Shown piece after piece: positions 1 through 64,000 of a stretch of 64,000 nucleotides of DNA. Each line of letters opens with the position of its first letter. Positions within the stretch are counted from its first letter, which is position 1. Both the position numbers and the translations under genes were made by a program. This DNA comes from Candidatus Kerfeldbacteria bacterium. Lineage in GTDB: Bacteria; Patescibacteriota; Patescibacteriia; UBA9570; XYC2-FULL-38-9. Location: contig JBDRKW010000006.1 of the NCBI GenBank assembly GCA_043813585.1, forward strand, positions 79,444 to 143,443, given 5' to 3'. The notes beneath the pieces are model-generated. The model ran no database searches. It was not told where the DNA came from and saw only the letters and a program-made list of their open reading frames with translations.

Positions 1-118
1 CAACGGAAAAATCACGAACCGTGCTGCCGTTGACCGTCACCCGGCCGGCAGCAATAAGGTCATCGGCTTTCCGCCGTGACGCAACGCCGCAATGCGCGAT
101 GTACCGGTTAATGCGCAT
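1..118 (-). CDS. rluB: Pseudouridine synthase (RluB/RsuA family), N-terminal S4 domain, 5' partial at window edge
   Basis: Minus-strand translation from the ATG at 118 gives MRINRYIAHCGVASRRKADDLIAAGRVTVNGSTV, a classic S4 RNA-binding N-terminus of RluB. It lies 2 nt downstream of the scpB stop, matching the scpA-scpB-rluB arrangement known from Firmicutes. Confidence 0.6.
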   Translation of the reverse strand, partial: MRINRYIAHCGVASRRKADDLIAAGRVTVNGSTVRDFSV

Positions 119-120
119 AC

Positions 121-813
121 TTAATAGTCGGTGCGCTCTTCCCGGTTATCGTCAACAGCCTCTTCATCGTCCGCGCTTTCCTCCATCATCTCGCCGCGCT
201 CCGTTCCAACCGACGGGTCGGAAAAAAAGTCATCTTTGTCTGCGCGCGACTCCAGCAGCTCCTGCAGGTTCGTATTCTTGTTCAGCTCATCATAGTCCGG
301 CAAATCAGCTGCCTTGTTCAGCCCAAGGAAGCGAAGGAAATCCAGCGTCACGCGGTACAGCGGCGAACCGGATTCGGTTTCGCCAACCTCTTCCACCATT
401 CCGCGGATTAGCAAGTTGCGCAGGATCAGGCTGCAGTTCACGCCGCGGATCAGTTCAATTTCGGATTTCGACACCGGGCCGCGGTACGCGATAATCGTCA
501 GCGTCTCCAAAGACGGCCGCGTCAGCTCGCCCGCTTCCTCTGCCGCGATATACCCATTGATAAACTCCGCGTTCTTCTTGGACGTGGCCAGTTGTACGTT
601 GCCGCCCTCAAGCACAACAACAACCCCGCCGCCACGCTCATCATATTCCGCCTGCAGCTGCCTGAGCGCTTCTTCAACTTCGTTCACAGGCGCGGCGCAC
701 GTTGCCGCGATTTTTTTGAGCGTCAGCGGCTTTGATTCCAGGAACAAAAGGGATTCTATTTTTGATTGGAGGTTGTTCATACTATTGTGATTTTTCGATA
801 ATAATTTCGTCAA
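121..813 (-). CDS. scpB: Segregation and condensation protein B
   Basis: 230 aa. Tandem winged-helix ScpB signature (LLFLESKPLTLKKIA ... ETLTIIAYRGPVSKSEIELIRGV) with an acidic C-terminus. Confidence 0.85.
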   Translation of the reverse strand: MTKLLSKNHNSMNNLQSKIESLLFLESKPLTLKKIAATCAAPVNEVEEALRQLQAEYDERGGGVVVVLEGGNVQLATSKKNAEFINGYIAAEEAGELTRPSLETLTIIAYRGPVSKSEIELIRGVNCSLILRNLLIRGMVEEVGETESGSPLYRVTLDFLRFLGLNKAADLPDYDELNKNTNLQELLESRADKDDFFSDPSVGTERGEMMEESADDEEAVDDNREERTDY

Positions 814-1480
814 GCGCGTGCTTCTGCGTCACGCAGATGGACTGCTTCTTCACCAGCTCCAGCAGCGCCAAAAATGTGACCACCACTTCGCTGCGGTCGT
901 TGCTGTCTGCCAGCAAGTCATGGAAGTGCAAGCGCATCTTTTTCTCGAGCATATCCTGTATCTCGCAAAACCGCTCGCGCACCGTCTTCACCTGCTGCAA
1001 CGCGGCTTTCGGTATCTTCACGACCGGTTCAAGGCTCTTCAGGACGTCCGTAAAATAATCATGCAGCATCTTGTCGTTCACCCCTTCCGGTTCGCGGAAC
1101 ACAACCTGCCGGCTGCGCGCCGCCTTTTTCACATAAAGCAGCTGCTTCTGTTCCAGCATCTCTTCTACCACCTTCATAGCTTCCACGTACTTCTTGTACA
1201 TCTTCAGTTGGGTCTCCAGCTCGTGCGGGTCTTCCTCTTCGTCCAGCTGCAGATACGGCAATAACGCGTATGACTTAATCAGCAGCAGCTTGGTGGCGAT
1301 CACCAAAAAATCGGCCATCTCTTCCGGCCGGCACTCTTCAACCGACTGCAGGTATTCCAAAAACTGTTCCGTCACGTCTGCAATGGAAATGGTCGTAATC
1401 TCAAGCTCCTTCTCCTCTATTAACTGGAGAAGAAGGTCGAGCGGCCCGGAAAAATGTTCAATCTCAATGCACTTGTTCAT
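782..1480 (-). CDS. scpA: Segregation and condensation protein A (kleisin)
   Basis: 232 aa. N-terminus FSGPLDLLLQLIEEKELEITTISIADVTEQFLEYL is typical of ScpA. It overlaps and is translationally coupled to scpB. Confidence 0.8.
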   Translation of the reverse strand: MNKCIEIEHFSGPLDLLLQLIEEKELEITTISIADVTEQFLEYLQSVEECRPEEMADFLVIATKLLLIKSYALLPYLQLDEEEDPHELETQLKMYKKYVEAMKVVEEMLEQKQLLYVKKAARSRQVVFREPEGVNDKMLHDYFTDVLKSLEPVVKIPKAALQQVKTVRERFCEIQDMLEKKMRLHFHDLLADSNDRSEVVVTFLALLELVKKQSICVTQKHALDEIIIEKSQ

Positions 1481-1854
1481 TTCTTTTTTCGTTTTGTTCG
1501 CGTCTTCTTTAGCGGGAGCTCCTGCTGTTTCCCGTAGAGCTTCTGCGCTTCTGCGCGCCCGAACGGCGTCAGCTCAAGCGACTCGACGAACCACCGGTGC
1601 TTGGTGCGGTGGCCGAAACCGATCATCAGCTCCTTATCGATCAGCCGCAGCATGCTCTTGGTGATGATTTTCGTCTGGATGACGGCAGACGGCGCTTTTT
1701 TATCCGACTTATAATAGCGCAGGAAGGCACCGCGGTCTACCCTCCCCCGCGTGTCGAGGGCGGTCTTCAAAATATACTGCTGCAGGTCGGATAACCGCAC
1801 TCTAGTTCTTCTTTTTGATCGATAGTCCGAGTTCATCCAGCTGCTCCTGCGCAA
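1477..1854 (-). CDS. Hypothetical small basic protein with Lys-rich C-terminal tail
   Basis: 125-aa ORF coupled to scpA by a 4-nt overlap. Its start overlaps the aspS 3' end by about 50 nt, so the true start may be an internal Met. No family recognised. Confidence 0.35.
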   Translation of the reverse strand: MRRSSWMNSDYRSKRRTRVRLSDLQQYILKTALDTRGRVDRGAFLRYYKSDKKAPSAVIQTKIITKSMLRLIDKELMIGFGHRTKHRWFVESLELTPFGRAEAQKLYGKQQELPLKKTRTKRKKK

Positions 1855-3232
1855 CCTCGCTCGGCGAACCCATCATCGGGTCGCGCGCATCATTCGTCAT
1901 GGGGAACGCAATCACTTCGCGGATGGCTTCCTCGCCCGCCAGCAACCGAATGAACCGGTCCAGTCCCGGCGCAATCCCGCCGTGAGGCGGAACGCCGTAC
2001 TCAAACGCTTCCAGCAGGTGCGCAAACTGTTGCTTCTGTTCCTCCGTAAACCCGATCAGGTCAAAAATCTTCTCCTGGATCTTGGCATCATGGATGCGAA
2101 TGCTTCCGCCGCCGATCTCCACGCCGTTCAACACCAGGTCATGCTGGTACGACCGCACGCTGCCGGGGTCGGAATCCAGTTTTTCGATATCTTCCTCCTT
2201 GGGCATGGTAAACATGTGGTGCGATGGCGCCCATGTGCCGCCTGCGCCCGCTCCGTGGAACTCCTCGCCTTCTTCCGCCTTTGCCTGCTCGGTAAACAGC
2301 GGAAAGTCCACCACCCACGCAAACCCCAGTTCGTTTTTGTCGTCCTTGTTCATTCGGATATCAAACTTGTCGGCGCCAAACTCCTTCATGGCCTGGTCAT
2401 AGGTATAGCGCGGCCACGGCGTCTGCGTGATCGTTTTTTCCGGGAACAGCGTTGTCACCAGCTTGGTGAACATCTCCTCCACCAGGTTCAGGATATCTTC
2501 CTGCGTCATAAACGACATCTCCATGTCCAGCTGGTAGAATTCGCCCGGCGAACGGTCGGAACGCGCATTCTCGTCGCGAAAGCACGGCGCGATCTGGAAG
2601 TACCGCTCCAGTCCGGCGACCATCAGCATCTGCTTATACTGCTGCGGGCTCTGCGGCAATGCGAAAAACTTGCCCTGATGCAGCCGCGAAGGAACCAGGT
2701 AGTCCCGCGCTCCTTCGGGCGTGGACTTGGACAGGATCGGCGTCTGCACCTCGGTAAAATTATTAGCCGTGAGTTCATTGCGGATAAAATGCATCACCTT
2801 ATGCCGCAGCTCAAGGTTCTTCTTCATACGCTCGGTGCGCAGGTCCAGGTACCGGTACTTGATGCGCAGCTCCTCTTCTACGCCGATGGTATCTTTCTCC
2901 ACCTCAAACGGCGGGGTCTTCGCTTCATTCAATATCTCCAGCTCCAGCGCTTCGATCTCCACCGTGCCGGTCGGCAAATCTTTATTCACCTGTTTCCCCT
3001 GCCGCTCGTTCACCTGCCCTTTGATATGCACCACGAATTCCGGCCGCAGCTTTTTGGCCTCTTCCAGCGCTTCTGTATGATTGGGCAAAAAAACCACCTG
3101 CGCCATCGCCGATTTATCGCGCAAATCGATAAAAATCAGCTTGCCCATGTCGCGGCGCACATGCACCCAGCCATACAAATCCACTTCCTCCCCAACCTTG
3201 TTCACGATGTCTAAAATCCAAGTTCTTTCCAT
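1802..3232 (-). CDS. aspS: Aspartyl-tRNA synthetase, short archaeal/eukaryal-type class IIb
   Basis: 476 aa. Class II motifs are present: FRDE motif 2 (QIAPCFRDENARSDR) and motif 3 (GGGSIRIHD...GIAPGLDRFIRLL), plus an N-terminal OB fold. There is no large bacterial insertion domain, hence the short type. Confidence 0.9.
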   Translation of the reverse strand: MERTWILDIVNKVGEEVDLYGWVHVRRDMGKLIFIDLRDKSAMAQVVFLPNHTEALEEAKKLRPEFVVHIKGQVNERQGKQVNKDLPTGTVEIEALELEILNEAKTPPFEVEKDTIGVEEELRIKYRYLDLRTERMKKNLELRHKVMHFIRNELTANNFTEVQTPILSKSTPEGARDYLVPSRLHQGKFFALPQSPQQYKQMLMVAGLERYFQIAPCFRDENARSDRSPGEFYQLDMEMSFMTQEDILNLVEEMFTKLVTTLFPEKTITQTPWPRYTYDQAMKEFGADKFDIRMNKDDKNELGFAWVVDFPLFTEQAKAEEGEEFHGAGAGGTWAPSHHMFTMPKEEDIEKLDSDPGSVRSYQHDLVLNGVEIGGGSIRIHDAKIQEKIFDLIGFTEEQKQQFAHLLEAFEYGVPPHGGIAPGLDRFIRLLAGEEAIREVIAFPMTNDARDPMMGSPSEVAQEQLDELGLSIKKKN

Positions 3233-3305
3233 ATATGAATGTTAGGTTTTCTCCGCTTAGAATAGCATATTTTGGTTAAAAAAAGGAGCCCAGCATCGCC
3301 TACTC

Positions 3306-3734
3306 CTATCGACGAGTGATGGGCAGTTTTTGCTGCGGGTGGAGCGTCACCACCTCGGGCGGAGCCGGGTAGAACACCGCCAGCCTGCACTCGAACGACG
3401 CCTTGTAGCAGAGCGGCATGTAGTGCAGGTTGGGCGGAATCCAGAGGATCCAGCCCTCCTCGTACCGCTCGTCGCCGAACTGCAGCACCCCGTCCACCAC
3501 CAGGATGATCGCGCCTTCCGGGAACCGTGCCTTGTGGCCTATGGGGTGCTCCAGCATGTACGGCACCTGGACAAGTCCGCCCATAGAGCCATCCCTGCCT
3601 GTGTGCACCGGCCTGATCGTGGTGCCGTCTGCAAGCACGCGCGTCTTGGTTCGCAGCGTGCGCCAATGGGCGACATCGCCGAGCGTCCGGGCCGTTGAGG
3701 GTTTAACCCGAAGCGTCCTGATTTTTTCGCGCAA
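3306..3734 (-). CDS. Cupin-domain protein
   Basis: 142 aa with beta-barrel cupin-like His/Glu-containing motifs (HPIGHKARFPEGAIILVVDG). Weak family-level call. Confidence 0.45.
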   Translation of the reverse strand: MREKIRTLRVKPSTARTLGDVAHWRTLRTKTRVLADGTTIRPVHTGRDGSMGGLVQVPYMLEHPIGHKARFPEGAIILVVDGVLQFGDERYEEGWILWIPPNLHYMPLCYKASFECRLAVFYPAPPEVVTLHPQQKLPITRR

Positions 3735-3805
3735 AACGTCCTCCCGTGAAATTGTTGAGATGCGTAGCCGTAGGATACCTGAGCCCTATAATATGTCAAA
3801 AAGAT

Positions 3806-3840
3806 AAACAAAAATGCCCCCATCTTAACGGGGGGCATTT
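3806..3840 (-). terminator. Rho-independent terminator downstream of csp
   Basis: GC stem ATGCCCCC/GGGGGCAT with an 8-nt loop. It is flanked by A-run and T-run, so it is a bidirectional-looking hairpin immediately 3' of the csp stop. Confidence 0.5.
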
Positions 3841-3862
3841 TCAGATGTTTGTAACGTTGTGC

Positions 3863-4063
3863 TTATGCACGGTGTACATTGACCGCCTGAGGACCTTTGT
3901 CCCCTTCAGTCACATCAAAGGTGACGTCATCGCCCTCTTGGAGGTCGTTGAAGTCAGCTTCCTGCAGCTCTGTAGCGTGGAAAAACAGGTCCTTCTCTTC
4001 GCCTTCGCGCGAGATGAAACCGTATCCCTTGTCCATGAGCCGTGCAATTTTGCCTTGTGCCAT
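3863..4063 (-). CDS. cspA: Cold-shock protein, CspA family
   Basis: 66 aa with RNP1/RNP2 motifs (KGYGFI, DLFFH). A 175-nt upstream leader, as is usual for csp genes. Confidence 0.9.
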   Translation of the reverse strand: MAQGKIARLMDKGYGFISREGEEKDLFFHATELQEADFNDLQEGDDVTFDVTEGDKGPQAVNVHRA

Positions 4064-4237
4064 TTGTGTAGGTAACTCTTTCTTAATTAGCCCGCATTAT
4101 GCACTAAAAGTGATTCGACTACGTCCTTTGTTAGTGCACACACGAACCAGACGATCATACACCACTATGCATAAAATGTCAAGCAAAAAAAGCACTGCGC
4201 CTTTATAGGGCAAGCTATACGGTCAACTTCCCTTATA

Positions 4238-5563
4238 TCAATATACCCTTAAAAACTTCGCTTTTCGCTTGATCTTCCACTTGAACTCTTTTTTGCCAAC
4301 ATTAGTAATAAAACGGTGTTTATTCGGCTTCACATTCAATTTTAGAACCTTCTTCTTTTTTGCAAAAAAAAGCTTTTTCGTCTTCCTCCAATTCAACTTG
4401 TCTCCGAGCGTTAAACGATATGTCTTGATCTTAAGCCTCTTACCGAGCAAGCTCGCAACAACAACCTCCTGCCTCCCGTCTTCGTAGTAATCATAAATCT
4501 TTGCACGAACCTTATCCTGCTTGCGCTTGAAAATCTTTCGGTGCTTGATTCTAGTTCCATTTTTACATATCGAAAGATATTTCCCATTCACCGTAACAGC
4601 ATATTCGTATTCCTCGTCTGCATCCTCCGGTTCCGGATCTGGATCATCCGGTTCAGGTTGCGGGTCGGGATCTGGTTCCGGCTCCGGTTCCGGCTCCGGA
4701 TCAGGTTCTTCAACCGGACAATTCCCGTCATTAATCGGATAGCTCCCATGCTTCCATACCTCCGGCCCGACATCTTCGGCTATATAGATTGTGGTGGACG
4801 TGTTTGGGCAGGCCGGCTGAAGAGCGACTCCTTCCTGGTCATTGCCCGGAAGATCATACGATGCAATTGCTGTCCCATCCGCCTCGGTTTCAACTAAAAT
4901 GTTTGAACTGTCAAAAATGGAATAGAGCGTCTGCGTCTCTTCCTGATAATCCAGTCCGGAAATATCTGTTGTTCCTGTTAACGGAGCAAAATTCCCCATA
5001 TACAAAACCGTACCGCTTTCTGAAAAATCAACGTCAAATATATACACCTTGCCGTCTGCCTGCAGGCCGGCGTAAAACACTCCGCCTGAAGAACTGTCGG
5101 CATATGCATGATCACCGTTCGGAACAAAGGTCAGAGCTTCAAGGCCTGCGTTATCAGCCCCGGTCATCCAGGCAGTCAAATCCCACGATCTACCGGAATA
5201 CGACCACGGCCAGGATGAAATGTCCACTTCATAAATCGAATCAGGATGCTCGACTCCTATGTATATATAGTCACTGGAATCATCCGCAACCGCAACTCCT
5301 TCAAAGTCACCGCCTGGGCTCCATGTATGGATAATCGTCCCGTCACTGGTCATCTCTGTAATATCACCGTCGTCGCCCACGATAAACAGATGCTCAAGTG
5401 TTTTATGCCACACCGCTCCGCTTGGTTCATACCCTACTGACAAATTACTCCCGATCTCCGCGCCTGCATCACCCGGCCAGTCAGCGCCAAGCGCCCGGTT
5501 CGGCAATAAAAAAGCCCCGGCAAGCAGCAAAGGGGTAAAAATGTAAGCGGAAATTCTATTCAT
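4238..5563 (-). CDS. Secreted multi-domain protein: signal peptide, beta-propeller-like N-domain, (Glu/Asp-Pro)n linker, Lys-rich C-terminal domain
   Basis: 441 aa. N-terminal signal-like MNRISAYIFTPLLLAGAFLLPNRALG. Low-complexity EPDPEPEPEPEPDPDPQPEPDDPDPEPEDADEE linker. The last ~130 aa are extremely K/R-rich. Domain calls are inference. Confidence 0.55.
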   Translation of the reverse strand: MNRISAYIFTPLLLAGAFLLPNRALGADWPGDAGAEIGSNLSVGYEPSGAVWHKTLEHLFIVGDDGDITEMTSDGTIIHTWSPGGDFEGVAVADDSSDYIYIGVEHPDSIYEVDISSWPWSYSGRSWDLTAWMTGADNAGLEALTFVPNGDHAYADSSSGGVFYAGLQADGKVYIFDVDFSESGTVLYMGNFAPLTGTTDISGLDYQEETQTLYSIFDSSNILVETEADGTAIASYDLPGNDQEGVALQPACPNTSTTIYIAEDVGPEVWKHGSYPINDGNCPVEEPDPEPEPEPEPDPDPQPEPDDPDPEPEDADEEYEYAVTVNGKYLSICKNGTRIKHRKIFKRKQDKVRAKIYDYYEDGRQEVVVASLLGKRLKIKTYRLTLGDKLNWRKTKKLFFAKKKKVLKLNVKPNKHRFITNVGKKEFKWKIKRKAKFLRVY

Positions 5564-5621
5564 ATGATATCCCTAATGGATAGTGAAAAATATCACACGA
5601 GACGGCAATTGTCAACGCCTT

Positions 5622-5663
5622 GCCATTCGGTCGGCAGGGCTCGAACCTGCGACCTCCTGGTTA
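5622..5663 (-). other. Degenerate partial copy of the tRNA-Asn 3' half (candidate att-site remnant)
   Basis: Positions 5632-5663 are 32/32 identical to 10021-10052 of the intact tRNA-Asn (T-arm through the 3' anticodon stem). The acceptor-side flank is degenerate: TTCGGTCGG versus CTCGGGCGG. Confidence 0.5.
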
Positions 5664-5734
5664 CACAATGCGCATTGAAAAGAGTCGTATTTAATGCTAC
5701 GATTGCAGCTGAATAGTTATTATCTGCATGATTT

Positions 5735-6766
5735 ATGGTGAATGTCAGGAAGGAAGGCGTATTGTTAAAACCCACAAAACACCGGTTCGAGAACCAGGGG
5801 GTATTGAACCCATCGTGCGTCCAGGACGGTAATACCGTCCACATGTTCTACCGGGCAGTCCGGAAAGGGAATTATTCGAGTATCGGGTATGCGCGCCTGG
5901 ACGGCCCAATGAATGTAGTGGAACGCGCAACAAAGCCTGTCTTGGAACCCAAAACAAAAGACGAGGTGCACGGGGTGGAAGATCCGCGCGTCGTCTTTTT
6001 TGAAGGAACCTATTACATGACCTATACCGCATATGACGGGCAAAACGCCCTTATCGGTTTGGCCACCAGCAAAGATATGAAAACATGGAAACGTTTCGGC
6101 ATTATCTCCCCGAACATCAAGTACCATGATGCGGAAAAATTTTTTAAAAGTGCAAAGCTCAAAGAAGCATATTACCTGTTCGAAGCCTTCATGGAGCACC
6201 GTTCCGGCCCGGATGTAAAAATATGGGATAAAGACGCATTTATTCTCCCGGAGCGTATCAACGGAAAAATTGCAATGATCCACCGCATCCTGCCTGATAT
6301 ACAGATAATCTATTTTGACGATTTTAAACAGTTAAAAACCAAAGCATTCTGGGAAAAATATCTTGCGGAAATGAATAAGCATATCGTGATGGAAAACAAG
6401 TACTGGTATGAAACGCGCAACATCGGCGGCGGCGGCCCGTTTATAAAGACAGACAAAGGATGGCTGACCATTTTTCATTCCGTGAAGTCGCGCAACATCG
6501 GCAGATCATACGCGGCAAGCGCAGCGCTTCTCGACCTCAAGGATCCGCAAAAAGTCATTGCCCGCACCAAAGACCCCCTCTTCATTCCCGAAAAAAAATG
6601 GGAGGTTAAAGGGGATGTCGACAACGTCGTGTTCCCCACGGGAACTGCCGTCTTCGGCGACCGGTTATACATTTATTACGGGGCGGCAGACACGCGCATC
6701 GCCGTGGCATCGGTGCGGCTGCAGGACCTAATTGATGATCTCCTAACCAATTGGCGGCATGTCTGA
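5735..6766 (+). CDS. Glycoside hydrolase family 130-like (beta-mannoside phosphorylase/glycosidase fold)
   Basis: 343 aa with a GH130/DUF377-type N-terminus (GVLNPSCVQDGNTVHMFYRA ... DPRVV ... YYMTYTAYDG). A possible alternative TTG start at 5762 is preceded by AGGAAGG. The stop overlaps the next gene's start codon. Confidence 0.65.
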   Translation: MVNVRKEGVLLKPTKHRFENQGVLNPSCVQDGNTVHMFYRAVRKGNYSSIGYARLDGPMNVVERATKPVLEPKTKDEVHGVEDPRVVFFEGTYYMTYTAYDGQNALIGLATSKDMKTWKRFGIISPNIKYHDAEKFFKSAKLKEAYYLFEAFMEHRSGPDVKIWDKDAFILPERINGKIAMIHRILPDIQIIYFDDFKQLKTKAFWEKYLAEMNKHIVMENKYWYETRNIGGGGPFIKTDKGWLTIFHSVKSRNIGRSYAASAALLDLKDPQKVIARTKDPLFIPEKKWEVKGDVDNVVFPTGTAVFGDRLYIYYGAADTRIAVASVRLQDLIDDLLTNWRHV

Positions 6767-9011
6767 CGGCACGCAACAACCTGAGCCGAAGCGCAGCCCG
6801 GAATCATGGGTTGTTTTTATCTCTTCGTATCCTCCGAGGGAATGCGGAATTGCAACCTACACGAAACACCTGTCACAAGAAATCGCAAAACAGATGCCCA
6901 AGCCGATGCAGGCTAAAATTATCGCCATCAACCCGTCAAAAACGAAATCGTATGATTACTCCCGAAATGTTATCCGCGAAGTTGCCGAGGGCGACCGCGA
7001 GGGATTCAAAGAAACGGCAGAATGGCTGAACCGGCAGACCCGCGTGAAACTCGTAGTTATTTCGCATGAGTTCGGCCTCTTTGGCGGGAAAACGGGCGAT
7101 GCGCTGCTCCCGTTCCTTGAGACAATAAAAAAACCGGTTATGACAATTTTCCATACTGTTTTGCCCCGGTCGCACAAGCAGTACGGCGAACCCACGGAAC
7201 GCGTCATAGAGCATTCGGACCAGATCATCGTCATGAATAAGACAGCGATGAAACTGATGAGCAAAGAATATAACGTGCTGGCAAAAAAGATAGCGCTCAT
7301 CCCCCATGGAATCCCCACCATCCCCGCGTATTCCAAGGATGAAGCAAGAAAGAAAATCGGCCTGGGCGACCGGCTGGTCCTGTCCAGCTTCGGGCTGCTG
7401 GGTCCGTGCAAAGGCTACGATGTGGTACTTTCCGGCCTTCCGCAAGTTGTCCGCGAGTTCCCGAATGTCATCTACCTTATTCTCGGACAGACACATCCGA
7501 AAATTTTGCAGAAGCAGGGCGAAGTGTACCGCCATAAGCTTGAACGCCTCGTACGCAAACTGAAGCTGGAAAATAATGTAAGATTTTACAACCACTATCT
7601 TAGCCAGGAAGACGTGGTGAAGTACCTGAAAGCGACGAACATCTACGTTTGCGCATCGCAGGATCCCAATCAGATGGTCAGCGGAACGCTGTCCTACGCA
7701 CTCGGTTCGGGAACGGCAACTGTCTCCACGCCTTTTATGCACGCCAGGGAGCTGGCTGAGGATAACGTGATTATGCTGGCAAATTTTGTTGACCCTAGCT
7801 CGTTTGCAAAAGCGATCCTTGCCCTTTTAAAGGACCCGTCAAAGCGGCAGGAATACGAGGAACGCGCGTTTACGACGACGCGAAAAATGACGTGGCCAAA
7901 CGTTGCGCACGCGTACTATAAAAGAATGCTGCCGTACCTGGGAGAACTAGCAGACAAGCAAGCTTCACAACTGCCGGCCTTGCGAAGCGTTTCACTCAAA
8001 CACCTGATGCGCCTGACTGACGATTTCGGAGTCATTCAATTCGCGCAGCGGTCGGTTCCCGATATCGAATCAGGATATTGCGTGGACGATGTTTCGCGCG
8101 CGCTGGTGGCGCTGACAACGTATTGGGTCATCTACCGCAAGCCCGCCATACTGCTGACGATCAGGAAGTACCTGGATTTCATCCGTTACGTACAGGGTAA
8201 AGACGGCCGTTTTTTCAACTATGTAGACAAGAATAAGATTATTAACACGGAAGACTGGAGCAGAGATGCACACGCCCGGACGGTATGGGCGCTCGGCTAC
8301 CTCATGGCAGCCCCGGGGATACCAAAAACATTAAAAGTCCGCGCGGAAACGCTGTTTGCAGCAAGCCTGCCGATAGCGAAACATATGGACAGCCTGCGTT
8401 CAATGAGTTTTTCCACCATCGGCCTCTATTTCTTCTTTCAATACTCACATTCGCCTGCTGCAAAAAAACAACTCACTGCGTATGCCGAAGCGCTAGTAAA
8501 ACAGTTCGATGCGCACGCCCATGGCGACTGGCAGTGGTTTGAAGACCGGCTCACCTATTCCAACAGCAAGCTGCCGGAAACGCTGTTCTACGCGTTTACG
8601 GTCACCAGGAACAAACGTTACCTCGAGGTGGCGGAAACAGCGCTTGATTTCCTGATACGAACCACATTTGTTAACGAGGTGTTCCACCCCATCGGACAGG
8701 ACGGATGGTACGAACGGAACGGCAAACGCGCCCATTTTGACCAGCAGCCGGTCGATACTGCTTCAATGGTGCGGACACTGATGGTCGCATACCGGGTTAC
8801 CGACCGCCTTGAATACCTCGAAAAAGCGCACGTCGCATACAGCTGGTTCCTGGGCAACAACGCGCTGCACCTGTTGCTGTATAATGAAACAACGGGCGGC
8901 TGCCATGACGGACTGGGCAAAGAAGCCGTGAATCAAAACCAAGGGGCAGAGTCCACCATTGTTCATCTCATGGCGCGCCTGTGTATTGATACCCGGGCGA
9001 AGCTGCTATAA
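6759..9011 (+). CDS. GT4-family glycosyltransferase fused to a ~350-aa C-terminal (alpha/alpha)-toroid-like domain
   Basis: 750 aa. The N-terminal ~400 aa have GT4/GT-B features (EFGLFGG ... SSFGLLGPCKGYD ... NIYVCASQDPNQMVSGTLSYALGSGTATVSTP). The C-terminal half is helical with acidic motifs (DGWYERNG, NQGAES), suggesting a six-hairpin glycosidase-like fold by inference. The ATG overlaps the upstream stop (ATGTCTGA). Confidence 0.65.
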   Translation: MSDGTQQPEPKRSPESWVVFISSYPPRECGIATYTKHLSQEIAKQMPKPMQAKIIAINPSKTKSYDYSRNVIREVAEGDREGFKETAEWLNRQTRVKLVVISHEFGLFGGKTGDALLPFLETIKKPVMTIFHTVLPRSHKQYGEPTERVIEHSDQIIVMNKTAMKLMSKEYNVLAKKIALIPHGIPTIPAYSKDEARKKIGLGDRLVLSSFGLLGPCKGYDVVLSGLPQVVREFPNVIYLILGQTHPKILQKQGEVYRHKLERLVRKLKLENNVRFYNHYLSQEDVVKYLKATNIYVCASQDPNQMVSGTLSYALGSGTATVSTPFMHARELAEDNVIMLANFVDPSSFAKAILALLKDPSKRQEYEERAFTTTRKMTWPNVAHAYYKRMLPYLGELADKQASQLPALRSVSLKHLMRLTDDFGVIQFAQRSVPDIESGYCVDDVSRALVALTTYWVIYRKPAILLTIRKYLDFIRYVQGKDGRFFNYVDKNKIINTEDWSRDAHARTVWALGYLMAAPGIPKTLKVRAETLFAASLPIAKHMDSLRSMSFSTIGLYFFFQYSHSPAAKKQLTAYAEALVKQFDAHAHGDWQWFEDRLTYSNSKLPETLFYAFTVTRNKRYLEVAETALDFLIRTTFVNEVFHPIGQDGWYERNGKRAHFDQQPVDTASMVRTLMVAYRVTDRLEYLEKAHVAYSWFLGNNALHLLLYNETTGGCHDGLGKEAVNQNQGAESTIVHLMARLCIDTRAKLL

Positions 9012-9599
9012 TTTGTCCTGAATTTCTTTGAATAATTCGCCAAGCTTTTGCTGGGTTCGGCGTTCCAGCTGTTTTTGTTTGGGCGCCTGCCAGTTGATGA
9101 CGGCGGTTTTCCATGCGTCAGGCGAGAGCGCCTGCCCATGCTCGCCGTAAAAAACATTGAGATACCTGTCCGGCACGGCTAATCCGTTCTCCCGGCAAAT
9201 AAGAAGGTGGGGTATTTCATGAAGCATCTTCCTGCCGGATGCCATATACGCCAGCGTCGTATGGTGGCCGTCAAATAGAACGATCTTCCCGCCATGCACC
9301 CTGACAAGCTTGATGTTTGGAAGCCCGTCAGGCTCCAGGATGTCCTGTCCAGTGCCGATCTTTCGCATCATCTCCCTGATGCGCGGAAGCGACTGCATGC
9401 CTCCGACGTTATGCAATGGGATAATGTCGTTAAGTTCAATATCAATTTCTGCTGAATCAGTATTCAAACGCGTGTGCCGCCCGCTTCTTATGCAATCAAC
9501 AGCGTCGTACAATGAGTTGCTGTCATCTGCCGGAAGGGTAAAGCAAAACACCTCTCCGTCCGACAACTCTTTCATCTGAATCAGAGCGTTAAAATCCAT
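9006..9599 (-). CDS. Hypothetical protein with ParB/sulfiredoxin-like DGHH motif
   Basis: 197 aa containing KIVLFDGHHTTLAYMASG, which resembles the ParB-nuclease-domain DGHHR motif. Otherwise unrecognised. Confidence 0.4.
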   Translation of the reverse strand: MDFNALIQMKELSDGEVFCFTLPADDSNSLYDAVDCIRSGRHTRLNTDSAEIDIELNDIIPLHNVGGMQSLPRIREMMRKIGTGQDILEPDGLPNIKLVRVHGGKIVLFDGHHTTLAYMASGRKMLHEIPHLLICRENGLAVPDRYLNVFYGEHGQALSPDAWKTAVINWQAPKQKQLERRTQQKLGELFKEIQDKL

Positions 9600-9601
9600 G
9601 C

Positions 9602-9976
9602 GCTAGAGATCCTGATTATCACGCGTGGCAATCTCCGCGCACTCGTATTCGGAAACGCCCGGTCCGGAGCCTGAATACTCGCAATTCCGTCCGCAGCTGT
9701 AATCCCATTCCTCATCTTCCCATCCGCCTTTGTCCACTTGCTCCAGCGCCCATTCCTGGCAATCTTCAAGCGTTTCAAAGTCGAACGTGGCGTTTTCCGT
9801 TTCAGTTCCATGGGTAACGGTGCCTTTCCACGGCCGTTTTCCGCTGCAATTCCCGATATAGGCAATAAACGCAATGATAATGATAATACCGATAATCGTG
9901 CCGATAACCTTCTCCCACTCGATCTTTTTCTTCTCCTTTTTTTCGGGTTCTATAGGTATTGCGGTTAATAAGCATT
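9602..9976 (-). pseudogene. Small membrane protein ORF interrupted by a frameshift at a T7 (A7 sense) homopolymer
   Basis: The ATG at 9976 opens MLINRNTYRTRKK. One frame over, from the 7-nt run at 9938-9944, a clean ORF reads EKKKIEWEKVIGTIIGIIIIIAFIAYIGNCSGKRPWKG...EYECAEIATRDNQDL*, a TM helix plus an acidic Cys-containing domain. Six instead of seven A residues would join them into a 119-aa protein. The track ORF 9581..9874 is the wrong frame. Confidence 0.4.
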
Positions 9977-10012
9977 ATTATATCCCAGCCATAACAACTC
10001 GTACATAGAATA

Positions 10013-10088
10013 TGGCTCGGGCGGCAGGGCTCGAACCTGCGACCTCCTGGTTAACAGCCAGGCGCTCTACCAACTGAGCTACACCCGA
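10013..10088 (-). tRNA. tRNA-Asn (anticodon GTT), CCA encoded
   Basis: The reverse complement folds as a cloverleaf: acceptor UCGGGUG/CGCCCGA, D-arm GCUC-AGUUGGUA-GAGC, anticodon loop CUGUUAA (GUU), T-arm GCAGG-UUCGAGC-CCUGC, then GCCA. Confidence 0.9.
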
Positions 10089-10090
10089 AT

Positions 10091-10114
10091 ATAAAAGACC
10101 GGCGTTTCCGCCGG
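10091..10114 (-). terminator. Rho-independent terminator after the secreted repeat-protein gene
   Basis: Perfect 6-bp stem CCGGCG/CGCCGG with a TTTC loop. On the minus strand it is followed by TCTTTTAT. Confidence 0.4.
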
Positions 10115-10253
10115 CCTCGCTTATGTTGATTCGTCTGAAACTTAGATCAACGCAAACGGCGCCAGCGGATGCTGGGTATTGGTATTGCCGTTATTGTTGG
10201 TTGTTCGTTTCATAATGCGAATAGGTTACGCCAATTTTGGCGTTTTGTCAAGA

Positions 10254-11219
10254 CTACTCCTTGCTCGACTCTGTCAGGTACATCGAAATCTGGTTAGAGT
10301 AGGTGCCGCACTTACCGCCCAAATACTGGCATACGCGGACGAAATACGTTCCTGTACCATCATGCGCATACACCTTGCCGGAGGTTGCATACGGATCGCT
10401 GTAATACCCGTATGTATCACCGTCGCGCAGCGGATATTCCGGGCCGGAGGTGCGTGACCACACCAGCTTGAACCCCTTTGAAGAATAACCGTCAACGCTC
10501 CAATTCACCTTGCCGTCGCCGGCATCTGAAAGCGCAATCGAATTCACGATAGATTCAGGCTCTTCCAGGTACACCTTCACCTGGTTGGAGTAGGTGCCGC
10601 AGCGGCCTTTGTCAGAAAGGTATTCGCAGACGCGGACATAATAATTGCCCGTACCGTCTTTCGGGTACACATCGCCGTCGCGCGCGTCAGATTTCATGTA
10701 CGTCGCATAGTCGCCCGATTCGGTCGGATACTGCGGCCATTCATTCTTGGACCAGACTAACTTTTGCCCGCCGGGCGTTGCGCCGTCAACGCTCCAGATA
10801 AAATGCATATCCCCGACATGCGACAGGCTGATTGACTTTGCCTCTCCCTCGAACTTGGTCTTGATCTTGCGATTTCTGAATGGGCCTGAAACCGCTTTGC
10901 CGTCCTTCGCCTTCACACGGAACCTATACCTCTTATTCGACTTCAGTTGCTTGATTGTCACGCGGTTCGTCCACGTCCGTTTCTTCGTTATCAGCTGGCC
11001 ATTGTTCGGATTAACAACGCGCGTGACATACCGGTCCGCGCCTGAAACAGCTTTAAAGGCTAATTTAATCTTATGAGCGCCACGATAACGAATCTTGACC
11101 CATTCTACCTGGCCGAGCCCTGTAGTTTCGTTTGACCGGTCCGTTGTTTCAGCTGCGCTCGCCTGAACGGCAAACAGCATGCCAACAACCAGCATCGGAA
11201 CGATGAAAAGTTTTTTCAT
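10254..11219 (-). CDS. Secreted protein: signal peptide, FN3-like domain, two tandem ~95-aa Cys-pair repeats
   Basis: 321 aa. N-terminal MKKLFIVPMLVVGMLFAVQASA signal. Internal repeats SISLSHVGD...YYVRVCEYLSDKGRCGTYSNQVKVYLEE and SIALSDAGD...YFVRVCQYLGGKCGTYSNQISMYLTE. Confidence 0.55.
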   Translation of the reverse strand: MKKLFIVPMLVVGMLFAVQASAAETTDRSNETTGLGQVEWVKIRYRGAHKIKLAFKAVSGADRYVTRVVNPNNGQLITKKRTWTNRVTIKQLKSNKRYRFRVKAKDGKAVSGPFRNRKIKTKFEGEAKSISLSHVGDMHFIWSVDGATPGGQKLVWSKNEWPQYPTESGDYATYMKSDARDGDVYPKDGTGNYYVRVCEYLSDKGRCGTYSNQVKVYLEEPESIVNSIALSDAGDGKVNWSVDGYSSKGFKLVWSRTSGPEYPLRDGDTYGYYSDPYATSGKVYAHDGTGTYFVRVCQYLGGKCGTYSNQISMYLTESSKE

Positions 11220-11313
11220 ACGCGTATCAATTACAAATAAATTATGTTTGTCTTATCTTACACGAAAAATCGCCCGTGTCAAAGCGGACGATCCTCAATT
11301 GAACACCTTTAGT

Positions 11314-12603
11314 CTACGGGGTCAACCGGTTTATCATACGCGGAAACGGGATCGTCTCGCGAATATGATGGATGCCCGCCATCCAGCGCGTGAGGCGTTC
11401 GATACCGAACCCAAAACCGCTGTGCGGCACGCTGCCGTATTTCCGCAAATCCAGGTACCAGTCAAAAACGTCAATCGGCAGACGGGCCTCTTCCATGCGC
11501 GCTTTCAATGTATCGTAATCGTCCTCACGCTGGGAACCGCCGATGATCTCGCCAAATCCGCGCGGCGCAAGCATATCCGCGTTCAACACAAGTTCCGGGT
11601 TTTCCGGGTGCTGTTTCATGTAAAACGGCTTAATCTTCCCGGGCCAGTTCTTCACGATGACAGGAACAGCCGAATCCCTGGTAAGCAACTCCTCGTCATC
11701 CGCGCCAAGGTCATCACCGTACGCAATATCCGAACCGAGTTTCTGCAACGCAGGGATCACCTCATTATACGTCATATGGATAAATGGCGCGTCAACAACC
11801 GCCTGCAACTCCGCCGGATCGCGTTCCAGTATTGTAAGCTCCTGCAAGCCGTGTTCCAGCACGTACCGCATCATGTGCTTAACCGACTCTTCCTGGATGC
11901 GCAGGCTCTCCTCGTGCTCCACATACGCCATTTCCGGATTCAGCGACCAAAACTCGGTAAGGTGCTTCCTTGTCTTCGACTTTTCCGCGCGGAAGTTCGG
12001 CCCCAGGTCATACACCTTGCCGAACGACATGCACAGCGCCTCCAGGTACAGCTGGCCGTTCTGCGTCAGGTACGCTTTCGTGTCAAAATATTCAACCTCA
12101 AATAAATCCGTCGTGCCTTCGCATGAAGTCGGAGTGAAAATCGGCGTGTCAACCTGAATGAAACCGTTCGAATCGTAATACCCCTGCAGGCCGGCCTTCA
12201 CCAGACGTCGCAGACGCAACACAGCCCACTGTTTCGGGACACGCAGCCACAAATGCCGGTGGTTCAGCAAGAAGTCCGGCCCGTGTTCTTTCTTGCCGAT
12301 CGGATACTCCTCCGCAACCTGAATAATCTTCAGGTTCTGCACCTGCAATTCATACTCGTCCTTTTTCGGATGCTTGGAAACCGTGCCGGTGATCTCTACG
12401 GACGATTCAATCGTCACCGTGCCGGCCGCCTCCCACACCGCTTCCGGAACCTCCGGCTTGGAAACGATGGCCTGGGCAAAGCCGGAACCGTCGCGCACCT
12501 GCAAAAAAGCAATCTTTCCGGAAGATCGGAGGTTATAAACCCATCCGCGAATTGCCACCTCCCGGCCGACACAGTCTGAAAATTGTGATATTGGGGTAGT
12601 CAT
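11314..12603 (-). CDS. asnS: Asparaginyl-tRNA synthetase
   Basis: 429 aa class IIb enzyme. Motif 2 is NFRAEKSKTRKHLTEFWSLNPEMAY (AsnRS-type FRAE...T.RHL.EF) and motif 3 is GFGFGIERL. An N-terminal OB fold is present. Confidence 0.85.
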   Translation of the reverse strand: MTTPISQFSDCVGREVAIRGWVYNLRSSGKIAFLQVRDGSGFAQAIVSKPEVPEAVWEAAGTVTIESSVEITGTVSKHPKKDEYELQVQNLKIIQVAEEYPIGKKEHGPDFLLNHRHLWLRVPKQWAVLRLRRLVKAGLQGYYDSNGFIQVDTPIFTPTSCEGTTDLFEVEYFDTKAYLTQNGQLYLEALCMSFGKVYDLGPNFRAEKSKTRKHLTEFWSLNPEMAYVEHEESLRIQEESVKHMMRYVLEHGLQELTILERDPAELQAVVDAPFIHMTYNEVIPALQKLGSDIAYGDDLGADDEELLTRDSAVPVIVKNWPGKIKPFYMKQHPENPELVLNADMLAPRGFGEIIGGSQREDDYDTLKARMEEARLPIDVFDWYLDLRKYGSVPHSGFGFGIERLTRWMAGIHHIRETIPFPRMINRLTP

Positions 12604-12604
12604 A

Positions 12605-13345
12605 TTATTTGCCCTCCCCTTCCTTTTTTTCCATCATTGCTACTGCCTTGTCCATGGCAATATTCTGGTTCTTCACCTCTTCATAGCGCAGTACGGCAAG
12701 ATGCTCTTCCACCTGGTCGAGCAAACGCGCACGCGCTTCCGGAGTGAGGAATGTAAATTGCAGCTCACGCAACGCTTTAATAGTCGGATCCATTTTTGTA
12801 TCTGCAAGCACGGATTTACCGAACGCATACTCGAGCACTTCATTCGCGCGCTTCTCGTCATACCCGGCATCGACCAGCCGGCAAAACCGCACCATCTCGT
12901 CCATTAGCGGATCAATCTCATCGAATCGTTCAGCAATGATCTTGCCCGGCAGCACGTATTCCTTGTATTCCGCTTCAACCGAATCAAGATCCGTATCCTC
13001 GCCTGCCTGCACATCTTCGCGGATCTGCGTCAGAAAATCACTCACGATAAAATCAACCATTTCGATACTCACTGTTTCCGCCGCCTCAAAATAGTCGAAC
13101 AATGCTGACTTCACCATTGGCCGCCGCAGCGACTCCGGCGGCTCGGACAGCAGCGCAAACAGCTGCGTGCGGTCAGAGATCTGCCGCTCCAGGTCATTAT
13201 ACTCAAGAATAGACTGCGCCAAATCCTCGATCTTCTTGATCGTGGCCTGTTTCGCCACAAGTTCCGTTAGTTTTGCCTCGAACTGTTCTATCTCCTCCTG
13301 GAGCTGTTTTTTCTTCTCAAATATTTGTTCTTGCGTAATCATCAT
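12605..13345 (-). CDS. Hypothetical acidic coiled-coil protein
   Basis: 246 aa with no recognisable family. Tightly coupled between the ATPase (4-nt overlap) and asnS (1-nt gap). Confidence 0.45.
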   Translation of the reverse strand: MMITQEQIFEKKKQLQEEIEQFEAKLTELVAKQATIKKIEDLAQSILEYNDLERQISDRTQLFALLSEPPESLRRPMVKSALFDYFEAAETVSIEMVDFIVSDFLTQIREDVQAGEDTDLDSVEAEYKEYVLPGKIIAERFDEIDPLMDEMVRFCRLVDAGYDEKRANEVLEYAFGKSVLADTKMDPTIKALRELQFTFLTPEARARLLDQVEEHLAVLRYEEVKNQNIAMDKAVAMMEKKEGEGK

Positions 13346-16035
13346 AATGTTTCTTGCACTCGTAGATGCCGTTTTCGCGACACGATAAATGCGTATTTAA
13401 TAATTTCAATAATAACCATGACGCCAATCGAAACGGCGATAACAACTCCCCAGTCCTCCCAGCCAAGCGGTACGGTTCGAAGAACTTTCTGCAAAAATGG
13501 TACATAAAACGCCATTATCGTAAGTCCAAGGGATAACACTACAGATAGGTGCAACCAAACATTATTAAACGTAGAACGGTGGAATATTGAATGACGAAGG
13601 CTGCGGACAGAATAGACGTATAACAATGAATCAAGCGTCAATGTGGCAAACACGACTGATCGCGCATGGTCAACATCACCGGATGAGTGCCAATACAGCC
13701 AAAAAATTGCAAGGCAACTTAAGCCGGTCACAATACTAATAATGGCTACCAGCAGCTTCATCTCAAAATTCATAACCGGTTCTTTGAGCGAACGCGGCTG
13801 TTCTTTCATTACCGCCTTATCCCGAGGATCAATGGTCAGTGCAACATCCGGCAAACCATCGGCAACCAGGTTTATCCATAGAATCTGAGCGGCAACCAAC
13901 GGCAGTGGAATGCCGATAAATAGTGCCAGGCTGATAAGAATAACTTCAGAAAACGAATCAGAGACCAGGTACATCACGACTTTCCGGATATTATCGAAAA
14001 TACCCCGGCCTTCCTCAACCGCAGCAATAATCGTCTTGTAGTTGTCATCAAGAATCACGATATCAGAAACTTCCTTTGCCACGTCTGTGCCAGATCCCAG
14101 TGCGATTCCTATGTCAGCCGCTTTCAACGCCGGAGAATCGTTCACACCGTCGCCAGTCATAGCAACAACCTTGTCCTTCTGACGCCATGCTTCAATAATA
14201 TTCAGCTTGTCTTCCGGCGATACGCGTGCATACACAGAGATCTCCTCTACACGTGCATTCAGCTGTGCCTGCGTCATCTGGTGCAGCTCCTCGCCTTCCA
14301 GAATATTTTTTTCACCAGACGGCAAACCTATCTCGCGGGCTATCGCCTGTGCTGTGAGCTTATGGTCGCCGGTGATAAGCACTGTGCGAATACCGGCTTC
14401 TTTTGTCTTCTCGAATGTTTCTTTGATGCTCGGCCGCAACGGATCTTTAATGCCTGCAAACCCGACAAACGTCACATCAGTACAGCAGTCCACTCCCTTG
14501 AGGTTATCCATGTCTGCCGGTACATCCTGGTACGCAAATGCCAGGATACGCAGACCCTGGCTGGAAAATTCGTTAAAATATTTTTCAAATTTCTTCCTGT
14601 TTGATGCCGAAAAATTTTCCGCATGCGCACCGATATGCAGCTTGGACGACATATCTAATATAATTTCTGGTGCGCCCTTCATATAAATCCTGCGGCACTT
14701 CTTCTTTGGCTGCTCATGCAGCGTCGCCATATACTTGATCTTCGAACTGAACGGAATCGAATCCAATCGCGGTTCATGTTCCAAAAGCTTCGCCACATCC
14801 AGATCAAGGTTCATGCCGGCCTGCAGCATCGCACGATCAGTAAAATTACCTGTTATCACTACGTCCTCAAGCTCTGAACCGGAATGCAGGATATGCCCAT
14901 CGTTGCAGAGCATACCGATATTCAATACAAACAACAATTCCTTCAGGCCTTTTTCATCCGTCCGCTCCTGAACATTAAAGTCCTTGAAGTGGTAGTCATG
15001 CGTAACAAGGGCAACCACCTGCATCTTGCCTTCGGTGATCGTACCGGTCTTGTCCGTACAAATCACACTGGTTGAACCAAGCGTTTCAGCCGCCTGTAAA
15101 TTCCGGACCAGCGACCCGCGTTTTAGTATGCGCTGCATGCCGATTGCCAAAATGATAGTTACACCAACTACTAAACCTTCCGGAATTGCAGAGACGGCAA
15201 CGGCAACTGCCGTCGTAAAAATCTCAACAAACCTCATGCCTTTGACTAAACCAATAACCAGTACAAGCGCACTGACAACGATAATAACAATGCCGATATT
15301 GCGACTAAAACGGTCCAGCTTTTTCTGTAGAGGCGTTTTATCATCTTTTGTTGTTTTTAACAGCTCTGCAATGCGGCCAATCTCTGTTTGCGCACCCGTG
15401 TGAACCACGAGCGCCTTTGCTGAACCTTTTGTAGCTGTCGTCCCCAAAAACACCATGTTTGTCCGGTCGCCAACTCCGGCACTGGCATCAACCGGGTCTT
15501 GCTGTTTCTCAATTGCAACCGACTCGCCGGTTAACGGCGCTTCATTCACCTCAAAATCATTAATTTCAATCAGGCGCGCATCCGCCGGTATCTTATCGCC
15601 GGCATTTATAAGGATAATATCCCCCGGAACCAAATCCTCCAGCTTAACAGCAACTTCCTGGCCATCGCGCAACACCTTGGCGTCAATCGTAATCACCTTA
15701 TGCAGCGCTTCTAGTGCCCGCTCTGCTTTCATCTCCTGGATAAACCCGACAATCACATTAATGATAATCGCAGATAAAATAACAATCACGTCAGTATACT
15801 CGTGCAGTGCATAACTGATAATCGTCGCAATAAAAAGTATAACGGTGAGAAAATCCCTGAACTGCGTCGCAAAAATAAAAAGCCAGGTGCGCCGCTTGCC
15901 TTCAGGAAGCTTATTAGGCCCATACTGATCTAATCGCTTTTGTACTTCAGCTCCGGTAAGCCCGGTTGCTGATGACTGCGCAGCGATAAGCGCATTATCG
16001 ACGGATAATGTATGAAACTCCTTTTTTTCACTCAT
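13342..16035 (-). CDS. Cation-transporting P-type ATPase (type IIA, Ca2+-ATPase-like)
   Basis: 897 aa. Phosphorylation motif ICTDKTGTITEG, TGES actuator motif (PLTGES), hinge MTGDGVNDSPALKAADIGIALG, ten predicted TM segments. Confidence 0.9.
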   Translation of the reverse strand: MSEKKEFHTLSVDNALIAAQSSATGLTGAEVQKRLDQYGPNKLPEGKRRTWLFIFATQFRDFLTVILFIATIISYALHEYTDVIVILSAIIINVIVGFIQEMKAERALEALHKVITIDAKVLRDGQEVAVKLEDLVPGDIILINAGDKIPADARLIEINDFEVNEAPLTGESVAIEKQQDPVDASAGVGDRTNMVFLGTTATKGSAKALVVHTGAQTEIGRIAELLKTTKDDKTPLQKKLDRFSRNIGIVIIVVSALVLVIGLVKGMRFVEIFTTAVAVAVSAIPEGLVVGVTIILAIGMQRILKRGSLVRNLQAAETLGSTSVICTDKTGTITEGKMQVVALVTHDYHFKDFNVQERTDEKGLKELLFVLNIGMLCNDGHILHSGSELEDVVITGNFTDRAMLQAGMNLDLDVAKLLEHEPRLDSIPFSSKIKYMATLHEQPKKKCRRIYMKGAPEIILDMSSKLHIGAHAENFSASNRKKFEKYFNEFSSQGLRILAFAYQDVPADMDNLKGVDCCTDVTFVGFAGIKDPLRPSIKETFEKTKEAGIRTVLITGDHKLTAQAIAREIGLPSGEKNILEGEELHQMTQAQLNARVEEISVYARVSPEDKLNIIEAWRQKDKVVAMTGDGVNDSPALKAADIGIALGSGTDVAKEVSDIVILDDNYKTIIAAVEEGRGIFDNIRKVVMYLVSDSFSEVILISLALFIGIPLPLVAAQILWINLVADGLPDVALTIDPRDKAVMKEQPRSLKEPVMNFEMKLLVAIISIVTGLSCLAIFWLYWHSSGDVDHARSVVFATLTLDSLLYVYSVRSLRHSIFHRSTFNNVWLHLSVVLSLGLTIMAFYVPFLQKVLRTVPLGWEDWGVVIAVSIGVMVIIEIIKYAFIVSRKRHLRVQETL

Positions 16036-16126
16036 ATATTCATTTATTCAAGATGAACCGTACCATTTTCAATACAAAAAATCAACGGTCAATCCGTTGA
16101 TAATCCTACTGTGCGTTGCGGCCGTT

Positions 16127-16327
16127 CTAACTCGGCGGGGATAGCTTATCTGCCAGTTTTGCCAGCACGATAACGATGGCGACGAACAGGACGATGGCGA
16201 AGAAAAACACCCCTACGCCAACAAGCAACGCCTTTTGCAGTGCGCCGGCCTTTTCACCGGTCGCAATCTCCTCCAGATCGTCTTTTGTCTCTTTTATTTT
16301 CTTTAGCTCTTCGCGAACTGTCGACAT
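16127..16327 (-). CDS. Small single-pass membrane protein
   Basis: 66 aa with a charged N-terminus then the hydrophobic helix LLVGVGVFFFAIVLFVAIVIVLA. Only ORF-level support. Confidence 0.3.
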   Translation of the reverse strand: MSTVREELKKIKETKDDLEEIATGEKAGALQKALLVGVGVFFFAIVLFVAIVIVLAKLADKLSPPS

Positions 16328-16395
16328 AACTGGTCATTATTCTACACGAATTACGGCCATTTGAAAAGCCCCATAATAGGGGCATTTCTGCTGTG

Positions 16396-16469
16396 TGGGG
16401 CGTATAGGATTTGAACCTATGACCATCTGCTTAAAAGGCAGTTGCTCTACCAAGCTGAGCTAACGCCCC
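16396..16469 (-). tRNA. tRNA-Lys (anticodon TTT)
   Basis: The reverse complement GGGGCGUUAGCUCAGCUUGGUAGAGCAACUGCCUUUUAAGCAGAUGGUCAUAGGUUCAAAUCCUAUACGCCCCA folds as a cloverleaf. Anticodon loop is CUUUUAA. Confidence 0.85.
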
Positions 16470-16522
16470 AAAAATGCCTGAGGGATTATATCACCCGCTC
16501 ACGAAATAATCAAGGGCAAAGT

Positions 16523-18346
16523 TTATGCGGCTTCCTGCTCTTTTCTAATCCTAGCTAAAAACTCCTTCTTCGTTTCCTCATACGGATCCCACTCGTCTTT
16601 TAACCGTTTCATGCGCTCATTCCGTAGCTTCATCTGCCTATCCTCTTCAGCTTCATCCTTCAGACGAGCTTCTTTCAATGTTGGATCAGCCTCTTCTGCG
16701 GCCAATCGTTCCAGATGTTCTTTCGTCGTCGATTCCTTATAAGGATCCCAGTCCTTGAGTTGTTCAGCCCGCTTGATTCGTTCTTGTTCCTGTCTCTGAG
16801 CCGATGCTTCTCTCTGTTGAGCTTCAAATACTTGATATTTCAAATCATCAATCTGTTTTTCCAAATCACTCTGAACCGCATCCCGTTCGTCCCGCCGTTT
16901 GCTCATCATAAACTTGTCCGTGCCCTGCTTTTCCGCCTCGTCATAGAGCAATTGTTCCTCGGTCAAAGAACGCGCAGTTCGTTTCAACGCCTCATACGCC
17001 GTATGCAACGCTGTCCTCGAACCAAAGCCCTCGGCTTCCATTGGACGGGAAGATAATTCTTGGAAATGATCCATATCTACGCCCGCCTCTTCCAGCTGGC
17101 CTTGGACAAATTTATCTTCAGCTGTCGGCTCTGACGTTTCTGGTCCTACATATTGTGCGGCTAACTCAGCTGTTTCCGGATCTACCACTCCCTCCTGGTT
17201 CACATCAATATTATTCGCCTGCGCTACCTCATAGATTTTAAGTGCAAGCTCTCCGCACAACTGCTCGATATACCGCTGCTTGGAAATATCGCCCTCCTTA
17301 AAACCTAGGTGGTCTTCGGTCATCTTACGGATAGTGTCATACAACCGCTCCAGCGAATCCCGCGGGCCAAACGGCTCTTCTGGCAGCTGTTCAATAATTT
17401 TCCTGTATGCTTCCATGTCTGCTTTTGCTGTTAATAGCTCCTTGCTCACACGCTGCTCTAACGCGGCTTCCTCGGGTTTAGGGTAGTAATGTTCATTCCG
17501 TGCTTTTTTATATGCTGCATCTACCCGCTCCTCTTCTGCCAACTTTTTTGATAGCTTCTCCAGCCGTCTCTTTTTTAACGCAGCATCGTATTCTCCGGGA
17601 TATGCCTCATGCTCTCTACCTAATACCTCTTTCTTCTGATATCTTCTAGCTGCCTCATCCTGCCGCTTTGCATATTCACGTTGCCGATCCAACCCCTCTG
17701 CAAAAGACTCCATCGCTTTTTCCCACCGTGCATCCTCTGAAGCTTTTCGAGCGCGCTCCTCCCGGTCCTTCTCAATGGCCTGCTCCAACGGCAATCCCGG
17801 ATACTTGTCTGCGTATCTCCTTCGAACGGCTGCCCGCGCTTCCCGATCCAACTTTGCTTGCCGTTCCTCTTCTCTCCGTTCCAGCCATCTCTCATGATCT
17901 TCCTTTGACTGCCTGCGTTTTTCAGCATCACGCCTTCCCCGCTCGATATTCTCATCCGTAAACGCCTGCCCCTGCCGCTCTAGCTTCGCAGCTTCATACT
18001 GCTTATTCCACTCATGACCCTCTGCCCACAATCGGGTTTTTCGTTGCTCCGGTGTTTCATAATACGGCTCCTCCTCGTACGCCTCATGGGGCGCTAGTTC
18101 CCTTCTACGAGATTCAGAAAACGGATCATCATCAGAAAGATGTTCGTCTATATCATCCGGCATGTCGCCTCCCAGCTCTTGAACTCGTTTTGCAACATCC
18201 TTGTTCTCCGAAAAAACATCCTGCACACGGCCCACGAGACCATGCAAACCTGTGCGCTTTTTCTCTACAGGACTCCCCTCTTGTTCCTCCCCTTCAGCAG
18301 CCTGTTCGCGTCGTCGTCTTCGTTCGTCATCCTCAGCCATATGCAT
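16523..18346 (-). CDS. Hyper-charged (E/R/K/D-rich) coiled-coil protein of unknown function
   Basis: 607 aa with no TM and no recognisable catalytic motif. Long helical ER/EK-rich stretches. The C-terminus carries a duplicated motif (KDWDPYKESTTKEHLERL and KDEWDPYEETKKEFLARI). Confidence 0.55.
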   Translation of the reverse strand: MHMAEDDERRRRREQAAEGEEQEGSPVEKKRTGLHGLVGRVQDVFSENKDVAKRVQELGGDMPDDIDEHLSDDDPFSESRRRELAPHEAYEEEPYYETPEQRKTRLWAEGHEWNKQYEAAKLERQGQAFTDENIERGRRDAEKRRQSKEDHERWLERREEERQAKLDREARAAVRRRYADKYPGLPLEQAIEKDREERARKASEDARWEKAMESFAEGLDRQREYAKRQDEAARRYQKKEVLGREHEAYPGEYDAALKKRRLEKLSKKLAEEERVDAAYKKARNEHYYPKPEEAALEQRVSKELLTAKADMEAYRKIIEQLPEEPFGPRDSLERLYDTIRKMTEDHLGFKEGDISKQRYIEQLCGELALKIYEVAQANNIDVNQEGVVDPETAELAAQYVGPETSEPTAEDKFVQGQLEEAGVDMDHFQELSSRPMEAEGFGSRTALHTAYEALKRTARSLTEEQLLYDEAEKQGTDKFMMSKRRDERDAVQSDLEKQIDDLKYQVFEAQQREASAQRQEQERIKRAEQLKDWDPYKESTTKEHLERLAAEEADPTLKEARLKDEAEEDRQMKLRNERMKRLKDEWDPYEETKKEFLARIRKEQEAA

Positions 18347-18349
18347 CAG

Positions 18350-18610
18350 TTAACGATTCTTAATATCCTCTAAAAGTTGTTCAACCTTCTTTTTATCCTC
18401 GTGCCTAGCGGCTTTTTTCCGCCGTTCTTGGAGATCCTTCAACTGTCCCAATAAACGCTCCCGAATGCCTATTTCAAAATCAAGCACCTGCTGAACCTCC
18501 TTAACGTGTTCATCAAGCTCCTGTTCAGACATTTCATCAATTGGTTTGTCAAATATGTTGTCTGATTGCATTGAAACAAGAAATAATTCTTTATAGAATG
18601 AATATGCCAA
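18350..18610 (-). CDS. Small acidic helical protein (hypothetical)
   Basis: 86-aa ORF ending 4 nt upstream of the charged-protein start. The true start may be the internal Met (MQSDNIF...). Confidence 0.3.
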   Translation of the reverse strand: MAYSFYKELFLVSMQSDNIFDKPIDEMSEQELDEHVKEVQQVLDFEIGIRERLLGQLKDLQERRKKAARHEDKKKVEQLLEDIKNR

Positions 18611-18707
18611 AAAAAAGGACTAAAGTCAACAGTAGTGGGAAATATCGGGACAAGATGTGGTTACTTCCTTTGGCAAAATCATTACTTTCAGGTACAATAC
18701 TCCCTCT

Positions 18708-20084
18708 ATGGCAGACAATATCGAACAACTACCGCCACAAAATACCGAGGCTGAGGAGGCGGTATTAGGCTCCCTACTCATTGATCCGGAGTCTATTATT
18801 CGTATTGCCGACACCTTGGCCGGTGATGATTTTTATGTTGATAAGCACCGGCTCGTCTATGAGGGTATGACACAGTTGTACAGCAAGCGAGAGCCGATCG
18901 ACGTGCTGTCGTTATCAAATATGCTGCAGGAACAAGGGACGCTTGCCAATCTCGGCGGACGCACATTTTTAGCCGCCCTCACCAACGCCGTTCCTACCGC
19001 CAGCAATATTGAACACTATGCCAAGATCGTCCGGCAAAAAGCAACCCTGCGACGGCTGATTAAATCCGGCCACGAAATCATTAAACTCGGCGGCGAAGAA
19101 GTAGACGACGTCGAAAAACTGCTCGACCAGGCGGAACAGGCATTATTCGGCGTTTCGCAAAAATATTTAAAACAGAATTTTGTCCCACTGCACAGCGTAT
19201 TGAGCGACGCATTCGACCGTCTGGATGAAATTCACCGCACGGAAGGCGCGATGCGCGGCGTCCCGACAGGTTTTGATGCGCTCGATAATATTTTGGGGGG
19301 CCTGCAAAAATCCGACCTGGTTATCCTGGCCGCCCGCCCATCAATGGGCAAAACCGGCCTGGCGCTCGACATTGCGCGTCATGTGGCAGTCCAGGGAAAA
19401 ACCCCTGTCGGCCTGGTCAGCCTTGAAATGAGCAAAGACCAGCTCGGCGACCGCCTGCTCTGCGCGGAAGCGAGCGTAGATTTATGGAAAATGCGCACCG
19501 GCAAGCTGCAAAACGACGAGGACTTTGCAAGCATCGGACGCGCAATGGGCGCGCTGGCCGAAGCTCCACTGTTCATCGACGACTCGGCCAACGCCAATAT
19601 CATGGAGATCCGCACAAAAGCCCGCCGGTTACAGATGGAGCACGGCATCGGCCTGCTTGTTATCGACTACCTCCAGCTGATGGAAGGCCGGAACACCAGG
19701 CACGACGATAACCGCGTTCAGGAAGTCGCGGAAATCTCCCGCGGCCTCAAATCCATTGCACGCGAACTCAACATACCGGTCCTCGCGCTCTCCCAGCTCT
19801 CCCGCGCGGTTGAATCGCTCTCTCCCCCGATCCCGAAACTATCCCACCTTCGCGAATCCGGTTCCATCGAACAGGATGCCGACGTTGTCATGTTCATCTA
19901 CCGGGAAGAGTATTATAAGCGCGATACCGAACGCAAAAACATCACTGATGTCATTATCGCCAAACACCGTAACGGCCCCACCGGCCAGATCGAACTCTTC
20001 TTCGACATTGAAAAAGCGTCATTTAAGAACCTGGAAACGCGGTTTGCAGGCGATTCCGAACCTACTCCGGAAGAGGTCTTCTAG
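18708..20084 (+). CDS. dnaB: Replicative DNA helicase DnaB
   Basis: Start refined to MADNIEQLPPQNTEAEEAVLGSLL. Walker A GARPSMGKT, RecA-fold motifs, and IDYLQLM all present. Confidence 0.9.
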   Translation: MADNIEQLPPQNTEAEEAVLGSLLIDPESIIRIADTLAGDDFYVDKHRLVYEGMTQLYSKREPIDVLSLSNMLQEQGTLANLGGRTFLAALTNAVPTASNIEHYAKIVRQKATLRRLIKSGHEIIKLGGEEVDDVEKLLDQAEQALFGVSQKYLKQNFVPLHSVLSDAFDRLDEIHRTEGAMRGVPTGFDALDNILGGLQKSDLVILAARPSMGKTGLALDIARHVAVQGKTPVGLVSLEMSKDQLGDRLLCAEASVDLWKMRTGKLQNDEDFASIGRAMGALAEAPLFIDDSANANIMEIRTKARRLQMEHGIGLLVIDYLQLMEGRNTRHDDNRVQEVAEISRGLKSIARELNIPVLALSQLSRAVESLSPPIPKLSHLRESGSIEQDADVVMFIYREEYYKRDTERKNITDVIIAKHRNGPTGQIELFFDIEKASFKNLETRFAGDSEPTPEEVF

Positions 20085-20148
20085 CCTTGCGCCGCACCCG
20101 GTTTTACGATACAATCAGCACGCATTATTAACAATCTAACGCTTCATT

Positions 20149-20454
20149 ATGTTCCAAAAACTCAAGCAATACAAAGACCTTCGCGACACGGCAAAAAAGG
20201 CGCAGAGCACCCTATCCGAAGAAACAGTGCACGCGGATGCAGCCGGCGGAAAAATCGGCATTGTCATGGACGGCAACCAGAAGATCCTTTCGATCGACAT
20301 CGACGATTCGCTGCTTAATCCTGAAAACAAGAAAACCATCGAAAGCGGCATAAAAAGCGCAATCGAGGAAGCAATGAAAAAGCTGCAGCGCATCATGCTC
20401 CAGAAGATGAAAGCCGGCGAACTCGAAATGCCAGACATGTCCAAGCTGTCATAG
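20149..20454 (+). CDS. ybaB: Nucleoid-associated protein YbaB/EbfC
   Basis: 101 aa with the YbaB pattern (AAGGKIGIVMDGNQKILSIDIDDSLL) and the conserved ybaB-recR pairing. Confidence 0.8.
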   Translation: MFQKLKQYKDLRDTAKKAQSTLSEETVHADAAGGKIGIVMDGNQKILSIDIDDSLLNPENKKTIESGIKSAIEEAMKKLQRIMLQKMKAGELEMPDMSKLS

Positions 20455-20457
20455 TGC

Positions 20458-21063
20458 ATGAAGGCCATCCCGCCATCAATCCAGCGGCTCGTCCGCGAAT
20501 TCAACAAGCTCCCCGGCATCGGCAGCAAGACGAGCGAACGTTTTGTATTCCATCTGCTGCGCCGGCCGAAAGAGGATATTGAATTGCTGGCCGCGAGCCT
20601 AAACACGATCAAAGAATCTATTCGGCTCTGCCGCGACTGTTTTACCTATACGGAAGACGAAATTTGTTCGGTTTGCAGCGACACGGGACGCGACCGCAGC
20701 ATTGTCTGCGTTGTGGCCGAACCAAAAGACGTGATCTCAGTGGAGAAAACCGGCGAGCATAACGGCATCTACTTTGTGCTCGGCGGCCTGATCGACGCAG
20801 CCGGAGGGGTCGCGCCGGAACATCTCCGCATCAGCGACCTGATCGAGTGTATCGACCAAAACGGTATCACTGAAATCATCATCGCCACCAACCCGACAAT
20901 GGAAGGTGAAACCACCGCCCTGTTCATCGCCGAACAGCTCAAAGACAAGCCGGTAACCGTATCAAAAATCGCGCGCGGCCTGCCGGTCGGCGCAGACATA
21001 GAATTTGCCGACGAAGTCACGCTCGGCGACGCGTTGGCCGGACGCAGAAATATCAAGGAATAA
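20458..21063 (+). CDS. recR: Recombination protein RecR
   Basis: 201 aa. HhH (LPGIGSKTSERFVFHLL), C4 zinc finger (CRDCFTYTEDEICSVCSD) and Toprim domain. Confidence 0.9.
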   Translation: MKAIPPSIQRLVREFNKLPGIGSKTSERFVFHLLRRPKEDIELLAASLNTIKESIRLCRDCFTYTEDEICSVCSDTGRDRSIVCVVAEPKDVISVEKTGEHNGIYFVLGGLIDAAGGVAPEHLRISDLIECIDQNGITEIIIATNPTMEGETTALFIAEQLKDKPVTVSKIARGLPVGADIEFADEVTLGDALAGRRNIKE

Positions 21064-21081
21064 CGCTGCAGCGAAGATACG

Positions 21082-21108
21082 AAAAAAGCGCCCGACGGCG
21101 CTTCTTTT
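21082..21108. terminator. Bidirectional Rho-independent terminator between convergent recR and rplU
   Basis: AAAAAAGCGCC-CGAC-GGCGCTTCTTTT. GC stem flanked by an A-run and a T-run. Confidence 0.5.
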
Positions 21109-21120
21109 GATTCTGTCGAA

Positions 21121-21444
21121 TTACTTCGCAGCGATCTTTTCGATCTGCACTTCAGTAAACGGCTGCCGGTGCCCGTACGTGCGGCTGTAGCGCGTCTTGG
21201 CCTTGAACTTCTTGACATCGACCTTTCTCGCCCTTCCCTGCTTGAGGACCTTGGCTGTCACCTTTGCGCCTTTCACTGTCGGCGTGCCTATGGTTGCGGT
21301 TTTGCCGTCTTCCTTGCCAACGAACAGAACATCATCAAACGCAATGCTCTTGCCTTCCTCGGCATCGTTCATTTTTTCTACGCGGATCGTGTCGCCTTCA
21401 CTCACTTTATACTGCTTTCCGCCTGTTTTTATTACTGCAATCAT
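21121..21444 (-). CDS. rplU: 50S ribosomal protein L21
   Basis: 107 aa. [24 protein letters not shown] is the canonical L21 N-terminus. No rpmA follows. Confidence 0.9.
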
Positions 21445-21496
21445 GAATCTTTTTTAATAGTCGCGATCAATAGTATAGTGCTGCGGGCAAAACCTG

Positions 21497-22297
21497 TCAA
21501 GGTAAGTCGCCGTCCACAATAAGGGAGCAATACCCGGTCGTATATCCGGGGTTGGAATGCTGGATATCGGAGGAATTCCCCGTAAATACTGTATCCCAAT
21601 TGCAGGTATGTTCAGGGCAGACAATCTCGCTCATCAGGATAACCGACTGCTCCGAATCAATATGGTCCGCTTCATACGAATGGAGCACGTCATAATCAAA
21701 GTTCGTAATTGCGGCGATTGTTTCCAGGTCGTTTTGCATCGCAACAGTGCGCGATTCGTAATGCGACAGGTCCACTGATGCGACAACTGCCACTTCTCCG
21801 GATAATCGCTTTCGCAATTCAGCCGCAGTTGCGAGCAACGGGTCGTTACCTGCATCAGCGCGGATCGCAATCGGAACGACTGTGGCGTCAGGGAATATAC
21901 GCGCGATAAAGGGCAGATGAATGGTTAGGGAATGTTCATTCTGGAGGGTCCCGTCGTCGCGCGCGGTCACGCGGTCGCGGATCAGCCCGTTAATGAACTG
22001 CTCATCCGGACGCACCCCTTCAAAAGGAGCACACTGCACCGCGCTTAACTCCCCGGGGCCGGCATCCTCGTGGTCCGGGCCGATCAGCACGATCATGCTC
22101 GGGTCCGCGCGCCGGTCCAGCTCCAGCCAAAATTCTTCGATCTTTTCCGGGATAAGATCATGGTGCGGAACGATGCCGCCGATTATCCGCAGATTGGAAG
22201 CATCCGAATCTTCAGTCGTCCGGCCGCTATAAAACAGAAGCCCCGCTCCACCAAGGAGCAGGGCAAGCGCTATATACGCAACCTGTTTCGCAGCCAT
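21497..22297 (-). CDS. Memo-like protein (AmmeMemoRadiSam system protein B family) with N-terminal membrane anchor
   Basis: 266 aa. N-terminal TM helix, then Memo1-family His cluster (GGIVPHHD ... SVDLSHYES). Confidence 0.65.
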   Translation of the reverse strand: MAAKQVAYIALALLLGGAGLLFYSGRTTEDSDASNLRIIGGIVPHHDLIPEKIEEFWLELDRRADPSMIVLIGPDHEDAGPGELSAVQCAPFEGVRPDEQFINGLIRDRVTARDDGTLQNEHSLTIHLPFIARIFPDATVVPIAIRADAGNDPLLATAAELRKRLSGEVAVVASVDLSHYESRTVAMQNDLETIAAITNFDYDVLHSYEADHIDSEQSVILMSEIVCPEHTCNWDTVFTGNSSDIQHSNPGYTTGYCSLIVDGDLP

Positions 22298-22299
22298 TA

Positions 22300-25200
22300 C
22301 TATTCAATCGTTATGGTTTCTTCATTTCCAATCGTCCGCACGCTAAGCGCGTTCATCGACTGCAGCACTGGCGCTTCCGCAGTGAAGACGCCTTTGTTCA
22401 CGACGCGCACATAATAGCTGAAGGTCGTATTGCCATCCCACGCGCGGAACGACACCCGCTGCCCGTCCACCAGGTACGGGTACCGGTAAATGTCATCGTC
22501 AAACTGGTACCAGCCATATTTATCCCATGGGTTTGTAACGACGCGCATTCCTGAAGGGACGAAGTCCGTCACCTGGTACTCGCCGTCCGGCAGGCTTTCC
22601 GGTATCAATACACTCACAATCACGCGAACCAAATCGCCGTCAGTGAGCGTGTTGCTTTCAAAGGCACGGCTGACTGTCATCTCGTCGTTCAGGTTCAGCT
22701 CCTCTTCCGTTGCCGCGCGGGTATAGGTGGTGATTGCCGTCGCCGAACCGTCAATAGAATTAATCGCAAAGCTGCCGGTCGTTTCCGGAGTGAGGATCAC
22801 CCGCTCCGTCATCCCGTAGGAGAGTTCCGCAATATACGGGTCGCCCGCCACCTCGTACGAAACCGTCACCGGCGTCTGCGGCAGCACAGACATGCGCGCG
22901 TCCATAAAATTCAGCTCCGGAATGACGAGCTCTACCTCACTGGTCCAGTTGTCTTCAACATAGTTGAATAGCCGGTCTGCGCGCTCATCCTGTATTATTG
23001 CCGCGATGATCGCAGCAACCAGCGTATTCTCAAGAACCAGGTCCTGGTTATCGCCGATGTTCAGGTAGAAATAATTATCAATTTCCTCGCCATAAGCAGT
23101 CATCAGCGCATCAAACACCACTTCAGCGTCGCTGAAACTCCCAATCTCTGCAAGCGCGAGTGAAAGGTACAACCGGTCGACATCCGTAATCTGATCCGAT
23201 GCCAGCATCTGATCGATCTCGAACAACACCGGTTCGCCGACAGCAGCCAGGCCGTATAACGCAAACGAATGCCGCAGCGTGGTTTCAGTTTCATCACCAA
23301 GGATGCTGTCAAAGTATTGCGTCAACCGGATTGCATCAAACTGGTCGCCGAGCCTGCTCGCCGCTATGTGCGCGCTGAGCAGCAGATCGTCATCGCTGTA
23401 CGGAAACAGTGAAACCCCGCCGACATCCTGCGTCTGATAGAGTTCATTGCTGAATGATTCATTGCCCACTGACCGGCCAAAATACTCGCTCATCATCTCA
23501 GCAGCTATGACGCGCCCTGCGCGCCGGTCCAACCGGTCGCCAAAACGGTACAAATGCCCCTGCAGCCGCGGATAAAACTGGCCAATGTGGTTATCGGTAA
23601 ACAGGACCTCAAAACTGCGGTCAGTATCAACAGTCGGCGTCCATCCCGCGCTAGCCTGCTCCACCGTAGAAAACGGCACGGCAACATATGAAGGCAGAAC
23701 AGTGAACGTGCGAATAATCGTATCGGTATAGCCGGCGCCTTCCGCTTTAATCTTTAATGCATGGTCGCCTGCAGTCAGATTATTGAGCGGCACTTCAACG
23801 ACGCCTGATCCGTTTGTTTCCACATCCTTCTCAGACATCCCAAGCGTATCCGACGAGACGGTAACGGTGACAGGGTCACCGCCGCCAAGCTGCGTGCCGA
23901 ATGCGCGGATCTTCACTATCGGCTGGTCAGACTGCAAAAAGGTGTCGCTCATCACGGCAGTGACAAAGAACGGCTGCGTCACCGTCAGCTTGTCCGTCTC
24001 GCTGGCCGCGTATAGTCCTTCATCAACCGCATGGGTGGTAATGCGCCACGACGTGATATTGTCCGGCAGTTTGAACTCCACAACCGCGCTGCCGTTCTCG
24101 TCAGTCACAACCGATTCAAACAGCGCCTTATCCGGAAAATTTGAACGATCATCCCCCCCGCCGCCGCCTTCAGCACCAAATTCGGAAATGGGATACCGAT
24201 GCGACGAGTATGACGCATAAATGCCGGCTACCGAATCCCTGTACAGTTGGATGATGAAATTAGCCGAATAATTCGCTACAAAATCTTCGCCAGTTCCATT
24301 ACTATCATACGAATAAATCGCTTCATCAATCAGGTTAACGTTAACTGCTGTTTCTGATGCCGACCCGTCAGGACGATTGACCTGGACGAACAGGGTCACA
24401 TCGTCGCCCGGTTCATAGGTGTCCTTGTCCTGCGTCACATCTATGGTCAGTTTCCGGTCGTCTTCATTAAACGAAGCAGACGTACCGGAAGCAAACCACC
24501 CGATATTGGATTCGCTGGTCCAGTACGACCGGCCGTCGTACCATACGCCCTGCAATATGACATTTGGGATGTCCTCTTCTTCATACGTAAATGAGTAATG
24601 GGACGTATCAGTCGCTTTCGCTTCCTGGATGCCGTCGCGGGCCTGAAGGAACAGAAACCCGGTGCCGTCCGCAGCCGGAATCGCGGCATTGTCGCGGAGC
24701 ATGGTCACGGCAACCGGATCGCCCAATGAAAAATCCATCTGCTGCGTGCTGTACATGCCCTGGGAATCGGAATTGTCGAACGACAGGTGGAAAAAATTGT
24801 TATTCCATCCGTAGTCATACGCATACGACGACACATACGCTTGCGTGTCGGTCGTCCTCCCCTGGTTGTCCGTCGCGCGCGCCGTTACAGTGTAATACGA
24901 CGTGCCGTCCATCTCAAATGAATAGGCAAAGGCACCCTGGTCATCGGTCACGACATGGTCCGAGGCAATCGTCTCTGTTTTATGGTTATACTGGTACTCC
25001 GGCACAACCTTCTTTTCAAAATAATCATAGTGGGTGCCGGTCTGCTTCTTTTCATACCAATGCCGCTCTACCTGGACCGTCACCGCGTAGCCGGGCACAA
25101 CAGGACCGTAGGGATTCTCCCAGAACGAAACTTCGCCGTTGTTGAACGCAAACAGATCCAGTTCATAAAGCGTACCACTGACGCTTGCTGTTGTTGCTTC

Positions 25201-27468
25201 CGCCTCCGCATTCAATTGTATCAGTTGACCGGAATCAAACACCTGTACCCGCGCATCCGCATGGATCTCCGATTCTTCGGCAAAGGTCGGGTAAACGGAA
25301 ATCCAATCCATATACTCTTCCGAGTAGGTCTTCGTAAAGGAAGTATGACCATTCTCATCTGTGGTAAGCGTGCCGCCGCTTGTCGGATCGGTCAGCTCAA
25401 GGCCTGCCACCGGGGTTCCGTCAAAGAACGCGGCAGTCACGTCATGCGTCAGCGCGTCGCCTTTGATCACTCCGATATTCTGCGGATTGATGTCTATTCC
25501 ATACGTTGGTTTGACATAGCTCAGCACATCCACCGACTTTCTGAACAGCACGACATCGTCGATTGCAACCTGAAGCTGGTAATACCCCGGAGTTACGCCG
25601 CCAAGGTCAAACGACCCCTGAAATGTTCCATGCAGACCCAACTCCACATTCTGGCTAAAAACAGGGTCATCTTGCCATCCCTGCGTTAATTGGACGGTTG
25701 CCTGACTGACCGTATCTCCGCCCCGCGGAGAGACTAAGCCCCAATAATTCAATATATCATCCGGTTTATAGAACGGCTGGTCAGGATAGATATAGGACCA
25801 ATACGGGAGCGAGCGGACGCCTTCATTGTAGAATCCCTGCGCATTGCCTTCGAGCGGGACATATAGCGTGCTCCCGTTTGAAGTAATTTCCAAGAAATGA
25901 GCGCCAAGCTGCGCCAAATCCAAGAGCGATTCAGGCGTGTCTGTCTGCAGGACGCCGTCTTCTCCCGTGGTGCCGAGCACCGTACCGTCCGAAAGCGCGA
26001 CTTGTGCGCCGGAAAGCGGCTGGTCTGTTGAGGCATCATGCGCCCATACCACAGTTGTCGATTCTGATACCGTTGAATAAGCGTTGATATCCGTCACATT
26101 CAACAGCGCCTGCAGCGTGGTATCATTCTGGCCTGCGACTTCAAACAGGTAGAACCCGGCCGGCAGCGTTTCAGGCGCTTCAATGGAATACTGCCAGTAA
26201 TTCTCAATGTCCTTCAGCGGCACCTCGGCTGTGGAGCGCAGTGAAAGGGTATTGGTGTCCACATGCCACTTGCTGCGGTCGTAGACAGTCCATGACGGAC
26301 GGTCGAAATACGATTCCAAAGCAGCGCGGTAATCGTCCTCGGTATTAAACTCATAAACAGTGATTGCTGCGTTTTCAACTTTGTCCATGTTGTAGCCGGA
26401 AACCAACAGCGTCGCCTTGTGCTCGGTTGACGTCTCGATAGTCGCCTGGTGCAGGTCGCTGATGCCCGGCGTGTCTGATGGACGGCCTTCGCCCTCTTTT
26501 GACGCGGTCTCAAACTGGAACAGGACATTCTCTCCAAGCGTTTCGCCGGTTGCCGGCAGGCTCACATCAGCGCCGATCGTTACCGTATAGAGCGTCTCTT
26601 TTTCCAGCGGCTGGTCTGGGATAAATGCAACGGTCTTCCGGTGCGTCTCAAAGCGGCCGCTCACATTCGGTTCGATCGTAAAATTTTCTTGTGCATTACC
26701 GAATCCGACATGGCTGAATGTCACCTCAATGCCGGTATCAATCGGAACGGTCACCGCCTCATCCCGCGGCAGCGTCGACACAACCTGGAATTCTTCCTGC
26801 ACCTGGTAGGCCCATGAAAAATTCCGGCGCGTCACCGTACCATCCTCGCCTTCCACCGCAACAGCGAGCTCCGCATTGACCACTGTGCCCGGTTCAAGCG
26901 GTTCTTTTGGTTTGATCGTATACACATCATCACCAGTCGCTTCTACGGCATAAGCAACGTTTGGTGAGAAGCTCAAAGATTCTTTGATTTTATCTGCCGA
27001 TGTTTCAATAGTCGCTGTCAGTTGAAACCCGCTGTCCGGTGCAACGCCTGAATCATCTTCTGTCAACGCAGTCAACTCAAACGCTCCATCCAGGTCTTGC
27101 ATGGCAAGAGGCTCATCAATAATAAGAGGCCCCGTATCGCCAAGCCCGCCGTCGCGAATCTGGAATTGCTGATACGCAAAAATACCCACTGAAATAACAA
27201 CAATTGCCAGTACGCCGATCCCGACCGGTGCAAGTGCCGGAAGCCGGAACCATGAAACCTTGCCTGACCGCGGCTCCTTTGCGGTCGCTGTTTTTTTCGT
27301 CGCCATAGATGCTTCGTTAAAGGCCGTCTCGCGCAGCTCCGAAAATAAACGATCCTTGAACTGCTGTGACGGTTTATTAGACGGATAGGAAGAAGCTGAA
27401 AGCAGCTTCTCTACCCCTCTATACGAAGCCTCCTTGTCCGGATTACGTTTTTTGCTTGAATTAGCCAT
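22300..27468 (-). CDS. Giant single-pass membrane protein with alpha-2-macroglobulin-family extracytoplasmic region (no thioester); putative anti-sigma partner of the upstream ECF sigma
   Basis: 1722 aa. A ~75-aa cytoplasmic N-terminus, a TM helix at ~aa 76-100 (LPALAPVGIGVLAIVVISVGIFAY), then a huge external region. Residues ~1107-1180 match the A2M MG7 signature (RSNFPDKALF...LPDNITSWRITTHAV...TQPFFVTAV; compare human A2M FPETWIW...VPDTITEW...FQPFFVEL). No CGEQ thioester motif. The start sits 1 nt after the ECF sigma stop. Confidence 0.6.
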   Translation of the reverse strand: MANSSKKRNPDKEASYRGVEKLLSASSYPSNKPSQQFKDRLFSELRETAFNEASMATKKTATAKEPRSGKVSWFRLPALAPVGIGVLAIVVISVGIFAYQQFQIRDGGLGDTGPLIIDEPLAMQDLDGAFELTALTEDDSGVAPDSGFQLTATIETSADKIKESLSFSPNVAYAVEATGDDVYTIKPKEPLEPGTVVNAELAVAVEGEDGTVTRRNFSWAYQVQEEFQVVSTLPRDEAVTVPIDTGIEVTFSHVGFGNAQENFTIEPNVSGRFETHRKTVAFIPDQPLEKETLYTVTIGADVSLPATGETLGENVLFQFETASKEGEGRPSDTPGISDLHQATIETSTEHKATLLVSGYNMDKVENAAITVYEFNTEDDYRAALESYFDRPSWTVYDRSKWHVDTNTLSLRSTAEVPLKDIENYWQYSIEAPETLPAGFYLFEVAGQNDTTLQALLNVTDINAYSTVSESTTVVWAHDASTDQPLSGAQVALSDGTVLGTTGEDGVLQTDTPESLLDLAQLGAHFLEITSNGSTLYVPLEGNAQGFYNEGVRSLPYWSYIYPDQPFYKPDDILNYWGLVSPRGGDTVSQATVQLTQGWQDDPVFSQNVELGLHGTFQGSFDLGGVTPGYYQLQVAIDDVVLFRKSVDVLSYVKPTYGIDINPQNIGVIKGDALTHDVTAAFFDGTPVAGLELTDPTSGGTLTTDENGHTSFTKTYSEEYMDWISVYPTFAEESEIHADARVQVFDSGQLIQLNAEAEATTASVSGTLYELDLFAFNNGEVSFWENPYGPVVPGYAVTVQVERHWYEKKQTGTHYDYFEKKVVPEYQYNHKTETIASDHVVTDDQGAFAYSFEMDGTSYYTVTARATDNQGRTTDTQAYVSSYAYDYGWNNNFFHLSFDNSDSQGMYSTQQMDFSLGDPVAVTMLRDNAAIPAADGTGFLFLQARDGIQEAKATDTSHYSFTYEEEDIPNVILQGVWYDGRSYWTSESNIGWFASGTSASFNEDDRKLTIDVTQDKDTYEPGDDVTLFVQVNRPDGSASETAVNVNLIDEAIYSYDSNGTGEDFVANYSANFIIQLYRDSVAGIYASYSSHRYPISEFGAEGGGGGDDRSNFPDKALFESVVTDENGSAVVEFKLPDNITSWRITTHAVDEGLYAASETDKLTVTQPFFVTAVMSDTFLQSDQPIVKIRAFGTQLGGGDPVTVTVSSDTLGMSEKDVETNGSGVVEVPLNNLTAGDHALKIKAEGAGYTDTIIRTFTVLPSYVAVPFSTVEQASAGWTPTVDTDRSFEVLFTDNHIGQFYPRLQGHLYRFGDRLDRRAGRVIAAEMMSEYFGRSVGNESFSNELYQTQDVGGVSLFPYSDDDLLLSAHIAASRLGDQFDAIRLTQYFDSILGDETETTLRHSFALYGLAAVGEPVLFEIDQMLASDQITDVDRLYLSLALAEIGSFSDAEVVFDALMTAYGEEIDNYFYLNIGDNQDLVLENTLVAAIIAAIIQDERADRLFNYVEDNWTSEVELVIPELNFMDARMSVLPQTPVTVSYEVAGDPYIAELSYGMTERVILTPETTGSFAINSIDGSATAITTYTRAATEEELNLNDEMTVSRAFESNTLTDGDLVRVIVSVLIPESLPDGEYQVTDFVPSGMRVVTNPWDKYGWYQFDDDIYRYPYLVDGQRVSFRAWDGNTTFSYYVRVVNKGVFTAEAPVLQSMNALSVRTIGNEETITIE

Positions 27469-27469
27469 A

Positions 27470-28039
27470 TTATGATTGTTTTTTTTCTATGGAGACCTTC
27501 ATTTTTTTAAGCGCCCGATGCGAGATTACGCCGATATTATTCGGCGTCATCCCCATGACCTCTGCAATTTCTTCATGGGAAAAGCCTTCAATATATTTCA
27601 GCTGAACGACCTTTTGTTGTTTTTCCGGCAGTTCATTAATGCACGCTTGCATAAACTCGCGCTCATCGCTGTTGAGAACGATTTCCTCCGGCGTTCGCGT
27701 TTGGCTGGCAAGGTCCTGGATGGAATCTATGTCTACGACAGCCGGCTTGTTCGGATTACGCGTTACGCGATAATGGTCGATAATTGTATTATTCGCGATC
27801 CGATAGAGCCATGTACGAAACGAGGCCTTTGATGAATCAAACGCCTCAAGGTTCGTGAATACCTTCCTGAATATTTCAGATACTAAATCTTCACTTGTTT
27901 CCGGATGGCCAATCCGCTTCATTACAAAACCGTAGATCTGGTCTATGTACGCGTTATACAGTTGTGCAAACGCCATTTCATCGCTGCACGCCCGTTCAGC
28001 CAACGCATTATGATCCTCCTTGTCAGCTATTGATATCAT
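27470..28039 (-). CDS. ECF-type RNA polymerase sigma-70 factor
   Basis: 189 aa. Region 2 (FRTWLYRIANNTIIDHYR) and region 4 HTH (IAEVMGMTPNNIGVISHRALKKMK). Confidence 0.8.
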   Translation of the reverse strand: MISIADKEDHNALAERACSDEMAFAQLYNAYIDQIYGFVMKRIGHPETSEDLVSEIFRKVFTNLEAFDSSKASFRTWLYRIANNTIIDHYRVTRNPNKPAVVDIDSIQDLASQTRTPEEIVLNSDEREFMQACINELPEKQQKVVQLKYIEGFSHEEIAEVMGMTPNNIGVISHRALKKMKVSIEKKQS

Positions 28040-28093
28040 ACGAAAAATACCCCTCTATTTTACACGTAAACGGCAATTTCCTCAATGTTAGCG

Positions 28094-28576
28094 TTATTTT
28101 GCTGCTGCCGGCGTGAAGACAATGCGATCGCCCGCTTTTATGTCATACACCGCAGCCTCGCCAGCATTGATTTCCAGTACTTTGTCAACCGGAACTTTGG
28201 GCTGGTACCGCGTCAGTTCGGACATGGACTTCCCCGGTTCGGGCAGGACATCCGCAGTGACTTCCATAACAGCATCACCGCTAATCCATATGAAATCCAA
28301 CGGGATATGCGTATCATACATCCAAAACTGATGGTAGGCGGAATTTCCAAACACGAAGAGCATGCCGTGCCTCATGGCAAGCGATGTACGCCCTGACAAG
28401 CCTTTGTTGCGCGCAGCAGCTGTATCGGCGACTTCAATGTCGAACGAGGTCCCGTTAATGATCAGTTCGTTAAACTGGATTTTTGATTCGGACATCGTGA
28501 AATACCAGATCGGTACGGCTATAACTGCGCCGATAACGATGATTGCCAGTACTCCGGTTAGAACACGTAACTTCAT
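28094..28576 (-). CDS. DUF192-family protein with N-terminal membrane anchor
   Basis: 160 aa. TM helix followed by a DUF192-like core (GMLFVF...FWMYDTHIPLDFIWI). Confidence 0.5.
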   Translation of the reverse strand: MKLRVLTGVLAIIVIGAVIAVPIWYFTMSESKIQFNELIINGTSFDIEVADTAAARNKGLSGRTSLAMRHGMLFVFGNSAYHQFWMYDTHIPLDFIWISGDAVMEVTADVLPEPGKSMSELTRYQPKVPVDKVLEINAGEAAVYDIKAGDRIVFTPAAAK

Positions 28577-29655
28577 TGTTGTTTTTTTCTTTTGGACAAT
28601 ACAACGATAGACGAAGCCAGAATAATCATTGTTACCACAATCAATGCCAGCACCATGACTTTTGCCGTTGATTGTAAAAACAGTGAACTAATGCCGAAGA
28701 TAAGCGTAAACGCGTAAAGCATCAGGACCGTTTCGCGGTGGCTTAAGCCGATATCGATAAGACGAAGGTGCAGGTGCTTGCGGTCCGCTTCAAACGGCGA
28801 TCGTCGTTCCAGGAAAAGGCGGCGGATGATCACCCAGATGACATCCATGATCGGGATGCCGAGAATAATAATAGCAGTGGCAATCTTACCGCCGGAAATA
28901 ATGGCAAGCACACCAAGGATAAACCCGGCAAACAGCGACCCTGATTCGCCCAGAAATATCTTGGCCGGATGCCAGTTCAGGAACAGGAACCCAAGAAACG
29001 CCGCGCCTGCGAGCGCTGCAAGATATGCCGTCTCCGGCTGATACACCATCTTCGTCATGGAAAGCACGGCAATAATACCCGAACCAATCACGGCTACTCC
29101 TGAAACAAGACCGTCCAGTCCGTCCAGGAATTTTGTCGTATACATCGTGCCCATAAGCCAGACAATGGTGAATGCATCAGCGAGCAGCGTAAGCTTGTAC
29201 GGCAGGCCGTTAACAGTAAACAGTTCAAACGAATATTGATCGAGCTGAATAATACCCCCGATTGGATTGGTAATATAATCAATTCCGATGCCGGACACGA
29301 TGACGATCAGAGCAGAAATGACCGGAAAGACAACCTGTACTTTTGGCGACAAATCAAATTTATCATCAAGTACACCGCCAACCAGCAAGACTAGCGCACC
29401 GGAAATCACGCCAAATAAATGCTTTGGCAGCATATACCCCCCGACCAATGACGGCCACGCAATAAAAATACCGACAATAAACGCGGTGATTACTGCAGCG
29501 CCCCCGATCAGCGGCGTCGGCCGCTTGTGGACCTTGCGCGGATCCTTCGGCACATCAATAAAACCGAACTTGAGCGCCAGCTTGCGCGCCGCAACTGAAA
29601 AAAGCATCGACAACAGCATGGTTGCGGTAATAATGATGAGCGTTGTCGTGCTCAT
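28573..29655 (-). CDS. Polyprenyl-phosphate N-acetylhexosamine-1-phosphate transferase (MraY/WecA GT4 superfamily)
   Basis: 360 aa with about 10 TM segments. DDxxD-like motif (LDDKFDLSP), FLGESGSLFAGF, and a His-containing loop. MraY versus WecA/TagO cannot be resolved by eye. Confidence 0.65.
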   Translation of the reverse strand: MSTTTLIIITATMLLSMLFSVAARKLALKFGFIDVPKDPRKVHKRPTPLIGGAAVITAFIVGIFIAWPSLVGGYMLPKHLFGVISGALVLLVGGVLDDKFDLSPKVQVVFPVISALIVIVSGIGIDYITNPIGGIIQLDQYSFELFTVNGLPYKLTLLADAFTIVWLMGTMYTTKFLDGLDGLVSGVAVIGSGIIAVLSMTKMVYQPETAYLAALAGAAFLGFLFLNWHPAKIFLGESGSLFAGFILGVLAIISGGKIATAIIILGIPIMDVIWVIIRRLFLERRSPFEADRKHLHLRLIDIGLSHRETVLMLYAFTLIFGISSLFLQSTAKVMVLALIVVTMIILASSIVVLSKRKKQQ

Positions 29656-29672
29656 AAGGTACTGTTCGTTGG

Positions 29673-30068
29673 TTAGTCGGCCCGTTCGTCCAGAAAATTC
29701 TGCAGAAGAATTTGCGCTGCCACCTGGTCGCGCTGCTCTTTCTTCACGCCGCGCAGCAGTTTGGTGGCCATTTCCGTGGTCAGTCGTTCATCGGTCGTTT
29801 GCACCGGGACTGTAATATGGTTGCGTAACTTTTCAATAAAGCGATCTACCTCCTCGGTCATCTCCGTACGCTCACCATCCATGTTCAGCGGCATGCCGAC
29901 AACAACGGTCTCGACGCTGTCCTGGCCGACGATTTCACTTATGCGTTCTACCACCTGGTCCTGCCGATCGGCCTCAATCGTCTCCTTTAAAACTGCAACC
30001 TTTCCGTTCTCATCTGAGATGGAAAGGCCGGTTCGTTTTGTTCCGTAGTCTACTCCTAAAAATTTCAT
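29673..30068 (-). CDS. ruvX: Holliday-junction resolvase-like protein YqgF/RuvX
   Basis: 131 aa. MKFLGVDYGTKRTGLSISD is the RNase H-like YqgF N-terminus. Confidence 0.8.
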   Translation of the reverse strand: MKFLGVDYGTKRTGLSISDENGKVAVLKETIEADRQDQVVERISEIVGQDSVETVVVGMPLNMDGERTEMTEEVDRFIEKLRNHITVPVQTTDERLTTEMATKLLRGVKKEQRDQVAAQILLQNFLDERAD

Positions 30069-30070
30069 GG

Positions 30071-30823
30071 TTACGATGCGTGAGTGGTTACGATTTCCGG
30101 TTGAGCGTCTGTAATAACAATTGTATCCTCAAAATGCGCAGACAGTGTACCATCTGCAGTCCGGACCGTCCACCCGTCGTCCTCGATGATAACCTCTGAC
30201 CCGCCGATATTCACCATCGGCTCGACTGCAATCACCATTCCGGCTTTCAACGGTGCGCCCGAACCGCGCTTTCCGAAATTCGGGATGGACGGCTCTTCAT
30301 GAACCGCATGTCCGACCCCGTGGCCGACTAGCGCACGGACAACAGAATACCCTTTGGCTTCAGCAAATTGCTGGATTGCCGCGCCGATATCGCCTGTCGT
30401 TTTGCCAGGAACCATTTCCTTCAGCGCGACACGCAGCGACTCCTTCGTCGTTTCAAGCAGCGCCATGGCTTCCGGCGAAACTTCACCCACCGGCACGGTG
30501 CGCGCCATATCCGTATACAGCCCTTTGTATTTCAACCCGCAATCAACAGACAAAAGATCGCCGTTTTCCAGTATGCGATCGCCCGGGATTGCATGCACCA
30601 CCTGGTCGTTTACCGAGAGGCAGACCGCTCTGGGATACCCCCTATAATTTAAAAACGACGGTTCCCCGCCGGATTTCTTCACTGATGCGCAAAAAACCGC
30701 ATCAAGCTCATTCGTGGTAATACCGGGCCGGACAGCAGCCAACAACGCTTCAACACCGCGCGCTAAAAGCTCTCCGCCCGCGCGCAACTGCGCTATCTCA
30801 TCGGCAGTCTTAATCAATGCCAT
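30071..30823 (-). CDS. map: Methionine aminopeptidase type I
   Basis: Start refined to MALIKTADEIAQL (ATG at 30823, 1 nt after the adk stop). Pita-bread metal ligands are present (D..D..H..E..E pattern: VDCG, HGVGHAVHEEP). Confidence 0.9.
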   Translation of the reverse strand: MALIKTADEIAQLRAGGELLARGVEALLAAVRPGITTNELDAVFCASVKKSGGEPSFLNYRGYPRAVCLSVNDQVVHAIPGDRILENGDLLSVDCGLKYKGLYTDMARTVPVGEVSPEAMALLETTKESLRVALKEMVPGKTTGDIGAAIQQFAEAKGYSVVRALVGHGVGHAVHEEPSIPNFGKRGSGAPLKAGMVIAVEPMVNIGGSEVIIEDDGWTVRTADGTLSAHFEDTIVITDAQPEIVTTHAS

Positions 30824-30824
30824 A

Positions 30825-31475
30825 TTAAAACAAGCACCCCTGGACGCGCGTCCAGACCTCATCGATTGAACCAAGGCCGTCTACGCGGCACAGGATGCCC
30901 CGCTTCTCATATCGTTCAAACAGCGGCTCTGTATTCTGGTGATAAATTCCCAACCGCTTCTTTATGGATTCTGCTTGGTCGTCTTTCCGCTGGATCAGTT
31001 CTTTGCCGCAGGAATCGCAAACGCCTTCCTGCTTTGGCGGCTTGTATGCTGAATGGTAAGTAATATTGCAGTCGATGCAAACGCGCCGTTCGGAAATTCG
31101 CCGCACAGATTCCTCATCCGGTATATCAATGGCCACAACATGCGTCAGCGACGTATACGAATCAAGCGCTTCGGCCTGGGCGCCATTGCGCGGATACCCG
31201 TCTAAAATAAACCCGTTCATGCAGTCCTCTTTTTCCAGCCGCTCTTTCATCAGTTCGTTTGTGATCTCGTCCGGTACGAGTTTCCCTTTTATGACGATCG
31301 ATTCAACTTTCTTGCCCAAATCTGTGCCGCTTTTTATGGCATTGCGGAAGATATTGCCCGGAGAGATTTGCGGTATGCCCAAGACACCGCTGATCTTCTC
31401 GCCTTGCGTGCCTTTGCCGGAACCTTGCGGTCCAAACAGGCAGATTTTTTTGGCTTGTCCTTCGTCAATTGTCAT
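30825..31475 (-). CDS. adk: Adenylate kinase with zinc-binding lid
   Basis: 216 aa. P-loop GPQGSGKGTQ and LID domain CIDC...CDSC. Confidence 0.9.
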   Translation of the reverse strand: MTIDEGQAKKICLFGPQGSGKGTQGEKISGVLGIPQISPGNIFRNAIKSGTDLGKKVESIVIKGKLVPDEITNELMKERLEKEDCMNGFILDGYPRNGAQAEALDSYTSLTHVVAIDIPDEESVRRISERRVCIDCNITYHSAYKPPKQEGVCDSCGKELIQRKDDQAESIKKRLGIYHQNTEPLFERYEKRGILCRVDGLGSIDEVWTRVQGCLF

Positions 31476-31478
31476 ACG

Positions 31479-32753
31479 CTAGAACTTATCGTAATCTCTT
31501 AACAGAAGCTGGGCTTCTATCTGTTTAACGGTTTCAATGGCAACCGACACGACAATCAGCAAACTGGTGCCGCCGATGGCAAGATTTTGGAGCGATCCGG
31601 ACGAAAACGCCTGCAGAATGAGCGGCAACACGGCAATGGTGCCAAGAAACAGCGCCCCGGTGAGCAAAATTCGGTTCGAGGTTTGCTTCAGGTAGCCGGA
31701 CGTGTCCTTGCCGGGACGAACGCCGGGGATAAAACTGCCGCCGCGCTGCAAATTTTCCGCAATACGATCCGGGTGGAACACAACAGAAGTATAAAAATAC
31801 GCAAATATAAATACCAGTAAAAAGTAAACGATTCCGTAGATCAGCTGGTTGTTGAATGAATCAATAATAAACTGCATCGGTCCGTTCAGCCAGGCAATAT
31901 TCATCTGCAAGGCATACTGCGCAACAAGCGGCGGGCCAATAACGAGCGAAATCGCGAAGATAATTGGGATAACGCCGGCCTGGTTCACGCGGATCGGCAA
32001 AAAACTCTTCTGCCCTTCTGATGCATGGTGCCGCGCGTGGGAGATTGGTATATTGCGCTGCCCTTCCGTAATAAACACAACGCCGATAATCGTCACAAAC
32101 GCGATCCCCAAAAAGCCGAGCAATGAAGGGATTTGCGATGAATCAAACGTGACGAAAATCTGCTGCAGACCGGACGGGAGGCCGGCGACAATGCCGGCAA
32201 AGATAATAAGCGAAACGCCGTTGCCGATATTCTTTTCTGTAATCAATTCACCGAGCCACATCAGGAAGACAGAACCGGCAGTGACAACTGCAACAGCGAC
32301 GACCCAGTCCCACGTCGTCATGCCTGCAGACAAAATCTGCTGTCCGGATGCATTCTGCAATAATGTAATGGTGGCATACCCCTGCGCTGCTGCGAGCGGA
32401 ACAGCGAGCATGCGCGTCCAGTTGTTGATCTTCGCCTGTCCGGACGCACCTTCCTTCTGCATCTCTTCGAGTTTCGGGATAATCATCTGAAGCAGCTGGA
32501 AGATAATGGATGCGGTGATGTACGGACCGACGCCAAGCATCACGATGGAAAAATTCTCCAGCGCGCCGCCTGAAAAAATATTCAACAGTCCGAGAACCTG
32601 GTTCTGTGAAAAGAGATTCTCCAGCGCGAGCGTATCGACACCCGGAATCGGGATATGCGCGGCAAACCGGAAAATCAGCATTATGAGCGCCACAAAAATG
32701 ATCTTTTTGCGGAGATCTTTCGCGTTCCAGATTTGCTTTATTTTATTGAACAT
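31479..32753 (-). CDS. secY: Preprotein translocase subunit SecY
   Basis: 424 aa, 10 TM. Conserved SecY stretches (GISIIIFAG-like IFAGIVAGLP, plug region). Confidence 0.9.
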   Translation of the reverse strand: MFNKIKQIWNAKDLRKKIIFVALIMLIFRFAAHIPIPGVDTLALENLFSQNQVLGLLNIFSGGALENFSIVMLGVGPYITASIIFQLLQMIIPKLEEMQKEGASGQAKINNWTRMLAVPLAAAQGYATITLLQNASGQQILSAGMTTWDWVVAVAVVTAGSVFLMWLGELITEKNIGNGVSLIIFAGIVAGLPSGLQQIFVTFDSSQIPSLLGFLGIAFVTIIGVVFITEGQRNIPISHARHHASEGQKSFLPIRVNQAGVIPIIFAISLVIGPPLVAQYALQMNIAWLNGPMQFIIDSFNNQLIYGIVYFLLVFIFAYFYTSVVFHPDRIAENLQRGGSFIPGVRPGKDTSGYLKQTSNRILLTGALFLGTIAVLPLILQAFSSGSLQNLAIGGTSLLIVVSVAIETVKQIEAQLLLRDYDKF

Positions 32754-32775
32754 ACCCTCTCCTCTCTAGGATAAA

Positions 32776-33273
32776 CTATTTTGCTTCTTTCGTCTTTATG
32801 TTCTTCACGCTGCCTTCTTTTTTCGGCCGTTTCTGTATGGAGACAGGTTCAAATGTGCCCCCGGCTTTCGTAATGGCCTCTTTTGCCGTTTTTGACGCAG
32901 CATGCACCTTTACGGTCAGTTTCTTCGTCAACGTTCCGGTTCCCAGTATCTTCACCGGCTGGTACAAAGAACGCATTAAACCCTTTTCGACTAACTCTTT
33001 TGCCGTAACCGTGTCGCCGCTTTCAAACGCCTTTTCCAGATCAGAACAATTGACCGCCTTATTTGCCGGACGTCCGGATTTAAAACCGCGCACCTTTGGC
33101 GTTGCCAGCATGCTCTGCTTCAGTCCCTTCAATTTCAAACCGCCCTTTCCGCCGGAACGGGAACGCTGGCCTTTCATTCCGCGGCCGGAATAGTTGCCTT
33201 TTGAAGCGTTGCCGCGTCCGATGCGTTTCTTTTTTTTGCCTTTGGATTGTGGCAGTGTATCTAATCTCAGCAT
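32776..33273 (-). CDS. rplO: 50S ribosomal protein L15
   Basis: 165 aa. N-terminus KKKKRIGRGNASKGNYSGRGMKGQRSRSGG. It directly follows rpsE with no L30 gene between them. Confidence 0.9.
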   Translation of the reverse strand: MLRLDTLPQSKGKKKKRIGRGNASKGNYSGRGMKGQRSRSGGKGGLKLKGLKQSMLATPKVRGFKSGRPANKAVNCSDLEKAFESGDTVTAKELVEKGLMRSLYQPVKILGTGTLTKKLTVKVHAASKTAKEAITKAGGTFEPVSIQKRPKKEGSVKNIKTKEAK

Positions 33274-33274
33274 A

Positions 33275-33970
33275 TTATTCTTTTATCTTTTTGATATCCT
33301 CTGCTGTGCGAAGCGAACTCAGCGCATTCATGACGGACGTAACATTGTTCACTTTATTGCTCGAACCTTTGATCTTTGCAACAATATTTTTCACGCCGGC
33401 CATCTCCATAACAATACGAACCGGACCGCCCGCGATAATTCCCGTACCGGCTTTTGCCGGTTTGAGCATAACGCGGGAAGCTTTGAACTTTATTTCTACT
33501 TTATGCGGAATAGTGCCTTCCACGACCGGAACCGTCATCAGGTGCTTCTTGGCGTAGTCAGTTGCTTTCTGAACCGCCAACTGTACGTCTGCGCCTTTTT
33601 TCACGCCCATGCCGATGCGGCCTTTCTTATCGCCAACCAATACACACGCGCGGAAACGCATGCGCTTTCCGCCGGCCATCACGCGCGTAACGCGCGCCAG
33701 GTCGATAATCTTTGAATCAAACTCATCCTGCGGTTTATTGTCCCTTCGACGGCCGCGTCCTTTGCCGCGTCCTTTTCGCGGATCACCAAAAGACTTACGG
33801 TCTCCCCTGTTCGAACCTCCGCCTCGTCCACCTTTGTTGCGGTTGCTGATTGCCGGTTTGGCTACTTCCTGCTTCGGAGCCTCTTCAGTCTTTGGAACTT
33901 CCGGCTTCGGAGCCGTATCTTCCTTGGCCACGGGCTCCTTTTTCGTTTTATCTGTTGTGTCTTCTGGCAT
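33275..33970 (-). CDS. rpsE: 30S ribosomal protein S5 with basic N-terminal extension
   Basis: 231 aa. S5 core (DLARVTRVMAGGKRMRFRACVLVGD...) preceded by ~70 aa of Lys/Gly/Arg-rich sequence. Confidence 0.9.
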   Translation of the reverse strand: MPEDTTDKTKKEPVAKEDTAPKPEVPKTEEAPKQEVAKPAISNRNKGGRGGGSNRGDRKSFGDPRKGRGKGRGRRRDNKPQDEFDSKIIDLARVTRVMAGGKRMRFRACVLVGDKKGRIGMGVKKGADVQLAVQKATDYAKKHLMTVPVVEGTIPHKVEIKFKASRVMLKPAKAGTGIIAGGPVRIVMEMAGVKNIVAKIKGSSNKVNNVTSVMNALSSLRTAEDIKKIKE

Positions 33971-33980
33971 ATCCGTTTAA

Positions 33981-34328
33981 TTAGAATTTCAACCCGGCTT
34001 CGCGCGCGCCTTCTGCAAGCGCTTTTACGCGGCCATGATACTTAAACGCTCCGCGGTCGAAAATGACCGCTTCAATTCCCTTGCTCTTTGCTGCTTCTGC
34101 AATGCGCTTGCCGACCTCTGTAGCAACCTCAATCTTTGTGCCTTTCAGTTCGCGGTCATCGGCAAATGCAAGCGTTTGAGATGTATCGTCATTAATAAGC
34201 TGTGCAGCAATGCGGCGCAACGACCGATTGACGCAAAGACGCGGCCGTTCTGCAGTCCCTGACATCCGTGCCCGCGTTCGATGAGCGCGCCGGCCTTTCT
34301 GATTCAATTTTTGTCGATCTTTATTCAT
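33981..34328 (-). CDS. rplR: 50S ribosomal protein L18
   Basis: 115 aa. L18 signature [20 protein letters not shown]. Confidence 0.9.
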
Positions 34329-34345
34329 ATCTGTAATGTGTTATC

Positions 34346-34897
34346 TTATGCGCCCTCTGCACCAGCAGCCTGCTTCCCGGCTTTTCGGATAATCTGTTCG
34401 TCAACATACTTAATGCCGCTTCCTTTATACGGCTCTGGTTTGCGGACTTTTTTGATATTCGCCGCAACCTTCCCTACCAACTGTTTATTAATACCGGCAA
34501 CCGTTAAGACGTTGTCTTCAACGCTGGCTTCCAGGCCGTCCGGCAGCTGCATATCCACAGTATGGGAAAACCCGGCCTTAATCGTGAGCTTTTTTCCGGA
34601 TACCTGCCAGCCGTAGCCAACGCCTGTAATTTCCAGTTTCTTTTCGTATCCTTCTGTAACGCCGATAATCATATTGCTAATCAGTGATGCGAACGTCCCC
34701 CACATTGCCCGCTCTTCCTTCAGGTTTTCGTTCTTTACTGTAACGGTAATGACATTGTCAGCAATATTCACATGTATAAACGGATGCAGCGTTTCGGTTA
34801 ATTCGCCTTTCGGACCTTTAACCATAACCGAACCGTCCTTCACCTCAACAGTGACGTTCTCCGGGATCTCAATTGGTTTCTTGCCTATTCTGGACAT
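34346..34897 (-). CDS. rplF: 50S ribosomal protein L6
   Basis: 183 aa. MSRIGKKPIEIPENVTVEV. Confidence 0.9.
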   Translation of the reverse strand: MSRIGKKPIEIPENVTVEVKDGSVMVKGPKGELTETLHPFIHVNIADNVITVTVKNENLKEERAMWGTFASLISNMIIGVTEGYEKKLEITGVGYGWQVSGKKLTIKAGFSHTVDMQLPDGLEASVEDNVLTVAGINKQLVGKVAANIKKVRKPEPYKGSGIKYVDEQIIRKAGKQAAGAEGA

Positions 34898-34901
34898 ACG
34901 C

Positions 34902-35291
34902 TTAGAATACTTCGCAAATTACCTCTCCGCCGAGCTTCTCGCCACGCGCCTTATTATTCGTCATTAATCCCTGCGACGTTGAAATAATCGCAATACCGAG
35001 GTTATCGAATACATACGGAAGCTTTTTCGCACCGACATAGACGCGGCGTCCCGGTTTGCTGACGCGGCGTATCGTCTGGATAGCCGGCTCGTTCACAGCA
35101 TACTTCAGTACAACCTTAATCTGCGGCCTGCCGATGCCATCTTCCTTTTCTGCTGATACGATATATCCTTCCTCTGCGAGAATATCTGCCAGCTGGTGCT
35201 TCATCTTAGAATACGGAATAAGGACCTCGCTCTTGTGAGCGTCCTGCGAGTTGCGTATTCGCGTAAGCATGTCTGAAATTGGGTCTGTCAT
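34902..35291 (-). CDS. rpsH: 30S ribosomal protein S8
   Basis: 129 aa. MTDPISDMLTRIRN. Confidence 0.9.
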   Translation of the reverse strand: MTDPISDMLTRIRNSQDAHKSEVLIPYSKMKHQLADILAEEGYIVSAEKEDGIGRPQIKVVLKYAVNEPAIQTIRRVSKPGRRVYVGAKKLPYVFDNLGIAIISTSQGLMTNNKARGEKLGGEVICEVF

Positions 35292-35299
35292 ATGTTCAC

Positions 35300-35494
35300 T
35301 TACCAGCTTGATTTTTTAACACCGGGTATTTCGCCTTTTGCCGCCAATTCCCTGAAACAGATGCGGCACAGGTCAAACTTCCTCATATACCCATGGCGCC
35401 GTCCGCATTTCCAGCAACGGCGAACAATCCGCGTGGAAAACTTCGGGTTAACCAGTGATCTCTTCGATTTGATGATTTGTGATGTCTTCGCCAT
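35300..35494 (-). CDS. rpsZ: 30S ribosomal protein S14 type Z (zinc-binding)
   Basis: 64 aa with [24 protein letters not shown]4 motif. Confidence 0.85.
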
Positions 35495-35500
35495 AGGTTC

Positions 35501-36052
35501 TTATGCTTGTTGTATCTTTTCAAATGGGAAACCAAGCTGCTCCAGCAGCGCTTTCCCCTGCTCATTGCTCGTTGCAGTCGTTACAATATTGACTTCCAGG
35601 CCGACCAGCTTCTCGACTTCGTCAGATGAAATTTCCGGGAATACGATATGCTCCTGGAAGCCGATGGAATAATTGCCTTTCCCGTCAAACCCTTTCGGCG
35701 ACAAACCGCGGAAGTCGCGGACGCGCGGAAGGGCAACGTTAATGAGCTTATCGATAAATGCGTACATCCGTTCTCCGCGGAGCGTAACTTTCGCTCCCAC
35801 AACCATACCCTGGCGAACTTTAAAGTTCGAGATGGACTTTTTGGCGCGGGTCTTCACCGGCTTCTGGCCTGTAATGCGCTCCACGACGCTGACCGCTTCG
35901 TCGACATACGCCGCATCCTGAATCGACTTGCCAAGACCGACGTTCAACACAACCTTTTCCATGCGCGGAACGGACATCTGGCTCTTCAGCTGAAACTGTT
36001 CCTTCAGCTTTGGAGTAATTTCTTTCCTGTATTTTTCTTCAAGTCGATTCAT
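35501..36052 (-). CDS. rplE: 50S ribosomal protein L5
   Basis: 183 aa. MNRLEEKYRKEITPKL. Confidence 0.9.
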   Translation of the reverse strand: MNRLEEKYRKEITPKLKEQFQLKSQMSVPRMEKVVLNVGLGKSIQDAAYVDEAVSVVERITGQKPVKTRAKKSISNFKVRQGMVVGAKVTLRGERMYAFIDKLINVALPRVRDFRGLSPKGFDGKGNYSIGFQEHIVFPEISSDEVEKLVGLEVNIVTTATSNEQGKALLEQLGFPFEKIQQA

Positions 36053-36057
36053 AGTTT

Positions 36058-36402
36058 TTAGCTAAAGCTTTCATTACATTTCTTACACGCACGGCTCTTC
36101 TGCTCCTTGCCGTCTTCGCCTTTCGTTATTGCATATCCAATGCGTGTCGGCTTGTTGCATTTTGGACAGACCAATGCGACATTTGCTGCGGGAATCGGGC
36201 CGAAAAATTCGATGCGCTGTCCTTTTTCGTCTTTCTTTCCGGACTTCAGATGTTTCACCAGCTGATTGACGCCGTCAACAACAACCTTATTCATAGATGG
36301 CAGCACCTGTGAAACCGTTCCGGTTTTTCCGGAGTCCTTGCCCTTCAACACCTTAACAGTGTCGCCGGATTTGATCCTGATTTTTGACTGTTGCGTTGTC
36401 AT
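36058..36402 (-). CDS. rplX: 50S ribosomal protein L24 with C-terminal C4 zinc-ribbon extension
   Basis: 114 aa. KOW domain (IKSGDTVKVLKGKDSGKTGTV) then CPKCNKPT...CKKCNESFS. Confidence 0.85.
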   Translation of the reverse strand: MTTQQSKIRIKSGDTVKVLKGKDSGKTGTVSQVLPSMNKVVVDGVNQLVKHLKSGKKDEKGQRIEFFGPIPAANVALVCPKCNKPTRIGYAITKGEDGKEQKSRACKKCNESFS

Positions 36403-36404
36403 AA

Positions 36405-36773
36405 TTACAATACTTCAGGTGCTAATGATGCAATCTTATTATATCCGCGCTGCTTCACCTCGCGGGCAATCGGACCGAAAATGCGGGTGCCCTTCGGGAT
36501 GCCGTCTTTCTCGATCAACACGCAGGCGTTCTCGTCAAAACGGATATAGATGCCGTTCTTCCGGCGCATCTCTTTGCGCTGGCGGACAATGACCGCTTCG
36601 TGCACTTCACCTTTCTTTACCATGCCGTGCGGCTGTGCCTGTTTCACTGTAATCTTGATGATGTCGCCGATCCGCGCATACCGTGGACGGTTGCCCCCGA
36701 GTACCTTAATACACTGGACCACCTGTGCTCCGCTATTGTCTGCTACTTTCAATCTTGTTCCTTGCTGAATCAT
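36405..36773 (-). CDS. rplN: 50S ribosomal protein L14
   Basis: 122 aa. [16 protein letters not shown]. Confidence 0.9.
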
Positions 36774-36788
36774 ATCTTCGTAATCAAT

Positions 36789-37061
36789 TTATGCTTCTTG
36801 CGTTGGATACACGACGCGCCACCGCTTCTTTTTGCTATACGGGCGGCACTCGATAAAGTCAACCGTATCGCCTTCCTTGAACTGGTTTTTCTCGTCATGC
36901 ACATGGAACTTCTGGGTCCGCTTATACAATTTGCTATACAACTTGTGCCGAAGCGTCCGTCCTACCTCCACCACGATGGTTTTGTCGGGTTTATCTGAAA
37001 CGACTGTGCCGGTGAAGCGGCGTCGCATGACTTGTGTGGATTGTTCGTTCTTTTCTGCCAT
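36789..37061 (-). CDS. rpsQ: 30S ribosomal protein S17
   Basis: 90 aa. RRFTGTVVSDKPDKTIVVEV. Confidence 0.9.
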   Translation of the reverse strand: MAEKNEQSTQVMRRRFTGTVVSDKPDKTIVVEVGRTLRHKLYSKLYKRTQKFHVHDEKNQFKEGDTVDFIECRPYSKKKRWRVVYPTQEA

Positions 37062-37067
37062 AGGTGT

Positions 37068-37259
37068 TTATGATTTCTTCGGTTGGTTCAATAAGGTGCT
37101 GATGCGGCTGATATCTTTGCGCACCGTGCGGATCTTGCGGACATTTTTCAACTGCATGTTCGCTGCCTGGAACCGGAGATCGCGTAGCTCATTCTTCAAG
37201 TCAGAACGCATCTGCTTCAATTCTTCTTCTGTTTTCTTTTTCAGGTCGTGTATTTCCAT
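37068..37259 (-). CDS. rpmC: 50S ribosomal protein L29
   Basis: Start refined to the internal Met at 37259 (MEIHDLKKKTEEELKQMRSDLKNELRDLRFQ..., 63 aa). The upstream 61 aa of the track ORF overlap rplP and look non-coding. Confidence 0.8.
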   Translation of the reverse strand: MEIHDLKKKTEEELKQMRSDLKNELRDLRFQAANMQLKNVRKIRTVRKDISRISTLLNQPKKS

Positions 37260-37269
37260 ATCCGTATGC

Positions 37270-37683
37270 TTAGTCTTTTGCAATAAAGCGGGTCCGTACC
37301 GGCAGCTTGTGTGCCGCAAGGCGCAACGCTTCGCGCGCGCCCTCTTCTGAAACGCCAGAAATTTCAAACAGAATCGTGCCCGGATTGATAACAGCAACAT
37401 AATGATCCACTGCGCCTTTGCCGCCGCCCATGCGGATTTCACCGCCTTTGAGGGTCACCGGACGCTGCGTGAATATGCGGATCCAAATCTTGCCGCCGCG
37501 CTGGACAAACCTCGTCATTGCACGGCGCGCTGCTTCCAGCTGACGAGCGGTAATCCATGATGCATCCAATGACTTCAATGCATATTCGCCAAAAGCAATA
37601 TCTGTCTTACGCGAAGCCACCCGATCGTTGCGGACCGGCTTATTATGCCATTTTCGGTGCTTAACTTTCTTGGGGATCATCAT
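37270..37683 (-). CDS. rplP: 50S ribosomal protein L16
   Basis: 137 aa. [14 protein letters not shown]. Confidence 0.9.
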
Positions 37684-37696
37684 ATGTTTCTATCTT

Positions 37697-38572
37697 CTAC
37701 TTCTCGGCGATTATTTTCTTAGCCGGCGCCTTCTTTGCTTCAGGTTTCTTCGCTTCAGGTTTCTTTGCTTCAGGTTTTTCGGCTTGTGCTTTCGGTTCCA
37801 CTGCGCCTGACTCTTCCTTAATATCCTGCTTCTTTCTTAAAATAGTTTTCTTGCCGCCGGTCTGAATGCGCTTTTTGCGCGGTTTGCGCGCCGGTCGGCG
37901 CTTTGGACGCTTCTGCTGTTCATCTTCCATATCGCCAAACACTTCGCCCTTATACACCCACACCTTGATGCCGATTACGCCGTACACCGTGCGGGCAATC
38001 CCGCGGCTGTAGTCAATGTCTGCACGGAGCGTATGGAGCGGCAGCTGGCCGTTAACAATCGTTTCTGTACGTGCGATCTCAGCGCCGTTCAAACGGCCTG
38101 CCACAGAGATGCGGCAACCCTTGGCGTTTGCACGGATCACCTGCTCCATCGCGCGTTTGATTGCGCGGCGGAACGGTACGCGTGCTTCAAGCTGGTCGCG
38201 AATCATCTGTACAATCAACTCTGCATTCAAATCCGGATCGCGAACTTCCTGGATATTTACCGTAACTCTCATCTTTTCGCTGCCGAAAAATTTACGCTTG
38301 ATCTCTTTCTTCGTCTCTTCGATTAATGACCCGCCGCGTCCGATAACAACGCCAGGCTTTGAGGTATAGACTGTAATAATAGTCTCTGCGACAGACCGTT
38401 CAATTTCGATACGGGCAATGCCACCATCGCGGAAACGCGTCCGAAGCAGTTTGCGGATCTCAACATCGTTCTTGAAATTCTTGATATAGTCCTTTCTTGT
38501 CGCAAACCAACGAGACGGCCCCGTATACGTGGTCGTTTGTCTGAATGATCGTGGATTAACCTTTTGGCCCAT
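37697..38572 (-). CDS. rpsC: 30S ribosomal protein S3 with KPEAK-repeat C-terminal extension
   Basis: 291 aa. KH and S3-C domains. The tail is KPEAKKPEAKKPEAKKAPAKK. Confidence 0.9.
   Translation of the reverse strand: MGQKVNPRSFRQTTTYTGPSRWFATRKDYIKNFKNDVEIRKLLRTRFRDGGIARIEIERSVAETIITVYTSKPGVVIGRGGSLIEETKKEIKRKFFGSEKMRVTVNIQEVRDPDLNAELIVQMIRDQLEARVPFRRAIKRAMEQVIRANAKGCRISVAGRLNGAEIARTETIVNGQLPLHTLRADIDYSRGIARTVYGVIGIKVWVYKGEVFGDMEDEQQKRPKRRPARKPRKKRIQTGGKKTILRKKQDIKEESGAVEPKAQAEKPEAKKPEAKKPEAKKAPAKKIIAEK
37731..37790. repeat. 15-nt tandem repeat (about 3.5 copies) encoding the S3 KPEAK tail
   Basis: TTCTTTGCTTCAGGT repeated at 37731, 37746 and 37761, plus a degenerate fourth copy. Confidence 0.6.
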
Positions 38573-38592
38573 AATTCTTCAACAGTTGATTA

Positions 38593-39018
38593 TTACTTCG
38601 TTGCCGGTTTGGCTGCTTTCTTCGTCACAGTCTTTTTCTTGGCAACCGGCGCTTTTTTTGCTGCCGCTTTCTTCGTTTCAGTTCCTTCCTTCTCATCCAA
38701 TACAACCGTCAACTGGCTTGTACGCTTCCGGATCATGGCAGCGCGGCCGAATGCACGCGCGCGGTACCGTTTAATGGTAAATCCCTCGTCTGCAGTAATG
38801 GATGCAATATACAAATTCTCCTTTTGGAGTTTGTTGTTATGTTCAGCGTTCGCGGCAGCGGAACGGATCAACTTCAGCACAGATTCGGCGCCTTTTTTGT
38901 TCATGAACTGCAGCACACGCTCTGCCTCAGCAACAGAAAGACCCCGTACCTGGTCAACAACCAGCCGGATTTTCCGGGGTGAGATTCTAATATGTTTTGC
39001 TGATGCCTGTACTTTCAT
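38593..39018 (-). CDS. rplV: 50S ribosomal protein L22 with Ala/Lys-rich C-terminal extension
   Basis: 141 aa. MKVQASAKHIRISPRKIRLV. Confidence 0.9.
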   Translation of the reverse strand: MKVQASAKHIRISPRKIRLVVDQVRGLSVAEAERVLQFMNKKGAESVLKLIRSAAANAEHNNKLQKENLYIASITADEGFTIKRYRARAFGRAAMIRKRTSQLTVVLDEKEGTETKKAAAKKAPVAKKKTVTKKAAKPATK

Positions 39019-39020
39019 AA

Positions 39021-39365
39021 TTATTTTTCTTCAGTTGCCGATTCTTGCGCTTTTGCGACGTCTGCCTTTGCAGCCTCTGCTTCGGCTATTGCCTCTTCTT
39101 TCGCCATTCTGCCGCCATGGCCGCGGAATGTACGCGTATGGGCAAACTCACCGAGCTTATGCCCGATCATGTTTTCGACAACAAGCACATCAATAAAATT
39201 CTTGCCGTTATGAACCTGGAACGTCATGCCGACCATGTCAGGCGTGATCGTCGAAGAACGCGCCCATGTCTTGATTGGCTTCTTGTCGTTTCCATCCTTC
39301 GCCTTCTGCACCTTCTTCATCAGCTTCGGATCGAGGTATGGTCCTTTTTTAAGACTTCTTCCCAT
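39021..39365 (-). CDS. rpsS: 30S ribosomal protein S19
   Basis: 114 aa. [19 protein letters not shown], with a ~20-aa acidic/Ala tail. Confidence 0.9.
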
Positions 39366-39372
39366 AGTTCAT

Positions 39373-40215
39373 TTATTTCTTACGTTTCTTACGACGGCTT
39401 ACAATATATTTATTCGATGTCTTATTTGATTTGCGTGTTTTCACGCCAAGAGCCGGCTTGCCCTGAGGAGTTTTTGGATGCTTCATGCCGATCGGCTGGC
39501 TTCCTTCGCCGCCCCCGTGCGGATGATCTACCGGATTCATAGCTTTACCGCGGACCGTCGGACGGAAACCGCGATGACGCATGCGTCCTGCCTTGCCCCA
39601 GCGGATATTGCCCCAATCGGCGTTTGAAACCTGGCCGACAGACGCGCGGCATTGCGCGGCAAACTTGCGAATCTCGCCGGATGACATTTTCAGCTGCACC
39701 ATTCCCGCGTCCTGGGACATCACAGAAGCGCTCGAACCCGCAGAACGGATGATCGAACCGCCCTGTCCCGGAACCAGTTCAACATTATGCACCAGCGTAC
39801 CGACCGGAATCTTGCCCAGCGGCATCCGGTTTCCCGGTTTCATATCTACCATTTTATCTGTAGAAATAATTTCCTGGCCTACTTTCATGCCCGCTGCTCC
39901 AAGAATATATGCCCGATCGCCGTCCTTGTATTCAATCAATACAACGCGTGCGGAACGGTTCGGATCATACTCAATCGCTACAATCGTTGCCGGGTCATTC
40001 AGGCGGCCCATGACGAAATCAATCTTGCGGTAACGGCGCTTAGCCCCGCCTCCGCGGTGTCGAACGGTAATCTTGCCCTGGTTATTGCGTCCGGCCTGTT
40101 TCTTGATTGACGAAGTCAGCTTCTTATCCGGCGACCGCTTTGTAATATCGGAAAAGCTGTCTCCTGAGGAGATCCTGCGGCCTGCTGATGTCGGTTTGTG
40201 CTGTTTGACTGCCAT
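39373..40215 (-). CDS. rplB: 50S ribosomal protein L2
   Basis: 280 aa. MAVKQHKPTSAGRR ... GGGEGSQPIG. Confidence 0.9.
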   Translation of the reverse strand: MAVKQHKPTSAGRRISSGDSFSDITKRSPDKKLTSSIKKQAGRNNQGKITVRHRGGGAKRRYRKIDFVMGRLNDPATIVAIEYDPNRSARVVLIEYKDGDRAYILGAAGMKVGQEIISTDKMVDMKPGNRMPLGKIPVGTLVHNVELVPGQGGSIIRSAGSSASVMSQDAGMVQLKMSSGEIRKFAAQCRASVGQVSNADWGNIRWGKAGRMRHRGFRPTVRGKAMNPVDHPHGGGEGSQPIGMKHPKTPQGKPALGVKTRKSNKTSNKYIVSRRKKRKK

Positions 40216-40217
40216 AC

Positions 40218-40688
40218 TTATGTTCCTTCGTAAACATTAATAGCTTCACCTTTTGGCAGGCGGACAATCGCCTTCTTCCAGCTCTTCCGCTGCCCTTCCC
40301 GGTTGTTCATCCGAACCACTTTGCCTCCGACATTCATCATGCGGACATGCATCGGCTCTACGCCGTACACCCGCTTTACCTCTTTCCTCACTTCCGCTTT
40401 GTTCGTTTCAGGAGCTACTTCAAATACATAGGTGCCGGTCATGGTCGCTTTCTCGGTAATCAGAGGACGCATCAGCACTTTGCTTGACGGTACTGCCAGC
40501 TTTGGGCCGGCAGACTCGGCTTTCTTCCGTGTCGGAAGAATGCCCTTTCCCTTCTTTTCAGACTTGTCAGCTTTCTTTTCTGGCTTCTCTACTTTCTTCG
40601 GCGCCTTTTTCACGTCATCAACAACACCGCCGCGCTGCTTTTCAGTAAGTTCTTCTTTTTGCTTTTTGAATCGGTCGAGAATTCCCAT
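40218..40688 (-). CDS. rplW: 50S ribosomal protein L23 with ~60-aa Lys-rich N-terminal extension
   Basis: 156 aa. The L23 core (LMRPLITEKATM...) is preceded by the low-complexity stretch KKVEKPEKKADKSEKKGKG. Confidence 0.85.
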   Translation of the reverse strand: MGILDRFKKQKEELTEKQRGGVVDDVKKAPKKVEKPEKKADKSEKKGKGILPTRKKAESAGPKLAVPSSKVLMRPLITEKATMTGTYVFEVAPETNKAEVRKEVKRVYGVEPMHVRMMNVGGKVVRMNNREGQRKSWKKAIVRLPKGEAINVYEGT

Positions 40689-40692
40689 ATGC

Positions 40693-41322
40693 TTACTTTA
40701 ACGCGGATGTTACTGTTTCAACGCCGTCTTTATCAATAAGAACATAGTTATACTTCAACACGTCGCCGACGCTCAACGAATCGGCCAGCACGGTATTGGC
40801 GTTTGGCAGATTGTTCGCCGCACGCGTCAATTTCGCATTCTTCTTGCCGGATGCAATCAATACTGATTTGCCTTTTGACGGAAGCGCGCTTAATACTGTT
40901 GCCAGCTGTTTTGTCTTACCTTCCAGCTGCTCTATAGAATCAATAACTATAAACATATTTCCTGAAACCTTATCGGACAATACCATTGAAAGCGCTTTCC
41001 GCTTTTCTTTCTTGTTCACCTTCTTGGTCATGTTGCGATCATTGGTCGGACCGAATGTGACGCCGCCTCCGCGCCAAATTGGTGAGCGGCTCGAACCGTG
41101 ACGTGCGCGTCCGGTGCCCTTCTGGCGCCATGGCTTGCGTCCGCCGCCCCTTTTCTCGGCGCGCTGTTTCGTATGTGCATACGGAATATGCGCATTCGCC
41201 TGCTGTGCGCTTACCACGAACTGCACCAATTCCGGATTGACTTCAACGCCAAACACGGCATCGTCGAGTTCGATCTCGCCGCTTGCCTTGCCGTCCAGGT
41301 TGTAGAGTTTCACCTTTGCCAT
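40693..41322 (-). CDS. rplD: 50S ribosomal protein L4
   Basis: 209 aa. Conserved KQKGTGRARHGS motif. Confidence 0.9.
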   Translation of the reverse strand: MAKVKLYNLDGKASGEIELDDAVFGVEVNPELVQFVVSAQQANAHIPYAHTKQRAEKRGGGRKPWRQKGTGRARHGSSRSPIWRGGGVTFGPTNDRNMTKKVNKKEKRKALSMVLSDKVSGNMFIVIDSIEQLEGKTKQLATVLSALPSKGKSVLIASGKKNAKLTRAANNLPNANTVLADSLSVGDVLKYNYVLIDKDGVETVTSALK

Positions 41323-41328
41323 AGTGGT

Positions 41329-41952
41329 TTATGCCGATTTTGCTGATTTGATAGTAACGATAGAACCGTTTGCACCCGGAACCGCGCCTTTCACCTTTAC
41401 GGTGTTGGTTTTCGCATCCGCCGAAATAATCTCCAGGTTCTTAACCGTAACGTTCTTATTGCCCATCTGGCCGCCCATACGCATTCCTTTAATAACATGC
41501 TGCGGCTGCTGTGCGCCAATCGAACCAGGCATGCGATTCTGGTCTTTATGGCCATGCGTTGCCGGTGAACCATGGAACCCGTGGCGCTTGACGACGCCTG
41601 CAAATCCACAGCCGATGCTGACTCCGCTGACGTCAACCATATCGCCTGCTTCAAACGTGTCGGCCGTGATTTTCTGACCCCGTTCATAGGTCTCTTCACT
41701 GCCGTCCGTCCGGAATTCGTTCAATACTGCAAACGTACCAAGGCCTTTTGTGTGGCCTTTCACTGACTTGCTGACATTCTTTTCTTTGCGCTCCCCAAAC
41801 CCGACCTGTACGGCCGAATAACCGTCAAAAGCATCTGTTTTTACCTGCGTTACAATAACCGGGCCGGCCTGAAGAATAGTTACCGGCGTAACCATGCCGT
41901 CTTCGCCATACTCCTGGCTCATTTCAATTTTCTTTGCAATCAGGAATTTCAT
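41329..41952 (-). CDS. rplC: 50S ribosomal protein L3
   Basis: 207 aa. GVTKGKGFAGVVKRHGF-type motif (GFAGVVKRHGFHG). Confidence 0.9.
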   Translation of the reverse strand: MKFLIAKKIEMSQEYGEDGMVTPVTILQAGPVIVTQVKTDAFDGYSAVQVGFGERKEKNVSKSVKGHTKGLGTFAVLNEFRTDGSEETYERGQKITADTFEAGDMVDVSGVSIGCGFAGVVKRHGFHGSPATHGHKDQNRMPGSIGAQQPQHVIKGMRMGGQMGNKNVTVKNLEIISADAKTNTVKVKGAVPGANGSIVTIKSAKSA

Positions 41953-42180
41953 AGTTTGATTATTGTTGACAGGCCGATAAAAAAGCCGTCATTTACGCGC
42001 ACCACACCGGTGTGATTTTCGTAGATCACGGCTCTTACTCATTGAACTCGTAATTGTGTGTAACGCTTTTTTATCCTTGTGTGCTTCTCTCTGATGGGCG
42101 GCTGATATCCCGTATGGGATCATTTTCGTCCGATGCAGAGGAAACGTATTAACTTCTTGTCAAAATGTGCAGAAATGATC

Positions 42181-42540
42181 TTAAATCATTTTCATTTCGA
42201 TATCAACCCCTGACGGCAAGGACAGGTTTGACAGCTCGTCAATCGTCTTTGGCGTTGGATTGATGATATCGACCAGCCGCTTGTGCACGCGCATTTCATA
42301 TTGGTCGCGCGCATCCTTGTGCACAAACGTGGATTTCAGCACCGTGAACTTCGACTTTTCAGTCGGCAGCGGCACCGGTCCGACAACTGTTGACCCCGAT
42401 CGCGTCGCCGTGTCAATGATGGTCTTGGTCGACTTATCGATGATCTTGCTGTCGTATGCCCGGATCTTCACGCGCAATTTCGTGGCAACCTCCGTGTCCG
42501 GACGCATATTCTTTTCGGTTTTTTTCTTTGTGGTCGGCAT
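42181..42540 (-). CDS. rpsJ: 30S ribosomal protein S10
   Basis: S10 core KLRVKIRAYDSKIID...GPVPLPT...KDARDQYE. The start may be the second Met (MRPDTE). Confidence 0.9.
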   Translation of the reverse strand: MPTTKKKTEKNMRPDTEVATKLRVKIRAYDSKIIDKSTKTIIDTATRSGSTVVGPVPLPTEKSKFTVLKSTFVHKDARDQYEMRVHKRLVDIINPTPKTIDELSNLSLPSGVDIEMKMI

Positions 42541-42610
42541 TGATGTATAAAGAGCAAGAATTCACCCGCCCCTTCTTGCAAGAAGGAAGAGAGGGCGGGC
42601 ATTCAAATTC

Positions 42611-43801
42611 TTATGCGATTATCTTAGTTACAACTCCTGAAGCAACCGTCTTTCCGCCCTCACGGACAGCAAAGCGCTGCTTCTCTTCCAGAGCAACCGG
42701 CTTGCCGAGTTTCACCTTGAAACTGACGGTATCGCCAGGCATGACCATCTCTGTGCCTTCAGGCAATTCAACTTCTCCGGTCACGTCCGTGGTGCGGATA
42801 TAGAACTGCGGCTTGTAACCCTTGGTAAACGGTGTTGCACGGCCGCCTTCATCCTTTGACAGGACATAGACCTCTGCATCAAATTCCGTGTGCGGAGTAA
42901 CCGATCCCGGTTTCGCAAGCACCTGACCGCGCTCAACCTCTTCCTTCTTGGTGCCGCGCAGCAAAATTCCGGCGTTATCGCCAGCCATACCTTCGTCCAA
43001 CTGCTTGTTGAACATCTCAATGCCTGTTACGACCGATTTCTGCGTTTCACCCAGACCCACGATCTCAACATCTTCATTAACACCCACTTTTCCGCGTTCA
43101 ATACGGCCGGTCACCACTGTGCCGCGGCCTTCAATTGAGAAGATATCTTCAATCGGCATCAGGAAATCCTGGTCAACGTCACGTACCGGTTGCGGAATGT
43201 ATTCGTCCAGGGTTTTTAGCAGTTCGATGATCGGCTTTGCGGCCTCTTCGTCAGTCGGATTCTCCAGTGCTTTCAGTGCAGAACCGCGGATAATAGGCGT
43301 TTCATCGCCCGGGTATTCATATTTGTTCAACAGGTCGCGGATTTCAACTTCAACCAGCGTCAAAAGCTCTTCGTCTTCAACCTGGTCAACTTTATTCAGG
43401 AAAACCACAACTGAAGGGACGCCGACCTGGCGAGCGAGCAGGATATGCTCTTTTGTCTGGGGCATTGGGCCGTCTGTTGCAGAAACAACAAGAATAGCGC
43501 CATCCATCTGAGCAGCGCCTGTGATCATGTTCTTCACATAATCTGCGTGGCCCGGGCAGTCAACGTGAGCATAATGACGTTTGTCCGTCTCGTACTCAAC
43601 GTGTGATGTATTAATAGTGATACCGCGCTCCTTTTCTTCCGGAGCGTTGTCGATGTCCTCAAACTTCTTGTCCTGTGCGGTTTTACCCTGTGCACCGGAA
43701 ACAGCGAGGATCGCAGCCGTCAACGTGGTTTTACCGTGGTCAACGTGACCAATGGTGCCGACATTGACGTGCGGTTTTGATCGATCGAACTTGTCAGCCA
43801 T
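42611..43801 (-). CDS. tuf: Elongation factor Tu
   Basis: 396 aa. [22 protein letters not shown]. Confidence 0.95.
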
Positions 43802-44042
43802 AAGTTTCTATAACTTTGTTTAGATAAAAATTCTTAATAAATAGACGATTCCGCAAAATGTATTGCGAAACGCGAAGTTAAAGATAGTGTGTTTACTATA
43901 GTCTGTCAAGTATTGGGCCCTGAACAGACCGCGTGTAAAACAGAGACGATTATACTTGAAACTGTTTGCTATGGCAAGAATTGTGCCTGTTCATGGTTTG
44001 GGGATAAACATAGTATAACTATTTCGCTAAAATTAGCCATAA

Positions 44043-45059
44043 TTAATATTCATCTTCACCAATAAACCAATCAAGATTCCTAATATGACTCGCCAACATA
44101 TCCGTATTCCCATGTTGTAGCAAGCCAATATATGATTGTAATACTGCAGGCAATGGGCACTGAAAAAAACGACGAAACATGCGTTGCTTTGTCCTTGTGC
44201 GCAATACCTTATGGTCCGAAAAATGCACCCAGCCCAGGAAGTCTATGCCTGAAGCTAATGAATGGATGTGCACTTTTTTTGAATGAAGCGACAAGCTTAG
44301 TTGACGATCCAGGAACAAACGTATTTGCGGAATCTGATGCACCAGCCATTCACGGTCATCAGACATCACAACAAAATCATCGGCATAGCGTATATAGGAC
44401 TTCGCTTTCAGCTGATGCTTTGCGAACTGGTCGAACTCATTCATATAGACATTCACAAACAGCTGCGAAGTCAGATTGCCAAGCGGTAGGCCAACCCTGA
44501 GAGATGAAAGATAAAAACTGGAAATAACACCCTCAAGAAGCCGCATAATATCCTCGTCAGGGATGTATTGCCGTAAAATCCCTATAAGAATGCCATGGTC
44601 GATAGATGCAAAAAACTTCCGAATATCACACTGCAGTACCCAGCAGGTTCGGGTGTTATTCCTGCTGGCTTTATATGCCATGGAACGAAACCGATCATTC
44701 GCTGCATGTGTTCCTTTGTTATTCCTGCATGAAAAAGAATCCGCAATAAATGTGCGGTCAAAAAAAGGATACAACTTGCGGTATATTGCGTGGTGCAATA
44801 ATCGATCACGGACGTCAGCCTTGTGGATGTGCCGGGGTTTCGGATCTGTGATATGGAAGCTATAATACCTGCCATGCCTGTAACTAAAGGATGCCAGCTC
44901 GTCATGCAGCTGAAGTATATTTGCCATCAGGTGACGTGAAAACAACTGCACATCCGGCTTTCCGCGTTTTCCGCGCACAAATTCTTTCCAGGCGGCTAAC
45001 AAATTTTCCACCGAAATAATTTCTTCGTAACTATGGCTGAATTGAATTCTCATAACCAA
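44043..45059 (-). CDS. Diversity-generating retroelement reverse transcriptase
   Basis: 338 aa. RT motifs include YADDFVV (motif 5) and the DGR-diagnostic LPLGNLTSQ (LGxxxSQ in place of the group II/retron QGxxxSP). The N-terminus AWKEFVRGKRGKPDV is typical of DGR RTs. An adjacent TR/VR pair is present. Confidence 0.85.
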   Translation of the reverse strand: MVMRIQFSHSYEEIISVENLLAAWKEFVRGKRGKPDVQLFSRHLMANILQLHDELASFSYRHGRYYSFHITDPKPRHIHKADVRDRLLHHAIYRKLYPFFDRTFIADSFSCRNNKGTHAANDRFRSMAYKASRNNTRTCWVLQCDIRKFFASIDHGILIGILRQYIPDEDIMRLLEGVISSFYLSSLRVGLPLGNLTSQLFVNVYMNEFDQFAKHQLKAKSYIRYADDFVVMSDDREWLVHQIPQIRLFLDRQLSLSLHSKKVHIHSLASGIDFLGWVHFSDHKVLRTRTKQRMFRRFFQCPLPAVLQSYIGLLQHGNTDMLASHIRNLDWFIGEDEY

Positions 45060-45117
45060 TCAGGACAATACCCCCCCCCAACAGCGTGGGGGCGATGATA
45101 TTCCAATTCTTGTTACG

Positions 45118-45465
45118 ATGCGGAGTGCATACGCTGCATGGCACGAATCGCTGAAGCACTTGCCGAAGGTATCGCGGTATTCGCTGGGAAAGAAAGTCGA
45201 CATATTGTTCACGGATACGATTGAAATAATACTTTACGCTGCGTATGCCAGGCGCGCTGACAAACTGGCGATTCTCCAAAAAGCCTGCGTAAAACTTGAT
45301 GCCCTGCAATTCTTCCTCCAACTCGCATGGGAACTGAACGTACTTGATAATAGGAAATATGGAGCTATTTCTACACCGCTAGCAGAAGTAGGAAAAATGC
45401 TCGGTGGCTGGAAAAAACAGTTTACGAAAGATGCCCCCAATAAACCGGGAGCACCTCGTGCATGA
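45118..45465 (+). CDS. avd: DGR accessory variability determinant (Avd-like four-helix-bundle protein)
   Basis: 115 aa, basic and helical. The C-terminus LDALQFFLQLAWELNV...PLAEVGKMLGGWKKQ parallels Bordetella-phage Avd (LAMLRFWLRFLAG...IAEVGRILGSWIARV). Oriented opposite to the RT, target and TR. Confidence 0.65.
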   Translation: MRSAYAAWHESLKHLPKVSRYSLGKKVDILFTDTIEIILYAAYARRADKLAILQKACVKLDALQFFLQLAWELNVLDNRKYGAISTPLAEVGKMLGGWKKQFTKDAPNKPGAPRA

Positions 45466-45471
45466 AGAGTG

Positions 45472-45596
45472 TTGCGGGGGACGCGAACCAGGAAGCGCCA
45501 GTTGTCGTTCCAGTCGTTCTCGAACCAGTTGAGGTTGAGGTTGCGCTCGTTGGCGTTCTCGTTCAGGTACGGCACGTTGCGGTTGCCGTTGGCATT
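45472..45596 (-). repeat. DGR template repeat (TR)
   Basis: 125 bp aligns without gaps to the VR at 45962-46086. All 15 mismatches fall on TR sense-strand adenines (34 A in total), mostly within AAC codons. The first 30 nt are identical to VR. Confidence 0.85.
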
Positions 45597-45904
45597 GTCC
45601 AGGGTACCATCCACACCACCACCCGTTGACTGCTCTCCGGGCTGTATCGAATTTGGGATATTTTAATCCTCCAGTACCCTGCACCAACAATCTTCATATT
45701 TAGAGTTTGCCGGCAGCACACTGGCCATTGCCGTGGCGTTGGCCACTCCGACCGGATCGGCAAACCCGGAATTCAACCGGCTGCAGCCGTAACCGCAGCC
45801 TGTCTCGTTTACTATCCATGTATTATTGTATCAAAATAATTGAATAAAAAAAGGGGCTTCACCAGAGAACCGGTCTCTAGGAAGCCATTTTGTCATCGCG
45901 CGAG

Positions 45905-45949
45905 GGACCAAGGGTCCAAGACCTAAAAGGACTAAGGATCCAAGAGTCC
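45905..45949 (-). promoter_or_regulatory. Two short GC hairpins just 3' of the VR/target stop (candidate DGR homing-enhancing structure)
   Basis: GGACC-AAG-GGTCC (45905-45917) and GGACT-(11-nt loop with GGATCC)-AGTCC (45929-45949). CCAAG/GTCCAAG motifs are repeated. Confidence 0.3.
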
Positions 45950-45954
45950 AAGCG

Positions 45955-46638
45955 CTAGTTTTTGCGGGGGACGCGAACCAGGAAGCGCCAGAAGTCGTAC
46001 CAGTCGTCCTCGAACCAGTAGAGGTAGAGGTCGCGCTCGCGGGCGCTCTCGTACAGGCACGGCACGTTGCGGTGGCCGTGGGCATCCGACCAGGGCACGC
46101 ACAGAATGGCGACAGGGAAGTCACGCTGCACGTCCGGGTAGTCCCGGGCGAACACGAGTCCATCGCCGAAGCTCGGACGCTGGTACCCGCTCTCCTTCAC
46201 GGCTGCCAGCACGTCCCCGGTGGACATGTAGCGGCCGAAGTGCACGACCGCCAAATCGTACTCTCCCTCTGCCGGGTCGTCCGGGGAGTTCTGCAGCGGA
46301 AACCGATCCTCGGTGATGTCCGAGTTGGTCCGGTCGAACTTCCCCGCCTTCAGTGCCTCGATCCAGCGCCAGCTAAGGCTCCAGGTCACCGGGAACGAGT
46401 CGCTCACCGTAAGCTTGACCGGCTTCAACTCGACCTTCGAGGCGCTGTCCGGCCGGCCCGCCTCCACGACCAGGTCAGCGAACCGACCGATCAGGGGACG
46501 GCCCTCCGGCGTTGCCAGGCGGTAGATCTCCTCGTCCATACCGCCGCGCTCCTTCACCGCGTTGACCAACTCGGTCCACACAGTGGTCAGAAGACCAGCT
46601 CCGGACACAATCGGGGACACATCTTTCCTCTTCGCCAT
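45955..46638 (-). CDS. DGR variable (target) protein with C-terminal FGE/C-type-lectin-like variable region
   Basis: 227 aa. The last ~42 codons form the VR (HGHRNVPCLYESARERDLYLYWFEDDWYDFWRFLVRVPRKN). The matching TR translation is NGNRNVPYLNENANERNLNLNWFENDWNDNWRFLVRVPRN. The protein ends with an FRxxR-like motif. Confidence 0.8.
   Translation of the reverse strand: MAKRKDVSPIVSGAGLLTTVWTELVNAVKERGGMDEEIYRLATPEGRPLIGRFADLVVEAGRPDSASKVELKPVKLTVSDSFPVTWSLSWRWIEALKAGKFDRTNSDITEDRFPLQNSPDDPAEGEYDLAVVHFGRYMSTGDVLAAVKESGYQRPSFGDGLVFARDYPDVQRDFPVAILCVPWSDAHGHRNVPCLYESARERDLYLYWFEDDWYDFWRFLVRVPRKN
45962..46086 (-). repeat. DGR variable repeat (VR) at the 3' end of the target gene
   Basis: See TR. 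Differences from TR occur only at TR adenines (A to T/G/C). The 30-nt identical GC-rich 3' block is IMH-like. Confidence 0.85.
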
Positions 46639-46835
46639 GACTTACTCCTTTCGTTATGCATTCCCCTCACCCTGCAACCACGCGAGGGCCTCAGGAACGC
46701 GGTTCGTCACAGCCCGCAATATACAAACCACGCTAACATAGCGCATTTACAGCCTGCGGACTGCAACGAAAAACTATCTGGCTATACATTAACCAGACAG
46801 TGGAAACTACACAATTTTGGCAAAAATGTCAAGGT

Positions 46836-46862
46836 ACAAAAAAGCCCGGGATCAACCGGGCT
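46836..46862 (-). terminator. Rho-independent terminator after fusA
   Basis: GCCCGG-ATCAA-CCGGGC stem-loop followed by TTTTTTGT on the minus strand, 20 nt after the fusA stop. Confidence 0.5.
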
Positions 46863-46883
46863 TTCCACTATCTGTACTTCTAT

Positions 46884-49019
46884 TTACTCTTCGTCTTCGT
46901 CGTCCGCTACAACGCCGCCGCGATCCTCAACGATCTTATTTGATACGTTCTTCGGCACCTGGCTGTATTTCTCGAATTCCATTGAGAAACTCGCCCGTCC
47001 CTGCGTGATAGAACGTAATTGCGTTGCGTAGCCGAACATTTCGGACAGCGGAACGGTCGCTTCAACAACCTTCATATTGCCGCGATCGGTCATTTCGCCG
47101 ATCTGTCCGCGCTTTGAGTTCAGGTCGCCCATCACATCGCCCATGAAATCTTCAGGCGTCACCACCTCAACACTCATGACCGGCTCGAGCAGCACAGGTC
47201 CCGCTCTGCGTGCGGCGGTTTTGAACGCCTTGGAACCGGCTATTTTGAACGCCGCTTCAGACGAGTCAACGTCATGGTACGAACCGTCAATCAGACGAAC
47301 CTTGATATCCAGCAGAGGATATCCGGCAACAATGCCGCGGTCCATGGCTTCCCTTACGCCTTTCTCAATAGGCGCAATAAATTCGCGCGGAATGGATCCG
47401 CCTTTAGTCTGATCCACAAACTCGAAGTGTTTCTTCTCTTCCTCATCTTCCGGCTGTACATACGGCTCGACAATAAGCACGCAATGGCCGTACTGTCCGC
47501 GGCCGCCGGTCTGCTTGACGTACTTCTCTTCGCCTTCAGCTTCCTTAGTAATAGTTTCCTTGTACGCCACCTGCGGCTGGCCGATATTCGCCTCGACATT
47601 GAACTCGCGCTTCATGCGGTCGATGATGATGTCCAGATGCAGCTCGCCCATGCCGGACAATACCGTCTGGTTCGTCTCTTCATCGGATTTGACGCGCAGG
47701 GTAGGATCCTCTTCCACCAGGCGCTGGATCGCAATGCCCATCTTTTCCTGGTCTGCCTTGGTTTTCGGCTCAACCGCAATGGAAATGACCGGTTCCGGGA
47801 AGGTAATCTGTTCCAGAACAATTGGATGCTCCGGATCGCACAGCGTGCTGCCGGTAATGGTTTCTTTCAGGCCGACTGCAGCGGCAATGTCTCCGGCGCA
47901 GATCTCTTCAATTTCTTCGCGGGAATTTGCATGCATGCGGACCAGGCGCGAAATGCGTTCCTTGTTGCCAGTGGTCATGTTCAGCACGTACGAACCTGAT
48001 TTTAGCACGCCCGAATAGACGCGGATAAAAATAAGCTTTCCGACATACGGGTCAGTCGCCACTTTAAAGGCCAACGCTGCCAGCGGCTGATCATCATCAG
48101 TGGTGCGCTCGATTTCTTTCTCCAGGTCGTCTGCGTCATGCCCGATGGTCGGAGGAAGGTCAAGCGGCGACGGCAGGTAGGCCGTCACTGCATCCAGCAT
48201 GTACTGGACGCCTTTATTTTTTAGAGCCGAACCGCACAGCACCGGAACGATATCGTTCGCGATTGTTGCCACACGCAGCACCCTTATGATATCTGCTTCG
48301 CTGATCTCCTTGCCTTCGAGGTAATCATTCATCAGTGCTTCGTCATTTTCAACCACTGCCTCAACCAGTTCCGCGCGATATTTCTCAACTTTGTCTTTCA
48401 TGTCCTCGGGCACGTCGACTTCCTCAAAATCAGTTCCCATTTCATCCTTATAAATGACCGCTTTGCGACGGATGATGTCGATGATGCCCTGGAAGGTGTC
48501 AGCCGCGCCAATCGGCAGCTGAATCGGGAACGCACGCTTGGTCAGGCGGTTATGGATTGAATCCATGTCCTTGTAGAAGTCCGCGCCAGTGCGGTCCATC
48601 TTATTGATGAACGCCAGCCGCGGTACGCTGTACTTGTCTGCCTGGTGCCATACGGTCTCGGACTGCGGTTCAACGCCGGCAACGCCGTCAAATATCACAA
48701 CGCCGCCGTCCAGAACGCGGAGCGAGCGCTCCACCTCTACCGTGAAGTCAACGTGGCCCGGGGTATCGATGATATTGATCTTGGTGTCTTTCCAGAACGC
48801 CGTTGTCGCGGCAGCAGTAATCGTAATGCCGCGCTCCTGTTCCTGTTCCATCCAGTCCATGGTGGCTTCGCCCTCATGCACTTCGCCGATCTTATGCGTG
48901 CGGCCGGTATAAAACAGGACGCGCTCGGTGACCGTCGTCTTTCCCGCGTCAATATGGGCGATAATGCCGATATTGCGAGTTTTTTCCAATGGATAGTGTA
49001 CTTTTTCTTCTTCTGACAT
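46884..49019 (-). CDS. fusA: Elongation factor G
   Basis: 711 aa. [22 protein letters not shown], and domains II-V are conserved. Confidence 0.95.
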
Positions 49020-49044
49020 ATCGTTATCTCTGTTTCATTATAGG

Positions 49045-49509
49045 TTATGCAAAGTGAGCAAATGCGCGGTTGGATTCTGCCATGCGCTGGACATCTTCCT
49101 TCCTCTTCATCGCGTCTCCTTCGCCGTTCGCCGCATCCATAATTTCGAGAGCGAGTTTTTCCCGCATTGGCTTGCCCTTGCGCTTGCTTGCCGCCTCAAT
49201 AATCCAACGGCTGGCCAGCGTGAACCGGCGTTCCGGCCGGACCTCGATAGGCACCTGGTAGTTTGCACCGCCAATACGGCGAGCGCGCACTTCAAGTGAC
49301 GGTGTGATGTTCTGCATCGCCTTCAGCCATGCATCATACCCAGGCTCGCCTGTCTTTTTTTCGACAAGATCAAACGCGCCGTAGACAATTTTGGTCGCCT
49401 TGGTTTTCTTGCCGCCTTTCATGATGTAATTGATGAACTTTGCTACCTGTGTTGAATTGTAACGTTCATCTGGTTTTATATCTCTCTTTGGAGCTTGTTT
49501 GCCTCTCAT
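49045..49509 (-). CDS. rpsG: 30S ribosomal protein S7
   Basis: 154 aa. MRGKQAPKRDIKPDERYNS. Confidence 0.9.
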   Translation of the reverse strand: MRGKQAPKRDIKPDERYNSTQVAKFINYIMKGGKKTKATKIVYGAFDLVEKKTGEPGYDAWLKAMQNITPSLEVRARRIGGANYQVPIEVRPERRFTLASRWIIEAASKRKGKPMREKLALEIMDAANGEGDAMKRKEDVQRMAESNRAFAHFA

Positions 49510-49521
49510 ATGTATCTGTTA

Positions 49522-49944
49522 TTAATCGCCTTTCGGTTTCTTCACCCCATAGATCGAACGGGACTGTTTGCGTCCGTCAACGCCCTGCGTATCATACACG
49601 CCGCGCACGACGCGGTAGCGAACGCCCGGCAGATCCGGCACGCGGCCACCTTTGATCATGACGATGCTGTGTTCCTGCAAGTTGTGGCCCTCGCCCGGGA
49701 TATAGGCGGTGACTTCCATTCCATTTGAAAGACGGACACGCGCAATCTTCCGAAGCGCCGAGTTCGGCTTGGTCGGAGTGGTCGTGGTTACTTTGATGCA
49801 CACACCGCGCTTGAAAGCAGAGCCTTTCGGCAGCTTTGTGCGGCGGCGCTTGAGTGCGTTCATTGTGGTTTGGAGCGCAGGGGTTTTGGACTTCTTTTTG
49901 GACTGTTTCCGACCTTTGCGCACCAATTGATTCGTTGTAGGCAT
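49522..49944 (-). CDS. rpsL: 30S ribosomal protein S12
   Basis: 140 aa. [13 protein letters not shown] ... [10 protein letters not shown]. Confidence 0.9.
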
Positions 49945-50281
49945 GGTTTAGATTATTTTGTAATTCAATACTGTTTCGCCACGCTTGGTCGCGGTGTTTT
50001 TTCTCGTTCGAGGAGAGATTCTCTCTCGAATAAAACACGCGCTCCCGTCGGGCGAAACAACCTCCGTATTTAGTTGAAGTTCTAAACTATGACCTTCTCA
50101 GTTCTATTGAACGTCATAACTTGGAATCTTCCATCTTTCATTGTCAGCGTACATTTCAGCCATGAAATGCAGACGCTTGGAACCGAAACGATTGTACGAT
50201 ATGCGGTGCGCCCTGTCAAGCAGCGCCGGTTCTTGCGGCAAATCGCAGTGCGCGGTACAATAGCAGTGCAAATAAATACCT

Positions 50282-50527
50282 ATGGGTTTAGAAATCCTTC
50301 CAAATTTTCTCTTTCTGGCAAAAGCAATCGTTATCGCTGTTGGTGTCATAACGCTGTTTGTTATCATCGCAGCGATGATAGAGTTCTACATCCACCGCGG
50401 CAAAAAGGATAAAGAAGAGGAGATGAAAGGCCATGTAATAAACGGCCTCATCGCTGTCGTCATTGCGCTGATTGTCTACCTGCTGCTTTCAGGCATAGGT
50501 CCGGCGTTCAACGCGCTGTTCAGATAA
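50282..50527 (+). CDS. Small two-TM membrane protein (pilin-like topology)
   Basis: 81 aa. Two hydrophobic helices separated by HRGKKDKEEEMKGH. Followed directly by a terminator. Family is speculative. Confidence 0.35.
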   Translation: MGLEILPNFLFLAKAIVIAVGVITLFVIIAAMIEFYIHRGKKDKEEEMKGHVINGLIAVVIALIVYLLLSGIGPAFNALFR

Positions 50528-50537
50528 CGCACCAATC

Positions 50538-50567
50538 GAAAAACCGCCAACCGGGCGGCTTTTTTTA
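50538..50567. terminator. Bidirectional Rho-independent terminator
   Basis: AAAAACCGCC-AACC-GGGCGGCTTTTTTT. Serves the plus-strand small gene and the convergent site-2 protease gene. Confidence 0.5.
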
Positions 50568-50578
50568 ATTCCCTTCTT

Positions 50579-51265
50579 TTATGTATTGAAAAACCCCAGC
50601 AATGCGCCGATAACCGCATCTGCCGTATCAGCGGAGATAAACGACACTCCGGCCATGAACAGACCGAATGCGAGCTGGATCAAAAACCCGATGGCCGAAC
50701 CGCCGAAAAAGATCAGCAGCATCAGAATCCAGATGCCGTACCGTTCCAGAACCATCACAATATCCGGACGCTTTGGTGCTAAAAACGTATACAGGATTTT
50801 AGAGCCGTCCAGTGGAGGAATTGGAATGAGGTTGAACACCGCCAGCAGGATATTGATATAGATCAGCAGGGTGAAAAACAGCACCATGAAATTGGTCGGC
50901 TCAAGCGGCATGAAGCTGTTAATGACGACCAGAACTACGCTGATAACTGCGGCCACAATGATATTTGAAATCGGGCCGGCGAGCGCGACCAATGCCGGGC
51001 CGAAGCGCTTGTACTTCAAATTATACGGATTGAACGGCGTCGGCTTTGCCCATCCGAATCCAATCAATACCAGCAGCGCAAATCCGATCCAGTCGATATG
51101 GGCCAGCGGATTCAATGTGAGCCTGCCCTCCCCTTCCGCAGTCGGGTCGCCCTGCAGTTTTGCAGACAAACCGTGCGAAAATTCATGAATCGTTAACGCA
51201 ACAACAATTGCGAGCACCCAAATGAGAAACGCAGCCGGGTTGTCGAATAATTTAAATAACAGCAT
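50579..51265 (-). CDS. Site-2 protease family zinc metalloprotease (M50)
   Basis: Start refined to MLLFKLFDNP (ATG at 51265). HEFSHG (HExxH) in TM1 and NLIPIPPLDGSK (LDG motif). Multi-pass membrane protein. Confidence 0.75.
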   Translation of the reverse strand: MLLFKLFDNPAAFLIWVLAIVVALTIHEFSHGLSAKLQGDPTAEGEGRLTLNPLAHIDWIGFALLVLIGFGWAKPTPFNPYNLKYKRFGPALVALAGPISNIIVAAVISVVLVVINSFMPLEPTNFMVLFFTLLIYINILLAVFNLIPIPPLDGSKILYTFLAPKRPDIVMVLERYGIWILMLLIFFGGSAIGFLIQLAFGLFMAGVSFISADTADAVIGALLGFFNT

Positions 51266-51333
51266 ATTGACATTATAACAGCCTTCATTTATACTCCGAA
51301 GGCTTGTGTCATTATTACTGAAAAACACGACAT

Positions 51334-51510
51334 ATGTCAAAAGTCTGCGACGTCTGCAGCCGCGGATATCTGAAGGGCAACTCCCGCTCTCACTCCAATA
51401 TTGCCACAATTAAGCGCCAGCAGCTGAATTTACAGAGCGCAACCATCAACGGCAAGAAAGTGAAAGCGTGCACCCGATGCATCCGCAACGCAGCTCAAGG
51501 TAAAATCTAG
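51334..51510 (+). CDS. rpmB: 50S ribosomal protein L28
   Basis: Not in the ORF track (58 aa). Translation MSKVCDVCSRGYLKGNSRSHSNIATIKRQQLNLQSATINGKKVKACTRCIRNAAQGKI matches the L28 pattern (MSKVC.VCGK...GN.VSHSN....R...NLQ). A hairpin terminator follows at ~51513-51548. Confidence 0.8.
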   Translation: MSKVCDVCSRGYLKGNSRSHSNIATIKRQQLNLQSATINGKKVKACTRCIRNAAQGKI

Positions 51511-51561
51511 AAGCACCCTGGCAGGAAGACACCGCAGGGTGTTTTTGGTATACTTTTAACA

Positions 51562-52143
51562 ATGGCTGCTAAAAAGAACAAAAAAATCAACCCCTTCCTG
51601 CGCATTCTGCTAATGACAAATGCGCTGATTGTTTTTGCCGGCGCTACCCTGGGCCCGATCCTGGCGCTGTATATTGAAGACCTGGGCGGCGACCTGCTTG
51701 CGGCCAGCGGCGCGGCCAGCCTCTACGCGATTGTGGCCGGCATGACGGTTTTTTTCATCAGCAAGTGGGAGGACAGAATCAAGCATCAGGAACGCCTTGT
51801 GGTTGTCGGCTATATCATTATTGCCCTTTCGTTTTTCAGCTACCTGCTGATCAAAACACCAGTACACCTTTTTATAGTGCAGATCTTCATCGGACTCGGG
51901 GAAGCTATCTATATTCCCGCATATGACGCGCTCTATTCGCGGAATCTCGACGACCATAAAGAGGCATCCGAATGGGGCGCATGGGAAGCGATGGCCTACA
52001 TCGTCTCTGCTGCCGGAGCGCTTATCGGAGGCGTGATCGTAACAGTATATGGATTTGATCCGCTGTTCGTTATTATGGGCCTGCTGACGCTTGTCAGTGC
52101 ATTCGGTATGCAATACATGTATAAGAAAAACTCGGCATCATAG
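51562..52143 (+). CDS. Six-TM membrane protein (half-MFS-like), hypothetical
   Basis: 193 aa with six hydrophobic segments. No diagnostic transporter motifs. Confidence 0.45.
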   Translation: MAAKKNKKINPFLRILLMTNALIVFAGATLGPILALYIEDLGGDLLAASGAASLYAIVAGMTVFFISKWEDRIKHQERLVVVGYIIIALSFFSYLLIKTPVHLFIVQIFIGLGEAIYIPAYDALYSRNLDDHKEASEWGAWEAMAYIVSAAGALIGGVIVTVYGFDPLFVIMGLLTLVSAFGMQYMYKKNSAS

Positions 52144-52173
52144 CCGAGCCTTTCATAATCATTTTGATGCCGG

Positions 52174-52752
52174 TTACACTTTGAACCGGTTATTTACAAC
52201 TGACCAGTCAATCGCATTAAAGAACGCTTCGATATAATCAGCGCGCTTCATTCCATAATCCATCACAAAGGCGTGCTCAAAGACATCCATAACAAGAAGA
52301 GGCGTACAGCCGGAAAGGTGGCCAACATCATGTTCGTTCACCCAGGTATTAAAGAGCCGCTTTGAAGACAAATCAAGGTACAAAACAGTCCAACCGATGC
52401 CACGCATACTACCAGTCGCAATAAAGTCTTCTTTCCATGAATGTTCCTTTACGCCAAAGTCAGCATCCATCTGCCTGATCAGCTCAGGACACTCTTCTTT
52501 ACAACTGCTCTCCTCCTTGGTCATATTTTCAAAATAGAGCTCGTGAAGACGCATGCCGTTGAACTCCCAGCCAAACCGGCGCTTCAGTTCGTCCCATTCA
52601 GGTGAAACCAGGTTCTTGTCCGCCAACTGTTCAATGAGCTTGTTGGTGTTTTTTACGTAGCCTTCATATAAACCAAAGTGCGTTGTCAGCAGCTCTTCGC
52701 TGAATCCGTCCAACCCGATTAATTGAGAGAAATCTTTTGCTTCGTATGCCAT
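52174..52752 (-). CDS. sod: Superoxide dismutase (Fe/Mn family)
   Basis: 192 aa. Metal-binding His/Asp/His framework with DVFEHAF (canonical DVWEHAYY region). Confidence 0.9.
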   Translation of the reverse strand: MAYEAKDFSQLIGLDGFSEELLTTHFGLYEGYVKNTNKLIEQLADKNLVSPEWDELKRRFGWEFNGMRLHELYFENMTKEESSCKEECPELIRQMDADFGVKEHSWKEDFIATGSMRGIGWTVLYLDLSSKRLFNTWVNEHDVGHLSGCTPLLVMDVFEHAFVMDYGMKRADYIEAFFNAIDWSVVNNRFKV

Positions 52753-52810
52753 AGTAATATTTATTGTTTAGTAAAATTATAGTAACACTTTTTACAGCCA
52801 AGCCCAACTG

Positions 52811-54073
52811 CTACTGAAATGCACTGAATATCGCTTCATTCCCTGACAGCATTGAATCAATTTCGCGCAATGCAACGCGCCGCGCGATCCATGGCGGGAC
52901 AAATCCTCGCTTGTAGGCGACGACTCCTGCCCGTTTCAATACTCCGGTTTTCCTTTTCCGTTCATCCGCTTCCTTCATCCGCTGAAAATTTTTCTCGGCG
53001 ATTTCAACGCCGATGCTATATGGACTGCGCCGCGTGCGCTTGGAAATGTTCACAATTTCCTTCAGTTGTTTTCCAAGAAAATTCCGTAAAACCTGGTCGA
53101 TCGTCCCGTCTGACAATCCGGCAAATTCCATCATATTGCCGAGCACGCCTCCGCAGTTAGTAACAAAGTCCGGTAGATACATATGATCATTGTCATGCAA
53201 ATACATCTCTGCCGCTTCTGTAACAGGATTATTCGCACCAGAACATATTGCTAAAGCTTTGATCGCTTGCATATTATTTTCGTTTATCTGTCCGCTTCGG
53301 CCACAGGGACACAAAATATCTACCGGTAATTCAAGTAACTGTTCTTTTGGTAATTGCTCCGCCTTTTCATACTGTAAAATCCACGCGTCTTCCGGCTGGC
53401 TGTCCGGCACCGTACTGTGTTCAGTAATGAAACGATCCCGAATCATTAATACATCATCAATATCAAGTCCGTGTTCATCATAAATCGCTCCATCAACAGT
53501 CGAAACGGCAACAACGCGCACGCCTGCTTTATGCAGGCTCTTTGCAAGGGCGCTTCCGACGGCGCCAAACCCTTCAACCGCAACGACTGCGCCGTGCATT
53601 GTCTTACCAATCAGTTCGAATGCAACTTCAACAGTGATGTAAACGGCCACGCTTGTCAGCTCGCCGGAACGCGGGCTGCCGGTTGACCGTTTATACACCG
53701 GCTTGCCTATGTGTTCATACATTCCCTTCATAAGTTGTGTGCTTGTGCCCATGTCGGGCCCCGGGATATAATCCTCGCTGATAATGCGCTCGCGCAACAG
53801 CTCGCCGAACCGGTTCAGAAACAGCGTTTTGGTTTCATCCGTTGCGTCCTTTTCGACAATAATGCCGCTCTTTGCTCCGCCACGGGGCACCCCCATAAAC
53901 CCCTGTTTCAATGTCATCGCCCGCGCCAGATCCCGTACTTCCCGCTCGGTCACGCCGGGAAGCATTCGAATCCCCCCGCATGAACGGCCGCGGACAGTCG
54001 AATCAACAACAAACCATCCGTTCAGACCGATCGCATCGTCTTTAAGTTCGATGACTTCTTCAGGCACATTCAT
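52811..54073 (-). CDS. gdh: Glutamate dehydrogenase (Glu/Leu/Phe/Val dehydrogenase family)
   Basis: 420 aa. Catalytic Lys region GGAKSGI after CGGIRMLPGV. Rossmann motif GFGAVGS. Confidence 0.85.
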   Translation of the reverse strand: MNVPEEVIELKDDAIGLNGWFVVDSTVRGRSCGGIRMLPGVTEREVRDLARAMTLKQGFMGVPRGGAKSGIIVEKDATDETKTLFLNRFGELLRERIISEDYIPGPDMGTSTQLMKGMYEHIGKPVYKRSTGSPRSGELTSVAVYITVEVAFELIGKTMHGAVVAVEGFGAVGSALAKSLHKAGVRVVAVSTVDGAIYDEHGLDIDDVLMIRDRFITEHSTVPDSQPEDAWILQYEKAEQLPKEQLLELPVDILCPCGRSGQINENNMQAIKALAICSGANNPVTEAAEMYLHDNDHMYLPDFVTNCGGVLGNMMEFAGLSDGTIDQVLRNFLGKQLKEIVNISKRTRRSPYSIGVEIAEKNFQRMKEADERKRKTGVLKRAGVVAYKRGFVPPWIARRVALREIDSMLSGNEAIFSAFQ

Positions 54074-55353
54074 ACATGATCCTTATGTATCGATGATTTC
54101 ACAACACAATACTTTCCGCTCGCCTCGCGGGGAATGGAATCCACCTCCTGAACGGATATGGCCATACCGGTGCCGAGCACTTTCTGAAGCTCTTCCCGTA
54201 TGGTTGATTTCACAACCGGCGCGTAGCTGGTGTTCGGCTCGATAAACACCGTAATATGGTCAGCATCATCCTGTACCACCTGATATTGGGCAATATGCTC
54301 GAAGCAACAATCCTGCAGCACGTTCGTGAGCGTATACGGCGCAATATGCCGGTCGCCCGCCTTCACATAATCAACGCAACGGCCTAGAACGACGTCCATA
54401 AGCGGAAACGGGTTGCCGCACCCGCATTCGTCCGCACGCAGCACGCCGCGGTCGCCGATGTCATAGCGGATCAGCGGCATGGCCCGGTTCTTCAGCGAGG
54501 TCACGATAATGTCGCCTTCCTCCCCAGGAGCAACCGGTTTTCCATTGTTCAACATTTCAACATAAAACAGGTCCGAATTTATATGATATCCGTTCTTGCA
54601 CGGACACTGGACTGCAATCTCCTTAAACTCCGTAGATCCGTACACGTCATACGCACGGCAGCCAAATGTACGTTCCAGCTCCTCCTGCCGGCGCGGCTGG
54701 ATCAATTCCGAACTGGTGAATATCAAACGCGGACGGAACCAGTCAACGCCGTGCTCTTTGACGTGCGCTGCCAATTCATACATATACGACGGGCTCCCGT
54801 ACAGTACATCCGGTTTAACTCGTCGGTAAAAATCCAGATGCTCGCTGAGCGGCTGGTCGATGCTCAACATATGGCGGCGGATCACGTTCCGCGCAAGCCA
54901 CGAATTTTTCTCCCGCACCTCTTCGGTCGGCCGGTCATCTACGGTGACGACAACATCCCCGAACCGCATGCCGCACCATAGTTTGGAACGAATTTTAGCG
55001 GCATATTTCAACAGCAGCCAGTCCGAAGTATTAAAATATGTTGAAACGGGCTGGCCTGTGGAACCGCTTGACGTTGACATCTTCAACTGCTCCTTTACGA
55101 ATGGACGCGCGACCATAGCATCGCCCGCCTTCTGAACATCGCTCTTTTTCGTAACCGGAATGTGCTGCAGGTCTGCAAGCGTATCTACTGTGAGTCCTTC
55201 GCTCTTCTTTCCCTGTAACCCGGATTGATAAAACGGCACCGAGGCAAACGCATGGCTTATTGACGATTGCAACGACCACCATTGCAGTTGACGCAGCTCC
55301 TCCGGTGACTTGTGCTGGTTCCGCCACAACGCGACTAATTCTTGAACTATCAT
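54070..55353 (-). CDS. Phenylacetate-CoA ligase-like adenylate-forming enzyme (PaaK/CapK/F390 synthetase family)
   Basis: Start refined to MIVQELVALW (ATG at 55353, to avoid overlapping tRNA-Gly). AMP-binding motif TSSGSTGQP. Overall PaaK-like length and motifs. Confidence 0.65.
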   Translation of the reverse strand: MIVQELVALWRNQHKSPEELRQLQWWSLQSSISHAFASVPFYQSGLQGKKSEGLTVDTLADLQHIPVTKKSDVQKAGDAMVARPFVKEQLKMSTSSGSTGQPVSTYFNTSDWLLLKYAAKIRSKLWCGMRFGDVVVTVDDRPTEEVREKNSWLARNVIRRHMLSIDQPLSEHLDFYRRVKPDVLYGSPSYMYELAAHVKEHGVDWFRPRLIFTSSELIQPRRQEELERTFGCRAYDVYGSTEFKEIAVQCPCKNGYHINSDLFYVEMLNNGKPVAPGEEGDIIVTSLKNRAMPLIRYDIGDRGVLRADECGCGNPFPLMDVVLGRCVDYVKAGDRHIAPYTLTNVLQDCCFEHIAQYQVVQDDADHITVFIEPNTSYAPVVKSTIREELQKVLGTGMAISVQEVDSIPREASGKYCVVKSSIHKDHV

Positions 55354-55356
55354 ATG

Positions 55357-55427
55357 AGCGGGATACGGGGATCGAACCCGTGCCTCAAGCTTGGGAAGCT
55401 TACGTACTACCACTATACTAATCCCGC
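55357..55427 (-). tRNA. tRNA-Gly (anticodon CCC)
   Basis: The reverse complement GCGGGAUUAGUAUAGUGGUAGUACGUAAGCUUCCCAAGCUUGAGGCACGGGUUCGAUCCCCGUAUCCCGCU folds as a cloverleaf. Anticodon loop is UUCCCAA. Confidence 0.85.
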
Positions 55428-55473
55428 GCGACGCTGAACGTCAGCGCACGAATAGCGTACTGGATTTGCCAAA

Positions 55474-56724
55474 TTATTTCAACCGCTTTTCAACGCGTTC
55501 GCGAAAACGGGTCACGTCAATTGAATCGCCGAGCACGCGGTTGTGTTTCCACATATTGAAAGCCCAGTGGAGAAGCGCATACAGGACAGCTGCCAGGAAC
55601 AATGCGAACAATCCGTACACCAATAAATCTACATATGAAAAAGTAAATAGGTCGCCGACCGCAAGCAGTTCACCGGACGGCGAAGTGAGGTTCATCCGCC
55701 CGCCTGTGATGGTTCCCAGCACGATAACCTCGGCAATTACCCCGATAATAAAAATCATCTGCAGGGTATTCAGCTCCCGCCGCTCGTTGTCGCTGTAAAA
55801 CAGCTGCAGCAGGTTAATGGTGCCTCTCGCGTAATCGCTGGTCATTGCCCACAGGTGCTCCAGGTACGTTTGCGTGGCTTTGAGCGATGCCAGCTCCTCA
55901 AACATGTAAAACGCGTAGTCCTTCACTTTTTTCCGCTCGCCAAGGAATTCGCCAAGCAAATCAAGCGGAGCCCCCATCTGTTTCAGCCGCGCGGAAAAAT
56001 AGCTGATCTGCCGCTCCAGATCCAGCAGGCTGTCGCGCATCACCGGCAGGTCCTTGCTGCGCACCGACGTCTTTTCGCGGATCGCTTCAATGTCTTCCCA
56101 GATAATGCGGTGCAAATGCAGCATCTTCTGCGCCTGGAACTTGTACGCGTTCAAAAACATCAAAAACGGAATCACTTTCACCTCGCGCGCGATCTTCTTC
56201 CGCTCAAACACTACCAGGTGCCGGCCGCTCCAATAGCGACCGACTGACCAGGAATGCCGCTCAACAATGTCATCGTCAAACTGACGGAATAATTTCTTCA
56301 CCTCCGGTTCCGTGGCGCCGGAAACAGTAATGACGAACGGATAAAACTCTTCAATTTTCTGGAATGTGCGCGGTATGGGCGCGCCTCTGCTGTACAACTT
56401 TGACCAATACTTCAGCACCGTGTTCTTGAAGTAATCAGAGAGCTCTTCTGCGTCCTTTTTAGGGCTGGTGATTTTTTTTATTGCCAGGACGATTCCCTCT
56501 TCCGATTGCGCAATGGTCACATCCTTCTTCGTCTCAACGACCACGGCATCAATCGCGCCAGATTCATACCGGACGGACGTCACGCCGAGCGGCGCGATCC
56601 ACTTCTTGAGCTGCTTTTCCGAAAATAGTGCTGATTTATTCTCAGCAGCCGCATTATAAAACTCGCGCAGGTGGATCAGGGTGCGCGGAAGCCAGGTGCC
56701 GATATAGATTGAACTGTATTTCAT
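55474..56724 (-). CDS. Hypothetical protein with large N-terminal soluble domain and two C-terminal TM helices (CorA-like topology)
   Basis: Start refined to MKYSSIYIG (ATG at 56724, GGAGG 8 nt upstream). The first 123 codons of the track ORF are Arg/Cys-rich and look non-coding. Family assignment is weak. Confidence 0.45.
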   Translation of the reverse strand: MKYSSIYIGTWLPRTLIHLREFYNAAAENKSALFSEKQLKKWIAPLGVTSVRYESGAIDAVVVETKKDVTIAQSEEGIVLAIKKITSPKKDAEELSDYFKNTVLKYWSKLYSRGAPIPRTFQKIEEFYPFVITVSGATEPEVKKLFRQFDDDIVERHSWSVGRYWSGRHLVVFERKKIAREVKVIPFLMFLNAYKFQAQKMLHLHRIIWEDIEAIREKTSVRSKDLPVMRDSLLDLERQISYFSARLKQMGAPLDLLGEFLGERKKVKDYAFYMFEELASLKATQTYLEHLWAMTSDYARGTINLLQLFYSDNERRELNTLQMIFIIGVIAEVIVLGTITGGRMNLTSPSGELLAVGDLFTFSYVDLLVYGLFALFLAAVLYALLHWAFNMWKHNRVLGDSIDVTRFRERVEKRLK

Positions 56725-56774
56725 CCTCCGTATAATTATGCCTGCAGTATACAAAAAAAGAGCCGAGCCGTAAA

Positions 56775-56806
56775 CACAAAAGACCCGGCATATACCGGGC
56801 CTTTTC
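56775..56806 (-). terminator. Rho-independent terminator hairpin within the 480-nt gap
   Basis: CCCGG-CATATA-CCGGG stem-loop followed by TCTTTTGTGTTT on the minus strand. Confidence 0.45.
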
Positions 56807-57207
56807 GTGATACCTCTGGCCCACCTCATCCTAGCTTCCATACTTACAGTTGGGCTTCGCCGTGGTGATTCGGCCATTGCTACGCTACCCTGGCAACGCA
56901 GTCGAAACCGCGTCGCATCAGTAATGCAGTAGCACATATGTACCGCAATGGGTCGCCTCTGAACCGGAGTTCTGGAGTACAGACCCAAGCAAGAAACTAT
57001 TTGGTGAAGCAGGATATGGTGGGCAGAGCGCCCTATTGAAAGGACACCTTCATTATACAATCGTGAATGCATACCGCGCAAGGGGTCATACACAGATTTT
57101 TCACAGCTTGTTTTTTCACCCGAAGGTTAGCGGTGAATATGCCATTTTTCCGAAAAAAAGAGAGGACCGGCAGGTGTCTGCACGAATCCTCTTCCTTTGA
57201 CTTCTCT

Positions 57208-59355
57208 TTACAGCCGGGGGGCCACCGGGTGATCCACGACGTGGATCTGGCGGCGGATGGCGTTGATGTACTCATCGCCTCCCATCACCCAGCCGACCAG
57301 CGGGCCGATGTAGTAATCGACGAGCTGGAGCGAGTGCAGCGCCTTCAGGATCTGCGCGCGCACGACCTGGCCCCGGCAGACTGCGTCGGCCATGGACTTC
57401 TTGTACTTGCCGATGTTGAAGTCACCGTTGAGCTGCTGGCGGCGGCGGTCGAATTCTGCTTCCGCGAGCTGCAGGCGCCGCTGAAGCGCGAACGCGTAGT
57501 CGGGGGGCCTCTCGTCGGCGCCAAACACGCACTTGAACCCGCCGGTCGTGAGCCGCTTCTGGATCAATCGCAAGTACTGATCCTGCTCAAACGCGTCGTA
57601 GTGGCGCATCCAGTCGAGCAGGTCATCCAGCCACTCGTCGATGCGGGGATCGGTACGGTCCCTGGACTTGGCGTTGTTCACCTTTACCAGGAACGACTCT
57701 ACCTCGCGGAGCCGGGACGGCAACACGAGCTTGTCCAGGTTGCCGGACATGTAGAGGTTCCGGACCACCAGCGACCGTTCGCGGCTGCCCTTCGGCAGAG
57801 CGTCGATGTACTCCCAGAACAGCCCCTTGCACGCGGCATCGAGCGTGGCCTGCGCGTCGCCGAGCAGCTCGTTCTTGCGCACGTTGACGCCGGGGATCGC
57901 GGCCTGCGCCAGGTAGTAGCTGTTCACCCAGCGCTCGTGCAGGAATCCGGCAGCCTGGAGCAGCCGAAGCGTCTCGAGATCGCGGTCGGCCTTGTCGTTC
58001 TCCGCGCACGCCATGAGCAGCTGCTCGAGCTTGGTCTTGATGCTCTCCTCGTCCTCCCCGTGGAGGATCTGGTGGAGCTCCGTGCCGGTTGCAATTTCGC
58101 GCTTGAACGCCACCTGCATCTCGACCGGCAATACCAGTTCCTGGTCGCCGAACGCGAGGAGCGCGTTCATGATCTGCTGCTGCCGTCCGTACGTGGTCTC
58201 GGCCACCGGAAAATCGATGCCAGCACTCCACATCCGCCGGATGAAGTCCTTCGCGAGCGCCTCGTAGTGGCACTCGTCCGGGTTGACGAACGTGGTCAGG
58301 TGCAGGATCTGCACCAGGAAGCAGACGGCCTTGGGGATCACCGCGTACTCGCCGCGGAACATCACGTCGAACGCCCGGTAGATGTCGCGGTAAGTCCGAA
58401 CCTGGCCTCCGCCGACCGAGCTGCTCTTACCGTTTTCCAGGACGATGTGCCTGCCGTCACGGCTGAGAAACAGCGTCTCCTTGACCCAGAAGTCGCCGTC
58501 CTCGGCCGGGTGGTGCACCCAGTACGGCAGCTCGCGCTTGCGGACGTCGAGCTGCTTCATGCACGAATCCGGGGCGATCGCCTCGTTGTAGAGCCGCGCC
58601 ACGGTCTCGTAATCGGCCAGGAAGATGTCAAGCAGGCGGTTGCGCGCCTCCGGCTCGAAATCCGAGTTGGCGTGGAACATGCCCACCGTGTCGCAGAGCC
58701 GGGTGTCCTCCGCCGGCTTGTGCATCACGTGCTGGAGCAGCCACATCAGGTAATCCTGGAACGTCAGCTCCTGGCTGCCGAGGATTTTCTCGCGAATCTC
58801 ACTCATGATGAACTTGACCCGCATGACCGCTTCGGTGCGCTTGTCGCCCTGCGGCAGGTACTGCACGTTCTCCATCAGCGTGTCGTGGAGGTGTGTGAAG
58901 TAGATGCCCTGCGGACCGAAGACCTCCGGCCAGTGCGCCAACTTGGCGTTGTAGCCGGAGGCACGCGAGTAAGCGCTGTCCGGCTTGACCACGATACCCC
59001 AGCGCCTGCGCGCTCCGATGACTTCACGCGCTTCGCGATCCATCTTCTTGGGGAAGTAAGGCTTGGTCTCCCGCGGCTCCAGCTGGCCCATCTCGAGGAA
59101 CGCCAGGCCGGAGAGCGTCAACGCCCACCACTGCTCGGTGGTATTGTTCACGAACCGCCGGTCCTGCGTACGGGCGAACAGGTTGCCGTTCATCGCCTTC
59201 ACGTCTTCCGTGGCCGGGACTCCGAACAGAATCTCGGTGGTATGCAGCCACGTCTCCGCTCCGGGAAGCAGGTAATGGAATCCCTCTGCGTGCGTCGCAA
59301 GCTCCTGATTTCCTCCAAACATACGCATAGCGCATCTCCTCATCCGCATAGCCAC
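57208..59355 (-). CDS. Large hypothetical protein (715 aa), GC-rich, no recognised family
   Basis: Diverse amino-acid composition (W/Y/F/K/N present), unlike the Leu/Arg/Val-rich antisense ORF 57067..59622. Local GC is visibly higher than in the flanking genes. No TM and no signal peptide. Confidence 0.55.
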   Translation of the reverse strand: MAMRMRRCAMRMFGGNQELATHAEGFHYLLPGAETWLHTTEILFGVPATEDVKAMNGNLFARTQDRRFVNNTTEQWWALTLSGLAFLEMGQLEPRETKPYFPKKMDREAREVIGARRRWGIVVKPDSAYSRASGYNAKLAHWPEVFGPQGIYFTHLHDTLMENVQYLPQGDKRTEAVMRVKFIMSEIREKILGSQELTFQDYLMWLLQHVMHKPAEDTRLCDTVGMFHANSDFEPEARNRLLDIFLADYETVARLYNEAIAPDSCMKQLDVRKRELPYWVHHPAEDGDFWVKETLFLSRDGRHIVLENGKSSSVGGGQVRTYRDIYRAFDVMFRGEYAVIPKAVCFLVQILHLTTFVNPDECHYEALAKDFIRRMWSAGIDFPVAETTYGRQQQIMNALLAFGDQELVLPVEMQVAFKREIATGTELHQILHGEDEESIKTKLEQLLMACAENDKADRDLETLRLLQAAGFLHERWVNSYYLAQAAIPGVNVRKNELLGDAQATLDAACKGLFWEYIDALPKGSRERSLVVRNLYMSGNLDKLVLPSRLREVESFLVKVNNAKSRDRTDPRIDEWLDDLLDWMRHYDAFEQDQYLRLIQKRLTTGGFKCVFGADERPPDYAFALQRRLQLAEAEFDRRRQQLNGDFNIGKYKKSMADAVCRGQVVRAQILKALHSLQLVDYYIGPLVGWVMGGDEYINAIRRQIHVVDHPVAPRL

Positions 59356-59531
59356 GCCGCGTGGCCAAGATTATGCGCCCCTTGCAGGGAACGCGTTTTC
59401 ATTCTTTCGGTAACTCAGTTGTCAAAGGTCGTCTCGCAAACAAGCATTTTTACTCATCCGAAAGACGTGCAACAGGTCAACAGCCGCGACTGCCGTTACG
59501 ACCTGTCTCACCTCCCTCGGAAATCTGCGAT

Positions 59532-60536
59532 CTATTCGGTCATCGCAGGGATTGCTGCATCGAGCAGCGGTTTCATTCGTTCTATATCTGCAACGCGTGC
59601 GGTATACACCCCGGCGTGGTAACCACGGACCGGCGTATACAACGCTGTCGCCATTGTTTGTCCCATTTTTTGCACTCCCAGAGGCTCCATCTCAATCGGC
59701 CCTGTATCGATGACCACTTTCTTGAACAGCGATTGATCAAGCGCTTCAAACCTTTTCCGCATCGGGTAGTGCATCACATACCGTCCTGCCTGGTAGAGTA
59801 CTGACGGCCCCTGACCGAGGCCATATGGCGTATCAGTCCGGCTCAGCTCCTGGTGCACCGGAAAAACATCGAGGATCACTGTGTATGTCGGCTGCACCCG
59901 ATCCACCACGCCGCGGAGCCCCTCAAAGTTCGCCTCTTCATGCGTATGGAATGCGACCGCTGCTTTGTCAAGCACGGACGGATTCGCGCGAATATATTCC
60001 AACAGCTGATAAACGCCCAGCCGGTTATCGAGCGCGCTTGCAAACACCGCGTTGTCCGTCATCCGGAATTCTTTCTGGAAGGTTCCGATATCGCCGACCC
60101 GCACGCCCATCTTCTCAATCTCTTCTGCAGAATCCGCGCCGACATCGAGAATCACATCCGCGAAGGTCGGCACATCGCTGTCGAGCATCGGCACGGTGGC
60201 AAACCCCTGCGCCATAACTTTTTCGCCGGAAACAGTCTTAATCACCACCGACGTCTCATTGAGCATATGCGGCTTCACCCAGCCAAGGTTGATCACGCCA
60301 AGCGTGCCGTCTTCGTTTACGCTCCGAACCATAAACCCAACTTCATCGCAATGAGCAGCGAGCAACAACGCCGGCTGATCCAACTTGCCGCACAGTACAT
60401 CGCCGTACTTCGTTTCTTCATGCTTCACGCCCATGGAATCCAGTTCGGACTTCACGACCCCCATTACCTCCTCTTCGTCTCCCATCACGCCAAAGGCGCT
60501 GGTGAGTTTCTGCAATAATTTGTTGTTGAGTGACAT
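59532..60536 (-). CDS. M42-family aminopeptidase (FrvX/CelM-like)
   Basis: AHCDEVGF and LDNRLG metal-binding motifs. Start taken at MSLNNK (60536). An upstream Met at 60566 is also possible. Confidence 0.7.
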   Translation of the reverse strand: MSLNNKLLQKLTSAFGVMGDEEEVMGVVKSELDSMGVKHEETKYGDVLCGKLDQPALLLAAHCDEVGFMVRSVNEDGTLGVINLGWVKPHMLNETSVVIKTVSGEKVMAQGFATVPMLDSDVPTFADVILDVGADSAEEIEKMGVRVGDIGTFQKEFRMTDNAVFASALDNRLGVYQLLEYIRANPSVLDKAAVAFHTHEEANFEGLRGVVDRVQPTYTVILDVFPVHQELSRTDTPYGLGQGPSVLYQAGRYVMHYPMRKRFEALDQSLFKKVVIDTGPIEMEPLGVQKMGQTMATALYTPVRGYHAGVYTARVADIERMKPLLDAAIPAMTE

Positions 60537-60870
60537 AGTGATGAATGAATAAATTGATAATTGCATTTGAAAAACCCTTCCGCATGGGAAGGGCCCGTTA
60601 ATTCGAGAGTATTGATCGAATTATTCTACATGAACCTTCCCATAATGATGCTTCTTCCAGAAATAAATAACGAAGAAGCAGCTAATCGCAAACCAGCCAA
60701 TAAGCAGGCTTCCAACTCCGTGATTTGCAATTTGTGCGAAGGTTTCTGACATGTTCGATAATAATTGTGTGAAATCATAGTGTTTTATTGGATATGTGTC
60801 AAACCTCGTGTGTATAACCGAAACCAATAATAGAAAGAATAACTAATCTTAGCACTTTCAACTTCACAAA

Positions 60871-61983
60871 CTATACGAGTACTGAACCGCTTCGCACAAT
60901 AATTTTTTCTGTTCCCTTTGGATATACGAATGAAATTTCCGGTCGTCGCACTACAAGGTCTAAGTGAATTAATGCGCGTTCTCCGTCGTAGCTCGAGCCG
61001 ATCGCAATGTGAGCTGTTCCGCTCGCCTTTTCGTCTTCAAGAATATCCCCCACGATACGTGCGTTTGGATTCACGCCAATCGCAAACTCACCGACCAATC
61101 GCGCGTATTTATAATATTGCTTTGCCACTGAAGCGCTCACCCGCCCATCCATGCGAGTAGCTTGCCGGCGTGCGCGCTGAACCATGTCGGAACAGTTCTT
61201 CGCCTCGGCACACGATTGCTCAATTCGTTGAACATACCCATCTCGAATGTCGATTGCAAATGGCTTGCTTGGACGCAATGTGGTATTGGAATCTACGTGA
61301 AAAAATGAACCGTCTACGACAAACCGTCCGTTTGTCCCGGCTGCTGTCGGCGAAATGAGGACCTCTCCCATTGGAAGGTTCCCTCCGCTTCCGGGAATGT
61401 GCTGCTTCCCATTATAGTCAGCCTTTGGTTTCCTTTTTTTGTCAGCAAGACTCACCGTCAAGTCCGTACCTGCTGCTGAACGAATCCGCACCGCATCCGC
61501 CTTGGTCATTTCACGAACAAGGGCAGTACCAACACGTCGCATTTCTGCATAGTCAACTGATAGCATGCGAATAAAGCGAGGTATGGAATCCACATAAAAC
61601 CAATAGACCCTGGATTTCTTCTGTGCCTTGATAGCGTAATAGATAAAATCCAACCGCTTCCCATCTACCATATACCCCTTCTCTTCTCCAACACGGTCGC
61701 GGCCCATGCGGGAAACATCAGTCAAGATAACGACGTCGGGAGCTGACGCAATTGCCGAACGGACCGTTTCCTCCATATACTCGTTCTCCTTGCGGGCTGT
61801 CTGCTCAATAAGAGATGAGCGGGCAGTGAGCGAGAGGCCTGCCTGATAAAAAGCCTGACTGACGATACGAGAATTCGATTGATCAGAGCCAATAACAAGA
61901 ACCGACTCGCTTGGTTTGAGCTTAATGATACTATTGAAAATGCCTAAAACAGCATGTTGTAACGTTGTTCTTTGTTGTCGCAT
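60871..61983 (-). CDS. Aminopeptidase-like protein (M29/AmpS-type), tentative
   Basis: 370 aa. The length and the C-terminal stretch GVNPNARIVGDILEDEKASGTAHIAIG resemble the thermophilic metalloprotease M29 family. Low certainty. Confidence 0.45.
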   Translation of the reverse strand: MRQQRTTLQHAVLGIFNSIIKLKPSESVLVIGSDQSNSRIVSQAFYQAGLSLTARSSLIEQTARKENEYMEETVRSAIASAPDVVILTDVSRMGRDRVGEEKGYMVDGKRLDFIYYAIKAQKKSRVYWFYVDSIPRFIRMLSVDYAEMRRVGTALVREMTKADAVRIRSAAGTDLTVSLADKKRKPKADYNGKQHIPGSGGNLPMGEVLISPTAAGTNGRFVVDGSFFHVDSNTTLRPSKPFAIDIRDGYVQRIEQSCAEAKNCSDMVQRARRQATRMDGRVSASVAKQYYKYARLVGEFAIGVNPNARIVGDILEDEKASGTAHIAIGSSYDGERALIHLDLVVRRPEISFVYPKGTEKIIVRSGSVLV

Positions 61984-61990
61984 GGCACCA

Positions 61991-62728
61991 TTATGCGCGC
62001 GGCATCACGATTTCGTCAATAAATCGTGAAATGAGACTTGATGCAATTGGCGTTTCGCCTATTGCGTCCTGCCGCTCCTTCAACTCTTCTTCACTGTCGA
62101 AGTAGCTTGCATACCGGAACGCATACATCATGCTCATACGCTGTTCTTCCTGCCCGAGCTCCGCATGAAACTGCACTGCATACATCGGCTTGCCTTTTAT
62201 CCGGAATGCATGGTATTTCACGTTGTCGGAATATGCCAGCGGTATGGCATCCGGCGGAAGCTCAACAATATCATCCGTTCGCCCGGCGTTGGCTTTGAAC
62301 TGAACCGGCATCTCCTGAAAAAGCGGGTCATTTTTCGCTTCGGGATACAGGTGGATATCGATGGTTTCCAGCTCCTTGCGATCGGGCGCATACTCCACGC
62401 GCCCGCCAAGCGCCTGCGCGATAAGATGGGACCCAAAGCAGGAACCATACGTCGGGATATCATGGTCATAACAGTACCGGACGACATTCAAAATGGCATC
62501 CAGGTTTTTCGGCTCTCCGGCCGATACCCTGTTTATATTGGATCCGCCCAGGATCACGGCGTCATATCCGTCGCAAATCTGTGTTGCCACCGGCATGGTC
62601 ATGGCGTCATACGGCGCAAGCTGATTTATGCCCAGTTTGCCATATTTCTGAAAACACCGGGCTTCATGCTTCCCGGAAATATCAATGCGGAACTGCAATA
62701 ATAAAATCTCGAGCGTATTGCGATCCAT
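61991..62728 (-). CDS. Class I glutamine amidotransferase-like protein
   Basis: Start refined to MDRNTLEILLL. Catalytic GSCFGSHL (Cys) and VQFHAE (His/Glu). Confidence 0.7.
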   Translation of the reverse strand: MDRNTLEILLLQFRIDISGKHEARCFQKYGKLGINQLAPYDAMTMPVATQICDGYDAVILGGSNINRVSAGEPKNLDAILNVVRYCYDHDIPTYGSCFGSHLIAQALGGRVEYAPDRKELETIDIHLYPEAKNDPLFQEMPVQFKANAGRTDDIVELPPDAIPLAYSDNVKYHAFRIKGKPMYAVQFHAELGQEEQRMSMMYAFRYASYFDSEEELKERQDAIGETPIASSLISRFIDEIVMPRA

Positions 62729-62739
62729 GCTGTCGCCGT

Positions 62740-62973
62740 TTATGATTCTGATTCCGGATTCGCCTGCGGGAAGGGATCTTTGCCGTCTGCTCTCCGGCCG
62801 GTTCCCTGGCACATCGGACAGCTTCCTGCCGATCCGCGTTTACTCTTCCTGCTCATGACATACCCGCACTTCGAACACATCTTTTTTCCTTCCGGCACGT
62901 CTATGCGCATATCACGAGCAGAAAAAACGTTCGCTGCATCCGGTATTCCCATGCCCCGTCCTCGCCGTCCCAT
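62740..62973 (-). CDS. Small zinc-ribbon protein (CxxC...CxxC), hypothetical
   Basis: 77-aa ORF with CSKCGYV...CPMCQG. Starts 2 nt after the ndk stop. The true start may be internal (MRIDVPEG). Confidence 0.3.
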   Translation of the reverse strand: MGRRGRGMGIPDAANVFSARDMRIDVPEGKKMCSKCGYVMSRKSKRGSAGSCPMCQGTGRRADGKDPFPQANPESES

Positions 62974-62975
62974 CG

Positions 62976-63440
62976 CTATTCCCGTTCGTCTTCAGAATAC
63001 ACCCACTCCGCGTCCATCTTGTTGTATTCGAACAGCTCTTCCTCTTTGAAAAAACGCTTTACCTCAAGCTCCGCATTCTCGACAGAATCAGACGCATGTA
63101 CGATATTGGCCTGCATGCTCATTGAAAAATCGCCGCGAATCGTGCCGCCGTCGGCTGCGCGCCCTTTTGTCTCGCCTGTTATCAAACGGACCGCTTCAAC
63201 CGCTTCCAGGCCCTCCAGCACCATCAGCACCACCGGCGCTGCCTGCATAAAGCCCTTCAAGCCGGCAAAAAACGGCTTGTCCTTGTGATGCGCGTAATGC
63301 TCGTCTATCTTCAGGTCGCTGATCTGCTCCATCTTCAGGCCCACAATCTTCAGGCCTTTGCGTTCAAACCGGGTAATAATCTCGCCAAGCAGGTTTCGCT
63401 GCAGGCAATCCGGCTTCATGATAATGAGTGTTCGTTCCAT
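62976..63440 (-). CDS. ndk: Nucleoside diphosphate kinase
   Basis: Start refined to MERTLIIMKPD. NIVHASDS active-site His region. Confidence 0.9.
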   Translation of the reverse strand: MERTLIIMKPDCLQRNLLGEIITRFERKGLKIVGLKMEQISDLKIDEHYAHHKDKPFFAGLKGFMQAAPVVLMVLEGLEAVEAVRLITGETKGRAADGGTIRGDFSMSMQANIVHASDSVENAELEVKRFFKEEELFEYNKMDAEWVYSEDERE

Positions 63441-63524
63441 ACTGTGTGTACTATTAATTTGTGACAAATCCATTCTATTCATATCAAAAAATGCCCCGAA
63501 GGGCAAATGTTGATGAATTGCAGT

Positions 63525-63908
63525 TTATTTCTTTGCAGCGTCAAGCACTTCCTTCACCTTATCCACGACCTCCTGCGGAGTATGGTTCGCTTTGATGAAA
63601 TAGTCGGTAGCGCCAAGCTCGCGGCCTTTTCGGATATCCTCTTCCTGACCGAGGTTGGTCAGCAGAATCACAGGAATGTCTTTCGTTTTTTCGTTCTTTT
63701 TCAGCTTCTTCAGCGCAACAAAACCGTCCATTTTCGGCATAATAATGTCCAATAAAATAATCTGGGGCGCTGCTTCCTCCGCCACTTTAATTCCCTCTAA
63801 ACCGTTGTACGCCGAATGGATATCATATCCTTCCTTGGTGAATTTCTGCGTATACATTGTGTGGAGCATCTCGTCGTCTTCAACGAGCAGTACCTTGGAT
63901 TTTGCCAT
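63525..63908 (-). CDS. Single-domain response regulator (CheY-like receiver)
   Basis: 127 aa. VLLVEDDE, phospho-acceptor LLDIIMPKMDG, and the T/K positions (LLTNLG, ATDYFIK). Confidence 0.85.
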   Translation of the reverse strand: MAKSKVLLVEDDEMLHTMYTQKFTKEGYDIHSAYNGLEGIKVAEEAAPQIILLDIIMPKMDGFVALKKLKKNEKTKDIPVILLTNLGQEEDIRKGRELGATDYFIKANHTPQEVVDKVKEVLDAAKK

Positions 63909-64000
63909 AGTGGTAAAACGTTCTTTATTACGAAACTTCTATCAGTACGTATTATAGCATAATGTTTGCAGGATGTCTACAATCCTACACTGCAAGTGAT

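Follow-up and report, generated by a model that had tools for sequence, protein, structure and literature searches.

A Kerfeldbacteria operon pairing an ECF sigma factor with a candidate anti-sigma factor that carries a thioester-less alpha-2-macroglobulin-like ectodomain

Among membrane-bound ECF anti-sigma factors, RsiW and RsiV of Bacillus subtilis and RseA of Escherichia coli free their cognate sigma factors (SigW, SigV, and RpoE, respectively) through regulated proteolysis. Class I anti-sigma domains (ASDI/ZAS, zf-HC2) are N-terminal helical bundles of about 80 residues that often bear an HxxxCxxC motif and are detectable with profiles, and the autoregulatory promoters of ECF sigma factors combine an AAC-like -35 element with a CGT -10 element. 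Large modular extracellular sensors are found in RsgI, the anti-sigma factor of SigI in cellulolytic clostridia, and in anti-sigma factors of the FecR type, in which extracytoplasmic autoproteolysis primes signaling. To our knowledge, only a handful of sensor domains have been described for the extracellular signals that act on ECF sigma factors. Patescibacteria, which are often epibionts, have few regulators.

We know of two described types of bacterial alpha-2-macroglobulins (A2Ms), both from Gram-negative organisms. The bait region of classical A2Ms is hypervariable, and accepted members of the A2M/C3 superfamily that lack a thioester include MagD and C5. MagD is a Gram-negative periplasmic protein whose gene belongs to the six-gene magABCDEF operon and which MagB retains at the membrane (PMC5764988, PMC3735191); it undergoes bait cleavage and traps the protease noncovalently, without a thioester (PMC5764988).

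The DNA analyzed here, referred to as the window, is a stretch of 64,000 nucleotides (64 kb) from a Kerfeldbacteria (Patescibacteria) genome. The host is a tiny, uncultured bacterium. Three genes in a row on the minus strand encode an ECF sigma factor, a 1722-residue A2M-like protein, and a Memo-like protein, in that order:

27470 to 28039, minus strand: ORF of an ECF (group 4) sigma factor, 189 residues, with a possible true start at TTG 28003.
22300 to 27468, minus strand: 1722-residue single-pass membrane protein, a candidate for both anti-sigma factor and sensor, in which a tail and a transmembrane helix precede an A2M-like ectodomain devoid of a thioester.
21497 to 22297, minus strand: Memo-like protein (AmmeMemoRadiSam protein B-like) bearing a signal anchor at its N terminus; its gene follows the A2M-like gene after 2 nt.

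A single base separates the sigma stop codon (TAA, 27472 to 27470) from the ATG at 27468 that opens the 1722-residue ORF, and the ORF list and coordinates agree with the 1-nt spacing given in a first-pass annotation of this DNA. Within the window, the operon is flanked by genes for SecY, Adk, Map, RuvX, RecR, and DnaB. An artifact, in which the ORF is chimeric or miscalled and the genes are adjacent by chance, has a negligible probability: a public Kerfeldbacteria MAG holds the identical 1722-residue protein, full-length homologs exist at 43 to 51% identity, dozens of independent assemblies repeat the gene order, and the flanking genes are core genes. These comparative data already refute such a reading, and we found no point in its favor. 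Taken as a whole, the evidence leads us to lean toward a three-gene operon of the core chromosome that is autoregulated and has an anti-sigma tail and an A2M protease sensor. Scanning positions 21000 to 29000 for generic sigma-70 promoters and terminators gave nothing over chance level.

In Pfam searches, the sigma factor has Sigma70_r2 (2.2e-18) and r4_2 (9.1e-17) as its only domains, with Sigma70_ECF at 8.4e-7. It passes the TIGR02937 sigma70-ECF model (127 bits versus a cutoff of 42.9) and reaches no equivalog cutoff, the best being that of BldN-family TIGR02952 (148 bits versus 206). Possession of regions 2 and 4 only and a size of 189 residues, compared with about 170 to 200, agree with ECF group 4. 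The ECF reclassification paper makes no mention of CPR groups in its main text. An ECF-type motif, (T/C)GTAAT-N16-CGT(T/A), is conserved upstream of the sigma gene and again within the tail-coding region of the second gene:

28038 to 28064, minus strand: P1, promoter-like motif TGTAAA-N16-CGTAT, which precedes the annotated sigma start and overlaps it.
27422 to 27447, minus strand: P2, second motif copy CGTAAT-N16-CGTA, in the tail-coding region, from codons R8-N9 to S15-Y16.
27304 to 27306, minus strand: conserved internal in-frame ATG (Met55), about 20 residues ahead of the transmembrane helix.

Both motifs went unnoticed in the first-pass annotation. A strict search for AAC-N15-19-CGT upstream of sigma genes missed the real motif; its -35 element is GTAAT. 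With the pattern TGTAA[AT]-N15-17-CGT[AT][AT], P1 is the sole match in the 64-kb window. For a looser form ending in CGT[AT], 14 of 33 matches across all loci (2.1 Mb of strand) directly precede the sigma gene. Ten loci have the motif start at exactly -33 or -34 relative to the sigma ATG. Because the -10 element of P1 overlaps the annotated sigma ATG, the true start may be the in-frame TTG at 28003, after a GGAGG at 28019 to 28015, which would give a protein of about 177 residues.

Of the 21 sigma-linked loci, 12, the window among them, have P2 at the homologous codons, compared with a background rate of 0.03 per 330 nt. Its spacer is 16 nt without exception, and its synonymous sites are fixed: arginine is encoded by CGT throughout (usage 0.22), and the Ser/Ala/Thr position always by NCG (usage 0.26). 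An in-frame ATG follows 115 to 121 nt past the P2 -10 element in nine of the 12 P2-bearing loci; the distance is 133 nt in L028 and L055, and in L061, the nearest in-frame ATG is further from the motif than the stretch inspected. Fresh family representatives again showed a methionine shortly ahead of the transmembrane helix. The P1/P2 motif is probably a promoter read by the operon's own sigma factor, which would make the operon sigma-dependent; for P2, we infer such use. A transcript from P2 could give a tail-less A2M-like isoform along with the Memo-like partner. That a promoter motif with fixed synonymous sites lies inside putative anti-sigma coding sequence suggests a possible means of uncoupling effector output from anti-sigma synthesis.

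The N-terminal part of the 1722-residue protein comprises two elements:

27235 to 27468, minus strand: cytoplasmic tail, residues 1 to 78, with two predicted helices (residues 17 to 26 and 33 to 57) and then a K-rich linker.
27151 to 27234, minus strand: transmembrane helix, residues 79 to 106 (hydropathy peak at residues 79 to 97; AlphaFold helix at residues 82 to 106).

The protein has one hydrophobic segment only, and the K/R-rich sequence before it and acidic sequence after it indicate an N-in/C-out topology. Hydropathy and AlphaFold support the layout described at first pass, with a short cytoplasmic N terminus (about 75 residues claimed, about 78 found), one transmembrane helix, and an ectodomain of about 1600 residues. 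The tail has about 55 structured residues in two predicted helices, which AlphaFold models with low confidence (pLDDT about 45 to 69), and lacks HxxxCxxC. A conserved motif, (A/P)xxxF(K/Q)xxLxxx(I/L), maps to these helices, with F37 and L41 kept in at least 90% of sequences in alignments A3 and A5. Searches of Pfam and the PDB with the window tail and 21 other tails gave no anti-sigma match and chance-level hits only, and a tail profile run against a 5.8-billion-protein database returned nothing at E ≤ 1, as its short length and divergence put the tail out of reach of such a search.

To relate the tail to the sigma gene, we used loci found by a genome scan with a 10-sequence alignment of the A2M-domain segment following the bait loop. 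The sample consisted of 80 genome loci plus the window, with one locus cut by a contig end left out of the 5'-complete set. An ECF sigma gene lies directly upstream on the same strand in 21 of these 81 loci, the window counted, and the first transmembrane helix begins no earlier than residue 57 in 21 of 21; in the other 5'-complete loci, which have no upstream sigma gene, the helix begins no later than residue 47 or none was found (47 of 47). A sigma gene overlaps upstream in five further tail-bearing proteins, and when linkage was predicted beforehand for fresh tail-bearing representatives, sigma was upstream in four of five. In total, sigma is directly upstream in 30 of 32 tail-bearing relatives (window included) and in none of 47 tail-less ones; the tails that have no adjacent sigma gene are those of P0009 and P0122, the latter of another type. 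In two family members, L047 (Bacillota) and P0021 (Limnocylindrales), the tail contains a zf-HC2 domain over the gathering score and the upstream sigma gene overlaps by 4 nt. P0049, from an independent A2M lineage, also has a zf-HC2 tail and an overlapping upstream sigma gene. Unlike the tails of these three, the window tail does not match the class I anti-sigma profile; it sits in the class I gene context, next to an ECF sigma gene (1-nt gap) in a single-pass protein of N-in topology.

The larger ORFs of the 64-kb window include no second anti-sigma gene, and the neighbors of all 81 loci include no separate conserved anti-sigma gene beside sigma. The conserved pairing found in this neighborhood survey strengthens the earlier proposal that an A2M-like ectodomain is wired as the partner of an ECF sigma factor. 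The same annotation called the arrangement uncharacterized, and a literature search for anti-sigma factors together with alpha-2-macroglobulin or macroglobulin indeed returned off-topic matches and no relevant paper. That the tail is the anti-sigma partner of the adjoining sigma factor is likely and well supported by comparison. We infer that the two bind: the tail of about 78 residues would be a minimal, noncanonical anti-sigma domain, most likely holding the sigma factor from the adjoining gene inactive. The tail might instead serve localization, stability, or another partner, with sigma acting just as a transcription factor dedicated to a surface A2M/Memo module and being controlled elsewhere, for example through its own transcription only. 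Such co-transcription without sequestration would accommodate a window tail that matches no anti-sigma family, the two tail-bearing relatives with no neighboring sigma gene, and P1 and P2 motifs that point only to probable sigma-dependence of the operon. We nonetheless consider it improbable, as a tail that all 30 sigma-linked genes have and all 47 unlinked ones lack is hard to explain if unrelated to sigma, bona fide zf-HC2 domains stand at the tail position in L047, P0021, and P0049, and stop/start overlaps of 1 to 4 nt favor stoichiometric co-synthesis.

Beyond the membrane, the protein shows the following features:

26506 to 26796, minus strand: Big_5 Ig-like domain, residues 225 to 321 (Pfam 4.1e-11), the N-terminal hallmark of the family.
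24310 to 24636, minus strand: A2M bait-region domain (A2M_BRD), residues 945 to 1053 (PF07703, 4.1e-5, over the gathering score).
23911 to 24123, minus strand: A2M domain, residues 1116 to 1186 (PF00207, 1.2e-10, over the gathering score).
22891 to 23586, minus strand: all-helical thioester-domain-like region without a thioester, residues 1295 to 1526 (11 helices, pLDDT >90).
22306 to 22869, minus strand: C-terminal beta-sandwich domains, residues 1534 to 1721, like the C-terminal MG/receptor-binding domain of A2Ms.

Big_5 is present in nearly all homologs, and a Pfam match to MG2 at residues 559 to 636 falls under the gathering score. The PF00207 match coincides with the A2M signature that had been placed at residues ~1107 to 1180, where the motifs quoted earlier lie at residues 1111 to 1117 (FPDKALF), 1134 to 1148, and 1165 to 1172. 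Against the PDB, a family profile best matches E. coli ECAM/YfhM (4e-30) and a Salmonella A2M (1e-27), followed by TEP1, human A2M, and C3/C5, and in the helical thioester-domain-like region, it aligns with ECAM residues 1305 to 1609. AlphaFold models of residues 1 to 900 (pLDDT 82.5) and 900 to 1722 (pLDDT 84.9) both have ECAM as top Foldseek match (4.2e-24 and 5.5e-37, respectively), whereas the Pfam TED_complement model is unmatched. The protein contains no cysteine and no CGEQ or CLEQ, so neither a thioester nor a lipobox is possible; C[GLA]EQ is likewise absent from all 37 homologs and all 122 family representatives.

These searches and models converge on the A2M-family, thioester-less ectodomain originally proposed. 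A chain of MG domains with A2M and bait-region domains, and a helical domain ahead of the C-terminal MG domain, are features of the A2M/C3 superfamily that the protein has, and the CXEQ thioester is one that it lacks. Judged by profile and predicted structure, the ectodomain is a true member of the superfamily. The protein has a transmembrane anchor and no cysteine; it is neither a lipoprotein nor PBP1c-paired, in contrast to what the first-pass annotation gives as normal for bacterial A2Ms. Its likening to MagD holds for the missing thioester and not for the rest: mag-operon context is absent, and in structure the protein is best matched by the Type I proteins ECAM and Salmonella A2M. We dropped the filing as MagD-type, the missing thioester being the sole common feature.

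The family comprises about 900 clusters at 50% identity, with hosts among the Patescibacteria, Bacillota, Chloroflexota, and Actinomycetota; YfaS-annotated proteins give weak matches (1e-10 to 1e-14) over 7 to 15% of the query. About a third of the members have an ECF sigma gene. Since most do not, the primary role of the ectodomain would be other than signaling.

One segment between the bait-region and A2M domains stands out:

24130 to 24204, minus strand: flexible Gly-rich loop at the bait position, residues 1089 to 1113 (...FGAEGGGGGDDRSNF...), pLDDT <50.

In a profile search, this loop aligns with the stretch directly ahead of the A2M domain of ECAM, which we take to be the ECAM bait region. 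It is conserved across phyla (GAEGGGG) and not hypervariable, and it is therefore perhaps cut by a specific enzyme, or uncut. In 22 of 80 relatives, many of them Patescibacteria, a Hint autoprocessing domain is inserted exactly at this loop, an insertion that the first-pass annotation did not report; no autoprocessing domain occurs in the window protein. The placement of Hint at a conserved loop that is disordered in the model argues that chain scission there is central to family function. A nonsplicing Hint in a sister clade could self-cleave in the bait loop or create a reactive thioester that replaces the lost CXEQ chemistry.

The third gene, also passed over at first, encodes a Memo-like protein (Pfam Memo, 3.2e-18; TIGR04336, 4.4e-24). 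In 48 of 71 loci, the next gene downstream on that strand encodes a homolog, with a median gap of -3 nt, and an N-terminal hydrophobic segment or lipobox is present in nearly all Memo-like homologs listed. Beyond the sigma and Memo-like genes, no neighbor is conserved in more than five of the 81 loci. A literature search for Memo-like/AmmeMemoRadiSam together with macroglobulin found no paper.

These features suggest a signaling mechanism. The giant type II membrane protein would be displayed on the cell surface as a thioester-less A2M, with the Memo-like protein secreted, and the ectodomain would act as both decoy and sensor for extracellular proteases. A cut in the exposed Gly-rich loop (residues ~1089 to 1113) would trigger an A2M-type conformational change and destabilize the protein, and the membrane stub and tail would presumably then be degraded, as in regulated intramembrane proteolysis, freeing sigma to transcribe its own operon from P1 and probably from the internal P2 too. 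That ectodomain cleavage by a protease is the signal is a tentative hypothesis, possible rather than probable. Three observations count against the mechanism: the loop is ~1000 residues from the membrane, leaving the path from cleavage to site-2 protease exposure unexplained; it is conserved, unlike the hypervariable bait of classical A2Ms; and the larger ORFs of the 64-kb window encode no M50/RseP-type site-2 protease.

In another reading, which we estimate to be unlikely, the protein is a genuine anti-sigma factor but its ectodomain responds to an input besides proteolysis, such as host or partner cell-surface contact, a fragment of the cell wall, or a specific cognate enzyme that acts on the Gly-rich loop. 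Conservation of the loop would suit such an input, as would an N-terminal half made up of successive Ig/MG-like domains resembling those of adhesins, a conserved extracytoplasmic Memo-like partner that suggests a dedicated biochemical step and not generic trapping, and, in a single case judged by eye, an M23-peptidase-looking protein (HxGxD) directly upstream in L006. Protease sensing is favored over it by the retention of all A2M machinery, confidently modeled (bait-region, A2M, helical, and C-terminal domains), by the occurrence of the family in non-epibiont Clostridia and Chloroflexota, where it is also common, and by the thioester-less MagD, which traps protease after bait cleavage (PMC5764988).

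If the protease-sensing reading is true, an A2M ectodomain would offer ECF signaling a ready-made sensor of proteolytic attack and a direct, testable input, switching genes on when the cell surface is attacked by proteases; the locus would be among the few regulatory circuits in Patescibacteria with plausible input and output. The family extends bacterial A2Ms to monoderm and candidate-phyla bacteria, with a different anchor, a Memo-like partner, and often Hint at the bait site. More speculatively, and with rather low probability, it would be a third bacterial A2M type (monoderm/CPR, transmembrane-anchored, thioester-less, Memo-paired), about one third of which have become proteolysis-to-transcription devices via the fused tail, with a tail-less isoform made from P2 at the internal Met and Hint in the sister clade.

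The family fits neither of the two bacterial A2M types, Type I and Type II. Type I proteins (ECAM/YfhM and Salmonella A2M; PDB 5a42, 4ziq, 4u48) are the best profile and structural matches for both ectodomain halves, but ECAM has a lipoprotein signal, a CLEQ thioester, and a PBP1c gene next to its own, none of which the window protein has. With the Type II proteins Pseudomonas MagD and E. coli YfaS, it shares an A2M fold without CXEQ and inner-membrane association (PMC5764988, PMC3735191), but a magABCDEF-like operon and a Gram-negative periplasm are lacking. Unlike MagD, the window family has its own transmembrane anchor, occurs in monoderm and CPR phyla, and features an N-terminal Big_5, a Memo-like partner, and, in about one third of cases, an ECF sigma factor.

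Among anti-sigma systems, the patescibacterial locus L067 has the same gene order, an ECF sigma gene followed by that of a single-pass DUF5667 partner whose cytoplasmic N terminus (LKELQKIQPSKRWKQEARQEILAKI) is similar to the motif in the tails of the A2M-like proteins. The ectodomain of this functionally uncharacterized partner is a small DUF5667 domain, not A2M-like, and a literature search for DUF5667 found no paper. The autoproteolysis of RsgI and FecR-type proteins offers another parallel, in that Hint in family relatives would be an analogous self-cleavage step; unlike in the window, SigI is not an ECF sigma factor, and the RsgI and FecR sensors are carbohydrate-binding or TonB-box-interacting modules, not A2Ms. 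RsiV-SigV is a membrane-bound ECF anti-sigma system (PMC4183432), and with RsiV, RsiW, and RseA, the window shares a sigma gene followed by a translationally coupled single-pass N-in/C-out protein. The likeness putatively extends to an inhibitory cytoplasmic N terminus and to apparent autoregulation from an ECF-type promoter, and the canonical zf-HC2 domain is present in relatives L047, P0021, and P0049. Unlike those systems, the window tail does not match class I anti-sigma domains in sequence and lacks HxxxCxxC, and no site-1 or site-2 protease was found for the window protein. Its ectodomain is A2M-like and spans about 1600 residues, compared with roughly 100 to 200 residues in RsiW, RsiV, and RseA.

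The first-pass annotation described an ECF sigma factor gene lying one nucleotide ahead of a gene for a very large single-pass membrane protein, and both open reading frames are present in the window as described. The sigma gene ends in TAA at 27472-27470 and, after one base, the large reading frame opens with ATG at 27468; a Memo-like gene is the third of the operon.

27470..28039, minus strand: ECF sigma factor, 189 aa
22300..27468, minus strand: A2M-like membrane protein, 1722 aa
21497..22297, minus strand: Memo-like gene

The sigma factor consists of regions 2 and 4 only and scores above the cutoff of the general ECF model TIGR02937; no equivalog cutoff was reached, the best match being a BldN-family model under threshold. 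As had been proposed, the large protein contains one hydrophobic segment (aa 79-97 by hydropathy; helix 82-106 in the AlphaFold model) behind a cytoplasmic N terminus of ≈78 residues, hereafter the tail, with the K/R-rich character of the tail and the acidic sequence beyond the helix indicating an N-in/C-out topology. Directly upstream of the sigma gene, across a 54-nt gap, is a DUF192 gene (28094-28576, minus strand; 1.3e-26) that is not kept beside the operon in other loci. The locus is surrounded by core genes (ribosomal proteins, SecY, Adk, Map, RuvX, RecR, and DnaB), and a 100%-identical protein is present in a Candidatus Kerfeldbacteria MAG; we regard an artefactual origin of the locus as extremely improbable.

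Elsewhere in the window, between tuf (42611..43801) and fusA (46884..49019), the minus strand of 44043-46638 carries what looks from its sequence like a diversity-generating retroelement.

44043..45059, minus strand: reverse-transcriptase ORF (RVT_1, 3e-20)
45472-45595, minus strand: 124-nt repeat, template copy
45962-46085, minus strand: 124-nt repeat, variable copy, at the 3' end of a 227-aa ORF (45955..46638)

The repeat copies are 89% identical and differ only at positions where the template has adenine and the variable copy has C, G, or T. Three large minus-strand ORFs have no Pfam match (E<=1e-3 or 1e-4), namely 16523-18346 (607 aa), 55474-57093 (539 aa), and 57208-59355 (715 aa), and the interval 57-59.6 kb combines the window's highest GC content (0.56-0.60) with long ORFs on both strands.

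The A2M assignment of the ectodomain, originally made from short motifs, is upheld by both profile and structure comparisons. The motifs lie at aa 1111-1172, within the Pfam A2M match, and the wider domain arrangement is as follows, with MG2 matched in addition below the Pfam threshold.

aa 225-321: Big_5, strong Pfam match
aa 945-1053: A2M_BRD, Pfam, above gathering score
aa 1089-1113: disordered loop at the bait position, FGAEGGGGGDDRSNF, AlphaFold model
aa 1116-1186: A2M domain, Pfam E=1.2e-10, above gathering score
aa 1295-1526: 11-helix domain at the thioester-domain position, AlphaFold model

A profile of 37 full-length homologues matches Escherichia coli ECAM/YfhM (4e-30) and the Salmonella A2M (1e-27) and, lower in rank, mosquito TEP1, human A2M, CD109, and complement C3/C4/C5, with alignments that extend over the MG and bait/A2M regions and the last 300 residues. 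AlphaFold models built in two halves with family alignments both return ECAM as the top Foldseek match, at 4.2e-24 for aa 1-900 (pLDDT 82.5) and 5.5e-37 for aa 900-1722 (pLDDT 84.9, pTM 0.70). The C-terminal model runs from β-sandwich domains through the disordered loop, the A2M domain, β domains, and the 11-helix domain to further β-sandwiches, and the profile alignment places the loop on the ECAM stretch immediately preceding ECAM's A2M domain, which we take to be the ECAM bait region. By profile and predicted structure, the ectodomain is thus a true A2M, and its domain order and loop alignment suggest that the A2M machinery is kept except for the thioester. The large protein contains no cysteine at all, so that neither a thioester, whose absence had been noted, nor a lipobox is possible.

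A pattern scan over one genome per species found a relative in 415 genomes, from which 80 loci were fetched; among the Bacillota represented are the cultured Pseudobacteroides cellulosolvens, Acetivibrio alkalicellulosi, and Brassicibacter mesophilus, and the other loci come from Patescibacteria, Chloroflexota, and Actinomycetota. When 1.84 billion cluster representatives were searched exhaustively with phmmer, 909 clusters matched at E<=1e-30, indicating a large A2M-like family that is, as far as could be found, uncharacterized. In 48 of 71 testable loci, including the window, the gene immediately downstream on that strand is Memo-like (median gap -3 nt), and nearly every listed Memo-like homologue carries a hydrophobic segment or a lipobox at its N terminus, which suggests that the protein is extracytoplasmic. 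An ECF sigma gene lies directly upstream in 20 fetched loci and in the window. Every other gene family is conserved in at most 5 of the 81 loci (the 80 plus the window).

The presence of the sigma gene goes hand in hand with that of the tail. The first transmembrane helix starts at aa 57-110 in every one of the 21 sigma-linked genes; in all 47 unlinked, 5'-complete genes (one gene truncated at a contig end was left out) it starts at or before aa 47 or none was found. The protein search yielded five more proteins with a tail, each with a sigma gene that overlaps its upstream end; in four of the five a Memo-like gene also lies downstream. When five new tail-bearing representatives were examined prospectively, four had the sigma gene; the fifth, P0122, has no sigma and a tail of a different kind, and P0009 is a second exception. 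A rough neighbor-joining tree puts most sigma-linked members in two Patescibacteria clades, inside which two members (L006 and L060) have lost both tail and sigma, and places two isolated sigma-linked Bacillota cases among unlinked clostridial members.

This co-occurrence, the 1-4 nt stop/start spacing, and the lack of any other candidate gene lead us to propose that the tail is probably the anti-sigma domain of the adjacent sigma factor; no separate anti-sigma gene is conserved beside sigma among the 81 loci. Further support comes from relatives with a canonical zf-HC2 domain at the tail position and an upstream sigma overlapping by 4 nt. The domain scores above the Pfam gathering threshold in L047 (Bacillota) and P0021 (Limnocylindrales), and it recurs in P0049 (locus L088), a separate A2M lineage with MG2, MG3, BRD, and A2M domains, eight predicted transmembrane segments, and a separate downstream gene with TED_complement and A2M_recep; judged by these domains, P0049 is an independent A2M/anti-sigma fusion. 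The earlier proposal of an anti-sigma partner therefore gains from the co-occurrence and the zf-HC2 tails, but neither a Pfam family nor a solved anti-sigma structure was matched by the window tail or by those of the other Patescibacteria, which counts against it. That the two genes are simply cotranscribed, with no sequestration of sigma, would accommodate this lack of a match; given the co-occurrence and the zf-HC2 tails, we consider it unlikely. The Patescibacteria tails share a short helix followed by (A/P)xxxF(K/Q)xxLxxx(I/L), with F37 and L41 kept in at least 90% of sequences, and a low-confidence AlphaFold prediction places helices at aa 17-26 and 33-57 of the window tail. At L067 (1875-3953, minus strand), a divergent ECF sigma gene precedes a single-pass DUF5667 partner of its own, with an N terminus (LKELQKIQPSKRWKQEARQEILAKI) similar to the tail motif of the A2M-like proteins; the A2M-like protein of that locus has a short signal anchor only.

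Two ECF-type promoter-like motifs accompany the sigma-linked genes, P1 at the sigma start and P2 inside the tail-coding region.

28064..28038, minus strand: P1, TGTAAA-N16-CGTAT, sole match in 64 kb
28003, minus strand: alternative in-frame sigma start TTG, preceded by GGAGG at 28019-28015, would give ≈177 aa
27447..27422, minus strand: P2, CGTAAT-N16-CGTA
27306..27304, minus strand: Met55, in-frame ATG downstream of P2

The P1 consensus upstream of sigma genes is TGTAAT-N16-CGT(T/A). Across 2.1 Mb of strand it has 33 matches, 14 of them immediately ahead of a sigma gene; its start falls exactly 33-34 nt before the ATG in 10 loci, indicating leaderless or near-leaderless transcripts. The -10 element of the window's P1 overlaps the annotated ATG (28039), so sigma may instead start at TTG 28003, relative to which P1 lies at -61 (-55 in L001, the closest relative). 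P2 occurs at homologous codons, [R/C]-N-x5-[S/A/T]-[L/Y], in 12 of the 21 sigma-linked loci (the window, L001, L003, L005, L013, L015, L018, L023, L028, L031, L055, and L061), against a background of 0.03 per 330 nt. Its spacer is constant at 16 nt, its Arg codon is invariably CGT (usage 0.22), and its variable Ser/Ala/Thr codon invariably ends in G (usage 0.26), which together point to selection on the DNA itself beyond the protein alone. Nine of the 12 loci have an in-frame ATG 115-121 nt beyond P2 and two more have one at 133 nt, ≈20 residues ahead of the transmembrane helix, and a Met immediately before the helix was seen again in fresh family representatives. P2 may accordingly act as an internal promoter whose product is an isoform without the tail.

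The baits of classical A2Ms are hypervariable; the Gly-rich loop at the bait position here is conserved across phyla. Exactly in this loop, a domain of ≈135 aa, GAE(K/G)GG|CF...TPEH...VYN...HT(Y/F)xA(N/D)GxYVHN|xKGG, is inserted in 22 of the 80 loci and in 40 of the 122 family representatives. Pfam assigns it to the Hint type, with PT-HINT at 5.9e-21 and matches to Hint, Vint, and Intein_splicing as well. The window protein lacks it; carriers are L004-L007, L013-L015, L018, L020, L023, L028, L031, L051, L053-L055, L057, L060, L061, L063, L067, and L071 (13 of the 22 sigma-linked), as well as P0019 and P0020. In established intein chemistry, splicing calls for Cys, Ser, or Thr after the HN. The residue after HN is here mostly D, E, N, or Q, which makes splicing less likely than cleavage at the N and/or C terminus by way of a Gly-Cys thioester and suggests autoprocessing; the insertion also supports chain breakage at the loop as the family's key event. 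At L006 (3295-4347), the gene immediately ahead of an A2M-like gene that lacks the tail but contains the Hint domain encodes a secreted protein with an HxGxD motif (SHEGTDI); this protein resembles by eye an M23 Gly-Gly endopeptidase, a single case that is suggestive given the poly-Gly loop.

We lean toward a model in which the A2M-like ectodomain acts as a surface decoy that reports proteolytic attack to the sigma/anti-sigma pair. Cleavage of the loop would alter or destabilize the ectodomain conformation, the remaining stub and tail would be degraded, and the freed sigma would transcribe from P1 and P2. The P1 transcript would yield sigma and the full-length protein, and that from P2 the tail-less isoform and the Memo-like protein, so that effector output would escape titration by the anti-sigma domain. 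The weak points are that the loop is conserved and lies ≈1000 residues from the membrane and that the window's larger ORFs include no site-2/M50 release protease. A further weak point is that most family members lack a sigma, which suggests that signaling supplements a primary surface role shared with the Memo-like partner. The conserved loop would also suit a sensor that, as a true anti-sigma factor, responds to contact or to a specific enzyme and not to general proteolysis, an alternative to which we give a low probability.

Known membrane anti-sigma factors have small ectodomains, and the literature searched contained no relevant paper linking anti-sigma factors with A2M and no mention of DUF5667 or a Memo-A2M pairing. 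That literature describes two types of bacterial A2M, both from Gram-negative bacteria: Type I, a thioester-containing lipoprotein paired with PBP1c, and Type II (MagD), which lacks the thioester and belongs to the mag operon (PMC5764988). The suggested resemblance to MagD holds for the missing thioester but not for anchor, neighbors, or host phyla, and the closest structural relative is Type I. Because these three features all differ, the family fits neither type, and we classify the locus as a probable ECF sigma/anti-sigma pair whose novel sensor is in turn a new bacterial A2M variant.

Follow-up and report, generated by a model that had tools for sequence, protein, structure and literature searches.

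In E. coli and other bacteria, the str operon has the gene order rpsL-rpsG-fusA-tufA. The same order is found in a 64-kb stretch of DNA (the window) from a metagenome-assembled genome (MAG) of Candidatus Kerfeldbacteria, an ultra-small (CPR) bacterium; however, unlike in the classical str operon, fusA is separated from tuf by a strong predicted terminator and by foreign genes spanning 2.9 kb. The foreign genes make up a diversity-generating retroelement (DGR). An earlier note on this DNA described the DGR as a mobile cassette in an unusual location, and its presence as a sign that the operon had been split. The question raised by this locus is whether the DGR broke the operon or whether it came to occupy a junction that was already open.

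The DGR and its target gene

On the minus strand, the genes are ordered rpsL-rpsG-fusA-(target/VR, TR, avd on the opposite strand, RT)-tuf-rpsJ-rplC. The contiguity of the str operon, with fusA adjoining tuf, is absent in the window; the gap between the two genes is 3082 nt and contains two predicted terminators and one opposite-strand gene. The coordinates of all features are collected in Table 1.

Table 1. Genes, repeats and predicted signals at the fusA-tuf junction, listed in the direction of the minus strand (positions are those of the window).
Feature	Position	Strand	Description
rpsL	49522-49944	minus	ORFs and Pfam
rpsG	49045-49509	minus	ORFs and Pfam
fusA	46884-49019	minus	EF-G, 711 aa; Pfam GTP_EFTU, EFG_III, EFG_IV, EFG_C
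Predicted intrinsic terminator of fusA	46833-46866	minus	11-bp stem 46839-46866, then T-run
Promoter-like TTGACA-17-TAGTTT	46804-46832	minus	directly after the fusA terminator; candidate target-gene promoter
DGR target gene	45955-46638	minus	227 aa; GC3 0.85
VR	45962-46086	minus	last 41 codons of the target gene; direct repeat with TR
Imperfect hairpin right after VR	45898-45955	minus	fold of 45835-45960: dG -44.4 kcal/mol, z -4.3
Predicted intrinsic terminator of target gene	45846-45886	minus	stem 45855-45886 and seven T; from fold and sequence
TR	45472-45596	minus	125 nt; 35 adenines, 12 AAC codons
avd	45118-45465	plus	115 aa; opposite strand to RT, TR and target; divergent from RT
DGR RT	44043-45053	minus	336 aa from ATG at 45053; RVT_1, E 3e-20
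tuf upstream block	43802-44007	minus	9-mer, two promoter-like boxes, then 5' leader
DnaA-box-like 9-mer TTATCCCCA	43999-44007	minus	upstream of the tuf promoter-like boxes
Sigma-70-like TTGCCA-17-TATAAT	43949-43977	minus	promoter scan, RT-tuf spacer
Sigma-70-like TTGACA-17-TATCTT	43881-43909	minus	promoter scan, RT-tuf spacer
tuf	42611-43801	minus	EF-Tu, 396 aa; Pfam
rpsJ	42181-42540	minus	ORFs and Pfam
rplC	41329-41952	minus	downstream of tuf/rpsJ

In the reverse transcriptase (RT), the motif 4 pattern of the DGR clade, [I/L/V]GxxxSQ, is present as LGNLTSQ at aa 191, and the catalytic YxDD as YADD at aa 223. The protein matches P0001, from a 219,487-bp contig in a Candidatus Kerfeldbacteria MAG, at 100% identity. 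The next closest relatives are RTs of the CPR, which number in the thousands at 63–69% identity, and homologous CPR RTs adjoin TR/VR pairs in 42 loci. The avd product, an accessory protein, was identified by Pfam bAvd (45.9 bits with a cutoff of 40, E = 8.6e-12), while its score for NCBIfam DivGenRetAVD is under the cutoff (65 bits versus 80, E = 6.6e-18). A divergent arrangement of avd and RT is present in approximately 70 of 80 related loci. In 42 loci of the clade, VR lies about 0.9–1.0 kb upstream of RT and TR follows VR by about 0.45–0.5 kb. With the target upstream and a reverse-strand avd between TR and RT, the layout of the cassette is that of class B3, defined as TR-(avd)-RT and representing 90% of the CPR set of Wu et al. 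2018 (PMC5758913). Thus, the fusA-tuf element is a complete chromosomal DGR of a CPR-specific clade with B3 architecture. The gene order, RT, avd and TR/VR pair reported by the earlier note were all found, with the correction that avd, which the note listed in a minus-strand order, is encoded by the plus strand.

The two 125-nt direct repeats, the template repeat (TR) and the variable repeat (VR), differ at 15 positions and all 15 coincide with adenines of TR, a confinement that is far from chance. Every difference falls on codon position 1 or 2 and is nonsynonymous. The final 36 nt of TR, which are GC-rich and contain no adenines, are identical to those of VR and are followed by a hairpin; they are candidates for the IMH/IMH* elements. 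The imperfect hairpin that follows VR may correspond to the inverted repeat that other DGRs have downstream of the IMH and, by analogy, may contribute to homing. No further copy of TR or VR was identified in the 64-kb window. Judged by its sequence, the DGR is apparently functional.

The target ORF is intact with VR at its 3' end and encodes P0241, a hypothetical protein of a Kerfeldbacteria MAG. A word-indexed protein search returned only the protein itself; however, an exhaustive HMMER search identified a family of ~200-aa proteins (547 cluster representatives at E ≤ 1e-10) with which the target aligns over its full length. A Pfam search of the target protein gave no match. The AF2 model had a high accuracy score (pLDDT = 88.9), while a single-sequence AF2 model (pLDDT = 36) was discarded. 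A Foldseek search of the model against the PDB gave C-type-lectin-like domains as the best matches, all of them weak (E = 0.5–5). From these matches, the C-terminal domain of the target may be C-type-lectin-like. A signal peptide is not evident in the protein.

By extension from the DGR family, TR would be transcribed from the minus strand and copied by the RT and Avd into cDNA, with misincorporation opposite template adenines. The cDNA would then take the place of VR, and up to ~12 AAC codons could be rewritten in the C-terminal domain of the target.

[quoted passage not shown] 2021 (PMC8144416). These CPR-specific DGRs are likewise chromosomal and cell-encoded, with A-specific TR/VR mismatches and a small target without a Pfam domain. 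The element itself does not differ from them; only its fusA/tuf neighbourhood is specific, and this recurs in lineage L120.

The prototype DGR is that of Bordetella phage BPP-1 (mtd-avd-TR-brt). By analogy, the window DGR would share its adenine-specific TR to VR retrohoming at the 3' end of the target and its use of Avd. [quoted passage not shown] In contrast, the BPP-1 element is carried by a phage and has its genes all on the same strand, with avd upstream of TR, and its target is the receptor-binding protein of the tail fibre. In the window, avd lies between TR and RT in the opposite orientation, such that any transcript spanning TR and RT would be antisense to avd. As a standard CPR-type element in a public MAG, the fusA-tuf DGR adds nothing new to DGR biology.

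The fusA-tuf junction in related lineages

When EF-G was compared to genome contigs, no relative above 70% identity was among the matches listed. Closer relatives were obtained by a protein search and contig look-ups, giving a sample of nine Kerfeldbacteria lineages with EF-G identities of 76–81% to the window. The EF-Tu proteins of Kerfeldbacteria relatives are 84–90% identical. No relatives were found with an EF-G identity greater than 81% or, beyond P0001, with an RT identity greater than 69%.

One of the nine junctions is empty, seven hold cargo of 2.0–7.1 kb, and in the last the contig ends within the cargo. The empty junction, that of L172, has fusA next to tuf with a 178-nt spacer that contains promoter boxes and no terminator, and resembles the classical str operon. 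Elsewhere the junction is filled with unrelated cargo, with examples ranging from RelA/SpoT and an ECF sigma factor to a TPR protein and an RND transporter. The shortest consists of an ECF sigma factor and a 377-aa protein (2.0 kb, L170), followed by DUF975 with small ORFs (2.2 kb, L089), a set of RelA_SpoT, AAA_14/DUF4143 and dCMP deaminase (3.3 kb, L171), and a GSP_synth-like protein with the TPR protein (4.7 kb, L085). Hypothetical paralogs with an RND transporter occupy the junctions of L088 (5.5 kb) and L083/84 (7.1 kb). The synteny comparison proposed in the earlier note identified different genes in the relatives; the same intergenic genes as ancestral content, which would have refuted its view, were not seen. 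Nor was the idea of an unusual location supported, given that most of the nine lineages hold cargo at the junction.

In many other CPR classes too, fusA and tuf are 0.4–5 kb apart, while the gap is mostly less than 200 nt in non-CPR loci. Other CPR classes have a small Phd/YefM-like ORF in front of tuf; it was undetected in the window and in the Kerfeldbacteria relatives. Relative to the empty site, the window has 2876 nt of extra sequence (44008-46883, as against the 43802-46883 of the earlier note), with the fusA terminator inside it. In L086/87, a foreign fusA 3' fragment joined to a YchF-like N-terminus lies 660 nt downstream of the resident fusA. The fragment has a nucleotide identity of 76% to the resident copy and is regarded as a recombination scar in the slot.

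From these comparisons, the fusA-tuf junction may be considered a flexible slot in Kerfeldbacteria and many CPR, with the DGR as one of many occupants (a probability of about 0.75). The most likely route of arrival would be a recombination that exchanges cargo between conserved flanking genes, rather than self-mobility. L172 could have lost its cargo together with the terminator; an empty or a filled ancestral state both fit.

Transcription signals and the origin of the insert

The terminator that the earlier note had assigned to fusA, with a hairpin at 46836-46862, was recovered with a slightly shifted stem. Its fold (dG -17 kcal/mol, z -2.95) was not equalled by any of 200 shuffled sequences. 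A hairpin is found at this position in five cargo-bearing relatives with different arm sequences; it is not found in the empty-site relative L172. Directly downstream in the window, the TTGACA-17-TAGTTT box is common to L086 and partly to L083. It is best described as a putative promoter since it was read from the sequence and scores under the threshold of the consensus promoter scan. An Rfam search of 41800-50300 gave no match.

The RT-tuf spacer is 241 nt in length and contains two sigma-70-like sites. The number of promoter-like sites in the region is no greater than expected, with five compared to 4.6 in shuffled sequences; thus, the tuf boxes carry weight because they are conserved. Both they and the upstream 9-mer are kept in L172 and in most of the cargo-bearing Kerfeldbacteria relatives. 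The earlier note had called for a new tuf promoter in this spacer: promoter-like sites are indeed present, but they are not new. Since tuf has its own conserved promoter-like elements, anything upstream would be tolerated. In E. coli and Bacillus, tuf has its own promoters in addition to the operon promoter.

With a terminator after fusA and promoter-like sites belonging to tuf, the two genes are most likely separate transcription units here. The slot may be considered in terms of four units: fusA, ending at its terminator; the target gene, bounded by a promoter-like site and a second terminator; TR and RT, which share a strand and enclose an antisense avd that diverges on the opposite one; and tuf with its promoter-like sites. 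The separation of fusA and tuf is most likely independent of the DGR and would predate its arrival. The operon split put forward earlier is therefore retained as a likely separation of the two genes, but without the DGR as its cause, as the junction is already flexible in relatives.

An alternative is that a mobile DGR was recently inserted in an intact rpsL-rpsG-fusA-tuf string, bringing the terminator, creating a new tuf promoter and splitting the operon. The absence of the terminator in L172 places it within the extra segment, as an insertion would have it, and there is a sharp change in composition inside the cassette (GC of 0.65 for the target gene, 0.44 for RT and ~0.51–0.54 for the host). 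However, a target versus RT contrast is present in all 35 of 35 related loci, with a mean of 14 points over host GC values of 0.35–0.65. A and T are both depleted at third codon positions, so the contrast is not adenine-specific. A mosaic or recent origin was considered for the GC jump and rejected; being a family-wide trait, the jump is no marker of recent transfer, and annotators should regard a composition jump within a CPR DGR as normal.

The remaining evidence also disfavors a recent insertion. Relatives keep the tuf promoter boxes, even at the empty site, and varied cargo already fills the junction among them. The hallmarks of a self-mobile insertion, whether a transposon, an integrative element or a group II intron, are absent: Rfam gave no match, no target-site duplication, integrase, transposase, flank repeats or terminal repeats were found at the cassette, the only family matches of its ORFs are RT and avd, and there are no remnants of fusA or tuf inside it. 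A check of the cassette edges for a target-site duplication, proposed earlier, found flanks without a shared 9-mer. Transposition as a unit is not known for DGRs. The mobile cassette of the earlier note was not borne out, and a recent insertion is quite unlikely.

It is very improbable that the arrangement is an assembly artefact, with a DGR-bearing fragment of a different population wrongly spliced into the contig at the fusA-tuf junction. In favour of an artefact, the source is a MAG, composition is heterogeneous across 3 kb, and exact look-ups with the RT, EF-Tu and P0001 sequences did not bring up another assembly of this organism. Against this, a chimera needs two precise joins that leave rpsL-rpsG-fusA and tuf-rpsJ-rplC in perfect synteny and in the right orientation. 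On either side, the cassette edge (the fusA terminator with its promoter-like box, and the tuf block) is continuous with sequence conserved in relatives. L120, an independent assembly, holds another DGR at this junction, relatives regularly hold cargo there, and the GC pattern of the cassette is normal for the DGR family. The flexible slot remains the preferred reading.

Joints of the ribosomal supercluster

Complete, independent DGRs with A-specific mismatches were found elsewhere at fusA-tuf (L120), rpsJ-rplC (L142), rplE-rpsN (L169) and rplQ-rplU (L125). This could suggest that CPR DGRs are preferentially placed in the ribosomal/elongation-factor supercluster, for strong, growth-coupled transcription or for targets directed at translation. 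Of the related DGR loci, 27 have informative flanks; three of these (L120, L142 and L169) are inside the str-S10-spc string, and L125, between rplQ and rplU, could be counted as a fourth. Ribosomal proteins S10, L5, S16 (twice), L21, L31 and L3 are also encoded among the immediate neighbours of related DGRs. However, about 5% of random junctions would be expected there, an estimate based on ~50 supercluster genes in a CPR genome of ~1000 genes. Compared to this estimate, the binomial P is ~0.15 for 3/27 and ~0.04 for 4/27, in a sample that was selected by RT similarity and is non-random. Enrichment was rejected, as three to four of 27 is not clearly above expectation.

DGR neighbours are broadly housekeeping genes, among them gyrA/B, recA, aminoacyl-tRNA synthetases, NusG, NusB, TsaD, Pth, YbeY, UvrB and MurB, which is the expectation for a small genome dominated by such genes. 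The target gene in the window comes with a promoter-like site and a terminator of its own, and avd runs against the direction of the operon. A functional coupling to the supercluster is thus unlikely; the rate of DGRs in it is about that of random placement among housekeeping genes.

Earlier work on translation operons is in agreement in one respect, since inserted genes separate operons in some lineages while the flanking order is kept. In that work, the insertions were between operons and contiguity was under measurable selection. In CPR, by contrast, the insertions are within the str operon at fusA-tuf, and within S10 and spc in L142 and L169. Insertions at fusA-tuf are the rule in CPR rather than the exception.

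Beyond the flexible slot, a wider proposal can be offered tentatively, although we regard it as doubtful. The joints of the ribosomal/elongation-factor supercluster, and fusA-tuf above all, might be conserved landing pads for flexible genes in CPR. The cargo might comprise DGRs, pilin-like or large surface proteins, transporters, sigma factors and toxin-antitoxin-like pairs, and lineages might swap it through homologous recombination anchored in the conserved flanking genes. If this were true, DGRs would gain a strongly transcribed neighbourhood that is never deleted, and the fusA fragment of L086/87 and the recurrence of unrelated DGRs at fusA-tuf, rpsJ-rplC and rplE-rpsN would be traces of the process.

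In CPR, the fusA-tuf, rpsJ-rplC and rplE-rpsN joints, which are near-invariant elsewhere, tolerate multi-kb cargo that includes opposite-strand genes. At fusA-tuf, the cargo varies among related genomes with the tuf promoter block kept. Such tolerance bears on the strength of selection for operon contiguity in slow-growing organisms with reduced genomes, and the junction provides a defined locus at which gene flux can be compared among uncultured lineages.

A complete DGR between fusA and tuf

The element between fusA and tuf is a complete diversity-generating retroelement (DGR). The earlier note had placed a DGR here, and this was confirmed by template repeat (TR) and variable repeat (VR) differences confined to adenines, the reverse transcriptase (RT) motifs, the accessory gene avd, and the order of the ORFs. 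All 15 TR/VR mismatches coincide with TR adenines, occupy first or second codon positions and are nonsynonymous, and 11 of the 12 AAC codons in the TR repeat are altered in the VR. No further VR copy was found within the 64-kb window. With 65 bits, avd scored under the NCBIfam DGR-Avd cutoff of 80. The 64-nt spacer between the start codons of the divergent RT and avd genes (45054-45117) contains a C5/G9 hairpin-forming run, cccccacgctgttggggggggg, that could serve both genes as a shared regulatory element.

Features of the window and of the loci compared with it
Locus	Feature	Position or gap	Strand	Evidence or content
Window	rpsL	49522-49944	minus	ORF call
Window	rpsG	49045-49509	minus	ORF call
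Window	fusA (EF-G)	46884-49019	minus	ORF call, Pfam
Window	target ORF, 227 aa	45955-46638	minus	ORF call
Window	VR, 3' end of target ORF	45962-46086	minus	125-nt direct repeat with TR
Window	target-gene terminator	45846-45886	minus	fold
Window	TR, intergenic	45472-45596	minus	125-nt direct repeat with VR
Window	avd, 115 aa, between TR and RT	45118-45465	plus	Pfam bAvd above cutoff; NCBIfam
Window	RT, 336 aa	44043-45053	minus	ORF call, Pfam RVT_1; LGNLTSQ and YADD present
Window	DnaA-box-like 9-mer	43999-44007		TTATCCCCA
Window	tuf (EF-Tu)	42611-43801	minus	ORF call, Pfam
Window	rpsJ	42181-42540	minus	ORF call; then rplC and remaining S10 operon
L083/84	fusA-tuf gap	7.1 kb		four paralogous hypothetical proteins, RND transporter
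L088	fusA-tuf gap	5.5 kb		two hypothetical proteins of the L083/84 kind, the transporter
L085	fusA-tuf gap	4.7 kb		GSP_synth-like protein, TPR protein
L171	fusA-tuf gap	3.3 kb		RelA_SpoT, AAA_14/DUF4143, dCMP deaminase
L089	fusA-tuf gap	2.2 kb		DUF975, small ORFs
L170	fusA-tuf gap	2.0 kb		ECF sigma factor, 377-aa protein
L172	fusA-tuf gap	178 nt		no genes
L086/87	fusA-tuf region	contig end before tuf		scarred region
Relatives	DnaA-box-like 9-mer	L172 12149-12157; L083 17015; L085 14634; L088 17436; L170 13999; L171 15209
Other CPR	small ORF upstream of tuf	L003 3897-4319; L004 10075-10407; L005 10738-11112; L007 11402-11695; L011 5729-6010; L055 10730-11086
L120	DGR	fusA-tuf		unrelated, complete; 288-aa target, 14/14 mismatches at A
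L142	DGR	1507-5977; rpsJ-rplC, inside S10 operon		complete; A-specific TR/VR mismatches
L169	DGR	7806-11332; rplE-rpsN, inside spc operon		complete; A-specific TR/VR mismatches
L125	DGR	rplQ-rplU

The layout matches the TR-(avd)-RT architecture B3, which was reported for 90% of the CPR DGRs of Wu et al. 2018 (PMC5758913); a cell-encoded DGR clade confined to Patescibacteria was described by Roux et al. 2021 (PMC8144416). In a protein search, the nearest RTs after the window's own were 63-69% identical and came from many CPR groups. A reverse-strand avd between TR and RT is present in approximately 70 of 80 related metagenomic loci, and the spacing of the components is highly regular in 42 loci. 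An identical copy of the RT is encoded in a Candidatus Kerfeldbacteria MAG, as is one of the target, there named hypothetical protein ABIG66_02105. The target belongs to a family of ~200-aa proteins (1838 cluster representatives at E ≤ 1e-3, 547 at E ≤ 1e-10) in which no Pfam domain was identified. An alignment-based AF2 model of the target was confident (pLDDT = 88.9), and its top PDB matches were C-type-lectin-like domains with non-significant E-values. The window DGR is a standard CPR DGR, new solely as one more member.

The GC content of the target gene is 0.65 (GC3 0.85), as compared to 0.44 for the RT gene and ~0.51-0.54 for host genes. The non-VR part of the target (46087-46638 in the window) was compared with the RT gene in loci drawn from a set of related DGRs (L001 and L092-L169). 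Target GC exceeded that of the RT in 35 of the 35 loci tested, by a mean of 14 points, and was 9 points above the flanks, while the RT lay ~5 points below them. The target excess sits at third codon positions, where C and G are raised and A and T lowered. This contrast is a family trait of the CPR DGR clade, and because it is family-wide, the GC jump was ruled out as a sign of recent transfer.

Content of the fusA-tuf junction in relatives

The key test was a comparison of fusA-tuf synteny in Kerfeldbacteria contigs identified through EF-G homologues, which in a protein search had 76-81% identity. These relatives share the frame of the window (M50 peptidase, rpsL, rpsG, fusA ... tuf, rpsJ, rplC) and differ in what lies between fusA and tuf. 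By tblastn, no homologs of the RT, avd or target were found in any of the L083-L089 contigs, nor were these families present among the called genes between fusA and tuf in L170-L172. Since the relatives carry unrelated cargo at this position, or none, the DGR appears to sit in an already flexible junction. Judged from this synteny, the fusA-tuf junction is flexible in the Kerfeldbacteria lineage, and most relatives have unrelated genes in the gap; the proposal that the cassette itself splits the operon was not upheld. Nor was that of a mobile insertion, as the cassette flanks share no 9-mer, and neither terminal repeats nor a recombinase were found at the window cassette.

In L086/87, the slot holds a 3' fragment of a foreign fusA with 76% nucleotide identity to the resident gene, suggesting that the fusA-tuf joint has recombined with foreign DNA. 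The fragment is part of a chimeric ORF (L086 10805-11395, identical in L087) located 660 nt downstream of the resident fusA. In this ORF, the first 67 aa of a YchF-like GTPase are fused to the C-terminal 129 aa of a foreign EF-G, which matches the resident copy at 79% aa and 76% nt identity; the chimera looks like a recombination scar.

Among the matches listed in an EF-G contig scan, the fusA-tuf gap was 0.4-5 kb in other CPR classes, with pilin-like proteins, large secreted proteins and a small Phd/YefM-like ORF as content, and mostly below 200 nt outside the CPR. The small ORF is conserved, measures 93-140 aa with an N-terminus resembling KKTGDRIIVFD, and sits immediately upstream of tuf in several CPR lineages outside the Kerfeldbacteria. 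Its similarity to Phd/YefM antitoxins is weak and below the Pfam cutoff, a toxin partner is usually missing, and the ORF was not detected in the window.

Transcription signals and slot edges

The hairpin terminator attributed to fusA is real: it has an 11-bp stem with a dG of -17 kcal/mol, and no shuffled sequence folded as well. Two sigma-70-like sites, matching 11 and 10 of 12 consensus positions, precede tuf. Alignments demonstrated that the tuf-upstream sequence is conserved in the window, L083, L085, L088, L170, L171 and the empty site L172, in the order TTWTCCACA, TTGnnA-17-TATAAT, CTTGACAG-17-TATnnT. In L172, which lacks a terminator after fusA, this block begins 1 base past the stop codon of that gene. 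Relative to L172, the extra segment of the window spans 44008-46883. The fusA terminator lies within it, as does a promoter-like box that has a counterpart after the terminator in L086. Since the block is conserved in relatives, including the empty site, the promoter-like boxes upstream of tuf are not new. Thus, while the observation in the earlier note stands, its reading as a mobile cassette whose insertion divided the operon and gave tuf a new promoter fails, given the synteny of the relatives, the conserved tuf block and flanks devoid of mobility marks.

The 9-mer in this block matches the DnaA-box consensus and is located ~20 nt upstream of the distal promoter-like -35 box. Chance alone would yield roughly one such match per 64 kb.

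DGRs elsewhere in the ribosomal gene string

Four of 80 related DGR loci (L120, L142, L169, L125) are at or inside the ribosomal gene string. After the L120 DGR come a Phd/YefM-like ORF and a 79-aa partner, and in L142 and L169, two other CPR genomes, avd and the ribosomal genes are on opposite strands. Both flanks were informative in only 27 of the 80 loci. The 3-4 supercluster loci among these 27 are at most mildly above a random expectation of ~5%, which is our own estimate and calculation of the supercluster share of CPR genome genes. In a Pfam survey, the 92 immediate DGR neighbors were mostly housekeeping genes, with one transposase. Wu et al. 2018 (PMC5758913) had already noted five CPR DGRs with ribosomal protein genes within them.

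In another Kerfeldbacteria MAG, a DGR of the same type (L001 4451-10999, RT 66% identical) comes immediately after dnaG-rpoD, with a Bro-N domain gene next in line; thus, DGR position is not conserved within Kerfeldbacteria. The rpsJ-rplC gap of the window (41953-42180) is 228 nt, with gaps of similar order in Kerfeldbacteria relatives. The L142 DGR is located at this same joint, possibly a second loose one within the Kerfeldbacteria S10 operon.

What makes the window DGR mildly curious is its context: translation gene strings that hardly vary elsewhere accommodate cargo in CPR bacteria.

Follow-up and report, generated by a model that had tools for sequence, protein, structure and literature searches.

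The window analysed here, 64,000 nt of a Patescibacteria (Kerfeldbacteria) chromosome, carries what we hold with high confidence to be a chromosomal diversity-generating retroelement (DGR) of the CPR type, one that would vary roughly the final 40 residues of a small target protein, modelled with a C-type-lectin-like fold. The element is compact and complete, spans 2.9 kb between fusA and tuf, and has the gene order target-TR-(avd, reverse strand)-RT. All four DGR components are there, as the original prediction had claimed: reverse transcriptase (RT), Avd, the template repeat (TR) with its variable repeat (VR), and the target each tested positive. The TR and VR differ specifically at adenines, and the locus shares with its relatives a conserved architecture, a covarying RNA, a promoter motif and a hairpin. 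The components are as follows.

44043-45059, minus strand: DGR reverse transcriptase, 338 aa from TTG 45059, with PLGNLTSQ and YADD
45118-45465, plus strand: avd, on the strand opposite to RT, TR and target, with its stop codon 7 nt from the TR end
45472-45596, minus strand: TR, with 34 adenines and 12 AAC codons
45962-46086, minus strand: VR, the last 41 codons of the target, ending 4 nt before the stop codon
45955-46638, minus strand: target gene, 227 aa, an intact ORF

Template repeat and variable repeat

A direct repeat between 45472-45595 and 45962-46085, at an offset of 490, was found independently. Read on the minus strand, in the sense direction of the target, TR and VR form a gapless 125-nt alignment with 15 mismatches. 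Every one of these lies at an adenine of the TR (6 A>G, 6 A>T and 3 A>C), which has 34 A among its 125 nt, and the hypergeometric P for this is 2e-10. Realignment therefore agrees with the gapless 125-bp pair and the adenine-only mismatches described originally, and the translations quoted for both repeats were correct on recheck. The number of diversified AAC codons had been put at nine and has to be raised: 11 of the 12 TR AAC codons are changed in the VR, as are one AAT and one TAC codon. TR adenines occupy codon position 1 (14 cases) or 2 (20 cases) and never position 3. Homology between the repeats stops abruptly at both ends, and the 64-kb window contains no further VR.

The first 30 nt had been described as IMH-like. 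This segment (45472-45501), the 3' end in the sense direction and hence the place at which an IMH would be looked for, is GC-rich and identical in both repeats, and TR/VR divergence begins immediately beyond it; there is, however, no IMH/IMH* difference inside the repeat, because TR equals VR throughout the 3' segment. In some DGRs IMH and IMH* are identical, and inverted repeats are found in only 34% (Wu et al., PMC5758913). Directly after the VR there is no significant DNA hairpin or cruciform (z -0.55), and a tandem repeat of a CTTGG-like 8-mer downstream of the VR, spotted by eye, received no support from TRF.

A pattern of this kind, with mismatches on adenines only and adenines at codon positions 1 or 2 only, is hard to obtain if the two repeats are a decaying partial gene duplication that happens to lie beside an RT of retron or group II intron type with no connection to them. 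That reading can draw on the fact that the top NCBIfam model for the RT is a group II intron RT/maturase, which scores 125.7 bits, far under its cut-off of 300; the affinity of the RT, the presence of Avd and the related loci described below all speak against it.

Reverse transcriptase and Avd

Both motifs predicted for the RT, PLGNLTSQ and YADD, are present in its ORF, for which the homologous start is probably ATG 45053. A phmmer search of the PDB gave as best match 8ub7_A (E 5.5e-42), which is the RT chain in the structure of bRT with Avd from a Bordetella phage. The next match had an E-value of 8.8e-20, and RTs of group II or retron type scored ~22 orders of magnitude worse than 8ub7_A. 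By these PDB phmmer scores bRT is by far the nearer neighbour of the RT, whose grouping had been proposed as a check, and the group II and retron RTs are much more distant.

The original prediction named no strand for avd, which is encoded on the plus strand. The Avd protein scores 45.9 bits against Pfam PF22296 (bAvd), above the gathering cut-off of 40, so that the HMM comparison proposed for Avd came out positive; against NCBIfam NF033474 it reaches 65 bits, under the equivalog cut-off of 80. When a profile of the Avd clade was compared with the PDB, the best matches were Bordetella Avd 4dwl and 8ub7_B, at weak E-values of 0.016-0.08. The predicted resemblance of its C-terminus to that of Bordetella Avd is real, with AEVGKMLGGW aligned to AEVGRILGSW. 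The true start of avd may lie upstream of ATG 45118, judging from the sequence, because residues of the homologous helix 1 (IPILVT) precede this ATG; comparison with relatives places the homologous N-terminal position where there is no canonical start codon.

Related loci and architecture

RT relatives were confirmed in bacterial genomes in 547 cases, and the best 80 of these 547 are nearly all from Patescibacteria. As to the host, a Candidatus Kerfeldbacteria MAG has an identical protein on record. The comparison set consists of about 80 related loci, and the subset sizes given below differ by test. An inverted avd lies directly upstream of the RT in 76/76 related loci that have upstream sequence. 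In ~60 related loci the TR lies directly against the 3' end of avd, with an A-biased VR 260-610 nt (mostly about 320-400) upstream. The TR/VR pattern, the affinity of the RT and this recurrence of the same A-biased arrangement effectively refute a gene duplication beside an unrelated RT, to which we attach a negligible probability.

The architecture is B3 of the CPR DGRs, the TR-(avd)-RT type that makes up 90% of them (PMC5758913). CPR DGRs form a recognised clade, the targets of which typically lack recognisable domains (PMC8144416). We use the label DGR clade 2 on the strength of the Patescibacteria host and the cellular context, and not of an RT tree. With a published B3 architecture and a recognised clade of CPR DGRs with domain-less targets, the rarity implied by the original prediction finds no support. 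No description of the precise insertion site between fusA and tuf, of the 5' RNA domain, of the poly-G tract or of the GC3-rich target turned up in the literature that could be searched; these details seem to belong to the clade and not to this element alone. The first survey of CPR/Patescibacteria DGRs is said to be that of Paul et al. in 2017.

Genomic neighbourhood

The cassette is flanked by core translation genes, rpsG, fusA, tuf and rpsJ (fusA identified by Pfam), and two features of the flanks were read from the sequence.

46838-46864, minus strand: terminator-like hairpin (AAAGCCCGG-TTGAT-CCCGGGCTTTTTTT) and T-run directly after the fusA stop
43881-43977, minus strand: promoter-like sites upstream of tuf, TTGCCA-17-TATAAT and TTGACA-17-TATCTT

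The hairpin would separate fusA from the DGR cassette, and the promoter-like sites suggest that tuf is expressed independently of it. That the cassette was inserted between fusA and tuf follows from its interruption of an otherwise conserved junction. Such an insertion, together with an RT and avd whose GC content is below that of the genome around them, might be expected of a prophage or mobile element in which the cassette would vary a receptor-binding protein and so the host tropism, as in BPP-1, and it was in phages that DGRs were first discovered. We nevertheless regard a phage origin of this kind as very improbable. Core translation genes form both flanks and no phage-like genes adjoin, the target fold has no significant viral match in BFVD, relatives occupy many different chromosomal sites, and clade-2 CPR DGRs are reported to be almost entirely cell-encoded (PMC8144416). 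A conserved fusA/tuf insertion site was also considered and rejected, as no more than three further relatives have their cassette close to the str/S10 cluster, each time at another position. Five CPR DGRs near ribosomal-protein genes were described by Wu et al. (PMC5758913).

Target protein

The target comprises an N-terminal three-helix bundle (about residues 9-61) and a C-terminal domain (about residues 77-227) that models as a divergent C-type-lectin-like fold. The alignment-based AF2 model was good and the single-sequence AF2 model useless (pLDDT 36). No sequence match for the target was found in Pfam, NCBIfam or the PDB, and Foldseek with the model returned nothing significant in the PDB or BFVD. 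The suggestion of an FGE/C-type-lectin-like target thus stands at the level of the modelled fold for the lectin part, but neither the target nor 61 family members matched FGE-sulfatase or DUF1566 in Pfam or NCBIfam. Inspection of the sequence, made with no predictor, revealed no obvious signal peptide or transmembrane segment. Whereas a word-indexed protein search returned just the target itself, an exhaustive HMMER search revealed a family of ~1,800 cluster representatives for which there is no Pfam model.

Across related loci GC3 is consistently higher in the target gene than in the RT gene that accompanies it. The GC3 of the target exceeds that of tuf, fusA and rpsJ, and the family may for this reason be highly expressed. 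A single recent horizontal transfer does not fit as the source of the GC-rich target, since the GC excess is clade-wide. Downstream of the gene lies a further feature.

45846-45880, minus strand: hairpin followed by a T7 run, read from the sequence

This is the probable terminator of the target gene, and related loci have a GC hairpin and T-run at the same place.

Template RNA

The template appears, from motifs and structure in the window and in its relatives, to be a separate RNA of ~400 nt with its own extended -10 promoter, a 5' domain and a 3' hairpin.

45825-45833, minus strand: predicted extended -10 promoter (TGATACAAT) for the template RNA, from motif conservation
45597-45800, minus strand: structured 5' domain of the template RNA, six helices, from conservation and covariation
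45428-45457, minus strand: 13-bp hairpin 14 nt 3' of the TR, overlapping the last avd codons on the other strand

The motif TGnTAnnnT occurs 18-25 nt upstream of helix 1 in 33/42 related loci, where ~0.1 would be expected per 80 nt. The 5' domain (~200 nt) is conserved in 60/62 loci by nhmmer. RNAalifold assigned it 46 pairs, 39 of them with compensatory changes; 95.1% of cells were paired, against 70.3% in shuffled alignments (0/500) and 39-48% in slid ones, and the covariation score was 0.777 against 0.277 shuffled and <=0.2 slid. All of its helices are intact in the window sequence. Helix 4 (45684-45673 with 45608-45597) abuts the TR 5' end, and helix 6 (45642-45621) bears the conserved loop NGAGAGUAUUCAA. 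The domain has no match in Rfam, even at E<=5, and folding of the window RNA alone was uninformative (z +0.8).

The hairpin 3' of the TR may bind Avd, may terminate the template RNA, or may do both. It was assessed by per-sequence folding with a stem-length control: a stem of at least 7 bp is present in 56/63 loci, compared with 32% of control windows. MAFFT with RNAalifold gave no pairs for this region because the variable hairpins are out of register. The tail is T-rich in 47/63 loci and less so in the window, which makes termination at this hairpin less certain here than in relatives. As a suggestion only, the helix-6 loop GAGAG might pair with CUCUC just 3' of the TR; some loci (L039, L040) covary, with AAGAG facing CUCUU, and other loci do not fit.

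Poly-G tract at the avd/RT junction

A further feature of the clade lies between the two divergent genes.

45071-45079, minus strand: homopolymer read as G9 on the strand of the RT and as C9 on that of avd, where the two genes meet head to head

The window has no other G/C run of at least 8, and a -10-like hexamer, TATTGT (45070-45065), follows the tract immediately. A pure G8-17 run is found just upstream of the RT start in 71/77 loci, against a background of 6 runs of at least 8 in 709 kb, and in 28/71 loci it adjoins a -10-like hexamer. Run length varies between close relatives, and in two assemblies of one relative a G9 versus a G10 is the sole difference across 9.4 kb.

Homopolymeric tracts in promoter spacers are known to mediate phase variation, as in Neisseria porA/opc and Bordetella fim. 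The tract resembles these in being a pure G/C run of 8-17 nt, of variable length, directly upstream of a -10-like hexamer, and differs in that the -35-like motif, found upstream of the G-run in many relatives, is weak or absent in the window; the resemblance is one of sequence and does not amount to membership. The poly-G could serve as spacer in an almost leaderless promoter that drives the RT from the avd/RT junction, and slipped-strand changes in its length would turn expression of the RT, and possibly of avd, stochastically up or down. Two other versions were rejected. The poly-C run might have acted as a frameshift switch inside the avd ORF, yet an upstream ATG is in frame in 19/71 loci and the other frames account for 35 and 17, about the random expectation, and a position in a promoter spacer was preferred for this reason. 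Nor does run length offset linker length so as to fix the -35/-10 spacing, as the two are uncorrelated (r = -0.05). The full proposal, that hypermutation is gated throughout the clade by a poly-G switch in the RT-promoter spacer and templated by a separate ~400-nt ncRNA, the 5' domain of which replaces the Bordetella 3' spacer, is a tentative one that we consider possible though on balance doubtful.

Proposed mechanism and current activity

The following sequence of events may be proposed. An RNA of ~400 nt, made up of the six-helix 5' domain, the 125-nt TR and the 3' hairpin, would be transcribed from its own extended -10 promoter. The RT and Avd, the latter encoded on the other strand, would bind this template RNA and copy the TR into cDNA, and wherever the template has one of its 34 adenines a random nucleotide would be built in. 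The cDNA would then take the place of the VR in the target gene, with the GC-rich 30-nt 3' segment that both repeats share as its guide, so that only the binding surface of the target would vary. The RT-Avd-RNA complex, the mode of priming, homing and present activity are here inferred by analogy with the Bordetella paradigm.

It is unlikely, though it deserves some weight, that the element is a fossil or has been switched off, in which case the TR/VR differences would record past mutagenesis and Avd or the RT would no longer be made. Consistent with this, avd has no canonical start at the homologous position and a start at ATG 45118 would remove the beginning of helix 1; the window has no -35-like motif at the spacing seen in many relatives; the 3' hairpin has an unusual tail; and population variants were not retrieved, since a TR-derived pattern scan of JGI metagenomes gave no other copy and exact-protein look-ups for VR variants gave no further contigs. 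Against it, the ORFs of the RT, the avd body and the target are intact, the catalytic motifs are present, the RNA helices are all preserved, and in 125 nt there is not one non-adenine TR/VR mismatch, which argues for recent homing or strong maintenance.

Comparison with known systems

Nothing separates the element in kind from the CPR/Patescibacteria DGRs already described (PMC5758913, PMC8144416). It shares with them the host group, gene order, inverted avd and chromosomal location, one small target whose VR is C-terminal and in which neither a domain nor a membrane anchor can be recognised, and an occasional proximity to ribosomal-protein genes.

With the DGR of Bordetella phage BPP-1 (mtd-avd-TR-Sp-brt) it has in common the RT family, with motif 4 xGxxTSQ and Y[AM]DD, a four-helix Avd with a conserved C-terminal AEVG+ILG+W, adenine mutagenesis, an AAC-rich TR and a target of CLec fold whose VR is C-terminal. 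In both a stem-loop follows closely on the 3' side of the TR (8ub7; Handa et al., bioRxiv 10.1101/2023.10.23.563531), and the duplex bordering the TR 5' end corresponds in position to the BPP-1 cPRT Stop. The two differ in that an antisense avd lies 3' of the TR here, where BPP-1 has a dedicated 140-nt spacer, and in the large conserved RNA domain 5' of the TR, while BPP-1 needs only 20 nt upstream. Moreover, the template RNA here is seemingly its own transcription unit, the element resides in a cell where that of BPP-1 resides in a phage, and its target is no tail fibre.

Structured RNAs beside a DGR RT or TR are also known from RT-10 and the other 'RT' RNA motifs in Rfam, for which a role in reverse transcription has been suggested (Weinberg et al. 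2017, PMC5737381); unlike these, the present domain lies upstream of the TR and matches no Rfam family. Compared with Treponema TvpA (2y3c) and Bordetella Mtd (1yu0), two DGR variable proteins for which a CLec fold has been solved, the target lacks sequence or HMM similarity and an FGE-sulfatase signature, is far smaller, has an N-terminal three-helix bundle, and shows no evident lipoprotein or secretion signal.

As a DGR the element adds little, since the richness of CPR in DGRs, the architecture and the domain-less type of target have been published already. Its value is that it is complete, compact and clean and that its place in the chromosome is defined; together with its relatives it makes three points testable. 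The first is the assembly of the B3-type ribonucleoprotein: with antisense avd on the 3' side of the TR, something else would have to stand in for the Bordetella spacer, and the covarying 5' domain is a candidate. The second is the regulation of DGR activity, for which the conserved poly-G tract is a candidate switch. The third is the role of small CLec-fold targets, seemingly without a secretion signal, in episymbiotic bacteria.

A complete DGR of a type known from CPR bacteria

The diversity-generating retroelement (DGR) cassette and the genes flanking it are:

42611-43801: tuf, flanking the cassette
44043-45059, minus strand: reverse transcriptase (RT), with a Pfam RVT_1 match
45118-45465, plus strand: avd, 115 aa, 45.9 bits with Pfam bAvd against a gathering score of 40
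45472-45596, minus strand: template repeat (TR)
45955-46638, minus strand: target gene, 227 aa, an ORF ending in the variable repeat (VR, 45962-46086)
46884-49019: fusA, flanking the cassette

A mechanical repeat search returned a direct repeat at 45472-45595 and 45962-46085, offset by 490 nt. Read in the sense of the target ORF (minus strand), TR and VR, 125 nt each, align without gaps, and their homology ends sharply at both edges. As the original prediction had it, mismatches are confined to the 34 TR adenines: all 15 (six A to G, six A to T and three A to C) fall on A, for which the chance with random mismatches is 2e-10. All 34 adenines occupy position 1 or 2 of codons in the target frame. 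The TR has 12 AAC codons, 11 of which are altered in the VR rather than the nine counted originally; apart from such small corrections the repeat observation is confirmed. No second VR was found across the 64-kb window.

By far the best solved relative of the RT is 8ub7 chain A (E 5.5e-42), followed by group II intron and retron-type RTs at about 1e-19. Since its chain B bears the name Avd, 8ub7 is the bRT-Avd complex of Bordetella phage BPP-1. The alignment with 8ub7_A displays both the DGR-type RT motif (PLGNLTSQLFVNVY/IGSLTSQLFANVY) and YADD/YMDD, in agreement with the motifs reported earlier. Avd, encoded on the strand opposite to all other cassette parts, scores 65 bits with the NCBIfam Avd equivalog model, below its cut-off of 80. 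The two best PDB matches of a clade profile built from 22 members are Bordetella Avd structures (4dwl and 8ub7_B), with weak E-values, and the match spans AEVGKMLGGW/AEVGRILGSW, the C-terminal resemblance noted originally. The avd stop codon lies 7 nt from the TR end. Its true start is uncertain, because the residues IPILVT, which correspond by homology to where helix 1 begins in relatives, precede the ATG at 45118 in a frame that is open from 45046 and has no ATG, GTG or TTG before 45118; this suggests that Avd either starts at an unusual codon, for example ATT, or is truncated at its N-terminus. The plus strand at 45046-45120 also encodes an extra segment compared with relatives, QQRGGDD, with a C5...G5 hairpin beside the G/C homopolymer run at 45071-45079.

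Scanning a single genome from each species confirmed 547 RT relatives, the best 80 of which show approximately 60% identity and derive nearly all from Patescibacteria MAGs. Wherever the sequence upstream of the RT is available (76 loci), avd comes directly before the RT in inverted orientation. About 60 loci have an A-biased TR adjoining the 3' end of avd, with the VR ending a gene of approximately 200-230 aa located 260-610 nt (mostly approximately 320-400 nt) upstream. Cassette and relatives have the B3 'TR-(avd)-RT' architecture described by Wu et al. (PMC5758913) for 90% of CPR DGRs, and from host group and cellular context the element is assigned to clade 2 of Roux et al. One related locus, L002, carries at 5009-5933 a second, different DGR beside its B3-type element, with its own A-biased TR/VR pair and a second RT match at 5652-7061.

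The cassette lies between fusA and tuf, in the same orientation as the str/S10 ribosomal cluster, and splits this normally contiguous pair of the str operon (window 42181-49509). Downstream of fusA there is a terminator-like hairpin, and tuf has separate promoter-like sites in front of it. Only three relatives (L006, L048 and L057) are near str/S10 genes, next to rpsG/fusA/tuf/rpsJ but at different sites; Wu et al. (PMC5758913) had already recorded five CPR DGRs with ribosomal-protein genes within them. Since both the B3 layout and the ribosomal-gene context have been published, the element is of an already known kind. Judged by its sequence it is a genuine, complete DGR of known CPR type: the original interpretation was right and all components are present, in an element that is ordinary for its host group.

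The target protein and its codon usage

The target matched nothing in Pfam, NCBIfam or the PDB sequences, and the FGE-sulfatase or DUF1566 affiliation proposed for its C-terminus was not recovered by HMM search of Pfam and NCBIfam. In a word-indexed search of 5.8 billion proteins it matched itself alone, annotated as hypothetical and recorded from a Candidatus Kerfeldbacteria MAG, a name that places it in the Patescibacteria/Parcubacteria group. An exhaustive HMMER search identified a family of 1,838 cluster representatives at E<=1e-3, of which 547 pass E<=1e-10; most are approximately 205 aa long, and none of 61 members has a Pfam match. By eye, the N-terminus is an amphipathic charged helix and not a signal peptide, in which the target resembles published CPR clade-2 DGR targets, described as lacking recognisable membrane or other domains (PMC8144416).

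The target gene has 64.6% GC and a GC3 of 0.85, as compared to 43.6% and 0.46 for the RT, 47.7% GC for avd and 51.3% GC for the window. The clade means for target and RT are 56.8% versus 42.0% GC and 0.655 versus 0.456 GC3, and GC3 of the target exceeds that of the RT in 54 of 58 related loci. GC3 is likewise raised in tuf, fusA and rpsJ (0.55-0.69), which makes codon bias for high expression a plausible explanation; cassette exchange between lineages is a possible one.

A probable structured template RNA, conserved among relatives

Three elements surround the TR:

45833-45825, minus strand: extended -10 motif TGnTAnnnT (TGATACAAT), conserved 5' of helix 1
45800-45597, minus strand: RNA 5' domain, a covarying six-helix consensus
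45457-45428, minus strand: 3' hairpin with a 13-bp stem, its tail less T-rich in the window

Although the RTs are only approximately 60% identical, the approximately 350 nt of non-coding sequence that separate VR and TR could be aligned in 60 of 62 loci. For the RNA structure, 43 sequences were aligned over the 250 nt preceding the TR; the consensus has six helices with 46 pairs, 39 of which show compensatory changes. Paired cells amount to 95.1%, versus 70.3% upon shuffling (none of 500 shuffles reached the observed value) and 39-48% when partners were slid; the corresponding covariation scores are 0.777, 0.277 and at most 0.2. Helix 4, of 12 bp, ends exactly at the TR 5' boundary and helix 6 (45621-45642) bears the conserved loop NGAGAGUAUUCAA. 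No Rfam match to the domain was found, even at E<=5.

In 33 of 42 loci the motif TGnTAnnnT precedes helix 1 by 18-25 nt, with approximately 0.1 expected per 80 nt, and it comes after the terminator-like hairpin and T-run of the target. At the other end, the 3' hairpin begins about 12 nt past the TR; its stem measures at least 7 bp in 56 of 63 loci, versus 32% of control windows, differs in sequence among loci with pairing retained, and is followed by a T-rich tail in 47 of 63. This hairpin is antisense to the last avd codons, the same DNA specifying protein tail and RNA stem; the transcripts of avd and of the template would run towards each other and overlap. All in all, the template in this clade is probably a discrete ncRNA of approximately 400 nt consisting of promoter, 5' domain, TR and hairpin.

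The conserved loop of helix 6, GAGAG(U), has a complement in CUCUC/CUCUUC, located directly after the 3' end of the TR (45460-45471). Two loci with an AAGAG loop carry CUCUU; other loop variants do not fit the pairing, which may form a long-range contact bracketing the TR.

Handa et al. compared DGRs over a stretch limited to 40 nt before and 100 nt after the TR. They described stem-loops lying immediately 3' of the TR, along with upstream/downstream duplexes, in 207 of 278 elements; our 3' hairpin and helix 4 fit these categories. Our literature search found no description of the large 5' domain; some clade features may already be published. By analogy, we infer the 5' domain to be a candidate for the role of the 3' spacer, the RNA 3' of the TR, in Bordetella.

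A poly-G tract between avd and RT

45071-45079: C9 on the plus strand, G9 on the RT strand, between avd and the RT start

This is the only G/C run of at least 8 nt in the window. The same head-to-head avd/RT junction carries a pure run of G8-17 (most often 10-11) in 71 of 77 related loci, and the remaining locus sequence (709 kb) contains only six such runs.

Because the run would be translated as prolines in the reading frame of avd, we considered a frameshift switch inside that gene. The upstream ATG shares the frame in 19 loci and falls in the other two frames in 35 and 17; as frames are thus nearly random, and both Pfam and ATG-bearing relatives have Avd starting downstream of the tract, this reading is unsupported.

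Read along the RT strand, 28 of 71 loci have TAnnnT as the six nucleotides that immediately follow the run, where the background frequency is 1.5%; in 16 loci the distance from this hexamer to the RT ATG is exactly 7 nt, which is the mode. The run, the linker and a weak -35-like motif together mostly come to 16-19 nt; length compensation between run and linker was not found (r = -0.05). In the window the hexamer is TATTGT, with the ATG 11 nt further on, and no convincing -35 was found upstream of the run. Homopolymers in promoter spacers cause phase variation in other bacteria, and the tract resembles these.

A metagenome scan with the flanks of two relatives retrieved counterparts of both. 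One pair is identical across 9,645 nt; the other, L061 and L082, is identical over 9,400 nt save for G9 versus G10 in the run. This difference may be genuine heterogeneity or may reflect how the homopolymer was assembled. The poly-G tract is a candidate phase-variable switch. A literature search found no paper linking DGRs to homopolymeric-tract phase variation.

Significance

The DGR itself is ordinary for its host group. Four features of the whole clade would interest specialists, provided that they are confirmed and unpublished: the conserved poly-G tract, the high GC3 of the target, the covarying RNA domain 5' of the TR, and a template transcribed as a unit of its own.
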